A stretch of DNA of 63,817 nt, the filler included, from Reticulomyxa filosa (Eukaryota > Protista > Foraminifera): assembly GCA_000512085.1 (NCBI GenBank). It is 21 parts of 21 records of this genome, joined end to end, with 100 filler letters (N's around TTAATTAATTAA, not from the genome) between each part and the next. Parts side by side here need not be neighbours in the genome. Positions count along the whole stretch, not along the records: positions 45,237 to 55,125 come from ASPP01007755.1; 20 more parts are not named here. The stretch is one strand, 5' to 3'. Every line of letters starts with the position of its first letter. Positions within the stretch are counted from its first letter, which is position 1. Below are positions 1 through 63,817 of this stretch, one piece after another. Position numbers and translations under genes: made by a program. The notes below the pieces were generated by a model. The model made no database searches, was not told the origin of the DNA, and saw only the letters and a list, made by a program, of their open reading frames with translations.

Positions 1-1540
1 ATTGGCGGTTCAATGAGATTGGTTGCCATTATTGTTGTTCTTTCTTGTGTGCAACCATTCAACGTACCAAAGGTTACTACGCGGTTTCAGTCCAAACCAC
101 ATCGATCCGGATCCAATTATAAATACTCGCACTTCATTATCCTATCCAACAGCAATAAACGATCCCGGAGATAGTTCACAAAGATTTTTCGATAAATGCA
201 AAAGGCACGTAACTCTTGCAGCAATGAACCAACTCTTCCTGTCTTTCTCGCGAGACCGTCTATCAGCATACACATCATTAAAAACCCAAAGTTGCGCATG
301 TGCGCACGCAAACAATCAGCTTTGAATATTGTTTTGCATCCATAAGATTAGCGCAAGTTCTATAACAATCGCACTTTCCTTATTCGTTGGCGCTATACAT
401 CGCATTTCGACACTTTTGCCAGTGCTTTGCCATGACAGAGATTATCATGTAGAGACTTGTGTATGCCTACGTTGATGGCAAACAAGTTTTCCCAATATTC
501 GAGCTGCAATTACATTGATATTGTAGCCCCACTTCCATTGGGGAGGGGCGCTATAGGAAGTAAGTCCATGTCCGAAAATGCGCAAAGTCGCCATTTGAGG
601 ACATGAATAAGCAATTCATAATGATAATCTAATTGTTTTTTTATAAAAAAAAAACAAACAAATATAACGCAGTATGGCACCTGGATACTCTTCTCTTCGT
701 CATCATTGCAGTCTTCTTCTTCTTGCTGCTGGCGTCTTGATTGGTCTCGCAGCTCCTTTCACAAATTGGGCCATCACTCTCAATGCAGTGGTCTACTCTA
801 TCGCAATGCATTATTTCCAAAACAACGTCCACTTTTTTTTCTTCTTGACTGTCACTTCTTCGCCCAATTCCGTCATTGCCACTGTTGCAATACCATGATG
901 CCAATATCATTTCTACTTTTTCGCAATTCCTTTTCTTTCTTGGCGGGCTTGCTTTTGTAGTTTGCGGCAATAATATTTCGATTGTCCTCGATTTAACTGA
1001 GGAATCTTGCGACAGTCACAATGCTGTCTTGTATTTGATGTCCTCCAACTACGAAGTTTATTCGCTATCGTCACTCTTGCGATGAGTGACACAACTTGGA
1101 CTGGATAATGGCTGCGTAGTCATTGGCGTGAGTATGTCCAATAACCAACATTTTGATCGGTAACATTCTTATTTCTTTTTTTTCATTCTTGCGCGTGTCC
1201 GTTGCTGTTGCCACTATCTTTTTTTTTTTTTTTTGCGTTAACTCCTTCTTTCTTCATTGCGTCCCATTGTTCAGTGTTGTTCTTGAGTTCGCCCACAATT
1301 CCTACGAGGTTCATAATTCAACATTCACGTCGATTCTCGTGTATTGCCAAAAAGTTTATGTCGATCGCGATTCTTCCAATCGCAACCATTATTCAATCTT
1401 CAAATTTGCGCATACGCGCACGTACACTAAATTGATAGAAGCGATCCGTCTACGCTCCTCGATTTCGGCGTTCAGAATTTTGCGCCAAGTTCAGTAACGG
1501 CCAGTGTTCCTTGTTCTTTGGCTCTGATCTGTCTCCGCTG
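1..1540 (-). pseudogene. Degenerate repeat, two diverged units, probably derived from the AP-3 beta-adaptin trunk
   Basis: Stop- and frameshift-riddled sequence homologous to 56950-57995. The minus-strand motif gccgttactgaacttggcgcaaaa (~1478-1501, reads AV-LNLGAK across a frameshift) recurs at ~346-371 and 57216-57240. It resembles AP3B LQILNLGAK. Confidence 0.5.
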
Positions 1541-2235
1541 CTCTTTTTCTTCTTGTCTTCTTCTTACTTCTTCTTTTTTTCTTTTATCCCCTTTTTCCCT
1601 TCATTTTTTTCTCTTTTTCTTTTTATTTTTCTCTTTTATCTTTTTTTTTTTCTTTTTTTCTCATTGACATTTTTTTAATTTTTTTAATTTTCCAACTTTT
1701 TCATTTTTTTTATCTTCTTAAATAAAATTTTTTACATTTTTTTACATTTTTTCCTTTCTTAAATAAAATTACTCCCTTTTGTCTTCTTAAATAAAATTTT
1801 TTCCAAAATTTTCCCTTTTTTTTCAAATACATTTTCCCCTCCCTTTTCCCATACATTTTTTCCATTTATTTTTATTTTCCCCCAACTTTTCAAATAACTT
1901 TTTCCCCACCCTTTTTTTCACAATATATTTTCCCATCTATTTTCCCACATATTTTTCCCTAAAATTTTTTCCATTTATTTTTCTTTTCCCCTAAATTTTC
2001 CCAAATAAAAATAAAAATATAAAAAATATAAAAAAATATAAAACTTTTTCCATATCGTTTTGTCTTGATTCCTATAACAAATCACAAAGCGAAAGATTTT
2101 TTTTATAAAAAAAAAGACAAACATACTTTGCTTGTGGAGCTAAGATCTCCAATTCCAATCTTCTATTCTTTTTTCTTTGTCACATATGAGGGGGGGAAGA
2201 ACAATTTTTTTTTTGATGGGGGTATGCCTATTAAC
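1541..2235 (-). repeat. Non-coding head and purine/pyrimidine-skewed low-complexity tract of the same repeat family
   Basis: The reverse complement of 2120-2235 (aataggcatacccccatcaaaaa...ttggaattggagatcttagctc) aligns with 56328-56435 (aataggcatgcccccatcaaaaa...ttggaatgagagcttttagctc). Both are followed by a G/A-rich tract. Confidence 0.75.
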
Positions 2236-3028
2236 ACACACACAGTCAAACATTTGATACAAAAAATAAAAATATAAAAATATAAAAATGCAAACTCTTT
2301 TATTTTTTTTTAATGCGGGGTGGCTTCAACCCCAAAGTTTTTCTTTTGGAGTGTATTGGGACTCCTTTTTTTTTTTGAATAGACGGGCTACGGCTGTATC
2401 GAACAACAACCATTTTATTATTTTAAAGAAAAAATATATACATATATATGTATATAACAAACCTTGCTTTCTCCTTGCGGAGACGGAGGGCCTTACCCCT
2501 TTTACTTTTTTTTCCTTTTGTTGGAGGATGCACAGCACCCAAAACCATTTTTTTGCAAAGTGGACAGCAGCTGAAAAAACAAGACCACTTTTTAAAGTTG
2601 AAAAAGTATATTAAAAAATAAAAAAGACATACAGGTGGGACAGAGCGTATAACGCCCTAATTGCGAGTTGTTACGACGACAACAACAAAAAAAAAAAATC
2701 CTTTTTTTTCAACAAGACGTAAACGCACAACTCATGAATACTTATAGAAAAGATACCAAAGTTGCAATTTTTTGAATATTTTGACAAAATAACTTGAAAA
2801 AAAGAATTGTTAAAATTTTTGGATATTATTTCATTTGTGATTCCAAAAACGGATTAACCACATACAGTTGAAAATTAAAATTTTTTTGGAATGAACCTCG
2901 ACTTTTTCTTTGGAAGAGAAAAAGTTTTCCCTGTAAAAAGCAAAATGGAACGTTGTAACAAAGAAAAACGTGAGTTTTAAGGGTTCCATAGTGTTTTTTG
3001 CTGATAAGCGCATTGGTTCAAATTATTT

Positions 3029-3625
3029 ATGGATGATTGTGTTCGATCATGGACCATATCAATTTGCAACTTGATATCAATAACAGGCCCAGTAGTGCAC
3101 TTGATCTGGATTTGTCAAGCCAAGTTGGAGAACTACCCAATATTTTTGTTTTTGGCATATATCTCGATAGGATTTACATTTTGCACGTTTGTGTTGGCAC
3201 CATTACAATTTGGCAATGGATTAATATTTAAGAAGCCACACCAAGAGAAATCGGGAACCGCGTCTGTCCACAATATAAATGCATTTGATACTCACCTTGT
3301 GGACACCGGAGGACTGATGACACCAAACATCCGAATATTTGTAAGTTGCATGTGTTGCATAATTTTGGGAGCGATCGAACTGTACGTCGGATATGTATAT
3401 CGTAGTCATTTTTACCAATTGCATGTGGTCGCAATGATATGCAGTGGATTGGACTGTTTCTTAACCACGATATTGTACGTTACCTCGATCAACACAAGCA
3501 TTTTTGCTTATAACAAACGCAAGCAATTGGTTTTGATTTTGGAATCTTTGCAAACATACTTTGCCGTTTTTTGCGTCAAAAGTATCAGGAGTTGGAGAAA
3601 TTTCGGTCGCAGTCATTCAGTTTAA
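3029..3625 (+). CDS. Hypothetical multi-pass membrane protein (198 aa)
   Basis: Intact ATG-to-TAA ORF with 4-5 hydrophobic segments, set in AT-rich flanks. Confidence 0.6.
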   Translation: MDDCVRSWTISICNLISITGPVVHLIWICQAKLENYPIFLFLAYISIGFTFCTFVLAPLQFGNGLIFKKPHQEKSGTASVHNINAFDTHLVDTGGLMTPNIRIFVSCMCCIILGAIELYVGYVYRSHFYQLHVVAMICSGLDCFLTTILYVTSINTSIFAYNKRKQLVLILESLQTYFAVFCVKSIRSWRNFGRSHSV

Positions 3626-4171
3626 TAATAAAAAAAAATTTTGTTTTTTTCGTATTACAAAAAAAAAAAAGTGATAATTGTCACCCAATCAAATTGTGAT
3701 CACATCACTCAGCCAATCAAAAACAGTCAATGTGCAATCCAACGAAACAATAGCAGGAGCGCCCCGTTCAGTCTCCAGATCGGTGATTGATGATAAAGAC
3801 AGACTTCAGTGTTGAGGCCTACTCAGTCGGAACAGCTATTATCGAAGCAACGGGAATCGATAGCACAAGAGGTAACCGAAATTGACAACACGCGAATGAG
3901 TATGTATTTGCAGAAAGGTCGCATTAAAACGAGCATGCGCCTGAGTTGGTGTCGCTGCAATCACGGAGCAGTAGTCTAAGTCAAGACGCCGTTTTGTATG
4001 ACAGCCAAGTCCCGTTACCGGCAATGAAAGAAGACAACGAAGAGGCGATAGTGCCCGCCGCAGTTAGTGGGAAACGAGCAAAGACATGGCAGCCAACAAT
4101 AACACGAATAACGGGGGGGGGTGGGAATTTGTTGTCCAACACTCGTGAAATCGATCGTGGCAATGCATTCA

Positions 4172-4271
4172 NNNNNNNNNNNNNNNNNNNNNNNNNNNNN
4201 NNNNNNNNNNNNNNNTTAATTAATTAANNNNNNNNNNNNNNNNNNNNNNNNNNNNNNNNNNNNNNNNNNNN
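4172..4271. other. Artificial contig spacer (first of 20 identical spacers)
   Basis: 44 N + TTAATTAATTAA (stops in all six frames) + 44 N, repeated identically through the window. Confidence 0.99.
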
Positions 4272-4330
4272 AAGTTTAAAAAAAAAAAAAAGAAATGTTT
4301 TGATTTTTTTTTTTTTTTGAATGATCACAG

Positions 4331-5382
4331 ATGACTTGGTTGGAGTCAACAAAGACTCGTATTTAATATTGGATAAATTACCGGCGGAATATGACTCGCG
4401 TGTAAAAGCGATGGAAGTGGACGAGAAACCCTCGGAAGATTATAACGACGTCGGCGGGCTGGATAAACAGATCGAAGAGTTGGTGGAGGCCGTGGTGCTG
4501 CCGATAATGCACGCGGAACGCTTTGAACAGATCGGCATCCAACCCCCAAAGGGAGTGCTACTGTATGGTCCGCCGGGCACGGGCAAAACCCTGCTCGCGC
4601 GAGCCTGTGCGAACCAATCGAAAGCCACGTTTTTGAAGCTGGCCGGACCACAACTAGTCCAAATGTATATTGGCGACGGTGCGAAGATTGTTCGAGATGC
4701 CTTTGCCCTGGCCAAGGAAAAAGCACCGGCCATTATCTTTATTGACGAGTTGGACGCCATTGGCACCAAACGATACGATAGTGATAAAAGTGGAGATCGA
4801 GAAGTCCAAAGAACCATGTTGGAACTTCTCAATCAATTGGACGGCTTCAGCAGTGATGTCCGCATCAAAATCATTGCCGCCACCAACCGAGCCGATATCC
4901 TTGACCCCGCTTTGCTTCGAAGTGGCCGTATTGATCGAAAGGTCGAATGTCCATTGCCTAATGAAATTGCCAGAGAACGCATTCTTAAAATCCATGCTAA
5001 GAAAATGACTTGTCATCCTGGTTCATATTATATATACATACATATATATTGTATATGATCATATTATGTGAAAATATTATGAGAAAGAGAGAGACACATT
5101 AGTCTGTATTGATGTATAAAGCATATGTATATAATATCTGTGTTGATCGATTTTTTTGCCTTTGCTCTTGCTTTTTTTTGCTCTCTCAAAAAAGATGTCA
5201 ACTTCAAAGAATTAGCTCGTTGCACAGAAGATTTCAATGGAGCTCAATTGAAAGCTGTCACTGTTGAAGCTGGTATGTTAGCTTTGAGAAGAGAAGCTGC
5301 GGAACTAAGACACGAAGATTTCATGGAAGGCATTGCCGTTGTTCAAGCTAAAAAAAAAACCGATTTGCAATATTATGCGTAG
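4331..5382 (+). CDS. RPT5: 26S proteasome AAA-ATPase subunit 6A (Rpt5), 5'-truncated; exons 4331-5020 and 5195-5382
   Basis: Walker [24 protein letters not shown], Walker [13 protein letters not shown]-terminal HbYX tail QYYA. GT-AG intron 5021-5194 restores [11 protein letters not shown]. Confidence 0.97.
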
Positions 5383-5747
5383 AAAAGAAACAAATTACAA
5401 TCTTTTTTTTTGTTTTTTGTCGTACAAAAAAAAAAACAATGCTTCAATTGATTATTGTCATCTTGCATCGCTGCCATTTTTTGTTTTGTTTGTTCGTTTG
5501 TCTTGCTTGGCATCTTCATTCATTCATATTCACGAGGCTAAAAATCTTGTGAACTTAAAATAGTTCAATACAAGCATCTCCTTTTATTAATAAATAAAAG
5601 GAGACATTGCACGAAGAAATTGAAAATAACAAACCTCTTCTCTTTCCTATTGCGTTTTTATTTCAAAATAAAAATAATCGAACTTTTTAGTAATAAAGGA
5701 GAACGCAAAAAAAAAAATCCTTCTTCCAATCATTCATTTTGTTTAGA

Positions 5748-6250
5748 ATGTCATCAGCTACATTGGATCTTGAAGAATTTGTTCGTCGTACCCAAGAAAC
5801 AGAAACGGCGCTCGTAGGGCTTAGACATACCCTGACCGAAGGGACGTCGAAGCCAAACGACAACATTTCAGCGAAGCAAAGAGAGCATATTCGCGAAGAA
5901 CTTTTGAAAATTATGGAAGAGGTGCAGAAAGATCAAGCTACCATAGCACGACAACAACAAGTGATCGATGAGCTGAAAGAATCTTCAAAATTTGCAAAAC
6001 AAGGCCTTCAACAAGTTGCTTACAATGTCTCAACAAAAATAACTTACTTTTTTTGTTTTATTTGAAACACCAATATTTCCTGGGAGAGAAAAAAAGCATG
6101 AACAATATTGAATTTATATACTTACAGACAAGACAAGAAATATTGATTCAATCCGCCTTAAATAATAGTCCTGAAGTTCGTACTTCTCTTAAAAAACTGC
6201 TTCAAGAGTTGAAAGCAGAACTTTCGCAAATCCAAAAAAAAAATGGATAA
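5748..6250 (+). CDS. Small coiled-coil hypothetical protein; exons 5748-6026 and 6128-6250
   Basis: An in-frame GT-AG intron (6027-6127) joins two ORFs with heptad-like E/K/Q/L composition. Confidence 0.6.
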
Positions 6251-6627
6251 TTGTTCAAAGTTTGGTGTTGTTCTTCTATCCATTGATCTCATTTATTTTA
6301 AACTTCTTGGAATTATTTTTTCTTATTTCGTTGGGTTTTTTCTCTCATCAGCCCAACTACATTCATCGTTTACAAGGGCACGTCAAAGAATTTTTGCTGT
6401 TATTGAACTGAATAATTCATTGCAAAAAAATATCATTGATCACTACCAAAAAGTACAAAGGTAAAAACAGTTTTCTTTCATATGTCTTCCAATTGAGGTG
6501 TATTTTTCTTTTGAAAAATAGTTTTGTTTACCGCGAGAAGATTGGAAATTTCATTAACTACAACAGGGAGTTTTTTTTAAACAAAAAGGGGGAAGGCGAG
6601 GATGAAAATCCATCTCCTTGATAAATC

Positions 6628-7073
6628 ATGTTCATCATGCGAATATTTTCATCACCTGTAATAAATAAATCACGAAATAATGTCAATATCTCACATTGTA
6701 CATCCCTGTCAAAAAAATTGAGACCATGTCATATATTTCTTCCACAGCTAGTTGGGAGAGCAAAAGGCAATTGGTATTTTTCAATATCAACAGAGAAGCA
6801 GCCAAAGGTAAGAAGAGGACAAAGAGAGAATGTCAAACACTTGCAAAAAAAGGCATTAATTTACAAAATGGCAACCGTTAAAAAAAAGCCAAACAAAACG
6901 AAACAAAACACAAGAAGCCGAAATCAACGGAAGGAACAAAAGAAATGAAAGTGAAACAAGTGAGGAAAAAGCAACAAATTCGAATGAAAATAATGAAAGT
7001 GAAGAAGATAGTCATTTTGAGATCCATGGATATCGATCGCTATCAGTGATATCTAAGTTGATATAAATATAAA

Positions 7074-7116
<43 letters not shown>

Positions 7117-8331
7117 AAACAAAGAAAAGCATTGGACCCAAGCAAGTCGTCACTCTCATTTTTTCAAAAGCGAGTGTTAGAAGACAAGAAGAAAAAGGAT
7201 CGGAACAGAGCCAATAAGAAAGCAGTAATCCCTGGGATTGAAAGTGCAAGAGAGGTGTCCTCTTTGGACACATCGCCTTTACCGTCAATCTACGAGCCAA
7301 CAATGCCGCTGAGTCGGTTGAAGAAAGCAGTCGTTGTAACTGCTGTTTCCAACAATAACAACAGCGATGATAATGATGATGACATGGACAGCAATGATAA
7401 CACAATAGTCAAAAGGTCCCCGGTCATTGCGTATCAAGTGTGGCATTCGCCACCCGAAGTCTACGATGCCATATATGGATTCGACGCCGACTGTGAGCCT
7501 CCAGATCGACACAATTTGAAGTGGAACTGGCTCTACAAAGCCTGGGGATATTACTCCGAACGGAAGTTTTTCCATCGCTGCTGTTTGTACGCCTTTGTCA
7601 AAGCACAACGCAGATGTGCACGCAATGAATTTTGGAAAAGTTTTGTTTTATATATTTATATAATATATATATATATGTATATAAATATATATTTATTTAT
7701 ATTTGTATATTAGTCTTTGAACTCGAGAATTCATTTCGTGTGCAATTGCAACTGTTGGGATTGCACATGTGGCTAGTCAAGTGTCGCTGTCTTCAATTTC
7801 CAATGCCCAAGTCGGTCAAATTGTCTCGCAAAATGTTTCAAACGATGACTGAACAATTGCCAAATCGATTTGCCAAACACATCCAAGGATTTGTTTCGTT
7901 TTTCTTTTTTTTCTCTCTCTTTCTCTTTTTCTCTCTACGCATGTAACGCATGCAGTGCATGTTTTATCTCCCTTTCTCTTTTGCAAATCTTGGTTTATGT
8001 GTGTTTCCAAACTGTTGTCTTGGACAAAGAAATCACAATGGATGGCAAATTGCCAAAATGCTTTGCTGCATTTAATGGTTTCATTGGATCATGCATCCGA
8101 TGATTACAATGAAGATCGTCAAGCGTATGCCAAAGTCATTTGGAAGTTTCAATCTTTTGTCACATTTTTTTAAAAAGACCTTACAAAAAAAAGATGAATA
8201 GTGGCATCCAAAAAAAAAAAAAAAAAAAAAGTGAACTGTATTTATCGAATCGAGACATGGACCACGATGTTTTGTATTTATGGACAGAGTATATATTGAA
8301 AGAAAAAACAAAATTTGTTGAAAGTGAATGA
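6628..8331 (+). CDS. Cbp3/UQCC1-like ubiquinol-cytochrome c chaperone, multi-exon, probably 3'-truncated
   Basis: Basic, Ser-rich N-terminus resembling a mitochondrial presequence. Later exons read FELENSFRVQLQLLGLHMWLVKCR and LDHASDDY..AYAKVIW, matching the Cbp3 pattern F..F....LHxW. Exon boundaries are approximate. Confidence 0.6.
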
Positions 8332-8504
8332 GTTTGAGTTTTTAANNNNNNNNNNNNNNNNNNNNNNNNNNNNNNNNNNNNNNNNNNNNTTAATTAATTA
8401 ANNNNNNNNNNNNNNNNNNNNNNNNNNNNNNNNNNNNNNNNNNNNTAATGATGAAGTTGGTAAATATTAATTTTTTTTTTTTGTTGAATCTTAAATTATT
8501 CCTT

Positions 8505-8900
8505 GATTATCAAATGGCTTATTCCAAGCATGTTAACTATGTCTATGGCAATGCAGCAAGGAAACTTAGTTATTTGACTTATTTATGTTCATACAAAGGA
8601 ATTAGACCAAGTTTATCCATTTATAATCTATTTTACAAGACCATCATCCGTCCAAGTCTTGATTATGCATCTGCATTTTGGAATGATGCAGATATCAATT
8701 AGAAACGATTGGAACGAATACAAATAATTGTAATTTGTCGAATTATTGGTCTGATGAACCAAACTTCGTATGACACAGTCAATGTTATATCACAACTTTC
8801 TCCTCTTGAATGGCGACGAAGACAATAAAATGTGAAGTTATATCACAAGTGTATCAGATGGTCATGCCGATTCAATGATCTTAATCTTGTATTGGCACAC
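8505..8900 (+). mobile_element. Decayed non-LTR retrotransposon fragment (region C-terminal to the RT core)
   Basis: KHVNYVYGNAARKLSYL..LFYKTIIRPSLDYASAFW, then after a stop KRLERIQ..TSYDTVNVISQLSPLEWRR, typical of LINE ORF2 post-RT sequence. Internal stops are present. Confidence 0.75.
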
Positions 8901-10575
8901 AAGATTTGTAATGAATCAAGACCAAAGACACATCTAAATTATATCTCATAGATTGGCAAACTATCTACATTATCCAGTGTTTGTATCCATGCAGCTATTA
9001 GATTAAAGAAAAAAAAATTACCTAAATAAATGTGGTAAAAAGTGCTGTCTTGATCATTCATCACAAATTTTCGACCAATCCAAAGAAACAGACTGCACGT
9101 GACAGCTCATTGGTGACTCACTGCCATTGTCTTCAAATTAAGTAGTATTGGACCTAATTCCAAGAATAGTCCGTTTGTTTTCATTTGGTAATACAAAATT
9201 ATCACTGTTCCGAGTTGTCACTGGAGGCGATGATTGCCCTTGTGATCTTTTCATCGATACAAAAAGACTCAATAACAACCACAACATTTTTCACAATGTT
9301 TGTCTTTTTTTTTTAATGCATTTTTCCCTTTCCCTCCTGCTTGTTTGAGTTAATGTTACATTTGGATTGGTTTTGATTTTGATTATTATTGCGTTAACTT
9401 TAAGAAATAAAAAGGCTTTCTTTGAAATGAAGTTTCTTTATATTTTGTTTTATTTTTTTTGAGAGAAGAGCCCACTCTTGTTGACAATTCGCAAAAAATT
9501 TTCAATTGTTGGTACAAATAGTAGTTTTTTTTTTAGATTTTATGCACAATTGAGTGAATTTTTTGTACTTTTTTTTGATAAGTCAAAATACAAATTACTT
9601 TATGTAATGGTTGTGATAAATGAAGTGTTGGTTGTGGATACAACACAAATTATTATTTCAATTTGTACCGATTCAAATATCAATGACAATGATAATAATA
9701 ATGGCACAGTCTAATGCAATATCGATACTAAATTTTTTAATACCTTTTTATTTAGTTGGCCTAAAATGAAAGAAACTGTACACATAAAAATGAAAAGCGA
9801 CAAAATACTCAATCATTTAAAGATAACAATTATATGTTATCATAACTCTTTTCCAGATCATTGATATGTTTTTTTAGAAAGAAAATTTTCAGATGTTTGT
9901 TTGTAGAGTTTTTTTATTTTATTTTGTTGTTATCTAGTGTCACAATTGAATATGTTGAACGGGCTGACAACAATTTGATTGTTCTTATCAATTTCTTTTC
10001 TCTTTGTTCATTAATAAAATATTTTTGATTATATTTGTACAGTTTCCTGAAAGAATGTCAGAATAGATTGTAATAAAAGTGAATAAGTTACCGTAGTTTG
10101 AAACGTAAACAGGTAAATGTCCTGATTTATTAACAAAATATGTAACACTAGTATCTAAATGTATTTATTTGACATATTATTTGAAGAAATTGATATGTTA
10201 GAACATATCAAACAGCAATGTGGTGATTATGAGAATGATTTTATGATACCAGTAACAAATGTTTGTATATTTGATATAAATGAAAAACATGCACTACATG
10301 GTGTATATACATGTTTAGTTAATATTAAAAAAAATTAATTCAAGCAAACAATAGCTTCTCATAAAAATCTAACTTAAGATTGTTTTTACGTGACAAGGTG
10401 GACAACACATTCTTGTTAATTGATGAATATCATTTCCTCTCAAGAGTGAGCAGGAAGTGAATAATTTTATTGAAANNNNNNNNNNNNNNNNNNNNNNNNN
10501 NNNNNNNNNNNNNNNNNNNTTAATTAATTAANNNNNNNNNNNNNNNNNNNNNNNNNNNNNNNNNNNNNNNNNNNN

Positions 10576-10800
10576 CCTAATTTAATGTTTAATGTTCGAA
10601 TCCAATGATGGATAATGATTTGGGTCTCTTCTTCTTTTGACTGTTTTAATCATAAAGCAAAATGAGAAAAACAATAATAACAAAAACGTAAAAAAACAAA
10701 TTAAACAAAACTTTCATTACTAAGCTAAAGTATCTTTTTTTTTTTTTCTTGAGATGATCTTTGATGATGCAAGATGATGAAAAAAATGCTTTTCAACTTT
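10576..10800 (-). CDS. 5' portion of a WD40-family paralog, cut by the contig start
   Basis: 10576-10650 is near-identical to 41802-41870 (EEEIQIIIHHWIRTLNIKLG exon). The upstream motif cttgagat..tctttgatgatgc is shared with 41980-42020. Confidence 0.7.
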
Positions 10801-11677
10801 TTTTTTTAAGCTCACAAATGATCAATAAAAAATCGAATGAATTTGTGTTATTTAATAAATATAAACTTGTATTTTTCGTTCCTATTGGAAAGAAACCTTC
10901 TTTTTGTTATTGCAAACAATTAATAAATCTCTAAAACTGTACAAAAAGAATATGAGTAAAATGAAGGACTTGTTGAAACTGGAATAACTTTTAATTTTTA
11001 GTATTTTTGCTTCTTTACTAATAAAGAAGGTTTTGTTTTTCAATCAAAAAGAAACTTGCAAACTTTTTGGAGTCGACAAGGATTCTTTGTTTTAATTTCT
11101 AAAGTTTACTCAAAATTATAGGAATGGGCTATTTGAATGCACAAGAATGTACAACTAACTATTAATTATTTTTTTTGAAAACTCATTTCAAACAATTACA
11201 ATCAATAGTTTACGAATTATTTCCAGACTGAACCATTCAATTTAGAGTCATTCTTTGTCCAATGTTTTTTCGTTTGTTTTTTTATTTTTTTTTTATGACA
11301 AAGAGTTCTCTTCAAAATTACTTTTTTTGCAAATATGCAATTAGTCCATAAATACGTTCAAGAAAAAGATAGTAATGATTTTGTCACAATTTGGTGAACA
11401 ATAAAAAAATAAAATGGATAATTTTCCATTGTTCATCCAATCTCTCAAAAGTACAAAATACTAACATTTTAATACACTTTATCCTTGTCTAAATAATTTC
11501 CAAAAACATAAAATGGGGAGACAAAATTCAGTGCAATCATCAGCCTCTCAGGAGCGTTTTTCCTTTAAAATGTAAAAAATATCCTGCCGTGTTTCTTACT
11601 TTTCTTTGTCAATCAAAACGTGTGAAAAAAACTAATTTTGATTTGTTTGTATTTACAACAAGCATTCAGGGTATATT

Positions 11678-11900
11678 CCTAAACATATCAAATATCGTCA
11701 AATTCATAAACAAGCTTTATACAATATTTATTTCAGAAATGCCATACATTTGGTACAGATTTTGAGCAAGTGTTTGTAGATATGGAATGGTTTTTGCAAT
11801 ATTCTGGGTTCAAAAAAGGAAATGACAATAATTGGTATTATCAATATGAACATATTCAATTATTACATCTGTGGAAATGTTATCAAGCATAGATTATTTT
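11678..11900 (+). pseudogene. PUB-like domain fragment, paralog of the 45921-48770 gene
   Basis: Translates across a frameshift as KHIKYRQIHKQALY..KCHTFGTDFEQVF..GFKKGNDNNWYYQ..LLHLWKCY. The paralog reads TKYRQINTESF..KCDRLG..GFQQETDGNWYYH..LPLWQRY. Confidence 0.65.
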
Positions 11901-12412
11901 ACGTAGAAAAATATGATATCGTTCAACCTGTGTAAAAAAAAAATTATGTATTGAAAACAAGATCAAAATGAAGCTTACAAATGATTGTTATATTAAAGTT
12001 TGTTTTCACTAATAAAAGTTGACAGATAACAAACAATAAAATCATTTTGTTATTTTTTTGATATTTTTTTTGTTTAGTCAAAGTGTGTTTGTTTTATTGC
12101 AAAAGTTTACTTGAAGTATTTTTGTAAATAATATTTGAATTTTAATCAATAGTTATTCCCAAATATGAATAGTACCATTAGCTGAACCATAGTATAAATT
12201 AAAATTATAACCTTTATTTATTTTATTATCAGTCTTTTTTGTCTTTTTCGATAATACAAATTTAAGACATCTCAATTTATCTACTTTGATCAAATGCAAT
12301 TCCTTCTTATTTNNNNNNNNNNNNNNNNNNNNNNNNNNNNNNNNNNNNNNNNNNNNTTAATTAATTAANNNNNNNNNNNNNNNNNNNNNNNNNNNNNNNN
12401 NNNNNNNNNNNN

Positions 12413-12535
12413 TGATATTTAAAAACTACACGATTCGTAGATATTTTTTTTAAAAAAAATTTTGATTAAATGTTGTTTTTTCATGGAGAAACACAATCAT
12501 CTCTATAAGGTGGCATTTTAGGTGTCAACTTTTTT
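12413..12535 (+). repeat. Dispersed AT-rich repeat with a small CTAC...GTAG hairpin; copies at 58096-58220 and 60367-60420
   Basis: atttaaaaactacacgattcgtagatatt...taaatgttg...ttttagg aligns with atttaaaaactacaagacttgtagatatt...taaatgttg...ttttagg. 60367-60418 is nearly identical to 58169-58219. All three copies sit at contig starts. Confidence 0.8.
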
Positions 12536-14196
12536 TTTTATCTTACTGTATTTACAAAATTGAAGGTCAATTTCTTATTTACTTTGTCTAAATTGTAAGT
12601 TTGTAAAAACTACACATAAGAAATTGCTTGGCTAAAAATAATTAAACTAATACTTAAAAGTACTTTTACAAAGTATCATATAAAACTGAAACAGTCAACA
12701 CAACAACAAATAGCAAATATTATAAATAAAAATTAAAAAAATGTATATTTACTAAAAAAATAAAATCTATTCTTTTTTAATATTAATATTACCTTAGTAT
12801 TGCCTTTTTGTGTGTTTGTACATACAATTACTTCATCATCTTTTAGCAAGTTCCTTCAATGCAAGCATTTACTTTGTGAAACAAAGTTTCACATAATAAA
12901 TATAGTATTTTTGTACATAAGATAACATAACGAATATGATAACATATAGATAATTTATTTGTTACGACTAAGCTATTGTAGAAATATGGCGCCGAATGTA
13001 TGATTTCAAATTAAAAAATTAAATAGCATGTTATAAACTAAAATACATTGGAACAAGACATATTGTTCTTCGAAATTTAAGCTTGTAGGAACAGTGAGTA
13101 GACTAAGTGTAATACGAAAGGAAACTTAGTTCCGAAAAGTAATTTCAGGAAAAAGAAAGTAAAATAACGAAAATAATTACAACACAATGAAAGGAAACAA
13201 CTAAAGAACTAGACAAAGTGAGTTGTGTTGTTAAGAAGGTTTAACCCACAGGGGGTCCCACAGTTCCTTTATTTGAACTTGTATAATATGGCTTTACCCT
13301 ACAAGCACAAGGAAAATTCGTATATACAACAAATATCATCATTAAAACTGTACATATTTGAAATCATACTGTTTAGTACATCATACCCAATATTGCGAAT
13401 GAAGCCGTTAATTCAGAGATAACAGCGAAATTCACAGAAAAGTTAAAACAAAAAAAACCCATTGAAATACAAATCCAAAAGAATGCTATTTCAGGATTAA
13501 GAGCTGTTTAAAAAACTTGAAGGACATTCACACAACACAAGAGATTTATTAAACAACAGCAAAAAATAAACGAAAGCTAAGTTACACTAATAAAGTATGC
13601 AAATTAATAAAATCATTAGAGCATTTTTTCGTTCCAATAAGTATTTAACTTTAAAATTATTATTATCATAGAAAAGTAGTAGAATTATTGTGACATTTTT
13701 TCTTGTCCTTTTTTTTCCTGTTTGTGTCACAGGTCTTTTTTTTGCCCACTGTATCAAAACAACACAAGCACACCTACTAGAAGACAAACAAAAAAAAACA
13801 AGGATGGGAGAGTAGTGAAACAGGCAAATATTATCCGAAATAAATTCTTTTTTTTAAAATGTGTAAATCTGTTGTTGGACAATACAAGCTACAATGTTTC
13901 ACCTTGCAATTTCTCTTTGCAGCAATCCATGAAAACGCGAGCCATTCCAAACGCCGCTGTTAACTTGAGTATTGCATTGGCCTCATTTGTTTGTTCGTTG
14001 GTTGCTCAAAATAAGAAACAAACAAACAAGAGCCTTTCAAAAGGGGGGGAGAGGATGACAAAAAAAAAGAGGATTAGAAAAACAAACAAAAAAGTNNNNN
14101 NNNNNNNNNNNNNNNNNNNNNNNNNNNNNNNNNNNNNNNTTAATTAATTAANNNNNNNNNNNNNNNNNNNNNNNNNNNNNNNNNNNNNNNNNNNNG

Positions 14197-16509
14197 GTTC
14201 GGGACCCGAACTGCCTGGCGCTTTACTGCGACCACGACAGCGTGGCGATGCGCGGTTACGAGCAGCCACAGTTCAAGCCGGCGTTCGATCTGGACATGCT
14301 GCTGGCTTACGATTACATCGGTGCCAGCGTGCTGCTGCGTGCCGACGCCGTGCAGCACCTGGGCGGCTTGCAACCGTACGAAGGCTTCGAGGTTTACCAG
14401 CTGCTGCTGAACCTGGCAGCCCATTTCGGCGCGGCGGCCATTGCCAACCTGCCGGAGCTGTTGCTGCACTTGCCTGCCCGTGACGGCAAGCTGGCGATGC
14501 GCAAGCTGGCGGTAGAAGACTGGCTGCAAGCCAGCGCTACGCCGGCCCGTGTCGAGCTGGGCCTGGCCGAGCAGACGCTGCGCGTGGTGTACCCGCTGAC
14601 GGCACAGCCGCTGGTGAGCATCATCATCCCCAGCCGTAACGCTTTCGAATTCATCGAGCCGTGCATCAACACCTTGTTCGAGCGTACCGCCTACCCGCAT
14701 TTCGACGTGGTGGTGGTGGACAACCAGTCGGACGATCCGGATGTGCTGCGCTTTTACGAGCAGGCCATCCAGCGCTTTGGCGAGCGCTTGCGCGTGGTGC
14801 ATTACGACGCCCCGTTCAACTTCTCGTCCCAGATCAATCTGGGTGCGGCCAACGCCCGTGGCGACTACCTGCTGCTGCTGAACAACGATATCGAGATCGT
14901 GCAGCCGGACTGGCTGGAGCGCATGCTGCAGCACGCCGTACGCGACGGTGTCGGCGCGGTAGGCGCCAAGCTGCTGTTCCCGGAAACGGCCAAGGTGCAG
15001 CATGCCGGCATTTTCCTGGGCAGCGGCCCCGACCGTATCGGCAGTGCCTCCCACCTGGGCTGGATGGCCGAGGCCGGAGACGCCGGCTACATGAACCGCT
15101 TGCTGATCGATCAGCGCTTGTCGGCGGTAACGGCGGCCTGCCTGCTGACCCCGGCTGCGGCGTTCCATGCTGTTGGCGGTTTCGACGAGCACGACTTTGC
15201 CGTGCTCTACAACGACGTCGACTATTGCTTGCGACTGCGTGACGCCGGCTGGCACACCCTGTGGACGCCGTATGCCACGCTGGTGCATCACCACAGCATC
15301 AGCATCCGTGCCGAAGGCGAGCAGGTGCTGAAAGCCATGCGCCGGCATGAGCAGAACCAGCAGGAGCAAGGGCGTCTGTTGCAGCGCTGGCTGCCGGCCT
15401 TGGCCAACGATCCGGCCTACAACCCCAATCTGTCGCTGACCGGTAAACCATGCGAGATCGAGCAGAAAGTGCTGCGCTTCTGGCCGCCGGAATTCACCGA
15501 GCTGCCGCGTATCCTGGGTAACGGCATTGCCGGCGGCAGCGGCGAGTATCGCGTCGACCAGCCACTACGCGCGCTCAGCCGTGACGGCAAGGCACTGACC
15601 GCCTGCCTGCGGCAGCAGAAAGATGTCCAGCGCCTGGTAACGGTAGTGGAGCTGCAGCGTCTGGGCGTAGACAGCTATGTGATGCAGAACGCCATGACCG
15701 ACCCGCAGCTGGAATTGCTGCAAGCCTACCGCGAGCATCTGCCGGGTATTTTCATGGTGATGTCGCTGGACGACCTGATTACCCAGCTGCCGGAGAAAAG
15801 TGCGCTGTACAAGCACTTCATGTCCAACTTCCGCGACGGTCGCCGTCGCCTGCGCCAGATGCTGGGCCTGGTAGACCGCCTGGTGGTGACCACCGAGCCG
15901 TTGCGCGAGATGGCGGCCGACATGATTGCCGATATCCGCGTGGTGCCGAACCGCTTGTCGCGCGAGTACTGGGGCAGTGTGCAATCGCAGCGCAACGTTG
16001 GCCGCAAGCCACGTGTGGGCTGGGTGGGCGCGCAGCAACACCAGGGCGATCTGGCGCTGCTGGAAGAGGTGATCAAGGCAACTGCGCACGAGGTGGACTG
16101 GGTGTTCATGGGCATGTGGCCGCAAGGGCTGGACGCGTACATTGCCGAGAAGCACGAGCCGGTGAGCTTTGACCAGTACCCGGCCAAGATGGCGTCGCTG
16201 AATCTGGACATCGCGGTAGCACCGCTGGAAACCCTGCCGTTCAACCAGGCCAAGAGCAATCTGCGGCTGTTGGAGTACGGCGTGATGGGCTGGCCGGTGA
16301 TCTGTTCCGATGTTTACCCTTACCGTACCGGCGAACCGCCTGTGACACGGGTGGGCGACGATGCCAAGGCCTGGATTGCCCAGATCCGCCGTCTGGCGGC
16401 CGACCCGGTGGCAAGAGCGCGAGAGGGAGATCAGTTACGGGCCTGGGTGGACCGTGATTACTGGCTGGAGGATCATCTGGACGAATGGTTGGCCGCGTTT
16501 ACCCGCTAG
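14197..16509 (+). CDS. Bacterial multi-domain glycosyltransferase (GT2 plus a C-terminal GT-B-like domain), 5'-truncated; likely flagellin glycosylation
   Basis: PLVSIIIP..VVVVDNQS..FNFSSQINLG..LLLLNNDIE..NDVDYCL (GT2), and KPRVGWVG..FNQAKSNLRLLEYG. GC-rich codons, no introns, directly upstream of a flagellin start. Confidence 0.9.
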   Translation, partial: VRDPNCLALYCDHDSVAMRGYEQPQFKPAFDLDMLLAYDYIGASVLLRADAVQHLGGLQPYEGFEVYQLLLNLAAHFGAAAIANLPELLLHLPARDGKLAMRKLAVEDWLQASATPARVELGLAEQTLRVVYPLTAQPLVSIIIPSRNAFEFIEPCINTLFERTAYPHFDVVVVDNQSDDPDVLRFYEQAIQRFGERLRVVHYDAPFNFSSQINLGAANARGDYLLLLNNDIEIVQPDWLERMLQHAVRDGVGAVGAKLLFPETAKVQHAGIFLGSGPDRIGSASHLGWMAEAGDAGYMNRLLIDQRLSAVTAACLLTPAAAFHAVGGFDEHDFAVLYNDVDYCLRLRDAGWHTLWTPYATLVHHHSISIRAEGEQVLKAMRRHEQNQQEQGRLLQRWLPALANDPAYNPNLSLTGKPCEIEQKVLRFWPPEFTELPRILGNGIAGGSGEYRVDQPLRALSRDGKALTACLRQQKDVQRLVTVVELQRLGVDSYVMQNAMTDPQLELLQAYREHLPGIFMVMSLDDLITQLPEKSALYKHFMSNFRDGRRRLRQMLGLVDRLVVTTEPLREMAADMIADIRVVPNRLSREYWGSVQSQRNVGRKPRVGWVGAQQHQGDLALLEEVIKATAHEVDWVFMGMWPQGLDAYIAEKHEPVSFDQYPAKMASLNLDIAVAPLETLPFNQAKSNLRLLEYGVMGWPVICSDVYPYRTGEPPVTRVGDDAKAWIAQIRRLAADPVARAREGDQLRAWVDRDYWLEDHLDEWLAAFTR

Positions 16510-16520
16510 GCCAATCGTGC

Positions 16521-16547
16521 AAAAAGGCAGCGTTAGCTGCCTTTTTT
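16521..16547. terminator. Intrinsic (probably bidirectional) terminator
   Basis: aaaaaggcagc-gtta-gctgccttttt perfect stem with A and T tails, 11 nt after the GT stop. Confidence 0.85.
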
Positions 16548-16567
16548 CGTTTCGCCACAAAAAAATT

Positions 16568-16594
16568 TAAAGTTCTGCAGGGGGGCGCCGAAAT
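16568..16594 (+). promoter_or_regulatory. Sigma28 (FliA) promoter
   Basis: TAAA-N15-GCCGAAAT against the consensus TAAA-N15-GCCGATAA, upstream of an RBS (GAGGTG, 16669-16674) and a flagellin-like ATG. Confidence 0.85.
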
Positions 16595-16679
16595 ATGGTC
16601 ATAAGCTAATGCACTGCTAGCAAGAATCAAGCCAGACGGTGCATGGTCAGAAACCAAATAGAATTAATGAGGTGCCAAA

Positions 16680-16703
16680 ATGCCAATCATCGTTAACAGC
16701 AAC
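16680..16703 (+). pseudogene. fliC: Flagellin N-terminus (MPIIVNSN) interrupted by the IS
   Basis: Eight codons matching the flagellin start pattern M-x-x-x-I/V-N-T/S-N, with a sigma28 promoter, RBS and neighbouring glycosyltransferase. The call depends on context. Confidence 0.7.
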
Positions 16704-16766
16704 TGAATCGCCCCCACTTTCCTAGATACCTCGTGAGCCTCACACTAGGCCCTACAAGGAGGTGTC

Positions 16767-17045
16767 ATGAGCAAGCCGCGTTTTCCTGAAGAGTTCAAGA
16801 TTGAAGCTGTCAAGCAGGTAACCGAGCGTGGTTATCCGGTTGCCGAAGTCGCCAGTCGCCTCGGTGTGTCGGCGCACAGCCTGTATCAATGGCTGAAGCG
16901 CTACGACCCCAAGCGTGCCATTCCTGCCGCATCCACCGAACAGCAAGCCGAAATACGGCGTCTCAAGGCTGAGCTGAAGCGGGTGACCGAGGAGCGCGAC
17001 ATCCTAAAAAAGGCCGCCGCATACTTTGCCAAGGAGTCCGGGTAA
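16767..17045 (+). CDS. IS3 transposase OrfA (HTH)
   Basis: RFPEEFKIEAVKQV..VAEVASRLGVS..EIRRLKAELKRVTEERDILKKA; RBS ggagg upstream. Confidence 0.95.
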   Translation: MSKPRFPEEFKIEAVKQVTERGYPVAEVASRLGVSAHSLYQWLKRYDPKRAIPAASTEQQAEIRRLKAELKRVTEERDILKKAAAYFAKESG

Positions 17046-17917
17046 GGTATGCCTTCATCCGGACTCATGAGCAGCAGTTTCCTGTTCGACGTCTGTGTCG
17101 TGCCATGGCTGTGCATCCCAGTGGCTACTACGCCTGGAAAGCCTCTCCGCATTCACCTCGTGCGCGCGAAGACCAGCGCTTACTGGGGCAAATCAAGCAG
17201 GCCTGGCTAGAGAGTGGCGGTGTCTATGGCTACCGCAAGGTCTATGACGACCTGCAGGCACAGGGAGAGCGTTGCGGTAAACATCGCGTGGCACGACTGA
17301 TGAAGCAGGAGGGTCTGCGTTCGCAGACGGGCTACCACCGACGCCCCGGGCATTGCAGTGGCCGCCCGGCGGTAGTAGCACCGAACCATCTGCAACGCCA
17401 GTTCACTGTGGAGGCGCCGAATAAGGTCTGGGTGACGGATATCACGTACATCCGCACGCATGAGGGATGGTTGTACTTGGCGGTGGTCCTCGACCTATTC
17501 TCGCGGCAGGTTATTGGCTGGTCGATGCAGTCACGTATCGATAGAGAGTTGGTTCTGAATGCCCTGTTGATGGCGGTATGGCGCCGCCAGCCCAAGCATG
17601 AGGTGCTAGTACATTCCGACCAGGGAAGTCAGTTCAGTAGCTACGACTGGCAAGACTTCTTGAAGGCCCATCACTTGGTGCCCAGCATGAGTCGACGCGG
17701 GAACTGCCACGACAATGCCGTGGCGGAGAGTTTCTTCCAGTTGCTGAAGCGGGAGCGTATCAAGCGAAAAACCTATCACGACCGGGAAGCGGCACGTCGT
17801 GACATATTCGATTACATCGAGATGTTCTACAACCCGAAGCGCCGGCATGGTTCCACAAATGGGCTGTCACCGGTAGAGTACGAGAAGCAGTATTTCCAAC
17901 AGCTCCGGAGTGTCTAG
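17006..17917 (+). CDS. IS3 transposase OrfB (DDE integrase core), reached by -1 frameshift
   Basis: WVTDITY, HSDQGSQF and DNAVAESFF motifs. The frame is open from the A6G site (KKGRRILCQGVRVRYAFI). Confidence 0.95.
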   Translation, partial: KKGRRILCQGVRVRYAFIRTHEQQFPVRRLCRAMAVHPSGYYAWKASPHSPRAREDQRLLGQIKQAWLESGGVYGYRKVYDDLQAQGERCGKHRVARLMKQEGLRSQTGYHRRPGHCSGRPAVVAPNHLQRQFTVEAPNKVWVTDITYIRTHEGWLYLAVVLDLFSRQVIGWSMQSRIDRELVLNALLMAVWRRQPKHEVLVHSDQGSQFSSYDWQDFLKAHHLVPSMSRRGNCHDNAVAESFFQLLKRERIKRKTYHDREAARRDIFDYIEMFYNPKRRHGSTNGLSPVEYEKQYFQQLRSV

Positions 17918-17935
17918 AGAAGCCGGGGCGATTCA

Positions 17936-18001
17936 ACGGGCGCTTCCGGGACGAATGTCTGAACGAACACTGATTCATCAGTCTGCGCCATGCTCAGATC
18001 G
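17936..18001 (+). mobile_element. Fragment of a second IS3-family (IS407-like) transposase
   Basis: Reads GRFRDECLNEH*FISLRHA, the motif FNGRFRDECLNEHWF with TGG changed to TGA. Confidence 0.8.
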
Positions 18002-18102
18002 NNNNNNNNNNNNNNNNNNNNNNNNNNNNNNNNNNNNNNNNNNNNTTAATTAATTAANNNNNNNNNNNNNNNNNNNNNNNNNNNNNNNNNNNNNNNNNNN
18101 NA

Positions 18103-18147
18103 TTGTTTGCCATTGTTTGCCTTGCTTTGCCATTGTTTGCCATTGCT
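18103..18147 (+). repeat. 10-bp tandem repeat, approximately (TTGTTTGCCA)x4.5
   Basis: attgtttgccattgtttgccttgctttgccattgtttgccattgc. Confidence 0.8.
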
Positions 18148-18470
18148 TGATATGTGGTTTCTAGCTTTAAAAACAGAATCATAATTTCTTAGAAGTTTGA
18201 ATGAATCAAGTTTTGCTGACTTTGTTTCATCTCATCACACAATGGCTTGTAACATTTTAACAAGGATAGTCACGCTATCAATTTATAGTTAACTTTATTT
18301 TTCTTTCATTACTAATTCTAATTCTTAAAAATTTTTTTGCTGATATGAAATTTAGGAGAGTGTTACTGCGATACAAAATGAATGATTAAACACAGACCAA
18401 TGTTGATTGAAACATATTGAACTCAACGAAAGAAAACCCACGTCAACAAAAAGGACACAAAGAAATTTTT

Positions 18471-19321
18471 TTAACGGCTTGCATAATCCTTTGTCCATTG
18501 TCGTGCTTGAAAAACAAAACAATCATAATTTTTAAGTAAACACTCATACAAATGAAAGGAAGCTAGAACATTTGTGTTTGTGTACCTGTAGCATGTGCCA
18601 ATTTAATGTTCGTCTTCCATTGTTCTGCAACTTGGTTGTCCAGTGGATCATCAGGGTTAGGTTCCTTTCATCAACAAACAACAAACAAAAAAAACATTAA
18701 TGGTCGGAAGTTAACCAAAACTTTTCCAAGGTTATTGCTTAACTTGCATCAAAACCTGGAGAGACAAGCACACATTCTTGATTGTCAATGCAGGTGTCCA
18801 TTTGTCTTTTAAAACTGTTGCCATTCATCAAATTTTGGTTTTAAAATGGTAATATTGATGGGAAAACATAAAGAAAAAAAATACCATCTAAGCAAATTCG
18901 ACCGAGTTTATCCACATTTGGCTGTACAACAACACAATTTTATGTAAGTTGAAAGTTTGTTCCTTTTCAGCATGGGTAAGAAGTAAGAGTGAAAAGTACT
19001 CAACTGATAAATTTTGGTAATAAACCTGCATTTAGGAGCTTTCATGGGATACTTTTGGTCCAAAAACATTTCAAGTTCAAACAAGCCTCCCTCATAAGGA
19101 GAATCTTTTGGGCCTTGTATCTTGATGTGAAAGTATCTGTAGTTGTATTCGTCTGGAGTGACTTCAATTCCAGGTGCTATAGAGAAAGAAAAAAAAACTC
19201 AATCGTAAACACACTTTTACAGTTATATCACAAGCAACTTACGTGTGTCTTTTTTTAATCTTTCAATTTCCTTTTGTATACGTTTAGGTAACTTTTCTAA
19301 TCCAACCAATTTAGTGGCCAT
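18471..19321 (-). CDS. Ubiquitin-conjugating enzyme E2, Ubc13/UBE2N-like, 6 exons
   Basis: Spliced product [62 protein letters not shown](H)[45 protein letters not shown]. Confidence 0.9.
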
Positions 19322-19811
19322 AACCTCTCGTGCTTTCACAAGCCCAAATCTTTCAACAAAATGTGTAATAAGTGAAACAATTTACTCTGATTCAAACAGC
19401 GTATTAGAGCAGAACAAAATTTCAATAATCTTCTTCCCCCAAATGAACTTTAAAACAAGCTTTGTTTTACACAAAAAGAGGTTGAATTACTTATTAATTT
19501 GAAACATTTTTGGTGTCTCTTTGTTGATTTGTTGGAAGGGTAATTAGCTTATCTAAACAAAATTAATTAATTTAAGAATTGAAAAAACACATGGAATTTT
19601 AAAGTTTTGATGATTTCTCGCTTCAATAACTCAAACTCGGCTTACATTCGATAAAACTAGATTTGAATAATTTGGATGCAAAAACAAAAAGTAATGCGTA
19701 TTTTTAAATCTAAGTTTCAGTGAAAAACTGAAAATAAAGTGACAAATTGACCATTTGTACATCTCTCTATAGTCTATAAAACGAAATAAACAGCTTTACG
19801 TAATATGCAAT

Positions 19812-20269
19812 TTACTTCATTTTTTCCTTGGATCTTAACCCCATAAAAATATATCCCATCACTGACAAAACAAATCCAATTGCATCAAGCTTCACAAAAA
19901 GATTGGGCAGCATTGAAGGTTTGTTGTAATGGGCACAATACCCTTCCCAAAAGAACACAAAGGGTGAAGAAAGAATACAAATTCCCATCGTGCCGATCAG
20001 AAAAATACCAATCAAAACAAATCGACGTGTTCGGGCAGAGCCCTTGTCAGATTTGGGCGGGATGAGTTTCCAAAGGTGTGGTAACGTGAAAGTCAGCATG
20101 TGATGCCCAATAATGCCAGCAATACTCAGTGACACTATCCCGCTGCCAATCATCAATTTCGTCCATCGAACTAAACGGAGATCTGCTTTAGTTGTTTGTG
20201 TTGGTCTCCTTATGAAACGTTCACCTGTTTCTTTAAATAACTGACCAACCTTTTTCAAAAATGTCCATA
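19812..20269 (-). CDS. Hypothetical membrane protein with about 3 TM segments
   Basis: 148-aa ORF with three hydrophobic stretches. The nearest ATG (~20269) is one base out of frame across a T-run. Confidence 0.5.
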
Positions 20270-20878
20270 TTTTGAGTTGCGATTTTTCTAACGTAAAATG
20301 AAATATTGCAGTTTCGCGCTGTAGAGGAATTTTTTAAAAAAAGTGTCCCCAAACCTTTAAAAAACCACTGTGAACTGACTAAAGCTACAAACAACGTCAT
20401 GAAAAAACATAAAATAATGAGTTTATGTTTTGTAGTTAGTAAGTACTTCCCAGACAAACAATATAATGGTTGTCACGAATTGTGAACTGTGTTTGTAATT
20501 TGTTTAGTATAATCGTTGTTCGTAAATCCTTTTTTCTCACAAACTAATTAAAATAGCATTTTAAAAATTTAATCTTTAAAATAGCATTTATTTGCAATGT
20601 GCTTTTATCGTGCTAGTTTTTGTATATCGCACTGTTTTTAATGATAGAATATAATTTATTTAGACGGCTTGAACTTCAATCTAAACGCTTTACAAAGACT
20701 TTCTTCATTAAAACTATTTTTTTTTTAGACTGTCTTGCCACTCAAAAAACTGGTTTTTGTGAAAGTAACTTTTTTTAGAAGTGCACTTAGAAAGTTTACT
20801 TAAGGGTTTTTTTTGTTGTTTGCTAGTTGTTTTGCTTTTATTCACTTTTGTTGATTTCATTTTAACTAAAAAGAAGCT

Positions 20879-21421
20879 ATGGACGGAGAGGAGGCACAAG
20901 CATTGGTTGTTGACAATGGCAGTGGTATGGTGAAAGCTGGTTTCAGCGGTGACGACGCTCCACGAGCTGTCTTTCCAAGCATTGTCGGAAGACCAAAACA
21001 TGAAGGTGTAATGGTCGGAATGGCACAGAAAGATGCCTATGTTGGTGATGAGGCACAAAGCAAAAGGGGTATTTTACAATTAAAATATCCTATCGAACAC
21101 GGCATTGTAACAAGCTGGGATGACATGGAAAAGATATGGCATCACACTTTTTACAAGTTAAATTTTTTATACGTAAAACACCCACAAATTCGCATCTTGT
21201 TAACAAAATGTTTTGTTTGATAGTGAGCTTCGCATTCAACCTGAAGAACACGCAGTTCTTTTGACCGAGGCTCCATTGAACCCTAAAGCAAACCGAGAAA
21301 AAATGACTCAAATTATGTTTGAGACATTTAACACCCCTTCGATGTACGTAGGCATTCAAGCTGTGTTGTCATTGTACGCAAGTGGACGAACCACTGGTAT
21401 TGTGTTGGATGCTGGTGATGG
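20879..21421 (+). CDS. ACT: Actin, 3'-truncated; intron 21157-21223
   Basis: [73 protein letters not shown]. Confidence 0.98.
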
Positions 21422-21521
21422 NNNNNNNNNNNNNNNNNNNNNNNNNNNNNNNNNNNNNNNNNNNNTTAATTAATTAANNNNNNNNNNNNNNNNNNNNNNN
21501 NNNNNNNNNNNNNNNNNNNNN

Positions 21522-22160
21522 CGTATTTCAACAATATTGAAGGAAAATGGAGAATCTTCAAACAGTTTTGAAATGCAATTTGTTGTTTATCGCAATTATG
21601 ACGCACCTGCAGATATGCTTTTGCAAACTTCTACTTGGGAATCAAAACCTGAAAATCTTCGCAATTTTATGGAGAGTATTAAGGCAGATTATGGATGGGG
21701 AAATGAAGCAATTGAGATTGGATTGGCTCATGTCAACAAAGAAACTGAAAAAGGATCTGTTTCACAGGTAATCTTAATTGGAGATGCACCTGCAAATACA
21801 AAAGAAGAAGTTCAAATTAAACGAAGAGATTCGAAACAATATAAATTGGGTGATGACTATTGGAATAATAATGCATTATACTCTAAGTCCACGTATTATG
21901 AAGATGAACTCGCACATTTGAAAGAACATAACATTCCAGTCCACACATTCTATGTCGATCAGAGAGCACAACAAAATTTGTTGCAGATTGCAACAAGTAC
22001 GGGAGGTCGTTGCGAAAAATTGGACATCAATTCACAGAGAGGTTCAAGTCAATTGACAGATTTAGTTTCTGAAGAAGTTCTCAGGAAAGCAGGTGGATCA
22101 AAAGGGGATATGCTTGTCAATGCTTACAGAGCAAAATTTTTCAAATATTACATTCAATAA
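21522..22160 (+). CDS. vWA-like domain protein, C-terminal part
   Basis: QFVVYRNY..GNEAIEIGL..QVILIGDAP..IPVHTFYV..IATSTGG, resembling the C-terminal half of vWA domains. Confidence 0.65.
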   Translation, partial: RISTILKENGESSNSFEMQFVVYRNYDAPADMLLQTSTWESKPENLRNFMESIKADYGWGNEAIEIGLAHVNKETEKGSVSQVILIGDAPANTKEEVQIKRRDSKQYKLGDDYWNNNALYSKSTYYEDELAHLKEHNIPVHTFYVDQRAQQNLLQIATSTGGRCEKLDINSQRGSSQLTDLVSEEVLRKAGGSKGDMLVNAYRAKFFKYYIQ

Positions 22161-22746
22161 TTTCTCTTCAACTTGATCTAAACAATCGATTTTTGAATGC
22201 TACATAAATTTTACACTTGGCAAGGAATCCATCTTAAAAATTCCCAAATTTCTTACAAAAATTAAATTGAATTCTTTTTTTTGAAAGAATAGAGTTTATG
22301 TCACAAGTGATTCAGCCAACTTTTGAATCCTTTGTTAAGTTTAAAATAAATACTTTTGTATTATTATAGATTTTGTTTTTGTTTTTTTCAAATGTTAAAA
22401 AAATTACAAGCCAAGAATTTTAAATTTGTTTTTAGATACGTTTAGTTGTTTTAATTTTAAAAATGTGTTAATTTCTTTGTTAGATTATTCTAAGCATTTG
22501 GTAAGCATTCCTACGATGATTTATCAAGCATCTCGATTTTATTTCTAACCATATCGAGAGAAAATTGTTTGACAGTTGCACATTTTGCAAAATTTTAAAT
22601 AAATGCAAAACCATTATGTGGAAAGATGCAAACTAGAGAAACAACTGTAGGCAATAATTTGGAACGAAACACAACAATTGCTATCAGTGCATTGTATGTA
22701 GATATGAGATCAAGTGATTGATGTGAGGAAAATAATCACACTCAAT

Positions 22747-23430
22747 TTATTCACTGTCTGAAAAATAATGATCTCCCATTCCCTTTGGAAACATGCCTGT
22801 CTTCATTCGATGAGGTGTAGAGTACCTCTGTTTCATAGCATTTCTAGAACTGGTTGCAGTATAAGTTTTTCCTTTCACCCGCTGTTGACGACCTTGTCCA
22901 AACATTCTCCCAAAAGCACTCATCACATTCGATCCTCCACCGCGTTTTCCTTTGAAAATCATGAACAGTACAACGCCAGCACCTAGGACCCTATTCCAGA
23001 AACAATACATAGAAAAAAACAAAGCGAAACAAGTTTTTCATATTCGCCTCTTTCATACATGCACGTAAAATTTCCGTGGATAGAAAACAAACAAATCAAC
23101 ACTAAACAGAGGAGATTTGGTGAGTATTTGAAAGACAGAGGCTTGTGCCTCTTCTTTGTCAATAGTTGGGAAATAGGACTCCAAAGTGACCAAGGCAGAG
23201 TCCTTCGAATGAAAGGGATGACCAAGAAGGTAAAAGCCATAAGCGATGACTGTTTTAAAGATCGGATCTTGATACACTGAAAAAAGTAAAGGAGTATTGG
23301 ATCGTCTGTTCTCATCATTCAAATCAGCAACCGCTTGTTCTGGTCCCCGTTCATGTGAAGCTCTTAACTCACTTTCATCACGATCTTCACTCAGGTGTTT
23401 TTGCAATAGCAAAACTAACCCCTGATATGT
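22747..23430 (-). CDS. Hypothetical membrane protein, C-terminal part, with apparent frameshifts
   Basis: Three overlapping minus-strand ORFs in successive frames, with hydrophobic segments. Confidence 0.35.
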
Positions 23431-23583
23431 CTTGGGTTCAGATTGCTTTTTTTTTTTTTTTTTTTTTTGAATATTATATTTTTNNNNNNNNNNNNNNNNN
23501 NNNNNNNNNNNNNNNNNNNNNNNNNNNTTAATTAATTAANNNNNNNNNNNNNNNNNNNNNNNNNNNNNNNNNNNNNNNNNNNN

Positions 23584-24441
23584 CATTGTCATTGTCATTG
23601 TCATTGTCATTGTCATTATCATTATTCTTCCTTGCGATATCAGCAACAATATATGGACCTTTTTTTTCGGCAATGCGTTTCTGTGCAAGTACACTAGTAG
23701 TTTTGGAAGAAAGAAGAACATCAGGAGTGGTCGTGGTGATGGTAACAGTAGCAGTAGTAGTGGTAGCACTTGTGATAGTGGTGGCAGTGTTTGGATTTGG
23801 CATAGCCACTCTGGCAGTTTTGTAAGCAGGGACGAACCGATTCCTTTTGAAGAGATTGGCACGGTCCCTGTTTTCACAAAGATGTTCGAATCCCTGTTTG
23901 CTTAAGCCAGAGATAAAAAAAAGCACTTGTCGCAATGAAAGTATGTCTTGCTTAGCGATGACATTGGTGACAAGCTCCAATTCGTGGTGTGCAATGAGTT
24001 TCAGTGGATGATGATCGGCCATCGATCGCGGCGCGAACCACACTCCAGTCATCGAAGTCAAGTCAACACAAAGTCGCAGCCACAAACTACTCAAGAAATT
24101 GGTGCATACGGAATGGAATAGACTGTCATTGGCTTGGTAACTGTATCCCAAATAGTTCACCCGAACTATCCGACACATACTATCCAAAAAGACGCATCCA
24201 CCGTAGCTTTCACTATTGGCATTGTCCATTTCGTACTGGTACATGTCGTGGCAATTCAAACTCCAACTTGTCTCCAAGTTACTGTTGCCGTCCAATTTTT
24301 TTTCTTCAATTGACCCAACCAAAGCACAATCGCGAATTAACTCGGACACTCCATAGGGTTGTGATTTGCCATCGGTGTGTTGTTTTCCTTTGTTCTTGTC
24401 ATTGTTGTTACCATCATCGTTATTATTATTATTATTGTTAC

Positions 24442-24480
<39 letters not shown>

Positions 24481-26352
24481 CATTGTCAAGTGATAGAAAC
24501 AATGAAGAAAACAAAGGAATTATGTGATCTTCTTTTTCTTCTTGTTTTGTTTCGCATTTGTATTGTCTCCACGCTTGCAATATCAAATGCAAAGTCTTGA
24601 TGTCAGTGCCAATATCTTGAGCATTGTGACAACTGCGCTTTTGGTTCTTTGCACAGTCGGTGGAAAGTAAGATTGCTTCGACCTTTCTTCCGCAATTCCA
24701 ATTGCCCTTGTCTTTGTCATTGTTGCACATGCATTCCATTAGCATCTTGTTTATTGCATTCAAACTCTGTGGAGCACTGTCAACCCAGACAGGCTGCCAC
24801 ATTGTTCGATAATCACTTTGCATGGACACATGTTTGGCGAGCCATCCGTTCATACGAGTATGATAAGAAGACAATAAATCCATTTTCTCAAACCTTCTTC
24901 TTCATCATTTCTCATGTCTTTGTCTGGTGTCAATTGTTGAAACTTTTTCACACGTATTTTTTTGGGCAATGGCAGCTGTAGAGACGATTCAACTCTTCGC
25001 TTTTTGCGGTGCACTTGTCTGCGTTGTTGGCCGCCTTTGGTACTGTCATCACTGTCATTGTCATCACAATCACTACTGACGTTGCTGGAGTTGCTCTCAT
25101 TGCCGCTGTTGTAACAATAGCGTCGATAGCAGTTGTTATTGTTTCCACTGCTGCGGTCACGCTCGCTATTGCTATCATTGTCATTGGTATTCGTATTGCT
25201 ATCACTATTATTATTACTATTGCTATTGCTATTGCTATTGCTATTGCTATTACTATTGTCACCATCGTTGTTGTCGCTATCACTGGCATTGCGACTATCA
25301 AACTCGGATGTGCAAAGCAAAGACAACCAACTTGGGACAGACTCCTCTGCTTTGATAGGGGGTTTTGTCGATTGGAAAGGATTCGCAAACAATGCCTTTC
25401 TGCGAGCCTCAGCGTCATTATTATTATTATTATTATTATAGTCGTCGTTATCGTCATCACCGTTTTCACCATCATTGTTCTCATTTACATTACTACCGTT
25501 TCCTCCAATGGGCTGTGCGGACATGATCTTTCGATCACGAGTAGTGTGACGATATTGTTGGAGCCGCTCCATCGGATGTGCTTTGAAGCCCTCACAAATG
25601 AGCATTTGCTCTTTCATTGCACTGTCCACCGTCGGCGTGATCGTCTCTTCACACGTTGGAATGTCGCTCTCGCTGCTGGTTATCCATGATTGCCATTTCG
25701 ATACTACGTCCTTTTCTTTTCGTTTTTTGCTTTTCTTTTTGTTTGTATTTGTATTGCTTTTTTGATTTTTGCTTTTGCTTTTGTCTTTGTTTTTTTTTTG
25801 TTTCTGCTTTTGCTTTTGCTGATATTTTTTCTGTTTATATTTTGTCTTCAATTGATCTGTATTCCTTTCTTTTTGTTCTTCCTTTTGGACCAGATAATCA
25901 ATTTTGCTTTGCATTTCTTTCATCAGCTTGTTTTGTTGCTTCATTTGCGACAACAACCATTCGTTTTTAGTCTTTTCTTCGTTCCACTGTTGGATCAACA
26001 TGTTCTTTTCCATTCTCAATTTTTCCCTTTCATTTTCCAATACCATTGTGCTGTCACTAGCAACGCCGCTGAGTTTTTTTGAACCGCTCGCACGCTGTCC
26101 ATATCTCTCTTGCGACACTACTGCTGTTGCCGTTGCTAATACTGTTGACGATGACAATGATATATTGCCCGCATTTCCTTTGCGTTGTCCGCTACGATAC
26201 CACGGCGTTTCGTCCTCACCCGATTCACCACTGCTCTTCGCCATTCCTTGTCTGAGCGAAGGTGGTTCCAAATACTGTTCTTCCGGGTGTACACGACGAA
26301 AGTATTTCGCTCTTGGAATGTGATGGGGTCCATTCCAAACGGTAAGAAACAA
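23584..26352 (-). CDS. Large low-complexity/coiled-coil protein, probably the continuation of the CAP-Gly gene; 3'-truncated
   Basis: ORFs 24850-26352 and 23584-24883 overlap in different frames. They contain a coiled coil, poly-N, (NS)n and (DN)n tracts, and a globular region at ~23900-24300. Confidence 0.55.
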
Positions 26353-26579
26353 GATACGTCATCAAAAAAAAAAGCAATGCGTACATGCGAATTGTATATA
26401 ATTAGGTATACGTTTTTTTTTTTAAAAAAAAAAAAAAGGGCAGAATATAATGTAACAATAGATGACCATAATTTTTACAAAATTAAAGTATTTTGGGACA
26501 CTACACTGAGCGTGCAAAAAAAAAAAAAATCTTTGTTTTTAATTCAAAATTTTTTTTTGTAAAAAAAAAAAAAAGACGA

Positions 26580-27489
26580 AACTGATTGGTTGGAATTGGT
26601 GATTTGGAAAAGTATTTTTGTTCCGATTTGCCAGAAAGACCACTCGGATGGCGGGAAGTAACTTCTGCACTACCACCACGTACAATCACCTCAGGTTGTG
26701 CAAGATAGGCGGAAGAAGTAGCAATGATGGCGGCGGCCTTGGCCATCATAGGCACAGACTTGGACTGAATAATGGTACTTTTTTTTCGTTTGGACAATTG
26801 TGTTTGGAACAATTGGAAAACATAGCAAATGGAACAATGAAACTTGTTTTGGATGAATTGCTGTCAAAGTAGGTAATGTCGTCCACTTTTCCTTTGTCGC
26901 ATTGGAAATGACGACATTGCTGAGGATCAAGATTGAGATGCTTGTCATGTCTTAGCAAACCTTTGTGTACATTCTGCTTATTGCCAGCACTGGTGTCATC
27001 ACCAACATTGATATGCTCTTCCTCTTCTATCAATTCCACTCCAACGTACTGGTTACATGGGTATGGAAGTTGGTCCACTTTTTTTGGTCGATGAAAATAT
27101 CCAACGTATTTTATTCTTCCATATCTCTTCATCAACGGAAGATAGAGGACATCGCGAATACTCAGACACACTGGAAATGTCGAAGATTGCACTACGTTTT
27201 CAATATCATTTTTTCTTGCTAATACGCCATGCTTTGTCTTCGTCACAAAATACGTATGCTTTTCAAAAGTTCCGTTGTGCTCACCACATGGATGTTGCAA
27301 ACTTATCCCATACCAATCACCTTCTGTTCCATGCAATGGCCCAATATATGCGATTTCACCCAATAAATTGTTACTACTTAAGCGGACTGTGTCACCATAA
27401 CACAATTTATCCACACACAACTTTGAGTTCGCAATACTCTGGCTAAGAGTGTTTGCTTTGTCAAATCGAGTCTCGCAACGTTGAGCCAT
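26580..27489 (-). CDS. Protein with two CAP-Gly domains
   Basis: GEIAYIGPLHGTEGDWYGISL..GEHNGTFEKHTYF..HGVL, and a second degenerate copy GRIKYVG..YVGVEL..GKVDDITYF. Confidence 0.85.
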
Positions 27490-27836
27490 GATTATCCAAG
27501 GTCAAAGTATACCTTTTATTGGCTAGACGGAGCGGAAAATTAGAAAAGGTGTAACGTGGCTTAAAACGACTGACACTAACAGAAACCTGATTATTTCCTT
27601 GACCCATTGGCAGAATTGATACTAGATCAAACAACAGTGCACAGGAATTGGCAATTTACTCAAAGTTTCATTTGAATGAAAAGAAAATATGGCAATAATT
27701 TTTTTTTTTTTGAAGCCAACAAAACACGCCATTTTTTGTGCTTATCTTTTTTTTATTTCAATTTTTCAAAAAAGAAAAAAGATTAGGTTTTTGTTTCCCC
27801 TCATGGCAATCAGAGACAGTTGAGCCAAACTTATTG

Positions 27837-30290
27837 TCAAAGCGATTGCCATTCGATAGTCTCATCCAATCTTTTCTTTTGTAACAGTTTTAAAACGGAA
27901 GCAGGTCTTTCCAAGCGCTGAGCCATTTCAAGTGGAGTTTCATGGATCTGCAGGAAAAGTAAAACAAAAAGCAAATAAACAAAAGACGTCATTTGACTTT
28001 TTTTAAAAAAACGTACCAATGTTTCATCGACTTCTTCTAATAACGAATTCCAAATTTCTGGGGGAATATACCGACGCAAGCACTCCAATCTCTTTTCTTC
28101 TCCACGAATATCACTCGATACACATACATGCAGAACATTTCCACCACTCAATACGCTGTAGCCCTGAGAATTACCATATTCCAACAATCACAAAGCCATT
28201 ATGAATTTGTATTGTGTTGTTGTGTTTGTACAAAGACAAGCAATACAGCATACAGTTGTTTTGTGTCGCCAGTATGAGGCGTCGCCATTTTTGCATTTGT
28301 CAGGAACAAGCAATGACATAAGTTCGTCGTCCAAGTTACTTCGGAATCGCAGCACTTTCATAAGCACGGTATAACCATACTTTTGAGGGAGAGGGAAAAC
28401 AATTATCACGTGTAAAGTCAAGCACATAGCGATACAATAGAATATATAGCAATTTATCATACCTTATCTATTTTTGCAATGCACTTTTGCCATGATTCTT
28501 CTGGCATAAATCGACGCAGTATATGCAAGCGTGATTTGACATGTTCATCATTGCTCATGATGCTATGGTGAACTAAAGTGCCGGAGTCCTTGTTGGAGCG
28601 TGCATTTTTTTTTATGACAACAACACGTACATGATACCGTACGTCTTATACAAACATATATACAACAAACAAGTACAGAATATTGACGACACACACACAC
28701 GGGAAAAAAAAATAGCAAACATGGTTGAAATTAGTAGTTGATTCCCAAAAAGTGAAATTGGTTCGAAAATCAATAGGGATGATATACTGCATCAACTCCT
28801 CACCGACTTCATCTTGAACGAAAAAGGCAAAATGAATTGGAGTAAAGTTTTGCTGATATTATTTATTTATTTATTATTTTTTTTTTGAGGAGGAGAACAA
28901 ATGGGTTGCAATTATTTGAGTCAATTTTTCAAAAGGATATGACAAACAAAAATTACCCATCTCTCAGGTGATAAAATCAGTTCTTGCCATCTTTCTTCGG
29001 ATATGTGTTTCTTGGCAAGTTCTAAGATATCCTTAGTGGGGACATGTTCATTTCGAACAGCGTAAATCAATGCATGATAACCAAACTGCAATTGTGTGAA
29101 AATATGCAATTGTTGTTATCTCCAATTAAAATTATTTTTTCTCCCTCTTTATTCTGGATACTCCAGTCCCAAAAAAAGATTGTTTGTGTGAAATTAAACA
29201 CAATAAAACTTGAGTTGTTTGGGACCACAGCGAGCTATCCAAATTGGCAGGAATGAATAATCGAATGCATTCCATAGTCGATTGCTTCCACAGAGCATAC
29301 ATGAGTGGTAAGGTATTTTCGCGATCCGAATCGCACAGCTGAGATTCCACCAATTCAGGCGGAAGCAATTCCATAATTTCTTTGGCGCATTGATATTTGA
29401 CGTTGCCATTGTAAGCCATTTGACACAAATAGTTTTTATTGTCGCTATCTTTTTGTTCTCGAATGTACGAAGAGCGGGCAAATTCAAGAGGGAAATGGAT
29501 AATTAAAGGGGCAAGCAATTGATGTGCAAATCCGGCCAATTTCAAATCAAAGTCAAAGGAATTGATTTGCATTTGTCGATGGCATTCCGTCAGGAACGAC
29601 TTTTGAGCGATTAAATTGAGCAACTTCTCTTGTTTTTTGTTGCTCTTCACAATCGCTTTCCATAAAAATTGCACTTGACATATCATTGATTTTTTGCTGG
29701 GCACTGTCGTGTTGTTTCCATTTTCATTTGGCTCCTTGTCATCATCAATGCTATAGATTAGATCAAACTTGATTGCACTGTATGTGTCCGGGATTGCCAA
29801 TCGCATTTTTTTGCTGCAGCCAAAAAGTTGGCCCTCTTTGCCAAATCCACGACGTCCGGATGGGATGTTAAACCCATTTTTGATGCGAGCAATTTTTGTA
29901 AATTTTTCTTTATTATTGTTGACAAACTCTTCAAATTGCAACAATCCATCGCTCAGATCGGATAATGTTTCAAACGTTGCGCCTGCACCATTTTATTTTT
30001 TTTTATTTTTTATTTTTTTTTTTTTTGTCCTCCTGTCCCTTTGATGTTCCCCTCCTTTTTTTAAAGAAAAAAAATGTAACTACAACGAATCAAATCAGTA
30101 GATTGCGCAGATTTAGGAAATTTTTCATTTTGAAACTCCGAAAGCAAGGTAACGCGACAGCTGTCCACACTTTTGACCGGCGCTTCTGTGAATTTGCATC
30201 CTTTCAATCCCCAAAAAAATTTGGCAATATCTCTGGAAGAATACAATGTGAATACCTTGACATAAATTTATTTGTTTTTTGGAACGAGGA
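27837..30290 (-). CDS. RelA/SpoT-like nucleotidyltransferase domain plus ankyrin-like repeats, multi-exon, 5'-truncated
   Basis: APVKSVDSC..DLIR..IARIKNGF..YSAIKF..MICQVQF, followed by repeats LPLMYA, HALIYA, TPIHFA, TVLMKV, NVLHVC and TPLEMA in separate exons. Confidence 0.6.
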
Positions 30291-30331
30291 GGGAAACAGA
30301 AAAATAAGAATAGAATGAAGAATATACAATT

Positions 30332-30365
<34 letters not shown>

Positions 30366-30465
30366 NNNNNNNNNNNNNNNNNNNNNNNNNNNNNNNNNNN
30401 NNNNNNNNNTTAATTAATTAANNNNNNNNNNNNNNNNNNNNNNNNNNNNNNNNNNNNNNNNNNNN

Positions 30466-30517
<52 letters not shown>

Positions 30518-30519
30518 TA

Positions 30520-31098
30520 AAGGACGAGTGGTAATAAGAGACGTATTTCGAAATGACAAAGAGCAAATTCACAGTTTTGACGAAGAGAAAACGATATTGA
30601 CAGTGTGTTTGACAAAAGGGTTTGGTGAAAAGGGCGTGTATGGGTTTGTGTGCGGGGGTGCGAATGGCAATGTGATGGAACGAAAACGCAGCAGCTTTGC
30701 AATGACGACCAGCGCATTGGACAGAGGACACGGAGCGATCTCTTGCATCCGACGACAAAATGAAGTGTTCGCTTGGGTGAATAACCTCGGTGTCCAACTG
30801 TATGACATTGCCACACATCAATGGATTGGAACAGTGCCGCCACTGTCCAAAATTCAGAGCAGATGTCCCTTCCATTTGTGTTGGAAAGATCCCGTCACAC
30901 TTTTCATTGCGTCGTACGATTGGATTAAAGTGGTTAAGATCGATTACTCCTCCTCTGCTGCTGCTACTGCTACTCGACTTGCTCGTCCGTTTAAAAGAAA
31001 TGTCCATCTGCTTAGCGTGTTTGTCACCAATTCTCTTCTTTGCGGCGTGGCACCGTTTCAAGAAAACATTATCCTTTTGGGATATCCTAAAGGAGGAA

Positions 31099-31131
<33 letters not shown>

Positions 31132-31885
31132 TTAATGGTGATGATAATAATGAATATGAGTATGATAATGGCAATGGCAATAGCAATGGCAATGATGAAA
31201 ATAGGAAAAGAAAACAAATAGTACCACAATTGGGGATTGTAACGTATCAAGGCAAATGGGTTTCAACACTTGCCTTGTCTACAGCCAACGATGAACGCAA
31301 TATTGATTCAATATATGATTACCATTTGATATGGTGTCCCCCATCTTCCTCCTCCTCCTCCTCCTCTTCCTCCTCCTCATCATCATCACCATTATCATCA
31401 TCATCACCATTATCATTATCCTCTTCTTGCTCTTGCTCTTGCTCTTGCTCTTGCTCAGTGAAGAGTGAGATCGATAGCAACAGCGTGGACGAAAAGAAAG
31501 AGGAGAAAAAGAAAGAGCCAGAGTCAGAGTCAGAGTCAGAAAAAGAAGAAAAAGAGTACTTTTACATTGCATCAAACAAGACGATGTGTGTAGCGTATCC
31601 ACAGACGTTGGAAGACCATTTGCTCTGGCTCTGGGATCAGAGACAGTACGACAAGGCATGGAGATTGGTGTTGGAGAACAAATGGCGCAAGCAAATTGAT
31701 TTCATCGCTTTTGGAGAAAAGTATTTACAGACTATCCTCGGCATTCTACGCAAATACCAACAGCACCCCTTTCTTATTGTACATGACAATGATGATGATG
31801 ATGATGATGATGATGACGACGACGATGATGATGATAATAACAATGATAATAATAATAATAATAATAACAATAATAATAATAATAA
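30520..31885 (+). CDS. VPS41: Vps41 (HOPS subunit) homolog, internal fragment
   Basis: FVCGG..FAWVNNLGVQLYD..LCWKD..DWIKVVKI..LCGVAPF..DYHL..FYIAS..EDHLLWL..YDKAW matches the Vps41 beta-propeller and the start of its solenoid. Confidence 0.8.
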
Positions 31886-32027
31886 NNNNNNNNNNNNNNN
31901 NNNNNNNNNNNNNNNNNNNNNNNNNNNNNTTAATTAATTAANNNNNNNNNNNNNNNNNNNNNNNNNNNNNNNNNNNNNNNNNNNNATATATATATATATA
32001 TATATACATATATATTCTATTTGTAAA

Positions 32028-32681
32028 TTGCAGAGAAACACTGTAATCGATTTGTGTGTCGACTCGGACTCGGATGATGATTTGCTTCGCTGTCAGAAAC
32101 AAGAGTGCGATGAGCACTCTTTGTCGACTTATCATAGCACTCAAATGGACATGGATACGGACACGCCAACGCTGCCATCGACGACGATGACGGCGACGAC
32201 AATGATGATAGGAAAGACGATGACACTCGGTGCCATACCTGCAATTGATATGATGAATGTCCGTGTTGGTCAGTATCACCCGGCTCTCCTCACGCGTCGA
32301 TTGGAGGAAGGCATAGAGAGCCATTCGCATGTTTTCGACTGTGAGAGACACGGCAAGCATCCAATGCCCAAGTTTCATTCCATTTCGAACGATTTCGACT
32401 TTTACAACATGACAGACTCTCACAATGTTCACATGGAGACCACTGATGCTTCACTCCAAGACCATCATCTTGTCATGTCCACTCATCTCTTCAGTTTTGT
32501 TTGTTTGCATCGCCTGTTTGTTTGTTGTCATCAACTCATTTTTGTCTGTGTTCTATCGTTCACAGATGAAAGTGACTCAATTCCGAGTCCTGATAGTCAT
32601 TTCAATTCAAACAGCGCTCATGAGGAAACACCATCAACATGGTCGAGTTTATTTGATGATCCATTTGCTGATGGCGTGTAA
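32028..32681 (+). CDS. Hypothetical protein, C-terminal exons
   Basis: Open, coding-like frame after a (TA)n intron. A SIM-like VIDL-acidic motif is present, and there is a probable intron at ~32472-32566. Confidence 0.4.
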   Translation: MQRNTVIDLCVDSDSDDDLLRCQKQECDEHSLSTYHSTQMDMDTDTPTLPSTTMTATTMMIGKTMTLGAIPAIDMMNVRVGQYHPALLTRRLEEGIESHSHVFDCERHGKHPMPKFHSISNDFDFYNMTDSHNVHMETTDASLQDHHLVMSTHLFSFVCLHRLFVCCHQLIFVCVLSFTDESDSIPSPDSHFNSNSAHEETPSTWSSLFDDPFADGV

Positions 32682-33406
32682 AAAAAAATAAAAATAAAAG
32701 TACACAATGCTTTTTTTTTCCCCTTTCCTCTTCTCTTCTTTTGACTTGTTGCTTCCATCGAAAAGAAAATGAGAAAAACACGAAACGGTAAGGAGAAAGA
32801 AACAGCCAACGGACAAACACATTGGAGACATAACTCAAGCGTGTAGTGGCTTGAAGGAGAGAACATGTGAGGCTCTTCTCTCTCTGTTTCAACACAAATT
32901 GCATAGATAAAAACATAAGCGCTCAAAGAAGAGAGAACACGCTTTTGAACATCTTCACCGTTTTCTTTTATTTTATTTTTCTTTTTTTTCTTTTTGTATT
33001 ATTCAATCATTTGCTTTGCTTTATCCTATACACTTTCTGTGGACCATCGAGACTTTTGACTGGTCCTTGTCGGATTGCCTTGTTGTGAAAAGTTGATAAA
33101 GAAAAGATGGAAGTGGGAAACAAACAAAAACCGACAAAGTTGCGCCCAATTCTCCACCCTTCAATAATATTTAGATGTCTCTTTTATTAGTATCAAACTA
33201 AACCTCCATTGAAATGCATGTTCGCAAATTTTTTTTTTTTTAAGGAGAGGTGTGTTCCCCTTGCCACTTCGAAATGATGAAAAAAACCTTATAAAAACAC
33301 GTGTACTTTCTATGTACTCATTTGGCTTACGAAAAATGAATTGAAGTCACACAGACGATATTCTTTTCAAACTAGTGTTGTTTATCTTCCTCTTCTGTAA
33401 TGCAAA

Positions 33407-33856
33407 TTATTTTCCATCCTTTGATTTGGAATCGGATCCAAATCCGAGCCATGAAAAAAAACCACCAGAATCACTTTCCTTTTCTTTCTTGTTGTCAGAT
33501 TTTGAAGGTACTGGGGTGTTTTCGGATTTTTCGTCGACTTTGTCGTGATTCTTTGAATATTGCTTCCAGTCGTGCGTAGTTGACGATTCCTTTTGGGATT
33601 CGGCCTGTTTCTTGGCCAATTGCATCGACTCATACGAACCAACTCGTTTCATGTTGCTGTCATTCCTTGGGCTTTTCATTTTGCTTGCTTTTGGAGAAAG
33701 TACATCATCAGAAGCACTTCTTGGCCGTTGCGTGCGGGGGGATATTATGCTTTGCTTCGACGAGGTCGGTTTGTCTGTACTGTTAGTTGTTGTCGATGTT
33801 TCTATTTTCAATGGTGGTGGAGGTGGGGTCTTACTCATTATTACCAATCTCGCCAT
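33407..33856 (-). CDS. Hypothetical disordered Ser/Lys-rich protein (149 aa)
   Basis: Intact ATG-to-TAA ORF, divergent from the F-box gene. Confidence 0.55.
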   Translation of the reverse strand: MARLVIMSKTPPPPPLKIETSTTTNSTDKPTSSKQSIISPRTQRPRSASDDVLSPKASKMKSPRNDSNMKRVGSYESMQLAKKQAESQKESSTTHDWKQYSKNHDKVDEKSENTPVPSKSDNKKEKESDSGGFFSWLGFGSDSKSKDGK

Positions 33857-34192
33857 GTTTGTTATTCACAAATGATGCACAAAGTGCCGAAAGGAAATTC
33901 TCTTTTTGGTCTTGTGGATTTTCCCCAAACAACTTTGTTGACAGCTTTTTTCAAAGTTGATCCGCTGTTGCGAAAATGACAAGCTGAATTGTTTAATGCA
34001 ATTTTTCTCTCTTCCCTTTGGCTCACGTACTTTTAAGCAAGTATTTTACTTTGTTGGTTGTATTAGCCTTACACTGTTTACTTAAAGTATAAGCGTGCAA
34101 AGTAAAATCAAAATAAAAATAAAAAATCCATAATCAATTGGATTTATTATAGGTTATTTCCTTTGCCTTTTAAGCTTGGAAATGTGTAAGTG

Positions 34193-34895
34193 ATGGGGCA
34201 AAATTCAAGTAATGAGGGAGTGAATGGAACTGGGAAAGACAAGACCAGCCAGCGAGAGAAAACAAAGAAGCCAATCCGGCAGCAAATGGTCAAGACCCAA
34301 AGTGAGGCGAACGTGCTGCGAAGTAGACACGGAGGTGGGCATTCACCACAGTCCCCACATCGAGAAAAGCGAAGTCCATCTTTGAGTTACAAATATCAAC
34401 AAGCGATAGCCAATGAAATAAAAATAAACACATACTACATATATGTATATATATGTATAATAAGAAATAAAAATATGATTTGAATGGGAGCAGATGACTT
34501 GGAAACACATGGACCTGCCAACACGCATTTGCCAACGATACCATTGGAATTTGCAAAGTCGACGAGTGACAAGAAGGAGAGCGGAAAGAAAGGAGGACTG
34601 CTAAAAACAACGAGTTCGCTAGTGCCGAGCATCGTCGATGCAATCGCGCCGATGGGTGGGGAGGTGTTACGTACACTGAGTGGTATTAGTTCGAGCAGCA
34701 GAACAAGTGAGAGAAGCAGTGACACCAGCACAAGCGACACTGACGTGACTGCAGTTACAACAATTCGGAATGGCAATGATCTTTTGTTACGTGCAAAGAC
34801 AATGCCTTCCATGAAGTGCGAAAGTGCGAGACCACTGTCTTTGTGTGTCAATGAAAGGAAAGATTATCAAGCATTGGCAATAAGAAGTGTACAGA

Positions 34896-34940
<45 letters not shown>

Positions 34941-35410
34941 ACTATCAACATCGTGTTCATCAAAGCAATGGACAATATCGATGGATGACAACGATGGCGA
35001 CGACCAATAGACACGAACCTGGCCATCCGTATTACTATTCTCCTTTGCACGACTTTAAAGAGCAATTGAAAATGCCAGACAAAGTGCTGTTGGATATCTT
35101 GTCGTTCACGCGTCCATTGGACCAACTGTATTTGTGCCACGTGTGCAAGCAGCTGCGACACGTGATCTACCACAAGAAGCTGATTCCCGGACTGAAGACG
35201 ATCAAGTCCATCCAATACTTCCACGACAAATATCGCTGTTTCTACGACCCGCGAATGAAAACGATGAAGTTCAGTCTGTGCGATAGTCTGGACATTGACG
35301 CCGATAAGCGGTTGAAAAACATGATGGACAAGAAGAGATTGGTCCTGTTCCTTATTTTCCAAACTCAAATGACCAAATGTCACTTCAGTTTGTGTTCAAT
35401 CTTGGGAAAA
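34193..35410 (+). CDS. F-box protein with a possible N-myristoylation site, 3'-truncated
   Basis: Starts MGQNSS. F-box motif MPDKVLLDILSF..LDQLYLCHVCKQLRHV at ~35070-35170. Confidence 0.7.
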
Positions 35411-35416
35411 AGCAAA

Positions 35417-35459
<43 letters not shown>

Positions 35460-35559
35460 NNNNNNNNNNNNNNNNNNNNNNNNNNNNNNNNNNNNNNNNN
35501 NNNTTAATTAATTAANNNNNNNNNNNNNNNNNNNNNNNNNNNNNNNNNNNNNNNNNNNN

Positions 35560-38500
35560 TTTAAAATAATAATAATAATAATAACCGTCATTGTGCAATG
35601 AAACTATTTCGCCTTGCTGTTTCATAGTCAACTCGAACTCGCCATTGATCGAGTCATTTCTGCAAAACACAATGACATAGTAGTCGCATCCCAAATTGCT
35701 GCAATAGTACTGATCATCCGGAGAGACGCCGAAGACGCCACTGGAAGTCCACGCACTGAGCAATGGATTTGGTCTCTCGGAGAAGTTGCTGTTGGGTGTC
35801 AGTTGGCTCAAGCGCACATTGCAAGCCTCCAAGGCTATGTTGTTGGTAATGTAAAAGATCAGGTCTCCACTGATTACTGACATTTGGAACAAAAACGAAA
35901 CGTTCGTTCCAGATATGTCATCGGTCGGAGTGTAAATGTAATACTTGGTATCTCCGCTCGAAATGGTACTCGTTATTGTCTCACCTACGTCGGCAGCTGC
36001 ATTTTTTTATTTTTATTTTTATTTTTCTTTGTTTATTACGTTATAAACAAAGATAAATAGACACACCGGTAATGCCGGATTCAATGAGCATTTGAAAGGG
36101 CTGCTGCAAATTGGTCAAGACCTGGTCGCTGAGATTGTGACTGGCAACGTCAATCATGTCCATGTGAACAGACAAATACCACGTGCCTTTCAAGTTATCC
36201 ATACTCAGTCCCGAAAACTGGATCGAGTTCAATCGATTGCCGGTCACTTGGTCGATTGCGTACACACAGGCTTCATCTGCATACCACATTTAATGTTGTA
36301 GTGTCCTTATCGTATGTTCGAATAATAAATAAACAAACAAAGTAAATCAAATCAAATTAAATCAAATCAAACTCAACTTGCAAATAAGTTGACTTGCGAT
36401 TCACATTGAGAGTAGGTATTCCAGTCGCTGGTGGGCCGTTGGATATCTTTGGACAGATACATCCATGGCGCTGATGTGATAAGCGCACTCAAGGACTGCA
36501 CCGAAATGTACAGCTTTGTAAACAAGTCGCCGTATACGTCGCTCGAGTTGATCTGCAGGTCATCCGACACCGCATGGAACATGTAATAGTTGTATTGATC
36601 GTACATCAATACACTTTGTTGAGAGTGTCCAACGCTAATCGTCGAAGTCGTTTGTATGTAGTCGCACGTGACGCCATACAACGTTCCATCCATTTGTCCC
36701 TATACAAATCAATCATATTTTATTTTACAAATAAATAAATAATGATAATAATGATAATATACCTGAACAGCAATGAGAAGTCGTGAAATGTTTGTGTTGG
36801 CAATGTCTCGAACGAGATAGTACTCCGGCTGATATGGCAATAATCCATCCGATTCATACAGCCAACTCTCGCTTGGACTTGGCAATTGGTTGTTGTTCAC
36901 AAAGAACGAAATGCTGCCGACGTGCACTTCAAACAGACATGACAAATCCAATGACACATTTTGCTTGCTGAAATTGGCCGTAAAAGAAATTTCCAAGTCG
37001 TACAAATGAGCTTCTTCCATGCTGATGTAGTCATACTGTCAATCACATTTCATACGTACATACATCATTGTGTTGCATGATTATATGTACATATACGTAT
37101 ATGTATACGTATATATATGTATTTGTGTACACATACCTGAGGAACACCCAGGCGTAACAACACAGCTTCGGCGTCTCCAATTTGCGTAATGTTATAAGAT
37201 GTCTGCCACTCGGTTGCGGTAAGAGAAAACTCGCATCCCTCTCCGAATGAAATGGTTGTGCACCAAAGACCAATGACGAATTGGCTTGTATCGCCAATCG
37301 GAACTGCCAATGCGTCATGATTCACACTGTTGCTTTTGTAATCCCAATTTGTACTGTTCACTAATACATCTATTCCTCTTCTGTTTCAATTCCCAATACA
37401 CACACACACACACACAAAATAAGGATGATGAGTTGGTTCAAGTCAATTGTAACAACACAAAGTATGACCTGACAAAAATATCCAAGTCCCCTAAAAGAGT
37501 CGTCAATCCCAATTCCAATGCTCCGTTAGTGCGATCGACATTAAATTGATAATATCTCCAGCCACTGCGCGATGTCGCCGGAATGGTGCCATATTGTGGT
37601 ACACCATGGGTCAGTAGCACCAGATCTTTGTTGCTCGACGCTGTCAACGTATACTCCAATGCTTTTGACAGTGATCGTGTCGATCCTTGGCTGCTGTGGA
37701 CAGCAATAAAGTATATGCACGATGTTGGAGACTGAGGTACCATATTTGCTAATCAACAACAAACATTTTTTTAGAATTGAAATAAAATTATTTTAAAAAA
37801 ATATAAAAAATAACTTGTTCGCTTGCATTATTTGCACAAAATGCTTGTCCCAAGGTTTTTCTTGTGAGGGCGACTTCAACATTCGCACCGACCAATGGCA
37901 CACGATAGCCTTCGAATTGGTCCGTGCTGTTAGTATTGTTCAACAACCAGGACGGCGAGGGCTCCTTGACGCTCGACACAAACAGGTATATTGTGACTGC
38001 ATTTGGATCGTTCAACGGATCGACCTTCATAGACGTGGACAGCAAGATGTAAATCTCGTCAATCGATGAGTTTGACTGCAACACGTTGTTCACTTGCAAC
38101 GCATAGAAGCGTGTGTCTCCAGGAACTTCGATTTTGCCACTCTTTTCCAATTCCATTGGTCACTTGTGTATACTCGTGCTCTCTTGCACTGATTACATAT
38201 GACGTCACTAAACCAATGTGTCCATCCATACACAATACATATATGTACATATACATACGTATATGTACATATAAAAAAAAAAAAAAGGACACAAAACATG
38301 AGTGACAGGACTAATGCCAATATTGATATTTTGACAACGAGCACTGTATTTGTATTGATAACCAGTGCCTTGATTTTTCACCAGTGAACATAAATGGTCC
38401 AAAGTTATGGTAAGCGAATCGGCTATCATTCCGCTATTGGCCTGATAAGCAATGGACATTGCGTAGTCGTAGTTGTTATCTGTTGGGGTTCTGTTTACAC

Positions 38501-41007
38501 ATACACACACACACACACATACACATACACACACACACACACATACACATACAAATACAAACGCATGCCATCCTTTATATCCGAATAAATGAAAAATAGG
38601 TCACACGTAACGTTATATGGTCATTTATAAGTATGCGACAAAGAGCATGTCCAGAAGACACTCCCAAATGAATAGTCACACTCTTTCGCAAAGCCACTCT
38701 GACATCGTCGTCATTTTGAATGACTGACACATCAATGCTCGGCGAAAACACGTGATAACGCACACTGGGCGACGTCAGGTTCGTGACGACAATGGACTTG
38801 TTCAATTGTAATTGGCTGTCCTCCCAGTTTTCGAGAACAGTGATATTGAACTCACTGGTCATACGAGCATACACTTCAATATAATACGTGCCCGCTTTGG
38901 CGGATGAAATCGTGACTTCCGCAATCGGATTAGATGGCGTTGATGTTGCAGTCCATTGACCATTGGACGCCCCAAAGTCAGGTCTCGTGTTCCATCCAAC
39001 GAACAGTTGCACTCCTCCAAACCACAAATCCGCCACAAATGACAAGGTTCCCGCCGTCGTTGGTGAATACTCAAATATAAAGTATCTGGACATATATTCT
39101 CCCAGTTTGCAATCGATCCACTTTTGTGGGACAAGATTTGTGTCTTTATTCAATAAGCGAGCGTCATTTTCAAATACTGTCAATACATACGATGACGTAA
39201 CGCTGGCCCGTACCTATAAATACATACAAATATATGTATATGTACATGTACATATTTATATGTATCGTATATAATTTTTTAGTTTCATTTGTAACTGCAA
39301 GTCGAAAGATATGTTGATTGTGATCGACATCGGCCTGAACGGCTTTGATAAGGTTTGCACTGCTGATATAAACGGAGTCGATGCCATCGGCGTTGTTCGA
39401 GATGCTGCTGTAATCTCTGCTGTTTTCGGAAGGTATGTCGGGATAATTGCTGGGATTATTGACAAACAAGTCGGCGTTGCCATTGCCAACAGACGAGTTT
39501 AGAATGAAGAAGAGCTCGATGTTGGAGAGATTGAGTTGTGGAGCGACGACAAAGTCGTAGATGGCATATACGGTAGAGGAGACCGTACCTGAATATGGTG
39601 TGTTGATCGTGATCAACGAAGATGCGATGCCATGGGTGATATCATTTGCCAAAAGGATATATTCACATGTGCTCGTCGTGGGCACGACTGCGATACGAAT
39701 TGTTTTTGTGAGTGCTGCATCGCCATTGGAACTGCTGTCTCTCGACAACGTGAGTGTCAAAAAATTACCACCTTCTTGACCCACCGTCGTTGCGTCATAA
39801 GTAGACGAGTTCGAATAGCGCGGATATACATTCTCGTGTTTAGTGTTTACATACAATTCTGCATTGCCATTCAACAGCATCAAATTCAGTTCAATCACTG
39901 CTGTGCTATTCTTACCGTCCATCTCCACCGTGTACGTAAAGTATTTCGAAGTGTCCACTCCGCTGTCCATTTCATCGTGGAAAGGCACTCCATCGGATAA
40001 TTGGATGATCTCATTGTTCAACAGGAAGTATACGTCAAAGAGTCCGGCTCCATAAGCACCTTTTGCAAAAACAAGCAAACAAAAAAAAATTATATATAAT
40101 TTTGTAAAAATAAATAAAAAAGATTACCGGCAACAGCCGCATAAATATGTCCTTGCCAAGATTGCTGATCGTCGGCAGGCAAAGGGGTTTCCCATTGGAT
40201 TTTGGGGTCAGTCAAGGACAAGGTCAGCGCATACTTGCCTCCGTATTCAATACTTGCCACGCAGTTGTTGGACGAGGGATACATATTGTTCGCGCTGAGC
40301 CAGGCGTTGGGATAACCATCATACGCGGTAAATGCGATCGTGACGAAACTCGTATTGCTTCGAGCGTATGAAGCGGGGATGTTCATCAACAGATATCGAT
40401 ACTGATTCGCCTCCACGTGGATGCGCACTCGCAATCCTTCCTCCAGCAAAATGTGGCTCTCCTCGTCATATGCCATTATCACATACTCGGAGTATTGGAT
40501 GAGGCTCGTGTTTTTTGTCAATGTCGTGTCATTGTTCGTTGGGTATACACTTAAATGATACATCTTATTTACATTTACATTTTGTATGCAATACATATAC
40601 ATTTATGTATATATATATGTATATATACGTATTTATATTTTCAAACAAAGAAAACTGCTTTTATATATATATATCTTTTAAAAAAAAAAAAGAATAAAAC
40701 ACGAAACGGTGTTGGAAGTGACGTTTGAGTAATCGACATATCCACTCAAATAAGAAGCGCTAGCATCATAGGTAGTTTCATTGATTGGATTTGGAAACAG
40801 CGTTTGGGATGAGGATTGGACTTGCAAGCTATATAGCCACGACGTGCCAACCAAGCTGGAAATGGTGAATTGGATCGCGCTTTGCGTCGTGTTGCTTTTT
40901 GAAACGAAGATGTAGTCATTGTGCGTATTGAAGTAAGTATTGATCGACGCTGTCTGTGGAATGCCATTCGTTAATATCTTTGCACCTGCTTGTTCCTCTT
41001 CTGTCAT
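35560..41007 (-). CDS. Large multi-exon extracellular protein with tandem PPC-like beta-sandwich repeats; both ends truncated
   Basis: Recurrent units L..G.P..G....Y..F..G(N/D)(A/L)DL(Y/F)V..P..YYI.V, many N-x-S/T sequons, and more than 10 GT-AG introns containing TA/CA microsatellites. Confidence 0.7.
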
Positions 41008-41161
41008 ATTTGTATTTCATTTATATATACATATATATGTATGTATGTATGTATGTGTGTCNNNNNNNNNNNNNNNNNNNNNNNNNNNNNNNNNNNNNNN
41101 NNNNNTTAATTAATTAANNNNNNNNNNNNNNNNNNNNNNNNNNNNNNNNNNNNNNNNNNNN

Positions 41162-41870
41162 CATTTTATTATTTATCATTGTTATTATTGCTTTGCAATG
41201 GTGAAATATCTACACAACAAACAATATCTTCGTGTCCATTGAAAATATGTAATGATTTTGATGTTTCAATATCCCATAAACGAATTGTTTTGTCATTAGA
41301 TCCAGAACACAAATATCTACCACCATTAAATGGTGAAAATTTAATACTATAAACATAACCAGTGTGTTCATTGAATATTTGTAATTGCTTATTATGTTTG
41401 AAATCCCAAAAACGAATGGTTTTGTCATTTGATGAAGAACAAATGACATTTTGACGATGATTATGATAGTAATATGATGAAAATCTCACACAACACACTT
41501 CAGATGAATGTCCATTGAATGATTGAATTTGTTTGTTGTTATCAACATCCCATACACGAACTGTTTTATCACCTGATCCAGAACAAATCAATTGACAATC
41601 ATCAAAGGTTGAGTAATCAATACCCCACACATAGTTTGTATGTCCAGTGAATGTATTGAGTAATTTGGATGATGAACGAAATGTGTCAAACATGAAGAAT
41701 GTAGATGCCTGTTAAATAAATATTTATTTGATTGATCAAATGAAAAAGAAACAAATGAACTAACATAATTGACAATAATTTTGTCAAAATCTTTGATCCA
41801 TCCTAGTTTAATGTTTAATGTTCGAATCCAGTGATGAATAATTATTTGGATCTCTTCTTCTGGCTGTTTC
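41162..41870 (-). CDS. WD40-repeat protein of an expanded family, 3'-truncated
   Basis: GH..ICSGSGDKTVRVWD, GH..DKTIRFWD and LCSGSNDKTIRLWD repeats; N-terminal exon shared with 10576-10650. Confidence 0.93.
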
Positions 41871-42329
41871 AATAACAGATTACAACAATAAGTAAAATAA
41901 AAAGTAAAAACTTAAAGACAAGCTGGACTCAACTTTGATTGATAAGTTTAAGTTCATTCTCGTAACTCTTTTAGTTTTCTCTTGAGATAATCTTTGATGA
42001 TGCTAGACGAAAAAAATGCTTAAACTTTTGTTGATAAAAGGAGCTAAGATTTACACAAAAAACAATTTGAAACGGAAGATAAATGTTACATTTTGTGTAT
42101 CACAATAATAGGTAACAACAATTCTACAATGCAAAAATTTTATAGAAGGGCAATATATTTTACTTTCTGGGAATTTTTTATTGCAAAAAAGCTTTTTTTT
42201 GAGCAATCAATTGTTCAAAAACAGAATAAATCGTAAGATAAGTACTCATATTTATGATTATTCATTTAATGCATTTGATTGAAAATAGCTGTTAGATATT
42301 ACACACTTGCCTTCCTTGTGATCAAAGTA

Positions 42330-42730
42330 ATTAATTGAATTTATTGGATATTTCAAATATTTGGGACCTTTGTCATGCAATTACTCAACAATGAAAAATC
42401 AGCAATTTGATGTCCTTGAGCAATCGATCAAATGGTATCTTTGTTTATATTTGCTCTTCTTGTTGTTTGATGAAAAATCGGATTATTTTTACTACGACAA
42501 ATATCAACAATAAATTTGGAAAATCTTTGAAAGATTCCATTTCATGGCAATTAAATGTTGTGCGTATTTTGCCAATTGATAAAGAGTTTTCATCGCTTGT
42601 CAATAACATATTTCCTTTCTTTCAATGTCCACAAATTATTATTATCAATCCATCACATTTTTTAGTATTTCATGAAGTTCATGCTTTGCATTTGTGAATA
42701 TTGATTGCATTCAAATTCATAATTTAATTC
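42330..42730 (-). pseudogene. Caspase-like (peptidase C14) pseudogene
   Basis: The reverse complement aligns with 52440-52760 (atttgtggacat.., tttaattgccatgaaatggaatctttcaaagattttcc). The Gly codon of the HG dyad is TGA, and deletions are present. Confidence 0.8.
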
Positions 42731-42842
42731 TTTTTGAAATAATTGTTTGAAATTTTCTACAGATATAATTTCTCGTAGAAGTTTTGTAGTTCAGTTTTGT
42801 GTCTGTTCAAAAAAAGTCTTCTTCAAGGTACCATCATCTCTA

Positions 42843-43800
42843 ATGTTCCTGAAAAGCCGAGATGGAAAACAGGTGCATGCAAATTTATTTATCCTGGAAA
42901 ACTAGCGGTTTTAAACGATATAGACAAACCTTTTTTTTTTTTTCCCTCCTTCCCCCCCCCCCTCCACTGTTAACTTTTTTGAAAAAACAGAAAGACGGAT
43001 CGACAAAGGTGGCAAGAAAAACAGGCTATCTGAAGAAAATCCAAGGAGGTTATTCATATCATAAATACTATTTTACGCTAACAAAGACCCGCTTATTATA
43101 TTTCAGCAAAAAAAAAGAGCACAAGCTCGTCGGGGAAATTTCTTTACCTTGTGGGATCAACACAAATAATATTGACACGAATAAAAACTATGCATTTGAA
43201 TTATTTCCTTCGAAACCCTCTTCTCAGCACGAAAAGAGTATTTTTTTGGCAGCAGAGTCACAAGAAGAAGTTGAGTGTGTAAAAGCGTCTACCACAACAT
43301 GCTTGCTTGCATGGGAAGACCCTTAAAGAAGGGAAGGGGGGGGTGTAAAAAAAAGGGGTCAAGAGAGGGGGGGGGGGGAGGAAAAAAAACACATACATAA
43401 TGCAATAACTATATATGCGTAGATGGATGAGTGGATCGAAGCAATAACAGAAGCATCATCGAAAGCGTTTTTTCCAGACAGTTTGAAGGACGACACAAGC
43501 AAGAACGACATTGAAAAGGATGATGGTCTTGCTTCTTTTTCGGACAAGGACGCCATCGCCGCTGAAATTGACTTGAATGAGAGCATTCGCAACAAAATGA
43601 AGCATATGCTGCATAACAGTTCGTTCCAAGTCAATGCGCAGTTGGCCAATTGGAGAAGTCCCGTCTCTCTGCGCGGTCTCGTCAGTGCCACCAGTGAGGA
43701 TTTGTCGGAAGACGTTTATAACATGTTAACATTGGGGGCTGTCGATCCTTCGCTAATGCTCCCCAGTCGTGCCTTGGCTGTACATAATGTAATGTTTTGT
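42843..43800 (+). CDS. PH-domain protein, multi-exon, 3'-truncated
   Basis: KTGYLKK..KYYFTL..LLYF..GEISL..YAFEL..FLAAESQEE/MDEWIEAI. Confidence 0.85.
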
Positions 43801-43808
43801 AACAACAG

Positions 43809-43850
<42 letters not shown>

Positions 43851-45920
43851 NNNNNNNNNNNNNNNNNNNNNNNNNNNNNNNNNNNNNNNNNNNNTTAATT
43901 AATTAANNNNNNNNNNNNNNNNNNNNNNNNNNNNNNNNNNNNNNNNNNNNATACACTTTTGATATGTAATTGTGATAAGCATCAAGAAAAGACCAATTTG
44001 GGTAATGATACAATTGCGCTGCGTTCTGTTGATGTATATGAATTTGTGTCACTTCCTTCACCTCAATGTGGCAGCAATGTAATTGTTACTTGCTCACGAG
44101 CTACAAATTGGCTAATTTGTTAAGAAATTTCTAAAATTGCTTTGCCTGATTTCGATCCCTCTGCTCGCAGGACATTGCTACGTGCAATTACATCCAAATA
44201 GTATTCCAGCAGTACCTTTGCCCAATAATACACTTATCCGACGACGGTGACATTGACAAATTTGAATTTGTATTATAATAAGTTGGTTGATCATGTTTGG
44301 TATTTGATTGCATCTGGCAACACGAATTTGGCGAGCAAGCAATTCGAACGGCGATATTACCGAATGTACTCAAGTGTCTGTGAACAGCACCAATACCATT
44401 TGTTGTAGAGGACAAGACGTCCAATGCTTACACAACAACCAAGATGCAGTCTGCAATGGAATATGAAAAGTTGACGACCAAAGATACTCTACTTGTGAAT
44501 TCGGTCGTGAGAGTAGAATTGTACGTATTACATCTACTCCCTTTCACATCAATCAATGTTCCAACTGAAACACATCTTTTGGATTGTTGTTCAAATATGC
44601 AGCCACAGAGGAAGAATCAAACAATGGCACATCAATTGCTTTTCCTTACATGTCAATGATAACCATGACCACCTCCATTGCATCGATATACAATTTGTAA
44701 GTTGTAGTATCATAGTTCACAGTCCGCTATTGATTCGAGTGATTGATTGGTTGTGCTCATTGCATAGTGTTAAATAAAAAAAAGTTATATCTGCCTACAA
44801 CTGCCGCTGTTTCAGATATATTTGCAATACATCGAAAAGATTATCTCCTTTCAATTACAATATTGAACATGCCGATTTAATTTGTGTCATTGTTTGTTTG
44901 AAATAATATCTATTTACTTCCCGAATATGACGCTTTTTCACTCGTATTTGGTACGACACTTTTGGAGGTAACATTCAATTATCGAGGATATATTCGTTTG
45001 GTTGAATGTGGCCTTTTTGTAATACGTGCCCAAGTTTGCTAGTACATTTTGACATTGTTTGATCGGTCGATGTTCGATAATAGATAGATAAAATCAAGCC
45101 ATTTGTATAATATCGTATAGCTGGCACACAAATTGGNNNNNNNNNNNNNNNNNNNNNNNNNNNNNNNNNNNNNNNNNNNNTTAATTAATTAANNNNNNNN
45201 NNNNNNNNNNNNNNNNNNNNNNNNNNNNNNNNNNNNCGAGACCTAGATTGACACATTCGTGCACTTGGAAGGAAAAATGTGCTATCCGTTCAAGCAAACG
45301 TGTAGTAAGTACGGACTTTAATTCCTTAATTTTTTAAACAAAAAAACTAAAAAAGAAAAAAATTGATCCACGTTTGGTGTGTACAACAATATATACGTTT
45401 CAATTCTGGTTTGGTGCATAAAAAAAAAGAATTTTGGCATTTTTCTAAACATTTATTATCGAATCAGCTATTACATCACAAATACTTTTCCGTGTAAACA
45501 CATTTTTAAAGAAATGGCACCACGTGAAACGATGCTTTAATTGAAGCGTTTTTTGATTGCAAAAAGATTACCTATCGATTTTCAGACGTTTGCATCAATT
45601 AACAGCTCATTAAAACCTTTGTTTATATTATTTTTTTGAAGGTTTTTTTATCAGGCAAAAATAATTTTACAAAGTGATTAATGAAAAAAATCAAACCACT
45701 CTTTGTTTTTTTGTTTTGATGACTAAAATCGACAAACAGAGAATTGCAATGTTTTTGTGTTTTTCTATTTAAACATCTCCACGCAAATACTTATAAACAA
45801 CTTCAGCTTATTTGATTAAAGCATATTTATTATTTTTAAAATAACAAATTGTATCTTTGAATAAAATAACAACAAATAACATGTTTGAGAAATATTTTAA
45901 TTTCATTTATTGTCAGTTGC

Positions 45921-47534
45921 TTATGTATTTCTCTTATCTTTCTCAACAAATGGCAAACCTTTTAAGACAGTAGCTATTGTTGCAAATTCAATGGGGGTGT
46001 ATTCTTGAAATCCTTTCTCTTCACAATAATAAATAGAAAATAAATTAATACGATGATTGCAACAACGGTTTTCCATAAATTTTTTCTTTTTTTCTTCATA
46101 TTTCCTTTCATTATTTGGTTTCTTTCTCCATTCTTCAAACAAAGATAAATGCACAACTGTTGCATCCTCGTCCTTTTGAAGCAGTGAAATCACATAGATG
46201 AGATTTAAATCAATTGCGTGATTCCACATTTTGCTAATACGCACAGTTTGTTGAATGAATTCATCATACACTGTCCATGTTAATAATATCATTTGCGTAT
46301 TTTCATTTTCATTTTCTATTCTTGCATTCCATGTTGTTTTTTCTTTATTTTTTTCGTCAAGAAATTGAGCTGAATTCGATCTAGAAAATAAAATTTCCCT
46401 TTCATGTTCGAATGGAGATATCCATGATACATCACAGCTATGAATTGCACCTGCTCTTCTCATAGAAGGATGAAAATGTAAAATACATCCTCGATCACTT
46501 CTATAAATTTGTGCAACTTGAATATCATCAGAAGTACTTACATGACTTATGAAAAATCCTTGTTTTATTTCTTTAATATTCTCCAATCTCACAGTTGCCA
46601 ATCCACAATATAAATCTATACTTTCTTCTTCTCTTCTTTCATGACTATTCAAAATACTAATAGCTCCTTGTAAACTCCTATCCAAAAAAGACCACTTATA
46701 ATGTTGAAATTGTATTTGATCTTTACTGAATTGAACATTACATGGTTTACCACAATACAATAAAATTGCACAAATTTGATGTAATTGAAGTGGATATCCC
46801 ATTTGTTTATGAATATCATCACGATACAATATCTTCACTTCATTTAATATTGTTAATATTTCATCATTTAATATTAATTTATTTACATCTTGTTCATCGT
46901 AATTAATTGCTTGTTTGATTGAATCTTCATTTTCTTGTTGCCTTTCAATTAAATCAATCAAATAACCATTCTTTATTACTTCATGCAAGAGCAGTTTCAA
47001 TTCATTATTTGATGGATCAATCGAAGATACAGTATCTTGCATCTTTTTGAGCTTGTAAATATCACATTCATACAATAATGGATTAAATTTATGTTTTTCT
47101 TTTGGCGAAGTAATATCTTCCCTTTTAATACTTTTTGATATATTATTTCTTTCAATACAAATTGTATATTTATGAGACACCATACATTTATAATCAATTT
47201 TCCAACGAACTTGTGTATTTGGATAGCCAGAAAGATGCTGATAAATGTCATTCAATAGTGAATCTTCATTTATATTTGATGGAATTGGTGGCTTACACTC
47301 ATCAAATACACATTTAAAATATATTGCTTCATCTCATCTACTCGTAGCTTGTGATACCATTTGTAATTGACTTTTGAAATGTTGAAGTGCTTGTTTCAAA
47401 GTTATTAAATAAGGGTTAAACGGTTTTATATATGTTGAAGAATTTTCTTTCGCAATAACTTGGAATGAATTGAACTCCTGTTTATATAAAATGAATGTTT
47501 GAACAAATTTGTAAATAGGAAGTTCATTTGATGA

Positions 47535-47565
<31 letters not shown>

Positions 47566-47938
47566 GTATATGTGTGAAATATAAATCATTAACTGAACAC
47601 CAATTTGATAATGTATCTCTATTATCATCTCTTATTGTGCGGAAATGCCAAGAATTGTTAGGGGTAATTATCCAGTATTTGACATAATTTGTTTCGACTT
47701 CAGAATAATCATGACGATATTGAATATTGACGTTCAATTCCAATAAAGATCTCTTTGGATTTCCAACTTGTAATGTTCGTACTTTTGATTTACCTTTTTG
47801 ATTGCTATGCAATAATACAATTCTTCGAAATTCATAATCGAATAAGATAAAACAATCTTTCCATTTTCCATTGGATAGCATAGATACTTTGAATGGATCA
47901 TTCCACTTTACTTTGTAGCTATGTCAAATAAATTATTT

Positions 47939-47974
<36 letters not shown>

Positions 47975-48770
47975 TCGTTCGCTTGTCCATTTGTAAATAA
48001 AAAAAAAACAATTCAAACATAATCAAATAGAGTACATTGGTTGTTGTTGAATCCATATTTTATAACGTTGCCACAATGGTAGTATTGTTGTAAAATGGTA
48101 ATACCAATTACCATCAGTTTCTTGTTGGAATCCACATGCCTTTAAAGGCGGCTTGCATATATACAAATAAGTTATTTACATTCACACCTAATCGATCACA
48201 CTTATTTCCTAAAATGCGACGAAATGACTCAGTATTGATTTGACGATATTTAGTAATCGTGGGATGCGCTAACATATTCCAAAATATGTGCAAGCACATT
48301 TCTCTCATTATTTTCTCTTCTTTACTTTCCTCAATTCTATGAAATATTCACACTCACACAAATATTTTCAAATATTAATTTTTTTTTGTCCATTTATTAA
48401 ACGGTTAACTTATTGACGTCGCAAGTAGAAGAAATCTCCTCTAATTCCGTCATTGTATCTAAATAAATTTGCTTCGGCTGTTTCCATGTATCTAAAATAG
48501 TCCTTTTGCTCATCACACTGCCAAAAGCTTCAAGTACTTTCATAAATTCAGTTGTTGTTCGGGAGTTGTTCTATAATTGATGTATTAGTTTGAGAAAAAA
48601 GATATTTGCATAGTTTTGTTGTTAAATGTATGTTATATTAGTTTTCACTTATTCTCCACGATAGAATTCAGGACCATAGTTGCTTCCTCAAGGTTTTCTT
48701 TACAAAGTTTCCAGATTTTTGAAACAATTTCTCTTTCAATTGTTTTGAATGATTCTTGAAGTTGTTCCAT
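45921..48770 (-). CDS. CUE-like + PUB-like + ADP-ribosyltransferase-like multi-exon protein
   Basis: Exon 1 MEQLQESFKTIEREIVSKIWKLCKENLEEATMVL (CUE-like). IFWNMLAHP..KYRQIN..GF (PUB-like). AILLY..LYCGL..HVSTS..DVSWISPFEHEREILF (R-S-E ART pattern with Arg replaced by Cys). Confidence 0.7.
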
Positions 48771-50186
48771 TTGTGCACTCAAGATTAATTCTTCTTTGAA
48801 AAAACTCTTTTTAAAACTGGAGTGAGAACCTTGAACTTTGTTAGTACAGTAAGAAAAAAAAAACTAGGTTTCCAACTTAACTCACTCCATTTTTATTTTT
48901 GATTATTTCGTAAGTGTTAATTTGTTGTTATAGAACAAAGCAATGTTTTACAAACGATTATATATTTTTTGCAATCTTAGAATAGTCATAGTTTTAAGTA
49001 TGCCTTGGAGGAAATCTTTTTATCAAAAGGAAAAACAAATGCCGCAAAAAACATGAAATAAAATACTAAAATAATATTTAAATCTATGTAATTTGTAGAT
49101 ATTTTTAAAAGAGTTTAATTCAAGTGTTATCTTTTTTTGTATCTCCAAAATCATTCTACAAATAAAGTATTAGAATCAAATTAAAGTACAATATTGTTGA
49201 AAAGTTGAAGCTAACGAGAAAAGAGACAATTATCGATTTAATTGCAATTGCCACAGCCTTGTTAAATTTGTTCAGGTTTTTTAACTGCTTCGCGAGTGCA
49301 CAACTCTAAAATACAAAAAGAAAAAAAAGGAATTGGTTCTCGACGAGGAATGTTATTTTCTTTCAGTAAAAGTAAAGACAATAATCACTCTAAAAGTTAC
49401 CTTATTAAATCTATTGTGGGAATCAACGTATATTTACTTTTATTCACAAAAGGGCAAACATGCCGTATTGAATTGGACGACAAATACGTCCAGCAAAATT
49501 TGTTTGGACAAAGTGTTCTGAGCTCTTTAATTTTGAAATATTACTAGAGTCTTATATTGTGAACAGATTGTTCGCCAGAAAAAAGTTTTCCAAGAAAAGA
49601 CATCACTTGCATTACAAATTTGTATTGTTCTTAAATTTATCTATTTCTTTCCCTTCCAATTACAATTCAAAATTCCATGTGAGATATTTACAAATAGAAT
49701 CTTAAAATATGTTACATTGATTAATCGAAGGAAAGATTTACTTCGTTTAATTCAATCCAAAAATTTGTTTTAAAAAAAAAATATTATCCCCGCAACTATT
49801 ATTTGTAAGCTTCTTTCCAACATTTGTATGTGATTGTATTTGTGATGGAATCAGTCAAAGCCATCCCTTTTTTTATTGTGTTGAAGGTTTTCTAATTTCT
49901 ATGTAAAAGAAATTTTGTGATTAGAAAGTGCTTTACGAAACTCAAAATAATATTTAAATGTCAAGTCATTAATATGGTGGCTACGTAATTTATTATATTG
50001 CATGAAACTAGAGCGCACATTTGACTGGTAGCCAATTACAAAGTAAATACTTTAATAATTTCAAAAGCTGGCAGAATGAAGCAAAAAAAACTGTTATCCA
50101 AATTTATTCTTTTCTAACATGATGTTGAGGACGTTATCAATCCCTTTTCAAAAAAAAACTATTAATAAAGTTCTAACATTAAGAAC

Positions 50187-51544
50187 ATGGGCAATCAAAG
50201 CGTAACCCTCTTTCAACCTTTGAAAGATTTGCTTACTCCACTTTCGCACTCTCAATGTGTGCTGCATAAACATGAAATCCTCATTTGTGGAGGCGTTGAT
50301 AAAAAAGATTGCTATCTTATCATACACTCAAAAACGAATACAAGCTTATCTGTAAGTATCCAACGGATGTTACATTAAAAGGACACTGTGTAGTGAAACT
50401 GGTAGATAGCAACAACAAAGACAGAAATCAAATTACTTTATTGTCTTTTGGCGGAGAATATAAACATACATTGGTGATGAAATATGTAAGTGTTTGGGGT
50501 GATGACAATAACAGCGATAATGACAATGAAATAAATAAATTGAAGAAATCAAAGAAGTCAAGCAATTACAATGAATGGGTCCATTTCACAGACAATCACA
50601 ATAATCCAACTAACATTCGAATAGGTGACGATTATAATGGAGTGCGTGCAGTGATTGGTGGAAGCAGTAATCATTTGTTATTTATCACAAATAATCCAAA
50701 GAATATTAGTGTGTTTGATTTAAGCACGTTTCAATTTATTAAACATGATACTTTACCGACAAATAAAAAAATAAGCAATCATTGCTTTATATCAAAGCCA
50801 GAAAATGGACAAGGAATATTGAAATCAAATGAAAAAAAAAAAAGAAAAATTTTTATGAAATGCTGTTGTTTTGTTATAATACAGGATTATCAATTGAATA
50901 TGATGAAGATAATAACACTTTTCAATTTCATAAACTGCCTGTTTGTAATGATATTGCACTATTCAATGGATACGCGTATGTGTATATCAACGATTCCATT
51001 TTGTTCTTTGGTGGATCGAATTATCCGCATATTTCAAAATTAGTGCACAAATATTCAATTCAAGAAAACAAATGGATGACATTTCGAAATGCTTTGCCCA
51101 GTCCATTGTATGGAAGTGTTGCAATATTGAGTGAAGACAGCATGTATGTGCATATAATTGGAGGATCGAATGGAGAAGATGTGTCAACACACATGAAAAC
51201 TCAAGTGAGTGAATGGTTGAGCGAAAAAGAAATAAAAAAAGGAATTGAATTAAAAGTGAAAAAAGAAGAAGAGAATGAACAACAGGACAAAGCGAAAGAA
51301 GAAACTAATGTTAAGCATTATATTCTGTTGTGATTATATTCAAGAGATATTGCTTTTTAACTGTGTAAATAAAAAATTCATTTGATAAAAAAAAAGTATC
51401 AATTAAGAAAAGGCAATACATAAATTATAATTTATGTTTTTTTTTTTTTTTTTTTTTTGAAATAGGACGCAAAAGAAGAAAAAGACAAACAAAACGAAAA
51501 AGAAAAAAAATAACAAAAATGACATCTATGTTATAAATGTATAC

Positions 51545-51575
<31 letters not shown>

Positions 51576-52917
51576 TTGCTGTACTTTTTTTCATTGCATT
51601 GTATTATTGTATTATGTATGCGAGACAATAACAAAAAATAGGCAAACTACGACAAATGGATGAAATGGTGGAATGAAAGAAAACAAAAAGAAAAAACAGA
51701 GATAATTGAAACATTTAAAACAATGTCAAATGAACAATTTGAAGTGTGGTTATTGAACGAGTGCGAATGGAAACATGAGATCACAAAAGATGATATTGGT
51801 GCGTTTGTTTTTCCATTGATAAATATCTTAACTCCGCAACGACAAATCAAGACAGCAAAGAAAAGGAAGTTAATTGATTTGTCTCTTTTTACTTTGCGTT
51901 TGATTGAGTGTAATAACAATACGTGGATAGTTGACAGCATATGTGATAATGGATGAAACAAAAAAATTGGTAAAAATGAAAGAACTGACTTTTGAAGAAC
52001 TTCTTCACCAAGCTTATAATTGTTTAGAATCAAAGGCTTTCCAAAAAATCAACAAAGAAAATTTAAAACTGCAATTGGTTGATATGAAGAATGATATTAT
52101 TGAATCAGATGAAGCTGTGAAGAAAGAATTTGAAAATGATGAGCCTACATTTAAAGTTATTTGGACTTCATTTCAACAACCAGTAATGCTCGGAAGAACA
52201 AAAACAATAAAAGATGCATTGGTGATAATGATTGCTATTAGCGAATATGATGATAATAACATATGGAAAAATCTTAAAAATGTGAAGGAAAAGGACGTTA
52301 AGAATTTCAAACAATTGTTTGAACAAGAATTGAATTATGAAATTGTGTGCAATCCATCTCCAAAGATGACGAAAGATGAAATCGATGAGTTCATTGAAAA
52401 AGTAAAAATCAATTTCAAACTTCGCAAAAACACTAATAACTATGATGGAGTAATTATTATCATTTGTGGACACGGAGAAAATGGAAATATGTTAGTTGCA
52501 AGTGATGGAAAATATGTATCAATTGATAGAATACGTTCATCATTTAATTGTCATGAAATGGAGTCATTCAAAGACTTCCCTAAAATTTTTATCATTGATG
52601 CTTGTCGTGGTGAAAATATTCCAAAAGCCCATGAAATTGCAAAAAGAGGAAATGAGATATCCTATGGCCACAATGACGATGGATTTTTGATAATTTGGTC
52701 AACTACAAAAGGACATCAAGTAGCTGATTTGTCGTTGTTGAGTGAATGCATTAAAAAAGTTGTTGTGTCAAAATATAAGAGTGGCTATCCATTTAAACAA
52801 ATGCTCCAAGATATTAGGACAGAAATTCGAAGCAATAAAAATAGTGAATGGTATTGTGTAGAAAGTCAAGATACCACTGATTATGACATCATTTTTCAAT
52901 CAAAAAAATCTGTATAA
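50187..52917 (+). CDS. Kelch-like beta-propeller + caspase-like (C14) protein, multi-exon
   Basis: EILICGG, LLSFGG, ILFFGG and VHIIGG kelch-like repeats. C-terminal ALVIMIAISEY..IICGHG (His 52471)..PKIFIIDACRG (Cys 52603). Three single-base frameshifts lie in homopolymers. Confidence 0.85.
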
Positions 52918-54487
52918 ATTTTTATTAGTATTATTTTTGCTTGTCTGTTTGTTTATATGTCTCAAATGATCGGGACAATCCAACTCGCCTAATTAAGTAC
53001 TTTGTTTTGTTGTGATCACATAAACATTTCTCACAACTGTAATGTATCCATCCGATTGCACATATTTTCTCGTCTGGCAGCTTACAACAATAAAAGATCG
53101 ATTGTGTTACGAGGACACCAAACAAAGAGTGTTGGCCAAACCTATTCTTTTTTAAACTTTCAGTATGTTTGTTATTGTTTATAATTATTTCTTCTTAACA
53201 ATATTGCTTTCAAAATAAAATATTTTCTAAAGATGATGGAATTTGTCTGCTTATTTTATTATAGTAAGATGTAAAATACAATAAATTACAATTCATGACA
53301 AGAATTAAAAGGAAAAAGAAAAATTTGGTTAATGACATCGAATGTACCTTCTGACATGGAATTACTTGATTAAATTGTTGTATATATTAAAGCATTTTGA
53401 CAACCTCTGCGTTGATTTAAAAAAGTTCAAGCATTTTTCCCTCTTGCATCCCAATCGAAAGATTGCTGAAAAAGTAGCTGCTTTTCAAAATGAAAAACTA
53501 ACTTCAACGCGACAATCATTGGTAAGTGTCAATTTAATCTTTGGGAGAGCCAGTTGTCTTTAAGTAAATATTATTTTTTGTGTAAACGTTCAACTAAAAA
53601 GAAACCAAAGGTGATGATTACTGTGGTATTAATCTGTGTTATGATTCCAATTTGTATTTGAGAATAGTATCATTTTTTCAAAAATTTTTGAGTGATCTGA
53701 TTTTTTTTTGGATTGAAATTTTTCAATCGACCGACATAATATTTTTTTTTGAGTGCTGTCGGAAGAATTCTGTTATTTTATTTATGTGTTGTGTTTTGAT
53801 TTCATTGCATTGACAATATTCAGTAGACTGTAACAAATAAAACTAAATTCCTAAGTTACTTTATCACGATGAAGTGATAGAAGGCAAAGTCAAAATATAA
53901 CTTAAAGCAATCAAATAATAATAAAAAAGATAGTCTAAATTATTACAGCAATAACAACGACATTAAAAAATAAATTTTGCAAGTTCGGCTAAACAAAGAA
54001 AGAAAAAAAGTCAAAGGCAAGTGCAAAATTTGTTGTTTTTTTTTAATTGATTGATGGTTTTGGCTTTGGTTGCACAAGTGGTTACAATTGTAGATTTTTT
54101 GAAAATGAAAATATAGCATGTTTCTTTGGTGCAATCTGTTTGATGATCTTTACAAGTTGTGCAATTATTTAGTTTGTTTCTTTCAAACTAAGGAAAAAAA
54201 ATAAAAAATCGAAAGAAAAAGGTGGAAACAAAAGCATGTAAAATCTTGAAAGTAAAGCAAATTTGTTGTACTTATTGCAACAAAGCAAGATGGATGTGAT
54301 ATCTAAGAATTGGAGCCAGCGTTGTTAAAAAAAAAAAAATAATAATTGATAACTATTCCATCCAAATTATTTCCATGGGTACACATGATAATTAAAAAAA
54401 AAGTTTCAAGTACCAAGAAAAAGCAGATATATATTTATTTATTTATTTTTGTAATGACTCTTATTTTATTGCACTCTAAAAAAAAGT

Positions 54488-55125
54488 TTACCGGAGAGCA
54501 AGTGACACAATGCATACGCAAAACTCGCCAAATACAACGGCAAAGGCCAATGTGTTGGAAGCCCCTTTTTTCGATTCGCTAAACATAGATACGGAGAAAG
54601 CACCCGTCTGCGCATTGGCAGCGGTGATAACACAACTATTTCCATCGAAATACCAAGGCATAATGCAGAAAAGTCCGACTCCAGATTCCTCGCCTACAAT
54701 ACAATCTGAAATCAACAACAGCCCAATAGGCCACTCAAAGTTGACGGCAATAACGATAAGGGTGATAATGTTGCCCGCGGCAGGGATTATCCAGGCAAAA
54801 GGATCCAACATCCGGAGCTGCGCATTTCGCACAAATATAAAATCATCATCGAAAAAATGGAGTAATACAACAACGAGTAAATGAAGCATCCATTAGAGGC
54901 TTGATTATGTCGGACCATGGCGGCAATGATACATATGCAAGCCAAGAGTTTGTTCGCAATGACAAGTTTTGCAACTCCAATTTTCACAAATACACTCTGA
55001 ATTTCTTTGAATATATAATACAAAAATTCGAATATTTTGAATAGAAATGGCAACGAACACACAATAAGTTCATAGAACACAAATCCATTGATACTGCCAA
55101 ATGAATCAAAGTTATTATCGTTCAT
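54488..55125 (-). CDS. Multi-pass membrane protein fragment
   Basis: Two overlapping hydrophobic ORFs with coding-like composition, cut by the contig end. Confidence 0.4.
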
Positions 55126-55225
55126 NNNNNNNNNNNNNNNNNNNNNNNNNNNNNNNNNNNNNNNNNNNNTTAATTAATTAANNNNNNNNNNNNNNNNNNN
55201 NNNNNNNNNNNNNNNNNNNNNNNNN

Positions 55226-56226
55226 AAGTATTCAATTCGAGAAAACAAATGGATGACATTTCAAAATATTTTACCCAGTCCATTATGTCATTGTGTTGCA
55301 ATATTGAGTGAAGACAGCACGCATGTGCATATTATTGGAGGAGAAAATGATAAATACGATTCAATGTCAACACATATGAAAACTGAAGTTCGTGAATGGT
55401 TGAGTGAAGAAGAAATGAAAAAAGGAACTGAATTGAAAGTGGAAGAAGAAAAAGAAATAAAAAAAAATGAAGTGGAAACAATAGTAAACAAAGTAAAAAA
55501 AGATAACAATGTTGAGCATTGATTTGTAACTGGAAAATGAAAGATAATTTTGAATTAACAAATTAGTGAATGTAAATTATGTTATTTTTTTTTTTTGAAA
55601 TAGAACGCAAATGAAATGAATGAAAAAGGACAAAACGAAAATGACATCATTGTTATAAAATATATTTATTTGTCTGTTATATTGTATTATATTATACGTT
55701 AAACAAAAAAAAAAAATAAAATAGGAAATAAACAAAAAATGGATGAAATGGTGGAATCAAAGAGAAAAAAACGATAAAACAGAGATAATTCAAAAATTCA
55801 AAACAATGCCAAATGAACAATTTAAATTATGGTTATTGGATGAATGCAAATGGAAAAATCAAATCACAAAAGATGATATTACTTCTATTCTTTTTTCAAT
55901 TGATGTTTATCTTGCTCTGATCACAGCCAATGAAGACAGAAAAGAAGAAAAGGAAGTTAATAAATTGTTTATTATTTTACTCTTACTTTTTTCATCTGAA
56001 TTACAATAACAAAATACAAAAATAGTTGACAACATATGTGAAAGTGGATGAAAGAGAAACATTGATAAAAATGAAAGAACTGACATTTGAAGAACTTCTT
56101 TGTCAAAGTTATCATTGTTTGGAATGGAAAGATATTCAAAAGATGAGAAATAAACATGTAAAGCTTGATTTGGAGAATATGAAAGGTAATATTATTGAAT
56201 CAGACAAAGATGTGAAAAGAGAATTT
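55226..56226 (+). CDS. Paralog of the kelch-caspase gene, internal fragment
   Basis: Exon-for-exon match to 51050-52135: KYSIRENKWMTFQNILPSPL..VHIIGG..WMKWW..MKELTFEELL. Confidence 0.88.
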
Positions 56227-56326
56227 NNNNNNNNNNNNNNNNNNNNNNNNNNNNNNNNNNNNNNNNNNNNTTAATTAATTAANNNNNNNNNNNNNNNNNN
56301 NNNNNNNNNNNNNNNNNNNNNNNNNN

Positions 56327-57995
56327 GAATAGGCATGCCCCCATCAAAAAATAAAATATTTGTCTCCTCCCCTCCCTGTTCAAGAAAAAAAATAGGAAAA
56401 TTGGAATGAGAGCTTTTAGCTCAAATGCAAAAGTATATTTGTTTTTTGTTTGTTTTTTTTAAATGAAAAAAATTACTTTTATGAATGTGCAAATAGGAAC
56501 CAAAGTCAAATCGCAATTGGAAAGTTGTTTTTTTTTTATGTTTTATATATTATATTTGAGAGGGAAAAAAACAAGTGGGAAAATGGTTGGAAAAAGATTG
56601 GAAAAATTGTTGGGAGAAGATGGGAAAAAGATGGGGAGATAGTTGGGAAAAGATGTGGAAAAATGATAAAAATTTTATTTAAGAAAACTAGAAAAATGTA
56701 TATAAATTTTATTTAAGAAAAATTTAAAAAATTAGAAAAAAATAAAAAAGAATGAGAAATAAAAAATGATAAATATTGAAAAATTTTAAAAAATGACAAT
56801 TTGAAAAAAAAAGACTAAAAAGAGAAAAATAAAAAGAGAATAAAAAGAGAAAAAAAAAGAGAAAAAAGCAAAAGGGATAAAGGGATGGAAATGAATAGAA
56901 GAAAAAAAATGGTAAGTATGTATCGCTTTGTAAATAACTAGTCAGATGGATTTGTTGAATTTTGCTATAGAATATTCTTCATACCAGAAACGCGCAAAGT
57001 CGCCACTCGTAGGCGTGGAACAACTTCAAATATCGCGCCACAATGGAAACTCTAAACGATTGTGTCAATTTCAAGCAGTGGCAGTTCGAAGCATTGTAAA
57101 GAGCATTTGGCATCAACACAGGCGCACAAAAGTTTCTACGAATAATAGTTGGCGCAGCAAAGCACCAAAGAAGGTGTCGAACTGTGATCTAGGCGCCAAT
57201 GAACAGCGAACACTTGGCCGTTATGAAAATCGCGCTAATTTTGATAACGCAAAGATTGAGTATCCGTGTAAAAACTGGTTGTGCGCGCACATTCGCAACT
57301 TATGTTTTGGGCCTTGCGTATACTGATGATAGAGACCGTGAGCTCGCAAAATATTGGACATTGTTAATTGGTGAAGAAAGAAAGAGAGCTAGTTGTATTT
57401 TCCGGGTCAGTCGATGCAAGATTTGTATGCCTTGCGTTCGGCAAAGATAATATGCGTTTGTTCGACAAATTGCCTCCGAGATCAACTACGTGTTGGGTAG
57501 CTTGCAAAAAAATCAAGAAGTGGAAGACGAAGAATGAAAGAGAGTGAACATGGTTAAAAAAATAATCGACATTGCGATCGAGCAACAACTACATCGGGAG
57601 AATCATCCTATGTAAGAACGCTTTGCCGAAACTCCAAGACACCGGCAAGAAAGAAGAGAAAGATGGGGATGATGATGATGAGAAGAAAAATAGTGTCAAA
57701 TCAGTATCAAGTTGGATTTGCTTAAAGAAAAAAAAAAAAAACAAACAGTTGGCTGGCTTTATTGTAATTTGTTATTGATTTGCCCTTTATGTCCCGAAAG
57801 CGCAAAATCGCCACTCGTGGACGTATACTAGCTTCAAGTAGCCCCCCCTCCCTCCCCCCTATCCCCCAATGGAAAGTGTAGCAGTGGTGGCACGAAAATT
57901 TGTTTACCATCCAACGTAAACAGACACAAGTTTCTGGTGCTGTATCACGCCAACAAGTAGCGGCAAAGATGGTGTCGAACTTCGAGCTACTGGTG
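56327..57995 (+). repeat. Second copy of the head + purine tract + beta-adaptin-like pseudogene repeat; internal units start at ~56988 and ~57795
   Basis: gcgcaaagtcgccactcgt..ggtgtcgaact occurs twice, about 0.8 kb apart. ORF remnant YVLGLAYTDDRDRELAKYWTLL resembles beta-adaptin YILNL..D..D.RDR..Y..LL. Confidence 0.7.
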
Positions 57996-58559
57996 NNNNN
58001 NNNNNNNNNNNNNNNNNNNNNNNNNNNNNNNNNNNNNNNTTAATTAATTAANNNNNNNNNNNNNNNNNNNNNNNNNNNNNNNNNNNNNNNNNNNNATTTA
58101 AAAACTACAAGACTTGTAGATATTTAAAAAAAAAATTAGGTCTAAATGTTGATTTTTCATTGAGAAAATCAATTATCATCATAAGATATGTTTTAGGCGT
58201 TCAGTTTTCTTTGCAACCTAATGTACTAATATTTGCAAGGACCTTTCAAAAAACAATAACTCAGTAAGTTTGTTCATTGTGCTTATTTCAGTTTCCGTGA
58301 AAAATGTTTGATTACGAAAATATTTTGCTTATTTTAGTTTCTGTGGTTTTTTACCTTTTGTTAAAGACCAAACGCATTTTTCGATTTTTGGGTGTGTTGA
58401 TATCATTTTGAAAAAAAGTTGGCAAATGTTTATTATGTTTTTGCTGTCTATTGCAATATTTTCATTGTAAAATTGTTTGTTACTTTGTCAGTGAGAAAGA
58501 GTTCAATTGATTGTTGAGGGTAATCACAGAGTTGGACGACCAAGTTCGAAGTTGATATC

Positions 58560-60266
58560 TGCAATAGCTCCACTTATACAACCACACTTATACAATTAAT
58601 TCAAACAAACAAGCGTACATTTGTTTTGCAGGCAGAGTTCACGACGCTCTTCAAAAAAATCATTCAAAATAAGAGTATTGATACAATTCAAGTCAGTTTT
58701 TTTTTTTTTTTGAAAGCATAAACTCCACTTTGTCAAAAAAAATAAAAATCGTGATGTCTCAGGCAAAAAGTGTAAAATTGGAATATTAACACCGAGATAA
58801 GAGATACCTCTCTCCAGCTGGATTTGTGAATATTGTGTTGATATGTCCAATTGCGTCCTCAACAAACAAGCAAAAGAAAGCTTTTTGATTTTTAATAGCA
58901 AAAGGGGCAGATTTGAGCGTCTAAAAAGCGCAAATCACTTGTTCATGTGTTGAATTACCGACATTACAATAGGTTCATCTTCTCGTGTTGATATTTTATT
59001 TTTAATATTTCTACTTCTACTCCTGCTTCTACTAGGACTAAAGCGTTTATAGAGTGTTTTGTGTTCGTGACTGTCCCGATCTCTTAGCCGTTCTTTCATT
59101 CTTATTCTGTTTCTATCTCTTTCTCTATCTCTGTTCCTATTTCTATCCCTATCTCCATTTCTATTATTCCGTGTATTAAGTGTATTTTGTATGCGACCTG
59201 TTCGTTCCATGTCTCTTCGATGATGTGCCTGTGTACGAAAAGACTCCGTCCATATTTGGTCGGCATTTTCTTTGTGTTTATTGGGATGTCGGAACGACCG
59301 TGTCACAAATCCGTGGACACTCTTATCAAGTAGCTCGTCCTTTGTCTCCTCTGTCAACTTGTTTGTCTTGAGCCACTCCAGAATATTTTGGAGTAGCCAG
59401 TTGATATTTTGTTCATCAAACACTTGGCTCCAATGCAATTTCGAGGTTTTTTCGCCACTTTGGATTTTATCCTCTTTCCTTGCATTGTTATTGTCAGTGT
59501 CAGTGTCATTTTCATTGTCACTTATTTCCTCATATTCAAACTCTTTCAGTCTCTCTCCGAATATCGCCCTTTATAAATTTGTACACGTGCAAAGAAATTG
59601 TATTTTACCAACTAGGAGTGAGTCTAATAAAAAAAAAAAAAAAAAAGAAACTTTTTCATGTCCGGAGACAACCGAGGGGGTCTGAACAAGTTAGTTTGCT
59701 CTTCGAAGAGTTTATGAATTCGTGCTTTTGATTGTGTGCAAAGCCGATTGGAATCATTGGGACATTCTTGCGCAAACAATTCGTTCGGTTTCCAACATAC
59801 AAAATTAGTTTTCCAATTGATTCCATTTGACTTTAATTTTGAATTCGAATTTTGATTTTGTTCATTTTGTTCATTTTGATTCTGACTTGGGCTTGGGTTA
59901 GAATCGGGATTTGAATTGGAGGTCATTTGAGCAGAAATGATTCGAGGTGCAGTAATCAAGCAATGTTCAGTGATGGCTTGATATTGAGATCGAATATTGG
60001 CCAACACTTTCAAGTGTGATTTGGAGTTCTGCAGCCATTCGACAAAGTATTTCAACAGTAATTGTTGCTTTCTCTGCTCTTTCAAGTTATTCATTTTTTC
60101 TTCTTGCTTCATACGTTCCTTCTCCATTTCCTTCTCCAGCGTCGCAATCGTTTCCATTTCTTCTTGCGCTTGCGCCTGCACGTCCAGCATCGTCGCATCT
60201 GTGGACAATTCAGTCTGTTGTCCTACGGATATCACCTGTCTTTTGCTACGATTGTTGTTATTGTTA
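58560..60266 (-). CDS. Hypothetical multi-exon protein with a coiled coil and RD/RS-rich tracts, 5'-truncated
   Basis: ORFs 59624-60235 and 58935-59438 carry RDRNRNRDRERDR and SPSRSRSRSR. Confidence 0.5.
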
Positions 60267-60485
60267 NNNNNNNNNNNNNNNNNNNNNNNNNNNNNNNNNN
60301 NNNNNNNNNNTTAATTAATTAANNNNNNNNNNNNNNNNNNNNNNNNNNNNNNNNNNNNNNNNNNNNTCAATTATCATCATAAGATATCGTTTTAGGCGTT
60401 CAGTTTTCTTTGCAACCTACGTAATAAAGGAGAATATAATAATAATAATATAAATTGGATATATTTATATGATCATACAAATAAT

Positions 60486-60690
60486 ATGTTATTTGATTAT
60501 AATGAATCACAATCAATTGAATTTGTGGTTAATTTTGCAAATTCTTATGCTGGATTTGGAATTTCTGGAATACAAGAAGAAATGTGTAATTATGGCATTT
60601 GCACCAAGTCCAATGAAATATAGACAAATTATTGCTATTCAAAATATGTATGTGATTGCAAAATTATGGAAAAAATTTTGCTTTTGAAAA
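60486..60690 (+). pseudogene. PARG-like (poly-ADP-ribose glycohydrolase) catalytic-motif fragment
   Basis: FVVNFANSYAGFGISGIQEE, then in a shifted frame VIMAFAPSPMKYRQIIAIQN, compared with PARG VDFAN..GGG..QEEI..PE..M..EAI.I.G. Confidence 0.5.
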
Positions 60691-62739
60691 ATGTTTTATA
60701 AATAATTGTTGTAAATATAAAAACAATGACAATAATAATAATTATTATTATTTACAATCTAAGGATGTTTTTTAAAAAAAGAAAATCAAGTGTATTTTCC
60801 TTTTCATTGTTAATTATGTTGTGCAATTTGGTAAAAAATGTTTTTTCAAAAATCACTCACAAAGCAAGACCTTTGGTTCAAAATTTATCCGGTCGCATCT
60901 TTATTTTTTTAAAAGATCGACTGACAGGGAAAAGATGCAGTAACTGCTGACTCATATGTTTGTGCTTAGAACAGTGTAGCTCAACTAATTGTTTGCTATT
61001 TTTTTGAAATTACAGCAGCCTAAAAAGGTTCCCACTGCTGTTGTTTGGTTTATTTCAACATTAAATAATGCCAATAATTTTCAAGTTGGAAAATAGAACA
61101 TATTTTAAGTAAATCAAAATTTGAAAAAAATGCAATAACTCACTCACAACAATAGCTTACTATTGATACTTTCGGATCAAATAATCCTTTTGTCGCTGAT
61201 TTCTTAATTATTCAAAAAATATGTAAAAAAAAAAATAACAAACAATTAAATGTCACATATTTATTGGCTTCTCAGTCTTTTTAAATCGAGCATAACTTTA
61301 AAAAATAAAATGTTTAAAACTATTTCTAAGATAAAATCAATACAAATTAAAATCAGCGTGCATAATTTCCATTTGCTTATGCAATCAATCACACCATAAT
61401 ATACACATCATAACGTGTTTAATTAATGATCTTCATTGTTACAAAAAATTTTAAAAAATAGGCCAAAAAAGGGAAAATCGAAAAAGNNNNNNNNNNNNNN
61501 NNNNNNNNNNNNNNNNNNNNNNNNNNNNNNTTAATTAATTAANNNNNNNNNNNNNNNNNNNNNNNNNNNNNNNNNNNNNNNNNNNNACGTCTATACACAA
61601 CAGAACTGCAATTTGCATTAGCGCTGGCGTTGACAAAAAAAAAAAGTGGAGTGGCAATGGAACATCCAAGTTGAATTAAACGCATATGACGAAAACAGTG
61701 ATATTGTAGACTGCATTGCAAGCATTACATTCCGTGCATTGCGTACTTCTTTCGAACAATCCATTTGGAACATCTTCAATACCACCGAATCGAATAGATA
61801 TCCATGATTAACAAGAAGATGAATCCATATAACGTGACTCCGAACTTGACATAAGAGATTGTCACGATCAACACTTTTCGACTACGTATGATTCGACACG
61901 CGAAAGAATGACAGCGAATCTAAAACTTTGTTCAATATGATGTCCAAGCCCACTCGTCACACGACTTCGCTTGACTGTATTGGTATCCAGTCATTGCATC
62001 GTCCCGTGTTTGCAATTAAATAATTGGTCCAAGATATTCGCATCCTCCACCCGATGGATAATTTGAACGATCATATTATAATATTTCCACATATCAATCC
62101 TGTGTTGTCACGTCCTACGTTATACTCACGATGCAAATATCAACCAAGAGTAACCCACATTTGATACTGCAAAACGTAATATACCATAGAAAGGACAAAC
62201 TGGCTCTTGTTGTACAAAAGACTTCACGCCCATGCAATGATAATAAGATCTTCCTCCTCCTTCACTCTTGAGAGCTTGTCGCCATCTGTCAGCACAAGTC
62301 ATCTGCAATAGCTCTGCATCACTCTACAAATGTTAACGGATATGCGCAATATAATTATTTTTGCACAACTACGTACCGTGAGTTTGCACACTTCAATTCG
62401 CAATGGCTCCATCTTTGTTGCTTGTTGTGTCAGTTTGAAGAATATCCCATGTACTTTGTAGTCGGGGATCTTTGTCGTCGTACTTTCGTATCCAGTATTT
62501 AAAGCCATTTATACGACAAACACGCTCTTGTTCTTTACTGTAGACACAATTCATCCGCGGGCAATATAACCTGTACAATCGAAAAANNNNNNNNNNNNNN
62601 NNNNNNNNNNNNNNNNNNNNNNNNNNNNNNTTAATTAATTAANNNNNNNNNNNNNNNNNNNNNNNNNNNNNNNNNNNNNNNNNNNNTTTTTATGTTGTTG
62701 CATCCTTCCCTTCCCCCCCCTTTTTTTTTTCTTTTGGAC

Positions 62740-63680
62740 TTTATTACTGAACAACAAAGAAGAGATAAGGAAGCTTTACTACTTTTTTTGTTGATATGAT
62801 TCAATGTATAGCAATACAAAAAGGCACGCGAAATATTTTTGAGTAGACTGAGGGAATTTAACCAAATGAAACAAACGCTCTCGAAGCATGTGAGTGTGAA
62901 TAGCATTGACATTGATATTGACATCGACATTGACGTGGACGTGAACATGAGTGCAAATGAGAATATGCACATATTCAACACACAGACTAGTGACCAAGGA
63001 AGCTCATGCTTCGCGTCGATGTCAGCGTCGATGCCAAAACCCACGTCCGTGGACTTGTTTCATTTGTATTTGCTGGTAACCAAACGAGGGGGATTTGTTG
63101 CAGTTTAGTTCATTACTATTGATCGAGAGAGAGAGAGGGGGGGGGAAGAGGATTGGAGAAGGGGATGGGAAAAAAAAAAAAAAGTTTACATTTTTTTTTT
63201 TTTTTTTTAAATGCAAAGACATGTGAAAATAAAGGTTGGACGGAAATTGTAGAGGAAATAAAATTTTCGATTGATATGGAGTTGCAGTGCCGAATCCATT
63301 CCGTGAAACAAATTTACGAGGAATACTTGTGGACTTATGAACAGGAGCATTTTAATAGAGACAACGATGACGTGCACTACTTGGAACATGATCAAGATGT
63401 TCTCTCCATTCTTACGTCGTACCCATTGCTGACGATGCAAAAACACAATGACAATAACAATAATGATGATGATAATAATGATGGTGATGATAATGATGAT
63501 GATACTGATGGTGATGAAAATGGCAAAGAAAAACATGCCAATCGTAATGACCCCCCGAATGCATGTCCCAAGCTTTTCATTCAATTGCCTTCGCTGCACA
63601 ATTCGAGCAAAACTGTTGTCGATGTGCAGACGTTTGTTCGAACTTTGGAGGGGGAGCGCCATTTCAATGCAGTTTATATA
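62740..63680 (+). CDS. Hypothetical protein fragment with (DI)n and D/N-rich tracts
   Basis: Two coding-like ORFs separated by a probable intron; no family recognised. Confidence 0.4.

Positions 63681-63817: not shown

What the first reader, a model, noticed from the sequence alone, without database searches (positions are those of the whole stretch)
29640..30290. RelA/SpoT-like nucleotidyltransferase domain fused to ankyrin-like repeats in a eukaryote
Seen: ordered motifs PVK-S..C, DLIR, RIKNGF, YSAIK and CQVQF in an intron-containing gene. Established: alarmone synthetases use R-x-K..S..K, D..G.R, GY.S.H and E-x-Q motifs. Inference: a member of a poorly characterised eukaryotic RelA/SpoT-like family. 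The E-to-Q change and loss of the second Lys suggest an inactive or nucleotide-sensing variant. A repeat sensor joined to a nucleotide-messenger domain is a typical immune or stress-signalling design.
Basis: partly seen in the sequence, partly recalled or inferred. Interest (0 to 1): 0.72.

Follow-up and report, generated by a model that had tools for sequence, protein, structure and literature searches.

The report
Degenerate alarmone-synthetase-like ankyrin gene of foraminifer
A spliced, 5'-truncated gene of the foraminifer Reticulomyxa filosa encodes a domain predicted to fold like bacterial alarmone (ppGpp) synthetases joined to ankyrin-type repeats, but this copy lacks the glutamate such enzymes need, so it is likely a non-catalytic member of a large, unnamed protist family.

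Summary
All five motifs lie on the minus strand inside 29640-30290, in a GT-AG spliced gene. The gene is NCBI 'hypothetical protein RFI_26463, partial' of Reticulomyxa filosa.

The reading holds at fold level only.
- The C-terminal part matches ankyrin repeats.
- Sequence methods fail. Pfam RelA_SpoT found none of 13 family members, and hhalign gave a probability under 1%. So it is not a demonstrable Pfam member.

The gene belongs to a paralog expansion: 27 hits among 1.84 billion representatives, and 9 of 10 looked up are R. filosa.
- In the E-x-Q motif, 15 of 17 members keep Glu. This copy has Gln.
- This copy alone (1 of 15) has Thr for a conserved Lys.

The gene is nonetheless intact: 564 codons across 8 exons. 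Compared with a 90-95% identical spliced transcript, 35 of 40 listed differences are synonymous. It is therefore a selected, probably non-catalytic paralog and not a pseudogene.

Its 5' end lies off the contig. The immune or stress role is untested. This scan has noted the same kind of family on other DNA four times.

The parts
30081..30232 (-). First exon present on the contig (5'-partial gene). It encodes strand 1, helix 2 and the start of strand 2 of the nucleotidyltransferase-like domain: K28 (30174-30172), S32, T36 (30150-30148, where 14 of 15 paralogs have Lys), D54 (30096-30094) and R57.
   Evidence: covered by X1 contig record 3
30233..30255 (-). A 23-nt GT..AG stretch. It is kept in the X1 contig and in the NCBI model (which starts V-F-T-L-Y). 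It must be removed to join the upstream exon seen in X1 (ending R-A-H-D-M-N-V-S-F-H) in frame with R-D-I-A-K-F-F. It is either an alternative upstream acceptor or a retained micro-intron; this is unresolved.
   Evidence: loose end at 30257; family register R-A-H-x-M-N-x-x-F-Q plus 15 residues to K-F; inference
29983..30080 (-). Intron 1, 98 nt, GT..AG.
   Evidence: X1 record 3 runs from 30080 straight to 29981
29210..29982 (-). Large exon. It holds the rest of the nucleotidyltransferase-like domain: R-I-K-N-G-F at 29887-29870, Y-S-A-I-K at 29782-29768, Q161 at 29677-29675 where 15 of 17 paralogs have Glu, and Q163 at 29671-29669. A helical linker and the first ankyrin-like repeat follow.
28957..29085 (-). 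Exon encoding ankyrin-like repeat 2 (43 codons).
28721..28852 (-). Exon encoding ankyrin-like repeat 3 (44 codons).
28463..28588 (-). Exon encoding ankyrin-like repeat 4 (42 codons).
28254..28379 (-). Exon encoding ankyrin-like repeat 5 (42 codons).
28017..28163 (-). Exon encoding ankyrin-like repeat 6 (49 codons).
27837..27947 (-). Last exon: a terminal half-repeat and the TGA stop at 27839-27837.

Best explanation
This is a spliced, 5'-truncated Reticulomyxa filosa gene whose product is predicted to fold as a RelA/SpoT-type (small-alarmone-synthetase-like) nucleotidyltransferase domain followed by about seven ankyrin-type repeats. Because its predicted catalytic glutamate is glutamine, it likely no longer transfers pyrophosphate and would act as a nucleotide-binding or scaffolding paralog.

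Shown here:
- the gene structure: 8 exons, 7 GT-AG introns and an open frame of 564 codons
- its identity with RFI_26463
- the paralog family
- the fold matches
- the residue differences from paralogs
- the excess of synonymous differences against a related transcript

Inferred:
- D54 and position 161 correspond to the two catalytic carboxylates of Rel enzymes
- paralogs that keep K, D and E-x-Q are active pyrophosphokinases using ATP
- this copy binds but does not turn over a nucleotide, or only uses its ankyrin repeats to bind partners
For: Identity and structure of the gene:
- P0003 matches the large exon at 100% identity and is named RFI_26463, partial, R. filosa.
- All seven introns are GT..AG, and the joined frame is open for 564 codons up to a TGA.
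- X1 contigs lack all seven introns. Five are listed as joints. Two more follow from contiguous record coordinates.

Fold, window protein model (mean pLDDT 74.7):
- Foldseek finds SAS1, SAS2 and CapRel, together with DARPins.

Fold, paralog P0018 model (mean pLDDT 82.8):
- Among 48,161 chains the top 8 rows are all RSH synthetase domains: 8vx3 12.5, 6fgk 11.7, 8acu 11.3, 6ewz 11.1, 5dec 11.0, CapRel 10.9, SpoT 10.3 and Tas1 9.9. The first other nucleotidyltransferase is TdT at 9.2 with 102 residues aligned.
- In Foldseek all 26 rows printed are RSH enzymes, with the best E-value 6e-5.
- The ESM Atlas finds RelA_SpoT clusters at TM 0.57-0.59.

Loss of catalytic-type residues in this copy:
- Glu is kept in 15 of 17 members that show the E-x-Q-like motif. 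The window protein and P0010 have Gln.
- The Lys at motif position 10 is kept in 14 of 15. Only the window protein has Thr.
- In RelSeq, D264G and E323Q abolish detectable synthetase activity. I read this as one passage of PMC13299517 citing Hogg et al..

Selection:
- 35 of the 40 listed differences to the X1 contigs are synonymous, and 33 of 40 fall at third codon positions. The table printed 40 of 82 differences.
- The window row has a long branch in the family tree, 1.54 against a median of 0.76.
Against: - No sequence-level link to RelA_SpoT exists. Pfam found 0 of 13 members and 0 of the window's exons. A profile of the family found nothing in PDB sequences. hhalign against RelA alone and against an 83-sequence RelA/SpoT profile gave probabilities of 0.07% and 0.23%; both profiles were shallow.
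- The models rest on a 22-sequence alignment.
- The whole family lacks the first Arg of R-x-K, has R where D-x-x-G-x-R has G, and carries a roughly 30-residue insert after N-G-F. Its chemistry may therefore differ, and the Glu may not play the RelSeq role.
- No residue-by-residue superposition was available.
- I could not see whether the X1 homologue shares Gln161.
- The syn/nonsyn count uses only the 40 best-supported of 82 differences.
Confidence: 0.55

Rival explanations
1. The protein is still an active pyrophosphokinase or other nucleotidyltransferase. The family's active site differs from classical RSH enzymes, and Gln161 together with other residues (K28, S32, R34, D54, R57, K93) is enough, perhaps for a different donor or acceptor such as a tRNA 3' end or an adenine nucleotide.
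For: The family as a whole departs from the canonical motifs: Pro for the first Arg, a D-x-x-R register and a large insert after N-G-F. Strong purifying selection acts on the domain exon. Fold matches include enzymes with other acceptors, namely CapRel and Tas1. K28, D54, R57, R91, K93 and Q163 are retained.
Against: Glu is kept in 15 of 17 members and Lys in 14 of 15, which marks these residues as functionally constrained. The same E-to-Q change abolishes RelSeq synthetase activity (passage read). The window row is the second-longest branch of the tree.
Confidence: 0.2
2. The domain has a generic pol-beta-type nucleotidyltransferase fold that does not descend from RelA/SpoT enzymes, or the RSH likeness is a modelling artefact. 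Its function would then be unrelated to alarmone-type chemistry.
Against: Two AlphaFold models and two ESMFold-based Atlas look-ups all rank RSH synthetases first. Those matches cover 131-176 aligned residues, against about 100 for other nucleotidyltransferases. The order K..(S/R)..K, D..R, N-G-F, E-x-Q on strand 1, helix, strand 2, strand 3 and strand 5 follows the RSH layout.
Confidence: 0.12
3. The gene is a decaying pseudogene or an annotation and assembly fragment of an active paralog.
For: The gene is 5'-truncated on a 6.8-kb contig. The X1 contig keeps a 23-nt stretch that breaks the frame with the upstream exon. Catalytic-type residues are lost. The NCBI model reads into introns.
Against: The frame is open for 564 codons across 8 exons with 7 canonical introns. 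A spliced homologous transcript exists. Listed differences are 35 synonymous to 5 non-synonymous.
Confidence: 0.07

Closest known systems
Small alarmone synthetases (SAS1/RelQ, SAS2/RelP, exported SAS of Streptomyces; PDB 5ded, 5dec, 6fgk, 6ewz, 8vx3) and the SYNTH domain of long Rel/RelA/SpoT enzymes
   Different: There is no detectable sequence similarity. The host is a eukaryote, and the domain sits within a multi-exon, ankyrin-flanked protein. The first Arg of R-x-K is absent from the whole family. F replaces the stacking Y. A roughly 30-residue insert follows the N-G-F loop. This copy has Gln for the catalytic Glu and Thr for a conserved Lys.
Divergent eukaryotic SAS ('divRel') of fungi, Dictyostelium and diatoms (Atkinson et al. 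2011, PMC3153485, passages read)
   Same: These are synthetase-only RSH relatives in eukaryotes without a plastid role, and their product is unknown.
   Different: They are found by SYNTH-domain HMMs, whereas this family is not found by Pfam. The paper does not contain the word ankyrin (0 occurrences) and predates the R. filosa genome.
Fungal NLR-like proteins with an N-terminal RelA_SpoT domain (Dyrka et al. 2014, PMC4986451, passages read)
   Same: An RSH-type domain is joined to superstructure-forming repeats in a eukaryote. RELA_SPOT-NACHT-WD40 rows appear in Gaeumannomyces.
   Different: Those proteins have a NACHT NTPase between the effector and the repeats, and Pfam recognises their RelA_SpoT domain. 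Here no NACHT or NB-ARC domain is seen, and the repeats are ankyrin-type on one or both sides.
toxSAS / CapRel tRNA pyrophosphokinases and the Tas1 (p)ppApp synthetase
   Different: They are bacterial or phage-defence toxins with antitoxin or immunity partners. No such partner or context exists here, and the catalytic Glu is missing in this copy.
Ankyrin-flanked RelA/SpoT-fold genes noted earlier in this scan on other DNA (e1-9718601, e1-9729247, e1-7369220, e1-7352097)
   Same: They show the same kind of architecture, and two of them have the same foraminiferal setting.
   Different: They lie on different loci, and no look-alike of this protein was indexed. This copy stands out by its E-to-Q and K-to-T changes under purifying selection.

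Membership tests
RelA_SpoT (Pfam PF04607) / RSH SYNTH domain | Match to the family HMM at or above its gathering score | tested here: not met
   No PF04607 row at E<=1 for the window's exons or for any of 13 family members. As a control, E. coli RelA and SpoT score 148 bits.
RelA_SpoT (Pfam PF04607) / RSH SYNTH domain | Profile-profile similarity to RSH synthetase domains | tested here: inconclusive
   hhalign gave probability 0.07% against RelA alone and 0.23% against an 83-sequence RelA/SpoT profile. Both profiles were shallow (Neff 2.1-3.2) and the RSH set was nearly all gammaproteobacterial.
RelA_SpoT (Pfam PF04607) / RSH SYNTH domain | RSH-type synthetase fold: pol-beta-like core with a long N-terminal helix and a C-terminal helix | tested here: met
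   Predicted models only. See (window protein; paralog, with RSH enzymes filling the top 8 of 48,161 chains; Atlas).
RelA_SpoT (Pfam PF04607) / RSH SYNTH domain | Catalytic Glu of the E-x-Q motif (E323 of RelSeq) | tested here: not met
   The window protein has Q161 (codon 29677-29675). 15 of 17 paralogs with the motif have Glu. The equivalence to E323 is inferred from its position on strand 5.
RelA_SpoT (Pfam PF04607) / RSH SYNTH domain | Catalytic Asp at the start of strand 2 (D264 of RelSeq) | tested here: inconclusive
   D54 precedes predicted strand 56-62 and is present in 15 of 15 members. The register D-x-x-R differs from D-x-x-G-x-R, and no superposition was printed.
RelA_SpoT (Pfam PF04607) / RSH SYNTH domain | R-x-K-x-x-x-S-x-x-x-K ATP-binding motif | tested here: not met
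   The window protein reads P-V-K-S-V-D-S-C-R-V-T. The K and S are kept, the first R is P (as in most paralogs), and the last K is T in this copy only (1 of 15).
RelA_SpoT (Pfam PF04607) / RSH SYNTH domain | Pyrophosphate transfer from ATP to a 3'-OH | not testable with these tools
   This needs an enzyme assay.
Ankyrin repeats (Pfam clan Ank) | Match to an Ank HMM above the gathering score | tested here: not met
   The window protein scores Ank_2 22.8 bits against a cut-off of 27.3. Single repeat exons give no hit. Paralogs pass: P0020 with Ank_2 35.6, Ank_4 27.3 and Ank_3 24.9 bits, and P0006 with Ank_2 34 bits in its N-terminal part.
Ankyrin repeats (Pfam clan Ank) | Stacked helix-turn-helix repeat fold of about 33-45 residues | tested here: met

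The most novel reading that the evidence does not exclude
Foraminifera run a cytosolic nucleotide-messenger system that is independent of plastids. It is built from an expanded family of ankyrin-flanked RelA/SpoT-fold enzymes. Catalytically dead copies such as this one are kept by selection as sensors or gatekeepers of the product made by their active paralogs. This would be a eukaryotic alarmone-type pathway with its own pseudoenzyme regulators.
Probability: 0.15. Interest if true: 0.8.

Novelty: new variant of a known kind. Interest (0 to 1): 0.48.

Why it matters
RelA/SpoT-type synthetases are the hub of bacterial and chloroplast stress signalling and of some anti-phage toxins. In non-plastid eukaryotes only scattered, untested 'divRel' genes and fungal NLR fusions are in print.

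A foraminiferal family beyond the reach of Pfam would extend this enzyme fold into a new cellular setting. Most of its members keep the carboxylate and basic motifs, and they are flanked by ankyrin repeats.

This particular copy gives a natural E-to-Q and K-to-T variant that has been maintained by selection. That makes it a ready-made control for testing whether the family is enzymatic, and whether pseudoenzyme paralogs have a regulatory role.

On its own, this gene is one further, partial member of a family the scan has already met.

Tried and rejected
- Whole-genome search of the window's own assembly: no genome is held. Paralog counts therefore come from protein databases only.
- Rfam over the window: 0 matches.
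- Pfam on exons and on 13 family members: no RelA_SpoT hit.
- Family profile against PDB sequences: only a chance neuraminidase hit at E 2.7.
- hhalign against RelA, and against a RelA/SpoT profile built hits plus SpoT: not significant. The one search set turned out to be mostly fragments 58-100% identical to RelA, which is too narrow for a good profile.
- The control genomes gave no loci beyond E. coli RelA and SpoT.
- Word-indexed homology searches with the protein and with the family alignment returned only R. filosa proteins: 3 and 5 hits. This is no proof that the family is absent elsewhere. Atlas rows point to look-alike clusters in ciliates and diatoms and to an Ank-bearing cluster, which I could not retrieve or align.
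- Sequencing runs: no RNA holder is listed. The single run X1 is only guessed to be RNA.
- Earlier-findings look-up by sequence: nothing.
- A 23-nt micro-intron as a settled fact: rejected for lack of evidence, because the only transcript contig retains it.
- Two independent E-to-Q losses (window protein and P0010): the tree separates them, but only at 88/90 support, so I treat this as a hint.
- Literature: searches (0 papers; the term may not match 'RelA/SpoT'; 13; 26, mostly the common word 'spot'; 1; 28) listed no paper on a foraminiferal or ankyrin-flanked RSH-fold family. I judged them from titles and abstract starts only. The R. filosa genome paper was not read.

Full report
**What the window is.** The 63,817-base window is not one stretch of chromosome. 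It holds 40 runs of 44 N in 20 pairs, each pair around the six-frame stop linker TTAATTAATTAA. So it is a chain of 21 separate contigs. The finding lies on the contig at 23584-30365 (6,782 bases). A search of 1.84 billion representative proteins with the large exon returned a 446-residue protein that is 100% identical over all 257 residues (P0003). A second database names this protein 'hypothetical protein RFI_26463, partial [Reticulomyxa filosa]', on a contig of 6,782 bases. The organism is therefore a freshwater foraminifer (Rhizaria). No whole genome is held for it here.

**The observation.** All five motifs are on the minus strand, in the stated order and inside the stated coordinates. In P0003 numbering they are:
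- P-V-K28-S..S32-C at 30180-30157
- D54-L-I-R57 at 30096-30085
- R91-I-K-N-G-F96 at 29887-29870
- Y126-S-A-I-K130 at 29782-29768
- C-Q161-V-Q163-F at 29680-29666

They fall in columns that are invariant (R91, K93, N94, Q163) or at least 90% conserved (G95, F96, K130, E161) among ten aligned paralogs. They are family signatures, not chance words.

**Gene structure.**
- A 98-nt GT..AG intron (30080-29983) joins ...D-L-I-R-C to S-A-T-F-E. This reproduces the register of the paralogs.
- Contigs of one public run (X1, labelled only as a guess at RNA, 90-95% identical to the window) lie on the gene without its introns. Five joints are listed, with skips of 69, 90, 83, 132 and 124 nt, all CT..AC on the plus strand. 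Two more (104 and 98 nt) follow from contiguous record coordinates. The tool had dropped those two rows because low-complexity repeats lie inside them.
- With two boundaries moved by one base, as the tool itself allowed, all seven introns are GT..AG. The joined frame is open for 564 codons up to a TGA at 27839-27837.
- The NCBI model reads into introns after residue 316, so its C-terminal third is partly wrong.
- From the second ankyrin-like repeat onward, each exon encodes exactly one repeat of 42-49 residues.

**The 5' end.** The X1 contig continues for 538 bases upstream of 30257 with sequence unlike the window. The 30 letters next to the joint encode ...R-A-H-D-M-N-V-S-F-H, which matches the family's R-A-H-x-M-N-x-x-F-Q helix. 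The gene is therefore truncated by the contig end. It lacks at least the first helix of the domain and whatever lies before it. Longer paralogs have an N-terminal ankyrin part and a helical region there.

One point is unresolved. To join that upstream exon in frame, and in the family register, the 23-nt GT..AG stretch at 30255-30233 must be absent. The X1 contig and the NCBI model both keep it. It may be an alternative acceptor or a retained micro-intron.

**What the N-terminal domain is.** Sequence methods say nothing.
- Pfam gives no RelA_SpoT row for the window's exons or for any of 13 family members.
- A family profile finds nothing in PDB sequences.
- hhalign against RelA, or against an 83-sequence RelA/SpoT profile, is insignificant. 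Both profiles were shallow.

Structure prediction is consistent and specific.
- The AlphaFold model of the window protein (22-sequence alignment, mean pLDDT 74.7) has the order helix, strand, helix, strand, helix, strand, strand, strand, long helix.
- Foldseek returns small alarmone synthetases, CapRel and, for the other half, DARPins.
- Foldseek on that model prints 26 rows, all RSH enzymes, with the best E-value 6e-5.
- The ESM Atlas uses its own ESMFold models. It also lists RelA_SpoT clusters at TM 0.57-0.59 for the window protein and for P0005. It further lists unnamed eukaryotic clusters, one of them bearing ankyrin repeats.

I conclude that the fold is of the RelA/SpoT synthetase type. 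Descent from that family is likely but not shown by sequence.

**The repeats.**
- Pfam Ank_2 scores 22.8 bits on the window protein, under the 27.3-bit cut-off.
- The homologous repeat region of paralog P0020 passes three Ank models.
- 'Ankyrin-type, divergent' is a fair description.

**The family and what is special about this copy.** The exhaustive phmmer search found 27 proteins at E<=0.001. Of 10 looked up, 9 are R. filosa proteins and one comes from an unnamed ENA record. Five of the 27 (P0022, P0025-P0028) are ankyrin-only or spurious hits, and I left them out of the alignments.

Motif conservation across the family:
- Among 17 members that show the E-x-Q-like motif, 15 have Glu and two have Gln (the window protein and P0010).
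- Among 15 that cover the first motif, 14 have Lys at the position of the second Lys of R-x-K-x-x-x-S-x-x-x-K. The window protein alone has Thr.
- D54 is kept in 15 of 15, and the following Arg in 14 of 15.

In RelSeq the D264G and E323Q mutants have no detectable synthetase activity. I read this as one passage of PMC13299517 citing Hogg et al.. That D54 and position 161 are the equivalents of D264 and E323 is my inference. It rests on their places at the head of strand 2 and in the middle of strand 5. No residue-level superposition was available.

The closest paralog, P0004 (40% identity), keeps all these residues. In a maximum-likelihood tree the window row has a long branch (1.54 against a median of 0.76). 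It is also not next to the other Gln-bearing row, but support for that split is weak (88/90).

**Is it a dead gene?** No, by the evidence at hand. Of the 40 differences to the X1 contigs that the tool printed (of 82 in all), 35 are synonymous and 33 sit at third codon positions. In the domain-plus-linker exon alone, 27 of 28 are synonymous. Whether X1 is an ortholog from a related strain or a recent paralog, both copies have been kept under purifying selection. I could not see whether the X1 copy shares Gln161.

**Most likely mechanism.** The E-bearing paralogs are predicted to be ATP-dependent pyrophosphokinases of unknown acceptor. This copy keeps the fold, the nucleotide-facing K28, D54, R57, K93 and N-G-F, and a long ankyrin array. 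It lacks the general-base and metal-binding Glu and one phosphate-binding Lys. I therefore read it as a non-catalytic paralog that would bind a nucleotide or partner proteins and modulate, or report on, the active members (confidence 0.55).

Rivals:
- a still-active enzyme with altered chemistry (0.20)
- a nucleotidyltransferase fold unrelated to RSH function (0.12)
- a decaying fragment (0.07)

The contig neighbours are a CAP-Gly protein and low-complexity proteins, which give no hint.

**Comparison with what is known.**
- Atkinson et al. 2011 (PMC3153485, passages read) list divergent synthetase-only RSHs in Aspergillus, Gibberella, Dictyostelium and two diatoms. They were found by HMMs. The text has no occurrence of 'ankyrin'.
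- Dyrka et al. 2014 (PMC4986451, passages read) list fungal RELA_SPOT-NACHT-WD40 proteins.
- My five literature searches, judged from listings only, showed no paper on a foraminiferal or ankyrin-flanked RSH-fold family.
- This scan has noted such genes on other DNA four times, twice in foraminifer-like genomes (e1-9718601, e1-9729247, e1-7369220, e1-7352097). Those are unchecked AI notes. They agree with my reading but are not independent evidence.

**Verdict.** The gene is a new, partial and probably non-catalytic member of an unnamed foraminiferal family. That family is itself a divergent variant of a known enzyme kind. Interest is moderate.

Noticed in passing
whole window, e.g. 30366-30465: The window is a chain of 21 separate contigs joined by N44-TTAATTAATTAA-N44 spacers (20 spacers). 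Gene neighbourhood across a spacer therefore means nothing.
   Followed up: yes
14196-18001: This contig has 58-59% G+C against 25-40% elsewhere. It carries an uninterrupted 755-codon family-2 glycosyltransferase frame (14242-16509) and an IS3-type transposase with HTH_21 and rve domains (17105-17917). It looks bacterial: a contaminant, a symbiont or a recent transfer in the assembly.
   Followed up: partly
28017-29085 and 27837-27947: From the second ankyrin-like repeat onward, each repeat of 42-49 residues is one exon with phase-0 boundaries. This layout would allow repeats to be gained or lost by exon duplication.
   Followed up: partly
30233-30257: Two AG acceptors lie 23 nt apart. The only transcript contig uses the upstream one, which breaks the frame with the upstream exon. 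This could be alternative splicing or a retained micro-intron.
   Followed up: partly
26746-27501 (minus strand): The next gene downstream on the same contig encodes a CAP-Gly domain protein (Pfam 76.6 bits).
   Followed up: partly
30519-31883 (plus strand, next contig): This is a fragment of a Vps41-type beta-propeller gene (Pfam 85.8 bits). It is interrupted by long runs of Asp, Asn, Ser and Glu codons.
   Followed up: no
protein P0006 (paralog, not in the window): NCBI names this paralog 'Ras guanine nucleotide exchange factor, partial'. Pfam finds only ankyrin repeats in it, and the rest is the family described here. The name is probably a transfer error.
   Followed up: partly

Follow-up and report, generated by a model that had tools for sequence, protein, structure and literature searches.

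RFI_10546, interrupted as assembled, is probably a copy of a Reticulomyxa filosa-specific family combining CUE-like, PUB, PH-like and ARTC-type modules

Introduction

Does the locus RFI_10546 of the foraminifer Reticulomyxa filosa encode an ADP-ribosyltransferase (ART) coupled to ubiquitin and p97, and is its gene, as assembled, intact? A first-pass annotation had read the locus as an effector of this kind, with a CUE-like first exon, a PUB-like exon and a C-terminal ART domain in which a cysteine takes the place of the arginine of the R-S-E triad. According to passages of a 2010 review, three positions are regarded as essential if NAD is to be bound, this arginine among them, and arginine-specific ARTs are seemingly lacking in unicellular eukaryotes (PMC3102197). 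A free-living foraminifer with at least 64 proteins that contain an ARTC-type module has to be set against the latter statement. The DNA analyzed here (the window) comprises 63,817 nucleotides and consists of 21 contigs joined by N spacers.

Results

Gene model and exons

RFI_10546 (deposited model P0001) is a five-exon gene of R. filosa on the minus strand of the window (45921-48770), which begins with the ATG at 48770-48768 and terminates with a TAA (Table 1). Intron boundaries of the GT-AG type are kept at all four introns. Exon 1 aligns to residues 8-50 of paralog P0010 and, in P0108 and P0035, to the N-terminus; exon 5 aligns in a single frame to residues 269-800 of P0002. Four paralogs (P0002, P0006, P0007 and P0010) are collinear with all five exons, and the domain order in intact paralogs is two CUE-like modules, PUB, PH-like domain and ART module. 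P0002 (RFI_09804) and P0165 (RFI_21907) are examples of intact copies. Given these collinear intact paralogs and the ART fold predicted for the ORF of exon 5, the five-exon gene is not a product of chance. The second CUE-like exon, the PH-like exon, the in-frame TGA and the two frameshifts had escaped the first reading of the locus.

Table 1. Features of RFI_10546 and of a related fragment (positions in the window).
Feature	Position	Strand	Remarks
Exon 1: CUE-like module 1	48649..48770	-	donor AA/GTGAAA (slash marks the exon end)
Exon 2: linker and CUE-like module 2	48410..48570	-	probable -1 frameshift inside
Probable -1 frameshift, exon 2	T-run 48544-48546	-	frame -3, then frame -2
Exon 3: PUB-like domain, KYRQIN	48036..48336	-	+1 frameshift inside
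+1 frameshift, PUB exon (exon 3)	T-run 48144-48146	-	frame switch in paralog alignments
Exon 4: PH-like domain	47594..47918	-	collinear with P0002 residues 168-272
Exon 5: linker domain, ART module, C-terminal helical domain	45921..47477	-	TAA 45921-45923
TGA in frame, exon 5	47334..47336	-	splits ORFs 47334..47585 and 45921..47333, same frame
Predicted ART-fold domain	46269..47078	-	ORF residues 86-355, fold match to ART2.2
LYCGL, strand beta-1, Cys243	46599..46613	-	Cys at the place of R of R-S-E
STS	46530..46538	-	ORF residues 266-268, aligned to SSS of ART2.2 (strand beta-2)
ERE (ExE motif), E311 and E313	46395..46403	-	predicted catalytic Glu, ExE motif
C-terminal helical domain	45924..46268	-	helices at residues 354-469, pLDDT >= 90
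Decayed PUB-like paralog fragment	11678..11886	+	separate 1.7-kb contig (10576-12312)

Two introns of the deposited model were rejected. A 66-nt 'intron' across the TGA would delete 22 residues for which paralogs have conserved coding sequence; furthermore, its acceptor is AAG, as opposed to YAG at the four acceptors of the gene. A 36-nt 'intron' would delete ILHFHPSMRRAG and is ruled out by the dipeptide R292-R293, which is invariant in 41 of 41 paralogs.

The ART module

The 470-aa ORF of exon 5 is strongly predicted to adopt an ART fold. Its model, computed from the window's own sequence, reaches a pLDDT of 90.8 and a pTM of 0.88. In the VIA comparison with 48,161 chains, model residues 86-355 match rat ART2.2 (1gxy_A) with Z 14.9 and rmsd 3.0 (199/223 residues), and all 19 chains with Z of at least 8 are ART enzymes or effectors. 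The best Foldseek match is ExoS (E 3.8e-5); among 12 matches at E <= 0.001, 11 bear titles of ART enzymes or effectors and one is an anthrax lethal factor chain. The C-terminal ART domain proposed in the first-pass annotation, a proposal that was to fall if no such fold were predicted, is thereby supported. For the C-terminal helical domain, fold matches are weak (Z <= 5.6, VIA).

In single-sequence searches with the 470-aa ORF, Pfam gave no ART match at E <= 1, and phmmer found no ART match in the PDB. The kinship of this ORF with ARTs becomes visible only via relatives, profile and fold. Compared with Pfam ART (PF01129, gathering cut-off 22.3 bits), the deposited model P0001 scores 18.3 bits. 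Paralog P0153 lies above the cut-off (27.2 bits), and so do the distant relatives P0079 (34.1), P0083 (26.9), P0130 (23.4) and P0095 (22.4 bits).

The triad motifs LYCGL and ERE are found on the minus strand exactly where the first-pass annotation had placed them; STS is likewise present, one base away from the position given there (46531-46539). In the family-profile alignment, Cys243 is aligned with the R of VYRG in ART2.2, so that the arginine on strand beta-1, a feature of ARTC enzymes, is absent and replaced by cysteine. The substitution had been taken for a change in this gene, and its conservation had been left to be checked. Across 41 R. filosa paralogs, the position is occupied by Cys in 33, Ser in three, Tyr in two, Gly in two and Arg in one; across 47 distant foraminiferal relatives, Ser (28) and Thr (12) prevail over Cys (5). 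Judging from these alignments, Cys, Ser or Thr on strand beta-1 is a family-wide state and not private to RFI_10546.

The other two motifs are conserved in paralogs, as the first reading had anticipated: STS in 29 of 41 R. filosa sequences, E311 in 29 and E313 in 35. Both Glu residues of ExE occur together with STS in 27/41, and STS and/or ExE are degenerate in the remaining 14/41. The corresponding counts in alignment A1 are 61/68 for E311, 65/69 for E313 and 62/69 for S266. A second conserved arginine, R207, is found in 43 of the 47 distant relatives; in the R. filosa branch it has been replaced by Ile or Met (36/41). This branch has in turn gained the invariant basic pair R292-R293 as well as an ERRE insert.

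The N-terminal domains

A PUB fold in the family is supported by modelling. The KYRQIN exon, recognized as PUB-like in the first-pass annotation, is exon 3. Pfam PUB (PF09409, cut-off 34.3 bits) assigns 13.6 bits to the window piece, a score below the cut-off; nine of nine paralog segments match at E <= 1 (sub-threshold, best 1.5e-5), and among 29 further paralogs 17 match at E <= 0.1 (sub-threshold, best 22.4 bits). Sequence-profile searches of the PDB with the PUB-like region and with the whole N-terminal half retrieved no PUB chain. Because the frame of the window copy is broken, the fold was examined on paralog P0002, whose model matches the PUB domain of PNGase (2hpl_A) with Z 10.4 and rmsd 2.2 over 85/100 residues at 22% identity. 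The five nearest Atlas structure rows for the PUB region are PUB clusters (TM 0.70-0.73). Conserved residues of the PUB-like region in paralogs include the N of WNIL and the K-Y-R motif. In excerpts of published work, the peptide pocket of PUB is described as including a cornerstone Asn (PMC4017264), and PUB as binding the DDLYG tail of p97 (PMC5559722, PMC4017264).

The CUE identity of the two preceding modules is weakly supported. Pfam CUE (PF02845, cut-off 21.1 bits) matched none of the window exons, and sub-threshold matches occurred in 1/8 and 3/29 paralogs (best 20.1 bits, P0162). When a profile of 13 CUE-like modules was compared with the PDB, only 2dae_A (E 0.07) and 1wgl_A (E 0.55) were retrieved, both of which we take to be CUE-domain entries, with the FP motif aligned. 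Eight of the 13 aligned modules possess this motif. Eight of ten Atlas structure rows for the CUE-like module are CUE/UBA clusters, all below the naming bar, and the model of P0002 shows three helices in module 2. The CUE-like first exon of the earlier reading can be identified with exon 1, but its CUE matches are all sub-threshold, and in the window copy FP reads FK, so that the proline is missing.

Between PUB and ART, a PH-like domain is predicted. Residues 168-272 of the P0002 model match many PH domains with Z 9-10.2 (e.g. 6u3e_A, 5c5b_C and 1u5d_A) and consist of strands followed by a helix at 257-268, i.e. the beta-sandwich with a C-terminal helix cap that is typical of the PH fold. Pfam gave no match on exon 4 of the window.

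Paralogs, fusions and neighbours

The family numbers at least 64 proteins with the ART module and 35 that are PUB-like, all from R. filosa. Among 216 proteins, 38 contain PUB and the ART module on one chain, and 21 of these 38 also CUE module 1. The 470-aa ART module is furthermore fused to arrays of TPR (P0003), WD40 (P0016, P0208) and Kelch repeats (P0009, P0213). An expansion had been suggested on the basis of a decayed paralog at 11678; the family is indeed expanded, but the sequence at this position is a PUB-like fragment only. There, tblastn aligns residues 85-100 of P0006 in frame +2 and residues 87-139 of P0002 in frame +1 (E 1.3e-9, 49% identity); the fragment has a frameshift of its own and is directly followed by a stop. 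Since the window is made of joined contigs, the fragment and RFI_10546 lie on different ones. The contig of RFI_10546 also includes a Kelch-like gene and a caspase-domain ORF (75 bits). No ubiquitin or Cdc48 gene is present in the window.

Interruptions of the reading frame

RFI_10546 as assembled is interrupted. The in-frame TGA of exon 5 aligns with T, E or G of paralogs, in a stretch that is coding there; nothing at this locus speaks in favour of a variant code in which TGA is a sense codon. In exon 3, four paralogs match frame -3 down to approximately 48153 and frame -1 from approximately 48145-48160. In exon 2, the stretch in frame -3 corresponds to the linker in P0144 and P0019, and in frame -2 the module aligns to residues 68-112 of P0010. 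With an alternative GT donor at 48659 instead of 48648, the frame would stay open, but at the cost of four conserved residues.

Discussion

With somewhat better than even confidence, we regard RFI_10546 as a copy of an R. filosa-specific family that combines two CUE-like modules, PUB, a PH-like domain and an ARTC-type module with a Cys-STS-ExE triad, and as a copy that is interrupted in the assembly and likely to have been inactivated recently. Several observations count against inactivation. Both frameshifts are situated in T3 runs; the 470-codon ORF has stayed open in DNA of 28% GC and departs from the family at only 2 of 107 conserved columns, fewer departures being found in only 3 of 40 paralogs; and all four introns have retained GT-AG. 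The neighbouring Kelch-like gene on the same contig has two homopolymer frameshifts as well (TT near 50315 and A13 near 50840), which makes assembly error a live rival to pseudogenisation. The organism may have an uninterrupted, working gene, in which case the two frameshifts, possibly also the TGA, would be errors of a low-coverage assembly prone to homopolymer errors. All four frameshifts seen on the 9.9-kb contig, two in each gene, are changes of +/-1 in mononucleotide runs, in keeping with such errors, as are the undecayed ORF, the intact splice sites and the deposited models of many paralogs, which are fragmentary or run into introns. Yet the nonsense TGA is a substitution and not an error in homopolymer length, three lesions within 2.46 kb of coding sequence would imply a very high error rate, and indel mutations favour runs too, which at 72% A+T adjoin most positions. 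An intact gene is a serious alternative that we nevertheless judge improbable, and recent inactivation of this copy remains our preferred explanation; decay is also seen elsewhere in the family, in the degenerate motifs of 14/41 paralogs and in the PUB-like fragment at 11678.

As for the intact members, the combination of domains suggests that the family would likely link ADP-ribosylation to ubiquitin and p97. Their N-terminal half would serve as a p97 adaptor, in which the CUE-like modules may bind ubiquitin and PUB the C-terminal tail of Cdc48/p97, while the PH-like domain could provide contact with a membrane or a peptide; ADP-ribose from NAD+ would then be moved by the ART module onto an arginine of the proteins held there. 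The arginine preference is proposed because of the ExE motif. From the CUE-like, PUB and PH-like domains, we take the putative location to be cytosolic. Because the beta-1 arginine is replaced throughout the family, binding of NAD+ would need other conserved basic residues, with R233/R234, R292/R293 and R318 as candidates for reaching its diphosphate. The sub-threshold CUE matches, the missing FP proline of the window copy and the lack of a Pfam ART match for its ORF count against this functional reading. Alternatively, the module could be a pseudoenzyme that, having lost the beta-1 arginine and, in R. filosa, R207, has given up the use of NAD+ and provides a p97/ubiquitin adaptor with a binding or scaffolding part. 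The family-wide Cys, Ser or Thr, the change of R207 to Ile or Met in 36/41 and the degenerate motifs of 14/41 paralogs point in this direction, and there is a precedent: mammalian ART3 and ART4, devoid of the R-S-EXE motif, are described as inactive in an excerpt of PMC2576468. On the other hand, 27/41 R. filosa paralogs keep STS and both Glu residues, and nearly all distant relatives retain E313 (65/69) and S266 (62/69), a conservation that is hard to explain without catalysis; moreover, R292-R293 (41/41) and the ERRE insert could compensate for the lost arginine. We consider a pseudoenzyme unlikely for the family as a whole. Still more doubtful, in our estimation, is a role of the module in NLR-like surveillance proteins, as their death or conflict effector, with CUE-PUB-PH as one of several sensor or regulatory front ends and not part of a housekeeping ubiquitin/p97 enzyme. 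It would fit the fusions to TPR, WD40 and Kelch arrays, the source name of P0196 ('Pfs, NACHT and WD domain protein'), the bacterial toxins and effectors among the closest solved folds besides ART2.2, the Kelch-like gene of that kind and the caspase-domain ORF (75 bits) on the same contig, and the big lineage-specific expansion with its many decayed copies. Against it, no P-loop motif was found in P0003, P0016, P0196, P0208, P0009, P0213 and P0027, and gene neighbourhood is weak evidence in a eukaryote.

The link to ubiquitin and p97 that we prefer for the family has a wider significance. The triad of the family departs from the R-S-E rule while STS and ExE are retained; should its members be active, they would show that an ARTC scaffold can do without the beta-1 arginine, and they would offer an example from nature in which ADP-ribosylation is joined to ubiquitin and p97. 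The locus RFI_10546 itself is of smaller value, being one interrupted copy among dozens. As a long shot, one might speculate that Foraminifera possess an endogenous cytosolic branch of cholera-toxin-like ARTs that employ Cys/Ser/Thr-STS-ExE without the NAD-binding arginine, and that this branch is directly tied to the ubiquitin/p97 machinery in Reticulomyxa, where ubiquitin itself, or p97 clients that bear it, would be offered by the CUE modules to the ART for ADP-ribosylation on arginine. If true, this would be a eukaryote-encoded counterpart of the action of Legionella SidE or Chromobacterium CteC on host ubiquitin.

Comparison with known systems

Full-text literature searches yielded no description of a CUE-like/PUB/PH-like/ART fusion, and PMC12957317, on AACRNL, deals with a diphtheria-toxin-like ART and is unrelated. 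The vertebrate ecto-ARTs provide both the best structural match (ART2.2, 1GXY; Z 14.9, 199/223 residues) and the best sequence-profile match in the PDB (ART2.2, E 0.024), and agree with the family in the helix motif and in the strands that carry STS and ExE. Unlike in ecto-ARTs, the foraminiferal beta-1 residue is not Arg but Cys here and Ser or Thr in other foraminifera; the R. filosa module is embedded in a larger protein together with CUE-like, PUB and PH-like domains, and it has a further subdomain at its N-terminus and a helical domain at its C-terminus. Bacterial ARTC toxins and effectors (ExoS/ExoT, HopU1, Tre1, C3, iota-like) match in fold (Z 9.5-14; Foldseek E 3.8e-5 to 5e-3) and have STS and ExE or QxE in common with the R. 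filosa module. They keep R-S-E and are secreted or injected, whereas the R. filosa module belongs to an endogenous, intron-bearing gene with eukaryotic adaptor domains.

Legionella SidE enzymes ADP-ribosylate Arg42 of ubiquitin and thus link ADP-ribosylation with ubiquitin. Their mART domains (5ZQ2, 9FGM and 5YSI) match the ART fold with Z 8.8, 8.4 and 5.5, respectively, i.e. more weakly than ART2.2; SidE conforms to R-S-ExE, in contrast to the Cys at the R position in the R. filosa family, for which ubiquitin would be a speculative substrate. With the PUB cofactors of p97 (PNGase, UBXD1, HOIP and the plant UBA-PUB proteins), the family shares the PUB fold (2hpl_A, Z 10.4). Placing a helical module that may bind ubiquitin next to PUB follows the layout of p97 adaptors, and the Atlas PUB clusters include a UBA+PUB cluster. 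The R. filosa PUB stays below the Pfam cut-off, and its catalytic partner is an ART, which is absent from the PUB cofactors named. The loss of the triad arginine also occurs in mammals: in an excerpt of PMC2576468, the R of R-S-EXE is replaced in ART3 and ART4, in the latter by Tyr in human and His in mouse. According to the same excerpt, ART4 has lost the first E of EXE too and is inactive, whereas in the foraminiferal family STS and ExE persist, apparently under constraint.

The predicted ART module

An ART fold, proposed for this gene in the first-pass annotation, is predicted for the 470-aa ORF of exon 5, although this ORF alone matched no Pfam family. The exhaustive search returned 335 relatives of the module at E <=0.001; eight of the 27 scanned matched the Pfam ART family at E <=0.01, four of them above the cut-off (best 34.1 bits). 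Rat ART2.2 was the best PDB match of a 69-sequence profile (E 0.024), with the Y-[S/C]-G of the family aligned over Y-R-G and its STS over SSS. An AlphaFold2 model based on the 69-sequence alignment (pLDDT 90.8, pTM 0.88) found its best Foldseek matches in ExoS/ExoT, ART2.2, XopAI, Vis, HopU1, Tre1 and C3. In an exhaustive structural comparison, ART2.2 ranked at the top (Z 14.9, rmsd 3.0, 199/223 residues, model residues 86-355), and all 19 chains with Z >=8 are ART enzymes or effectors, counting XopAI, SidE and SdeC, whose ART domains are not named in the titles of their entries. Databases already record the relation of single paralogs to ARTs, in Pfam as PF01129 and for the protein P0153 in its source name. 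Full-text literature searches yielded no description of a fusion of ART with CUE and PUB domains and none of ARTs in Reticulomyxa; a further search on Reticulomyxa and ARTs gave only a PARP survey.

PUB, PH-like and CUE-like domains

Pfam PUB was the sole family matched by all nine paralog segments, each time below threshold, and matches were also obtained for 17 of 29 further paralogs. In the model of the intact paralog P0002 (pLDDT 84.4), residues 48-147 resemble 2hpl_A, the PNGase PUB domain from a complex with a p97 peptide (Z 10.4, rmsd 2.2, 85/100 residues, 22% identity), and the nearest five Atlas structure rows are PUB clusters. These results from paralogs support a PUB fold for the KYRQIN exon, which had been read as PUB-like. 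The following segment of the same model (residues 168-272) matched PH domains in number (Z 9-10.2), which predicts a PH-like domain that the first-pass annotation had not recognised; PH and ART are also paired in distant foraminiferal relatives (P0095, Pfam PH 37.8 bits).

The evidence for the CUE assignment is thinner than that for the PUB or PH-like domain. Pfam CUE matched below threshold in one of eight and three of 29 paralogs, with 20.1 bits at best against a cut-off of 21.1. A 13-sequence profile of the first modules retrieved only 2dae_A (E 0.07) and 1wgl_A (E 0.55) from the PDB, both CUE-domain entries, with F-P aligned in each. Eight of ten Atlas structure rows for residues 1-115 of the full-length paralog P0010 are CUE/UBA clusters, all below the naming bar, and seven paralogs are labelled 'CUE domain-containing protein' by the source database. 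In the first module of the window copy, F-K stands in place of F-P.

Family size and fusions

The expansion of the family suspected from the window is borne out by 64 proteins found with the ART-domain query and 35 found with the PUB-like profile, in both cases exclusively from R. filosa. Of 216 fetched proteins, 38 unite PUB with the ART module in a single polypeptide, and CUE module 1 is present in 21 of them as well. The 470-aa module is also joined to TPR, WD40 or Kelch arrays (P0003, P0016, P0208, P0009, P0213, P0196), and in P0208 a single chain holds PUB and ART along with both Kelch and WD40; a P-loop motif was not found in these models. Given such varied fusions, the module behaves like a mobile cassette.

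Triad and basic residues

The triad was counted in 41 near-complete R. filosa modules and separately in 47 more distant relatives. All relatives with an identified source are foraminifera (six Bolivina argentea, four Nonionella stella). Of the R. filosa modules, 33 have Cys at the R position, three have Ser, two each have Tyr or Gly, and one has Arg; STS and the first Glu of ExE are each retained in 29 modules, the catalytic Glu is retained in 35, and 23 modules show the complete Cys-STS-ExE state. The distant relatives have Ser (28), Thr (12) or Cys (5) at the R position. Hence the Arg-to-Cys change noted earlier is present but not private to this gene, and STS and ExE are conserved in most paralogs. 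LYCGL (46599-46613) and ERE (46395-46403) lie where they had been placed, whereas STS had been misplaced by one base (true position 46530-46538).

Branch-specific covariation was observed at ORF residues 207, 233-234 and 292-293 (window about 46455-46715). R207, a second Arg in the helix motif before beta-1, is retained in 43 of the 47 distant relatives and replaced by Ile or Met in 36 of the 41 R. filosa modules. The R. filosa branch gained an ERRE insert directly before strand beta-1, with Arg in 37/41 and 36/41, and Arg-Arg at 292-293 is invariant there. The gained basic residues may stand in for the lost arginines.

Locus and gene model

The window consists of 21 short contigs and 20 spacers, each of 44 N, 12 bases and 44 N, so that features on different segments are not genome neighbours. 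The contig of the ART gene comprises 9889 bases (window 45237-55125), with about 28% G+C at the locus. Read on the minus strand against intact paralogs, the gene has five exons totalling 2463 bases or 821 codons, a length similar to that of the full-length paralogs P0002, P0006 and P0010 (817-866 residues).

Exons and introns of the ART gene and further features of the window
Feature	Position	Strand	Content
Exon 1	48770-48649	-	CUE-like module 1
Intron 1	48648-48571	-	GT-AG
Exon 2	48570-48410	-	linker, CUE-like module 2
Intron 2	48409-48337	-	GT-AG
Exon 3	48336-48036	-	PUB-like domain
Intron 3	48035-47919	-	GT-AG; (GT)n microsatellite at 47940-47985
Exon 4	47918-47594	-	PH-like domain
Intron 4	47593-47478	-	GT-AG; (TA)n run at 47530-47565
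Exon 5	47477-45921	-	linker, ART module, helical domain, TAA
Kelch-like gene	50193-51312	+	1.4 kb from ART gene, divergent
Caspase-domain ORF	51931-52914	+	open, 328 aa; Peptidase_C14 75.1 bits; contig of ART gene
WD40-repeat ORF	41169-41708	-	separate segment
AAA ATPase ORF	4321-5055	+	separate segment; AAA 146 bits; looks proteasomal by sequence
G+C-rich segment	14196-18001		family-2 glycosyltransferase (73 bits), IS3-type transposase (rve, 107 bits)

The deposited protein P0001 (ETO26587.1 / RFI_10546, 'hypothetical protein', Reticulomyxa filosa, a foraminifer; window 45237-48770) was rejected as a gene model: it departs from the homology-based model at four points, none of them compatible with the paralogs. 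It starts 3' of the PUB exon, splices out a 66-nt pseudo-intron around a TGA, loses the coding bases for ILHFHPSMRRAG through a 36-nt pseudo-intron, and extends beyond the natural TAA, departures that evade the frame breaks of the locus. Many paralog gene models terminate by running into the intron 3' of the PUB exon.

Simple repeats like those of introns 3 and 4 occur at many contig ends. The Kelch-like gene shows homology to the C-terminal half of each of the ART-Kelch-WD40 fusions P0009, P0016, P0196, P0208 and P0213. The G+C-rich segment (58-59% versus about 30% elsewhere) looks bacterial, by contamination or transfer.

Decay or assembly error

The assembled sequence interrupts the reading frame three times. 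One interruption is an in-frame TGA (47334-47336) between two same-frame ORFs; it is aligned to Thr, Glu or Gly, and the surrounding stretch is coding in all paralogs compared. Against four paralogs, the PUB exon follows frame -3 until about 48153 and frame -1 from about 48145-48160, a register that indicates a T-run (48144-48146) with one surplus T. Exon 2 switches from frame -3 in its linker to frame -2 in the second helical module, probably by loss of one base from the T-run 48544-48546; the lesion is graded only as probable because of an alternative GT donor at 48659, a weaker reading that keeps the frame open and loses four conserved residues.

We lean mildly towards an inactivated copy: the TGA is a substitution and not a run-length error, degenerate copies are numerous in the family, and a decayed PUB fragment of the family lies on another contig of the window. 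That the gene is intact and its interruptions are assembly errors seems rather unlikely, even though both frameshifts sit in T3 runs and the adjoining Kelch-like gene has two frame changes of its own, one near 50315 at a TT and one near 50840 at an A13 run. The 470-codon ORF has two departures at 107 columns conserved to >=90%, and only three of 40 paralogs have fewer; by our estimate this test is weak, since a very recent pseudogene would show the same pattern, and conservation therefore cannot decide between decay and error. The broken state of the window copy lowers the interest in this locus.

Possible function and comparison with known systems

Motif states, architecture and interruptions are demonstrated here; the folds are predictions. 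CUE domains bind ubiquitin. PUB domains bind the DDLYG tail of p97 (PMC5559722 and PMC4017264), so that, by analogy with these domains elsewhere, intact members would dock on Cdc48/p97 through PUB and on ubiquitinated proteins through the CUE-like modules. There, they might ADP-ribosylate arginines; ExE is tied to arginine specificity in PMC3102197. Alternatively, the ART module may serve NLR-like proteins as an effector of conflict or death, as would suit its fusions to repeat arrays and the presence of the Kelch-like gene and the caspase-domain ORF on the same contig as the ART gene. It may also be a pseudoenzyme: the R, S and E positions are classed as essential for NAD binding in PMC3102197, and ART3 and ART4 are described in PMC2576468 as being without the R-S-E motif and inactive.

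What the first reader, a model, noticed from the sequence alone, without database searches (positions are those of the whole stretch)
45921..52917. Best system candidate: head-to-head ART-effector and kelch-caspase pair as a protist innate-defence locus
Seen: on a single contig the PUB-ART gene (start 48770, minus) and the kelch-caspase gene (start 50187, plus) diverge from a 1.4-kb spacer. Both families have further paralogs or pseudogenes in this small sample (11678, 42330, 55226), and propeller/effector neighbours recur on two other contigs. Established: repeat sensors coupled to caspase-like proteases or NAD-consuming enzymes are standard in bacterial, fungal, plant and animal immunity, and paired plant NLRs are often head-to-head. 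Inference: a rapidly turning-over sensor-effector system, perhaps for local cell death or pathogen control. This is a hypothesis drawn from a few fragments.
Basis: inference. Interest (0 to 1): 0.78.

Follow-up and report, generated by a model that had tools for sequence, protein, structure and literature searches.

The report
Adjacent foraminiferal ART and kelch-caspase genes
Two neighbouring, divergently oriented genes of the foraminifer Reticulomyxa filosa encode an ADP-ribosyltransferase-fold protein and a kelch-propeller caspase-like protease; both belong to large expanded families, both carry frame breaks in this assembly, and they are probably neighbours by chance rather than a dedicated defence pair.

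Summary
On one 9,889-bp Reticulomyxa filosa contig (window 45237-55125), an ART-fold gene (RFI_10546, minus strand, ATG 48770) and a kelch-caspase gene (plus strand, ATG 50187, caspase part RFI_10549) diverge from a 1,416-bp spacer.

- **ART:** the fold is confirmed by AlphaFold2 and Foldseek. STS and ExE motifs are conserved, but the motif-1 Arg is Cys.
- **Caspase:** it passes Pfam, keeps the His/Cys dyad, and is closest to animal caspases.
- **Families:** at least 71 ART and 79 caspase relatives were found in R. filosa. The ART family also occurs in two other foraminifera.
- **Shared modules:** both enzyme types are fused to kelch, WD40 or TPR modules.

The pair reading is not supported. 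I found no ART-caspase fusion and no shared adaptor domain. Only 1 further co-contig case exists among 70 other ART contigs, which is within chance. ART-linked and caspase-linked kelch modules form separate clades. There is no excess kelch divergence, and dN/dS is about 0.47 for the one pair I could test.

Both focal genes are interrupted: three single-base frame breaks and one in-frame TGA. These are either young pseudogenes or assembly errors.

A defence or cell-death role for the families remains an untested analogy.

The parts
45921..48770 (-). ART-family gene (RFI_10546, re-modelled). Exons lie at about 48770-48651, 48567-48406, 48336-48036, 47923-47594 and 47477-45921, and the stop codon is TAA.
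   Evidence: Paralogues align collinearly. GT..AG boundaries are visible in the sequence. The NCBI model P0001 lacks the first three exons and splices out conserved coding segments.
48036..48347 (-). PUB-like exon, with a single-base frame break near 48145-48150.
   Evidence: Pfam PUB scores 13.6 bits for this exon and 11.8-20.6 bits in six paralogues, all below the 34.3 cut-off. The Atlas gives PUB / SPATA2_PUB-like leads for paralogue P0004 residues 1-135. Paralogues continue in a second frame with no room for an intron.
47334..47336 (-). In-frame TGA inside a segment that is coding in all compared paralogues.
   Evidence: In 10 paralogues the stop aligns to a variable position (E, E, K, T, P, G, M, G, A, K) directly after a conserved Gly. 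It appears in 74 alignments. The NCBI model avoids it with a doubtful intron.
46395..46613 (-). ART catalytic core. Motif 1 is LYCG at 46602-46613, with Cys where R-S-E enzymes have Arg. STS is at 46530-46538 and E-R-E at 46395-46403.
   Evidence: AlphaFold2 model: pLDDT 86, pTM 0.86. Foldseek against PDB matches ExoS/ExoT, Vis, HopU1, ART2.2, XopAI and C3. Motif columns were counted in 32 sequences. Coordinates come; those of motif 1 I worked out by hand from its residue number.
48771..50186 (.). 1,416-bp spacer between the two start codons.
   Evidence: No family homology, no Rfam or tRNA match, and no DNA repeat shared with other contigs of the window.
50187..52917 (+). Kelch-caspase gene. 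Exon 1 is 50187-51309, intron 51310-51641 (GT..AG), exon 2 is 51642-51909, a 28-nt intron is 51910-51937 (GT..AG), and exon 3 is 51938-52917. The stop codon is TAA.
   Evidence: P0074-P0076 align collinearly. P0098 (RFI_10549) matches exons 2-3. Splice sites and the junction translation were checked.
50187..51231 (+). Kelch beta-propeller module, interrupted by single-base frame breaks at 50315 and within the A12 run at 50831-50845.
   Evidence: Pfam kelch matches on the window frame are below threshold, but the paralogue P0096 passes. The AlphaFold2 model of paralogue P0075 matches the KLHDC10, LZTR1, KLHDC3 and KLHDC2 propellers. Breaks.
52222..52878 (+). Caspase-like Peptidase_C14 domain. 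GHG (catalytic His) is at 52468-52476 and DACRG (catalytic Cys) at 52597-52611.
   Evidence: Pfam PF00656 scores 75.1 bits against a cut-off of 21.4. The best PDB sequence matches are animal caspases 3/6/7/8. Dyad conservation is His 19 of 20 and Cys 19 of 19. Coordinates.

Best explanation
Window 45921-52917 holds two divergently oriented Reticulomyxa filosa genes, one for an ADP-ribosyltransferase-fold protein and one for a kelch-propeller caspase-like protease. They likely act independently of each other and are probably adjacent by chance or through local clustering of two very large gene families.

**Shown.** The gene identities, folds, motifs, family sizes, domain architectures and the four frame disruptions.

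**Inferred mechanism, kelch-caspase.** Each protein would be a self-contained 'binding module plus enzyme' unit. The six-bladed kelch propeller would bind a partner or ligand. The long helix after it would bring two chains together. The caspase domain, with its intact His/Cys dyad, would then be activated by proximity and cut cellular substrates.

**Inferred mechanism, ART.** The PUB-like N-terminus would dock the ART protein on p97 or ubiquitin machinery. The ART core (STS and ExE kept, Cys in place of the usual Arg) would transfer ADP-ribose from NAD+ to a protein. From what I recall of ExE enzymes, the acceptor would most likely be an arginine.

**This copy.** The ART gene here is the short form, ending exactly where paralogues continue into kelch, WD40 or TPR modules. 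Both focal copies may be recently inactivated.
For: **Identity and start sites.**

**ART fold and motifs.**
- AlphaFold2 pLDDT 86.
- 13 PDB matches at E<=0.001, all of them ADP-ribosyltransferases.
- In 32 aligned sequences: STS 27/29/27, E-R-E 26/24/27, and at motif 1 Cys 26, Ser 3, Tyr 1, His 1, no Arg.

**Caspase.**
- Pfam 75.1 bits.
- The 60 best PDB matches are all caspases.
- Dyad conserved. Fold of the paralogue confirmed.

**Independence of the two genes.**
- No protein is common to the ART list (73 hits, 71 R. filosa) and the caspase lists (79).
- hhalign finds only the kelch module, through P0032.
- Seven ART-family proteins carry their own kelch module. Others carry WD40 or TPR.
- Kelch modules of four ART-kelch proteins form a 100/99 clade apart from the caspase-linked ones.
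- Co-contig cases: 2 of 71, including the ascertained one, against 0.13-0.28 expected.

**Decay.**
Against: - A second ART/kelch-caspase co-contig exists (RFI_17079/RFI_17081). If the ascertained case is counted, 2 observed against 0.13-0.28 expected gives P of about 0.01-0.03. Some real clustering is therefore possible.
- The caspase and ART lists are incomplete because of length windows and a word-based search. The assembly is highly fragmented, with N50 3,609 bp. Linkage is therefore badly under-sampled, and the orientation of the second case is unknown.
- Three of the window's 21 contigs carry caspase-family pieces. That is far above what 79 genes in 50,809 scaffolds predict. Either the families are much larger than annotated or the window is not a random sample.
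- The enzymatic activity of both proteins is untested.
- The missing Arg could mean the ART is inactive or has a different chemistry.
- The caspase has Asp where animal caspases have the Gln of QACRG, so its cleavage specificity is open.
Confidence: 0.6

Rival explanations
1. First reader's view. The two genes form a functional head-to-head sensor-effector pair, a defence or local cell-death locus. The kelch-caspase would sense a trigger, and it would process or cooperate with the ART effector.
For: - The layout is divergent, with a 1.4-kb spacer that could hold a shared promoter.
- A second co-contig of the two families exists.
- Both families are expanded, modular and contain pseudogenes.
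- A solved structure among the fold matches (7xn5, 'CopC-CaM-caspase-3 with ADPR') shows that ART-type enzymes can target caspases. I saw only its title.
Against: - No fusion and no shared adaptor domain.
- Excluding the ascertained case, 1 of 70 is within chance.
- The ART family has kelch, WD40 and TPR modules of its own, in a separate kelch clade.
- The orientation differs elsewhere: ART and kelch are in tandem or fused in P0032, P0155 and P0159.
- No NTPase was found.
- Both focal genes are disrupted.
Confidence: 0.1
2. Both genes at this locus are dead copies. They would be young pseudogenes from birth-and-death turnover of two expanded families, so the locus itself does nothing.
For: - Three single-base frame breaks and one in-frame TGA lie in about 4.6 kb of coding sequence. 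None can be explained by an intron.
- Clear pseudogenes of both families sit on other contigs of the window. TGA lies opposite Gly in 52 of 53 alignments and opposite Trp in 20 of 20 alignments at 42624 and 42430. The ART N-terminal copy at 11575-11952 is broken.
Against: - All three indels lie in homopolymer contexts (TT, A12, TTT/AAA), as sequencing errors would.
- The remaining frames stay open for 470 and 328 codons in 29% GC DNA. Any inactivation would therefore be very recent.
- No reads could be obtained to check.
Confidence: 0.35
3. The families are housekeeping regulators of the giant syncytial cell rather than immune genes. The ARTs would be wired to ubiquitin/p97 through their PUB-like (and possibly CUE-like) N-termini. 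The caspase-like proteases would be used for non-lethal remodelling of cytoskeleton or proteostasis.
For: - PUB-like signals appear in seven sequences, the window exon and six paralogues, and in the Atlas leads.
- UniRef labels three paralogues 'CUE domain-containing'.
- Foraminiferal relatives carry PH, SAM and RZ-finger domains.
- dN/dS is 0.47 and the kelch domain shows no excess divergence.
- The family is shared by three foraminiferal genera.
Against: - PUB is below Pfam's threshold everywhere, and CUE is not supported by Pfam.
- Copy numbers this large, together with pseudogenes, are unusual for housekeeping enzymes.
- Nothing identifies a substrate.
Confidence: 0.25
4. The juxtaposition is an assembly artefact: a chimeric join of two repeated families in a very fragmented short-read assembly.
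For: The assembly has 50,809 scaffolds, N50 3,609 bp and 30.5% repeats (table quoted in PMC13746701). Both genes belong to multi-copy families.
Against: The 1.4-kb spacer and the gene ends show no similarity to other contigs of the window or to family proteins, so there is no obvious repeat at which a false join would occur. This could not be tested with reads.
Confidence: 0.05

Closest known systems
Animal caspases (MEROPS C14A; caspase-3/6/7/8)
   Same: - Passes Pfam Peptidase_C14.
- The best PDB sequence and fold matches are animal caspases.
- Has the GHG His and the xACRG Cys.
- Klim et al. 2018 (PMC5982838; passages seen) already place Reticulomyxa caspase-like proteins with animal caspases.
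   Different: - There is no CARD/DED prodomain. Instead there is an N-terminal kelch propeller, a long helix, a helical domain and a beta-rich domain.
- It has DACRG where animal caspases have QACRG. Lys aligns with the first S1 Arg, so Asp specificity is not established.
R-S-E clade mono-ADP-ribosyltransferases (vertebrate ART2.2, Pfam PF01129; bacterial ExoS/ExoT, C3, HopU1, Vis)
   Same: - Same fold: Foldseek E 1e-5 to 1e-2, target TM about 0.4-0.7.
- STS and ExE motifs are conserved.
- Paralogues and foraminiferal relatives pass PF01129: P0004 27.2, P0072 23.5, P0219 34.1 and P0258 33.1 bits against a cut-off of 22.3.
   Different: - The motif-1 Arg is Cys here. In the wider family it is Ser, Thr or Cys, with R in only 2 of 51 pattern matches.
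- The window protein itself scores 18.3 bits, below the cut-off.
- It is a large multi-domain protein with a PUB-like N-terminus, and in paralogues it is fused to kelch, WD40 or TPR.
Repeat-plus-effector proteins of immunity and conflict systems: fungal and bacterial NLR-like STAND proteins, and bacterial caspase-like proteases with WD40/TPR (Kaur et al. 2020, PMC7159879; search listing only)
   Same: Enzymatic 'effector' domains (protease, NAD-using enzyme) are combined with WD40, TPR or kelch repeats in lineage-specific expansions.
   Different: - No NACHT, NB-ARC or other NTPase was detected in the focal genes or in the paralogues scanned.
- The kelch module is fairly conserved (mean identity 0.59) rather than hypervariable.
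- No functional data exist.
Head-to-head paired plant NLRs (recalled, e.g. RRS1/RPS4)
   Same: Two divergently oriented genes of expanded families share a short spacer.
   Different: - Neither gene is an NLR.
- The pairing is not conserved among paralogues.
- There is no integrated decoy or shared domain.

Membership tests
Peptidase C14 (caspase-like) | Pfam PF00656 at or above the gathering score | tested here: met
   75.1 bits against a cut-off of 21.4, E 8.7e-21, residues 98-316 of frame 51931-52917.
Peptidase C14 (caspase-like) | Catalytic His-Cys dyad | tested here: met
   GHG at 52468-52476 and DACRG at 52597-52611. They align to the caspase His and Cys motifs. His is kept in 19 of 20 and Cys in 19 of 19 paralogue rows that have a residue there.
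Peptidase C14 (caspase-like) | Caspase fold | tested here: met
   Tested on paralogue P0075, which is 84% identical in this domain. Foldseek matches caspase-3, -1, -6 and -8 with target TM 0.61-0.74. The window protein itself was not folded.
Animal-type caspase (C14A) in the strict sense | Asp-specific S1 pocket (Arg, the Gln of QACRG, Arg) and a death-fold prodomain | tested here: inconclusive
   Asp replaces the Gln, and Lys aligns to the first Arg. The third residue was not mapped. Pfam finds no CARD or DED. The S1 residues are named from recall.
R-S-E mono-ADP-ribosyltransferase | Pfam PF01129 or PF03496 at or above the gathering score | tested here: inconclusive
   The window protein (as model P0001) scores 18.3 bits against a cut-off of 22.3, and the bare frame gives no hit at E<=0.01. 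The relatives P0004, P0072, P0219, P0258, P0270, P0240 and P0235 pass.
R-S-E mono-ADP-ribosyltransferase | ART fold | tested here: met
   Model pLDDT 86 and pTM 0.86. 13 PDB matches at E<=0.001, all ADP-ribosyltransferases.
R-S-E mono-ADP-ribosyltransferase | Arg of motif 1 ([YF]-R-G on the first core strand) | tested here: not met
   The motif is LYCG. Across 31 rows with a residue, the position is Cys 26, Ser 3, Tyr 1, His 1. In the wider family it is S 27, T 13, C 6, R 2 of 51 pattern matches, a few of which may be spurious. The equivalence of positions is inferred from strand order in the model, not from a residue-level structural alignment.
R-S-E mono-ADP-ribosyltransferase | S-T-S and E-x-E motifs | tested here: met
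   STS is at residues 266-268 and E-R-E at residues 311-313 of the 470-residue frame. They are conserved in 27/29/27 and 26/24/27 of 32 sequences.
PUB domain | Pfam PF09409 at or above the gathering score (34.3 bits) | tested here: not met
   13.6 bits for the window exon and 11.8-20.6 bits in six paralogues. The Atlas gives PUB / SPATA2_PUB-like leads only. It works like a PUB domain at best; membership is not shown.
Kelch beta-propeller | Kelch repeat profiles and a six-bladed propeller fold | tested here: met
   The window frame is below threshold at 18-25 bits. Paralogue P0096 passes Kelch_2, Kelch_6 and Kelch_1. The P0075 model matches the KLHDC10, LZTR1, KLHDC3 and KLHDC2 propellers at E 1e-14 to 1e-10.
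Paired or NLR-like sensor-effector immune locus | STAND NTPase (NACHT/NB-ARC) in at least one partner | tested here: not met
   No such Pfam match was found in the 12 frames of the contig or in the paralogues scanned.
Paired or NLR-like sensor-effector immune locus | Pairing conserved among paralogues beyond chance | tested here: inconclusive
   Two of 71 ART contigs, including the ascertained one, hold a caspase relative, against 0.13-0.28 expected. No whole genome is held.
Paired or NLR-like sensor-effector immune locus | Shared homotypic adaptor domain or physical interaction | tested here: not met
   hhalign of the two family alignments gives one hit only: the kelch module, contributed by the ART-kelch fusion P0032. 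Interaction was not tested.
Paired or NLR-like sensor-effector immune locus | Induction by, or protection against, pathogens or non-self | not testable with these tools
   No sequencing run was listed.

The most novel reading that the evidence does not exclude
Foraminifera run an NTPase-less innate recognition and self-destruction repertoire. Two alternative death or signalling enzymes would be plugged onto interchangeable kelch, WD40 and TPR recognition modules in hundreds of fast-turning copies. One is an animal-like caspase. The other is a non-canonical ART in which Ser, Thr or Cys replaces the catalytic-site Arg. The giant syncytial cell would use these proteins to wall off infected or non-self cytoplasm. 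The focal head-to-head pair would be one snapshot of that arsenal.
Probability: 0.2. Interest if true: 0.8.

Novelty: new variant of a known kind. Interest (0 to 1): 0.42.

Why it matters
- **Cell-death and immune domain combinations.** If the families are what their architecture suggests, a free-living rhizarian protist would carry dozens of animal-like caspases joined to recognition repeats, alongside a parallel family of ADP-ribosyltransferases. That bears on how old and how widespread such combinations are outside animals, plants, fungi and bacteria.
- **ART chemistry.** An ART family that keeps STS and ExE but has Ser, Thr or Cys instead of the NAD-binding Arg raises a concrete biochemical question.
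- **This locus.** The result here is sobering. The pair is most likely two neighbours from big families, possibly both broken.
- **Annotation.** The public gene models are wrong in several places: the ART lacks its N-terminal exons, and the kelch part is split from the caspase.

Tried and rejected
- **Own genome.** None is held, so no genome-wide linkage test was possible.
- **Sequencing runs.** None was listed for the 9,889-bp contig, and no RNA holder was listed. The four disruptions and expression could not be checked.
- **ART family profile against PDB sequences.** 0 matches at E<=0.1. The fold search was needed instead.
- **Introns as an explanation for the frame breaks.** Rejected. Paralogue alignments are contiguous or overlapping across 50315 and about 48145. 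No GT..AG fits in the A-run region.
- **TGA read as an amino acid.** Rejected. In-frame TGAs in the window's family copies lie opposite Trp, Gly, Arg/Ile and other residues, so there is no single meaning. Both focal genes end in TAA.
- **My own first reading of the ART-gene TGA.** I first took it to sit on a conserved Gly. On recount this was wrong: it sits at the variable position directly after that Gly.
- **CUE domain.** Not supported by Pfam. Only one paralogue scores, at 14.6 bits against a cut-off of 21.1. The label comes from UniRef names.
- **Rfam and tRNA scans.** Nothing found in the contig or the window.
- **Earlier findings of this scan.** Nothing returned.
- **Genome paper.** Glöckner et al. 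2014 is not held. What it says about these families is unknown to me.
- **Literature searches.**
  - 'Reticulomyxa' + 'kelch': 0 papers.
  - 'Reticulomyxa' + 'ADP-ribosyltransferase': 1 paper, on PARPs.
  - A search joining Reticulomyxa with conflict-system and NLR terms listed no paper that mentions Reticulomyxa among the 15 shown.
  - One search was wasted on loose terms.
- **Complex prediction.** Not run. I do not claim binding, and the window's kelch domain is broken.

Full report
**Where this is.**

The window is 21 short contigs joined by N spacers. The finding lies on one contig, window 45237-55125 (9,889 bp, GC 0.29). The 470-codon minus-strand frame 45921-47333 is 97% identical to 'hypothetical protein RFI_10546 [Reticulomyxa filosa]', whose contig is also 9,889 bp. 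The plus-strand frame 51931-52917 is 100% identical to RFI_10549 on the same contig. The organism is therefore the freshwater foraminifer R. filosa.

No whole genome is held for it. A table in PMC13746701 (passages seen) gives the public assembly as 101.9 Mb, 50,809 scaffolds, N50 3,609 bp, 39,965 genes and 30.5% repeats.

**Gene 1, the ART gene (minus strand).**

Paralogues align collinearly from an ATG at 48770 down to the TAA at 45921-45923. Three paralogues begin at the homologous MEQLQ. My model has five exons:

| Exon | Coordinates | Content |
|---|---|---|
| 1 | about 48770-48651 | N-terminal helical region |
| 2 | 48567-48406 | N-terminal helical region |
| 3 | 48336-48036 | PUB-like |
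| 4 | 47923-47594 | beta-rich, unassigned |
| 5 | 47477-45921 | ART core and C-terminal helical region |

GT..AG introns are visible in the sequence. Two of them carry microsatellites.

The public model P0001 differs from mine in three ways. It starts downstream of the first three exons. It splices out conserved coding segments. It also adds a C-terminal tail that no paralogue supports.

- **ART fold.** Pfam gives nothing for the bare frame at E<=0.01 and 18.3 bits (cut-off 22.3) for P0001, while the relatives P0004 (27.2) and P0072 (23.5) pass. A family profile finds nothing in PDB sequences. An AlphaFold2 model of the 470 residues, built with 32 family sequences, is confident (pLDDT 86, pTM 0.86). 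Foldseek finds 13 PDB matches at E<=0.001, all ADP-ribosyltransferases: ExoS/ExoT, Vis, an 'ADP-ribosyltransferase toxin/immunity pair', HopU1 and ART2.2. XopAI and C3 follow.
- **Catalytic motifs.** In the 32-sequence alignment, STS (27/29/27) and E-R-E (26/24/27) are conserved. The motif-1 position that holds Arg in R-S-E enzymes is Cys in 26 rows, Ser in 3, Tyr in 1 and His in 1, and never Arg. That this is the equivalent position is inferred from strand order in the model, not from a residue-level superposition.
- **PUB.** It is below Pfam's threshold in all seven sequences that score: the window exon and six paralogues. The Atlas points to PUB / SPATA2_PUB-like for P0004 residues 1-135, which counts as a lead only. 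CUE is not supported by Pfam.

**Gene 2, the kelch-caspase gene (plus strand).**

Full-length paralogues P0074-P0076 align from 50175-50199 to 52914, and the ATG is at 50187. The structure is exon 1 50187-51309, intron 51310-51641, exon 2 51642-51909, a 28-nt intron 51910-51937, and exon 3 51938-52917. All introns are GT..AG, and the junction reproduces P0098.

- **Caspase domain.** It scores 75.1 bits in Pfam PF00656, against a cut-off of 21.4. Its 60 best PDB sequence matches are all caspases, mostly animal caspase-3/6/7/8 (best E 2.4e-8), with GHG and DACRG aligned to the catalytic motifs. His is kept in 19 of 20 and Cys in 19 of 19 paralogue rows.
- **Kelch propeller.** Kelch profiles are below threshold on the window frame but pass in paralogue P0096.
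- **Architecture of paralogue P0075.** The AlphaFold2 model (pLDDT 76.5, pTM 0.49) shows a propeller (about residues 1-325), a long low-confidence helix, a helical domain, a beta-rich domain and the caspase. Foldseek matches the KLHDC10, LZTR1, KLHDC3 and KLHDC2 propellers, and caspase-3/1/6/8.
- **Prior literature.** Klim et al. 2018 (PMC5982838; passages seen) already reported that Reticulomyxa caspase-like proteins group with animal caspases. One such protein is used as an outgroup in PMC10959488 (passages seen).

**Disruptions.**

| Gene | Position | Type |
|---|---|---|
| Kelch-caspase | 50315 | single-base frame break |
| Kelch-caspase | A12 run, 50831-50845 | single-base frame break |
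| ART | about 48145-48150 | single-base frame break |
| ART | 47334-47336 | in-frame TGA |

Paralogues align straight across each frame break, which leaves no room for an intron. The TGA lies in a segment that is coding in all 10 paralogues inspected. It sits at a variable position directly after a conserved Gly. I first misread it as sitting on the Gly and corrected that.

All three indels lie in homopolymer contexts. The remaining frames are long and open in AT-rich DNA. Either assembly error or very recent inactivation is therefore possible. No sequencing run could be listed to decide.

Clear pseudogenes of both families do exist on other contigs of the window. The caspase copy at 42366-42766(-) has TGA opposite Gly in 52 of 53 alignments and opposite Trp in 20 of 20. 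The ART N-terminal copy at 11575-11952 is broken.

**The families.**

*ART.*
- 73 hits at E<=0.001: 71 are named R. filosa and 2 are unnamed.
- A profile search of 1.84 billion representatives gives 672 hits at E<=0.001 and 213 at E<=1e-30.
- Of 20 of those hits that I looked up, 5 are R. filosa, 8 Bolivina argentea, 2 Nonionella stella and 5 unnamed.
- In 51 pattern matches among 126 relatives, the motif-1 residue is S 27, T 13, C 6 and R 2. A few of these matches may be spurious.

*Caspase.*
- There are 24 relatives of 575 aa or more and 55 of 180-574 aa. All 79 are R. filosa.

*Architectures.*
- **Caspase family:** kelch-caspase in 13 of the 24 long ones by stored Pfam and 15 of 24 by my kelch-module HMM; TPR-caspase in 5 of 24; Ras-caspase in 1.
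- **ART family:** ART-kelch in 7 proteins, some continuing into WD40; ART-WD40; and ART-TPR.
- **Foraminiferal ART relatives:** these carry PH, SAM or RZ-finger domains.

The focal ART ends at ...GLPFVEKDK, exactly where the fused paralogues continue into a propeller.

**Is it a pair?**

Six observations bear on this:

1. No protein occurs in both the ART and the caspase lists.
2. hhalign of the two family alignments returns one hit only, the kelch module contributed by the ART-kelch fusion P0032.
3. By locus tag, accession and contig length, one further ART/kelch-caspase co-contig exists: RFI_17081 = ETO20139.1 and RFI_17079 = ETO20137.1, on a contig of 6,089 bp.
   - With 71 ART contigs totalling 355,580 bp, 79 caspase relatives and the published gene density, chance predicts 0.13-0.28 co-contigs.
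   - Counting both cases gives P of about 0.01-0.03.
   - Leaving out the case that prompted the question, 1 of 70 has a chance probability that I estimate at roughly 0.1-0.25 from those expectations.
   - The lists are incomplete and the assembly is fragmented, so this test is weak either way.
4. A maximum-likelihood tree of 23 kelch modules puts four ART-linked modules in a 100/99 clade. The caspase-linked modules, including the window's, sit on the other side in a poorly resolved radiation with 13 of 20 inner branches open. P0164 is the one exception. The two effector types therefore own separate kelch lineages rather than exchanging modules often.
5. Among 14 full-length kelch-caspases, mean pairwise identity is 0.587 for the kelch domain and 0.600 for the caspase domain.
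6. Between the focal gene and the fragment at 55226-56226, dN/dS is 0.47 over 234 codons, with dS 0.54. That is one pair only. It gives no sign of diversifying selection, although constraint is loose.

**Reading.**

The best-supported view is that these are two self-contained 'binding module plus enzyme' genes from two large foraminiferal families, lying next to each other without a demonstrated functional link. Both are possibly decaying.

The mechanism I commit to for each protein is inferred from the families:
- proximity-activated caspase-like proteolysis steered by the kelch propeller;
- NAD+-dependent protein ADP-ribosylation by a non-canonical ART docked through a PUB-like N-terminus.

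A family-level role in defence, allorecognition or regulated destruction of cytoplasm is compatible with the modular architectures, the expansions and the pseudogenes. It rests on analogy only.

**Prior description and rating.**

The searchable literature holds no paper joining Reticulomyxa with kelch. It holds only a PARP survey joining it with ADP-ribosyltransferase. The genome paper could not be read, so prior description there cannot be excluded.

I rate the locus as a new variant of known kinds and of moderate interest. The interest lies mainly in the families rather than in the pair.

Noticed in passing
window 14196-18001: This contig has about 60% GC, against 25-41% for the others. It carries a family-2 glycosyltransferase frame and an IS3-type transposase (rve, HTH_21). 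It is probably bacterial DNA in the assembly, from a contaminant or an associate.
   Followed up: partly
window 41162-43850: On the minus strand a caspase-family pseudogene (42366-42766, with several in-frame TGA/TAA) lies upstream of an open WD40 frame (41169-41711). A PH-domain frame lies on the plus strand at 42853-43326.
   Followed up: partly
window 51910-51937: A 28-nt GT..AG intron is needed to join the caspase gene's last two exons, as in the public model. That is very short for a spliceosomal intron.
   Followed up: partly
window 47940-47973 and 47535-47571: Two introns of the ART gene carry dinucleotide microsatellites: (CA)17 on the plus strand and (AT)18.
   Followed up: no
window 45921-48059 (public model RFI_10546): The public protein model omits the N-terminal exons. 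It also splices out conserved coding stretches, including one inside the ART core. Finally, it adds an unsupported C-terminal tail from 45626-45919. By numbering, RFI_10547 and RFI_10548 should lie between the two genes. I did not see them.
   Followed up: partly
window 54480-54892: Frames of 134 codons are open on both strands of the same stretch, and neither has a Pfam match. This is unexplained.
   Followed up: no
window 4321-5058; 26746-27501; 30468-31883: Ordinary eukaryotic gene pieces lie on other contigs: an AAA ATPase, a CAP-Gly domain protein and a Vps41-like beta-propeller.
   Followed up: no
window 1-2000 and 24001-26000: Both stretches show strong negative AT skew, about -0.27. 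The first also has GC skew of -0.26. The cause was not examined.
   Followed up: no
whole window: Three of the 21 contigs carry caspase-family pieces and two carry ART-family pieces. That is far more than 79 and 71 annotated genes in 50,809 scaffolds would predict. Either the families are much larger than annotated or the window's contigs are not a random sample.
   Followed up: no
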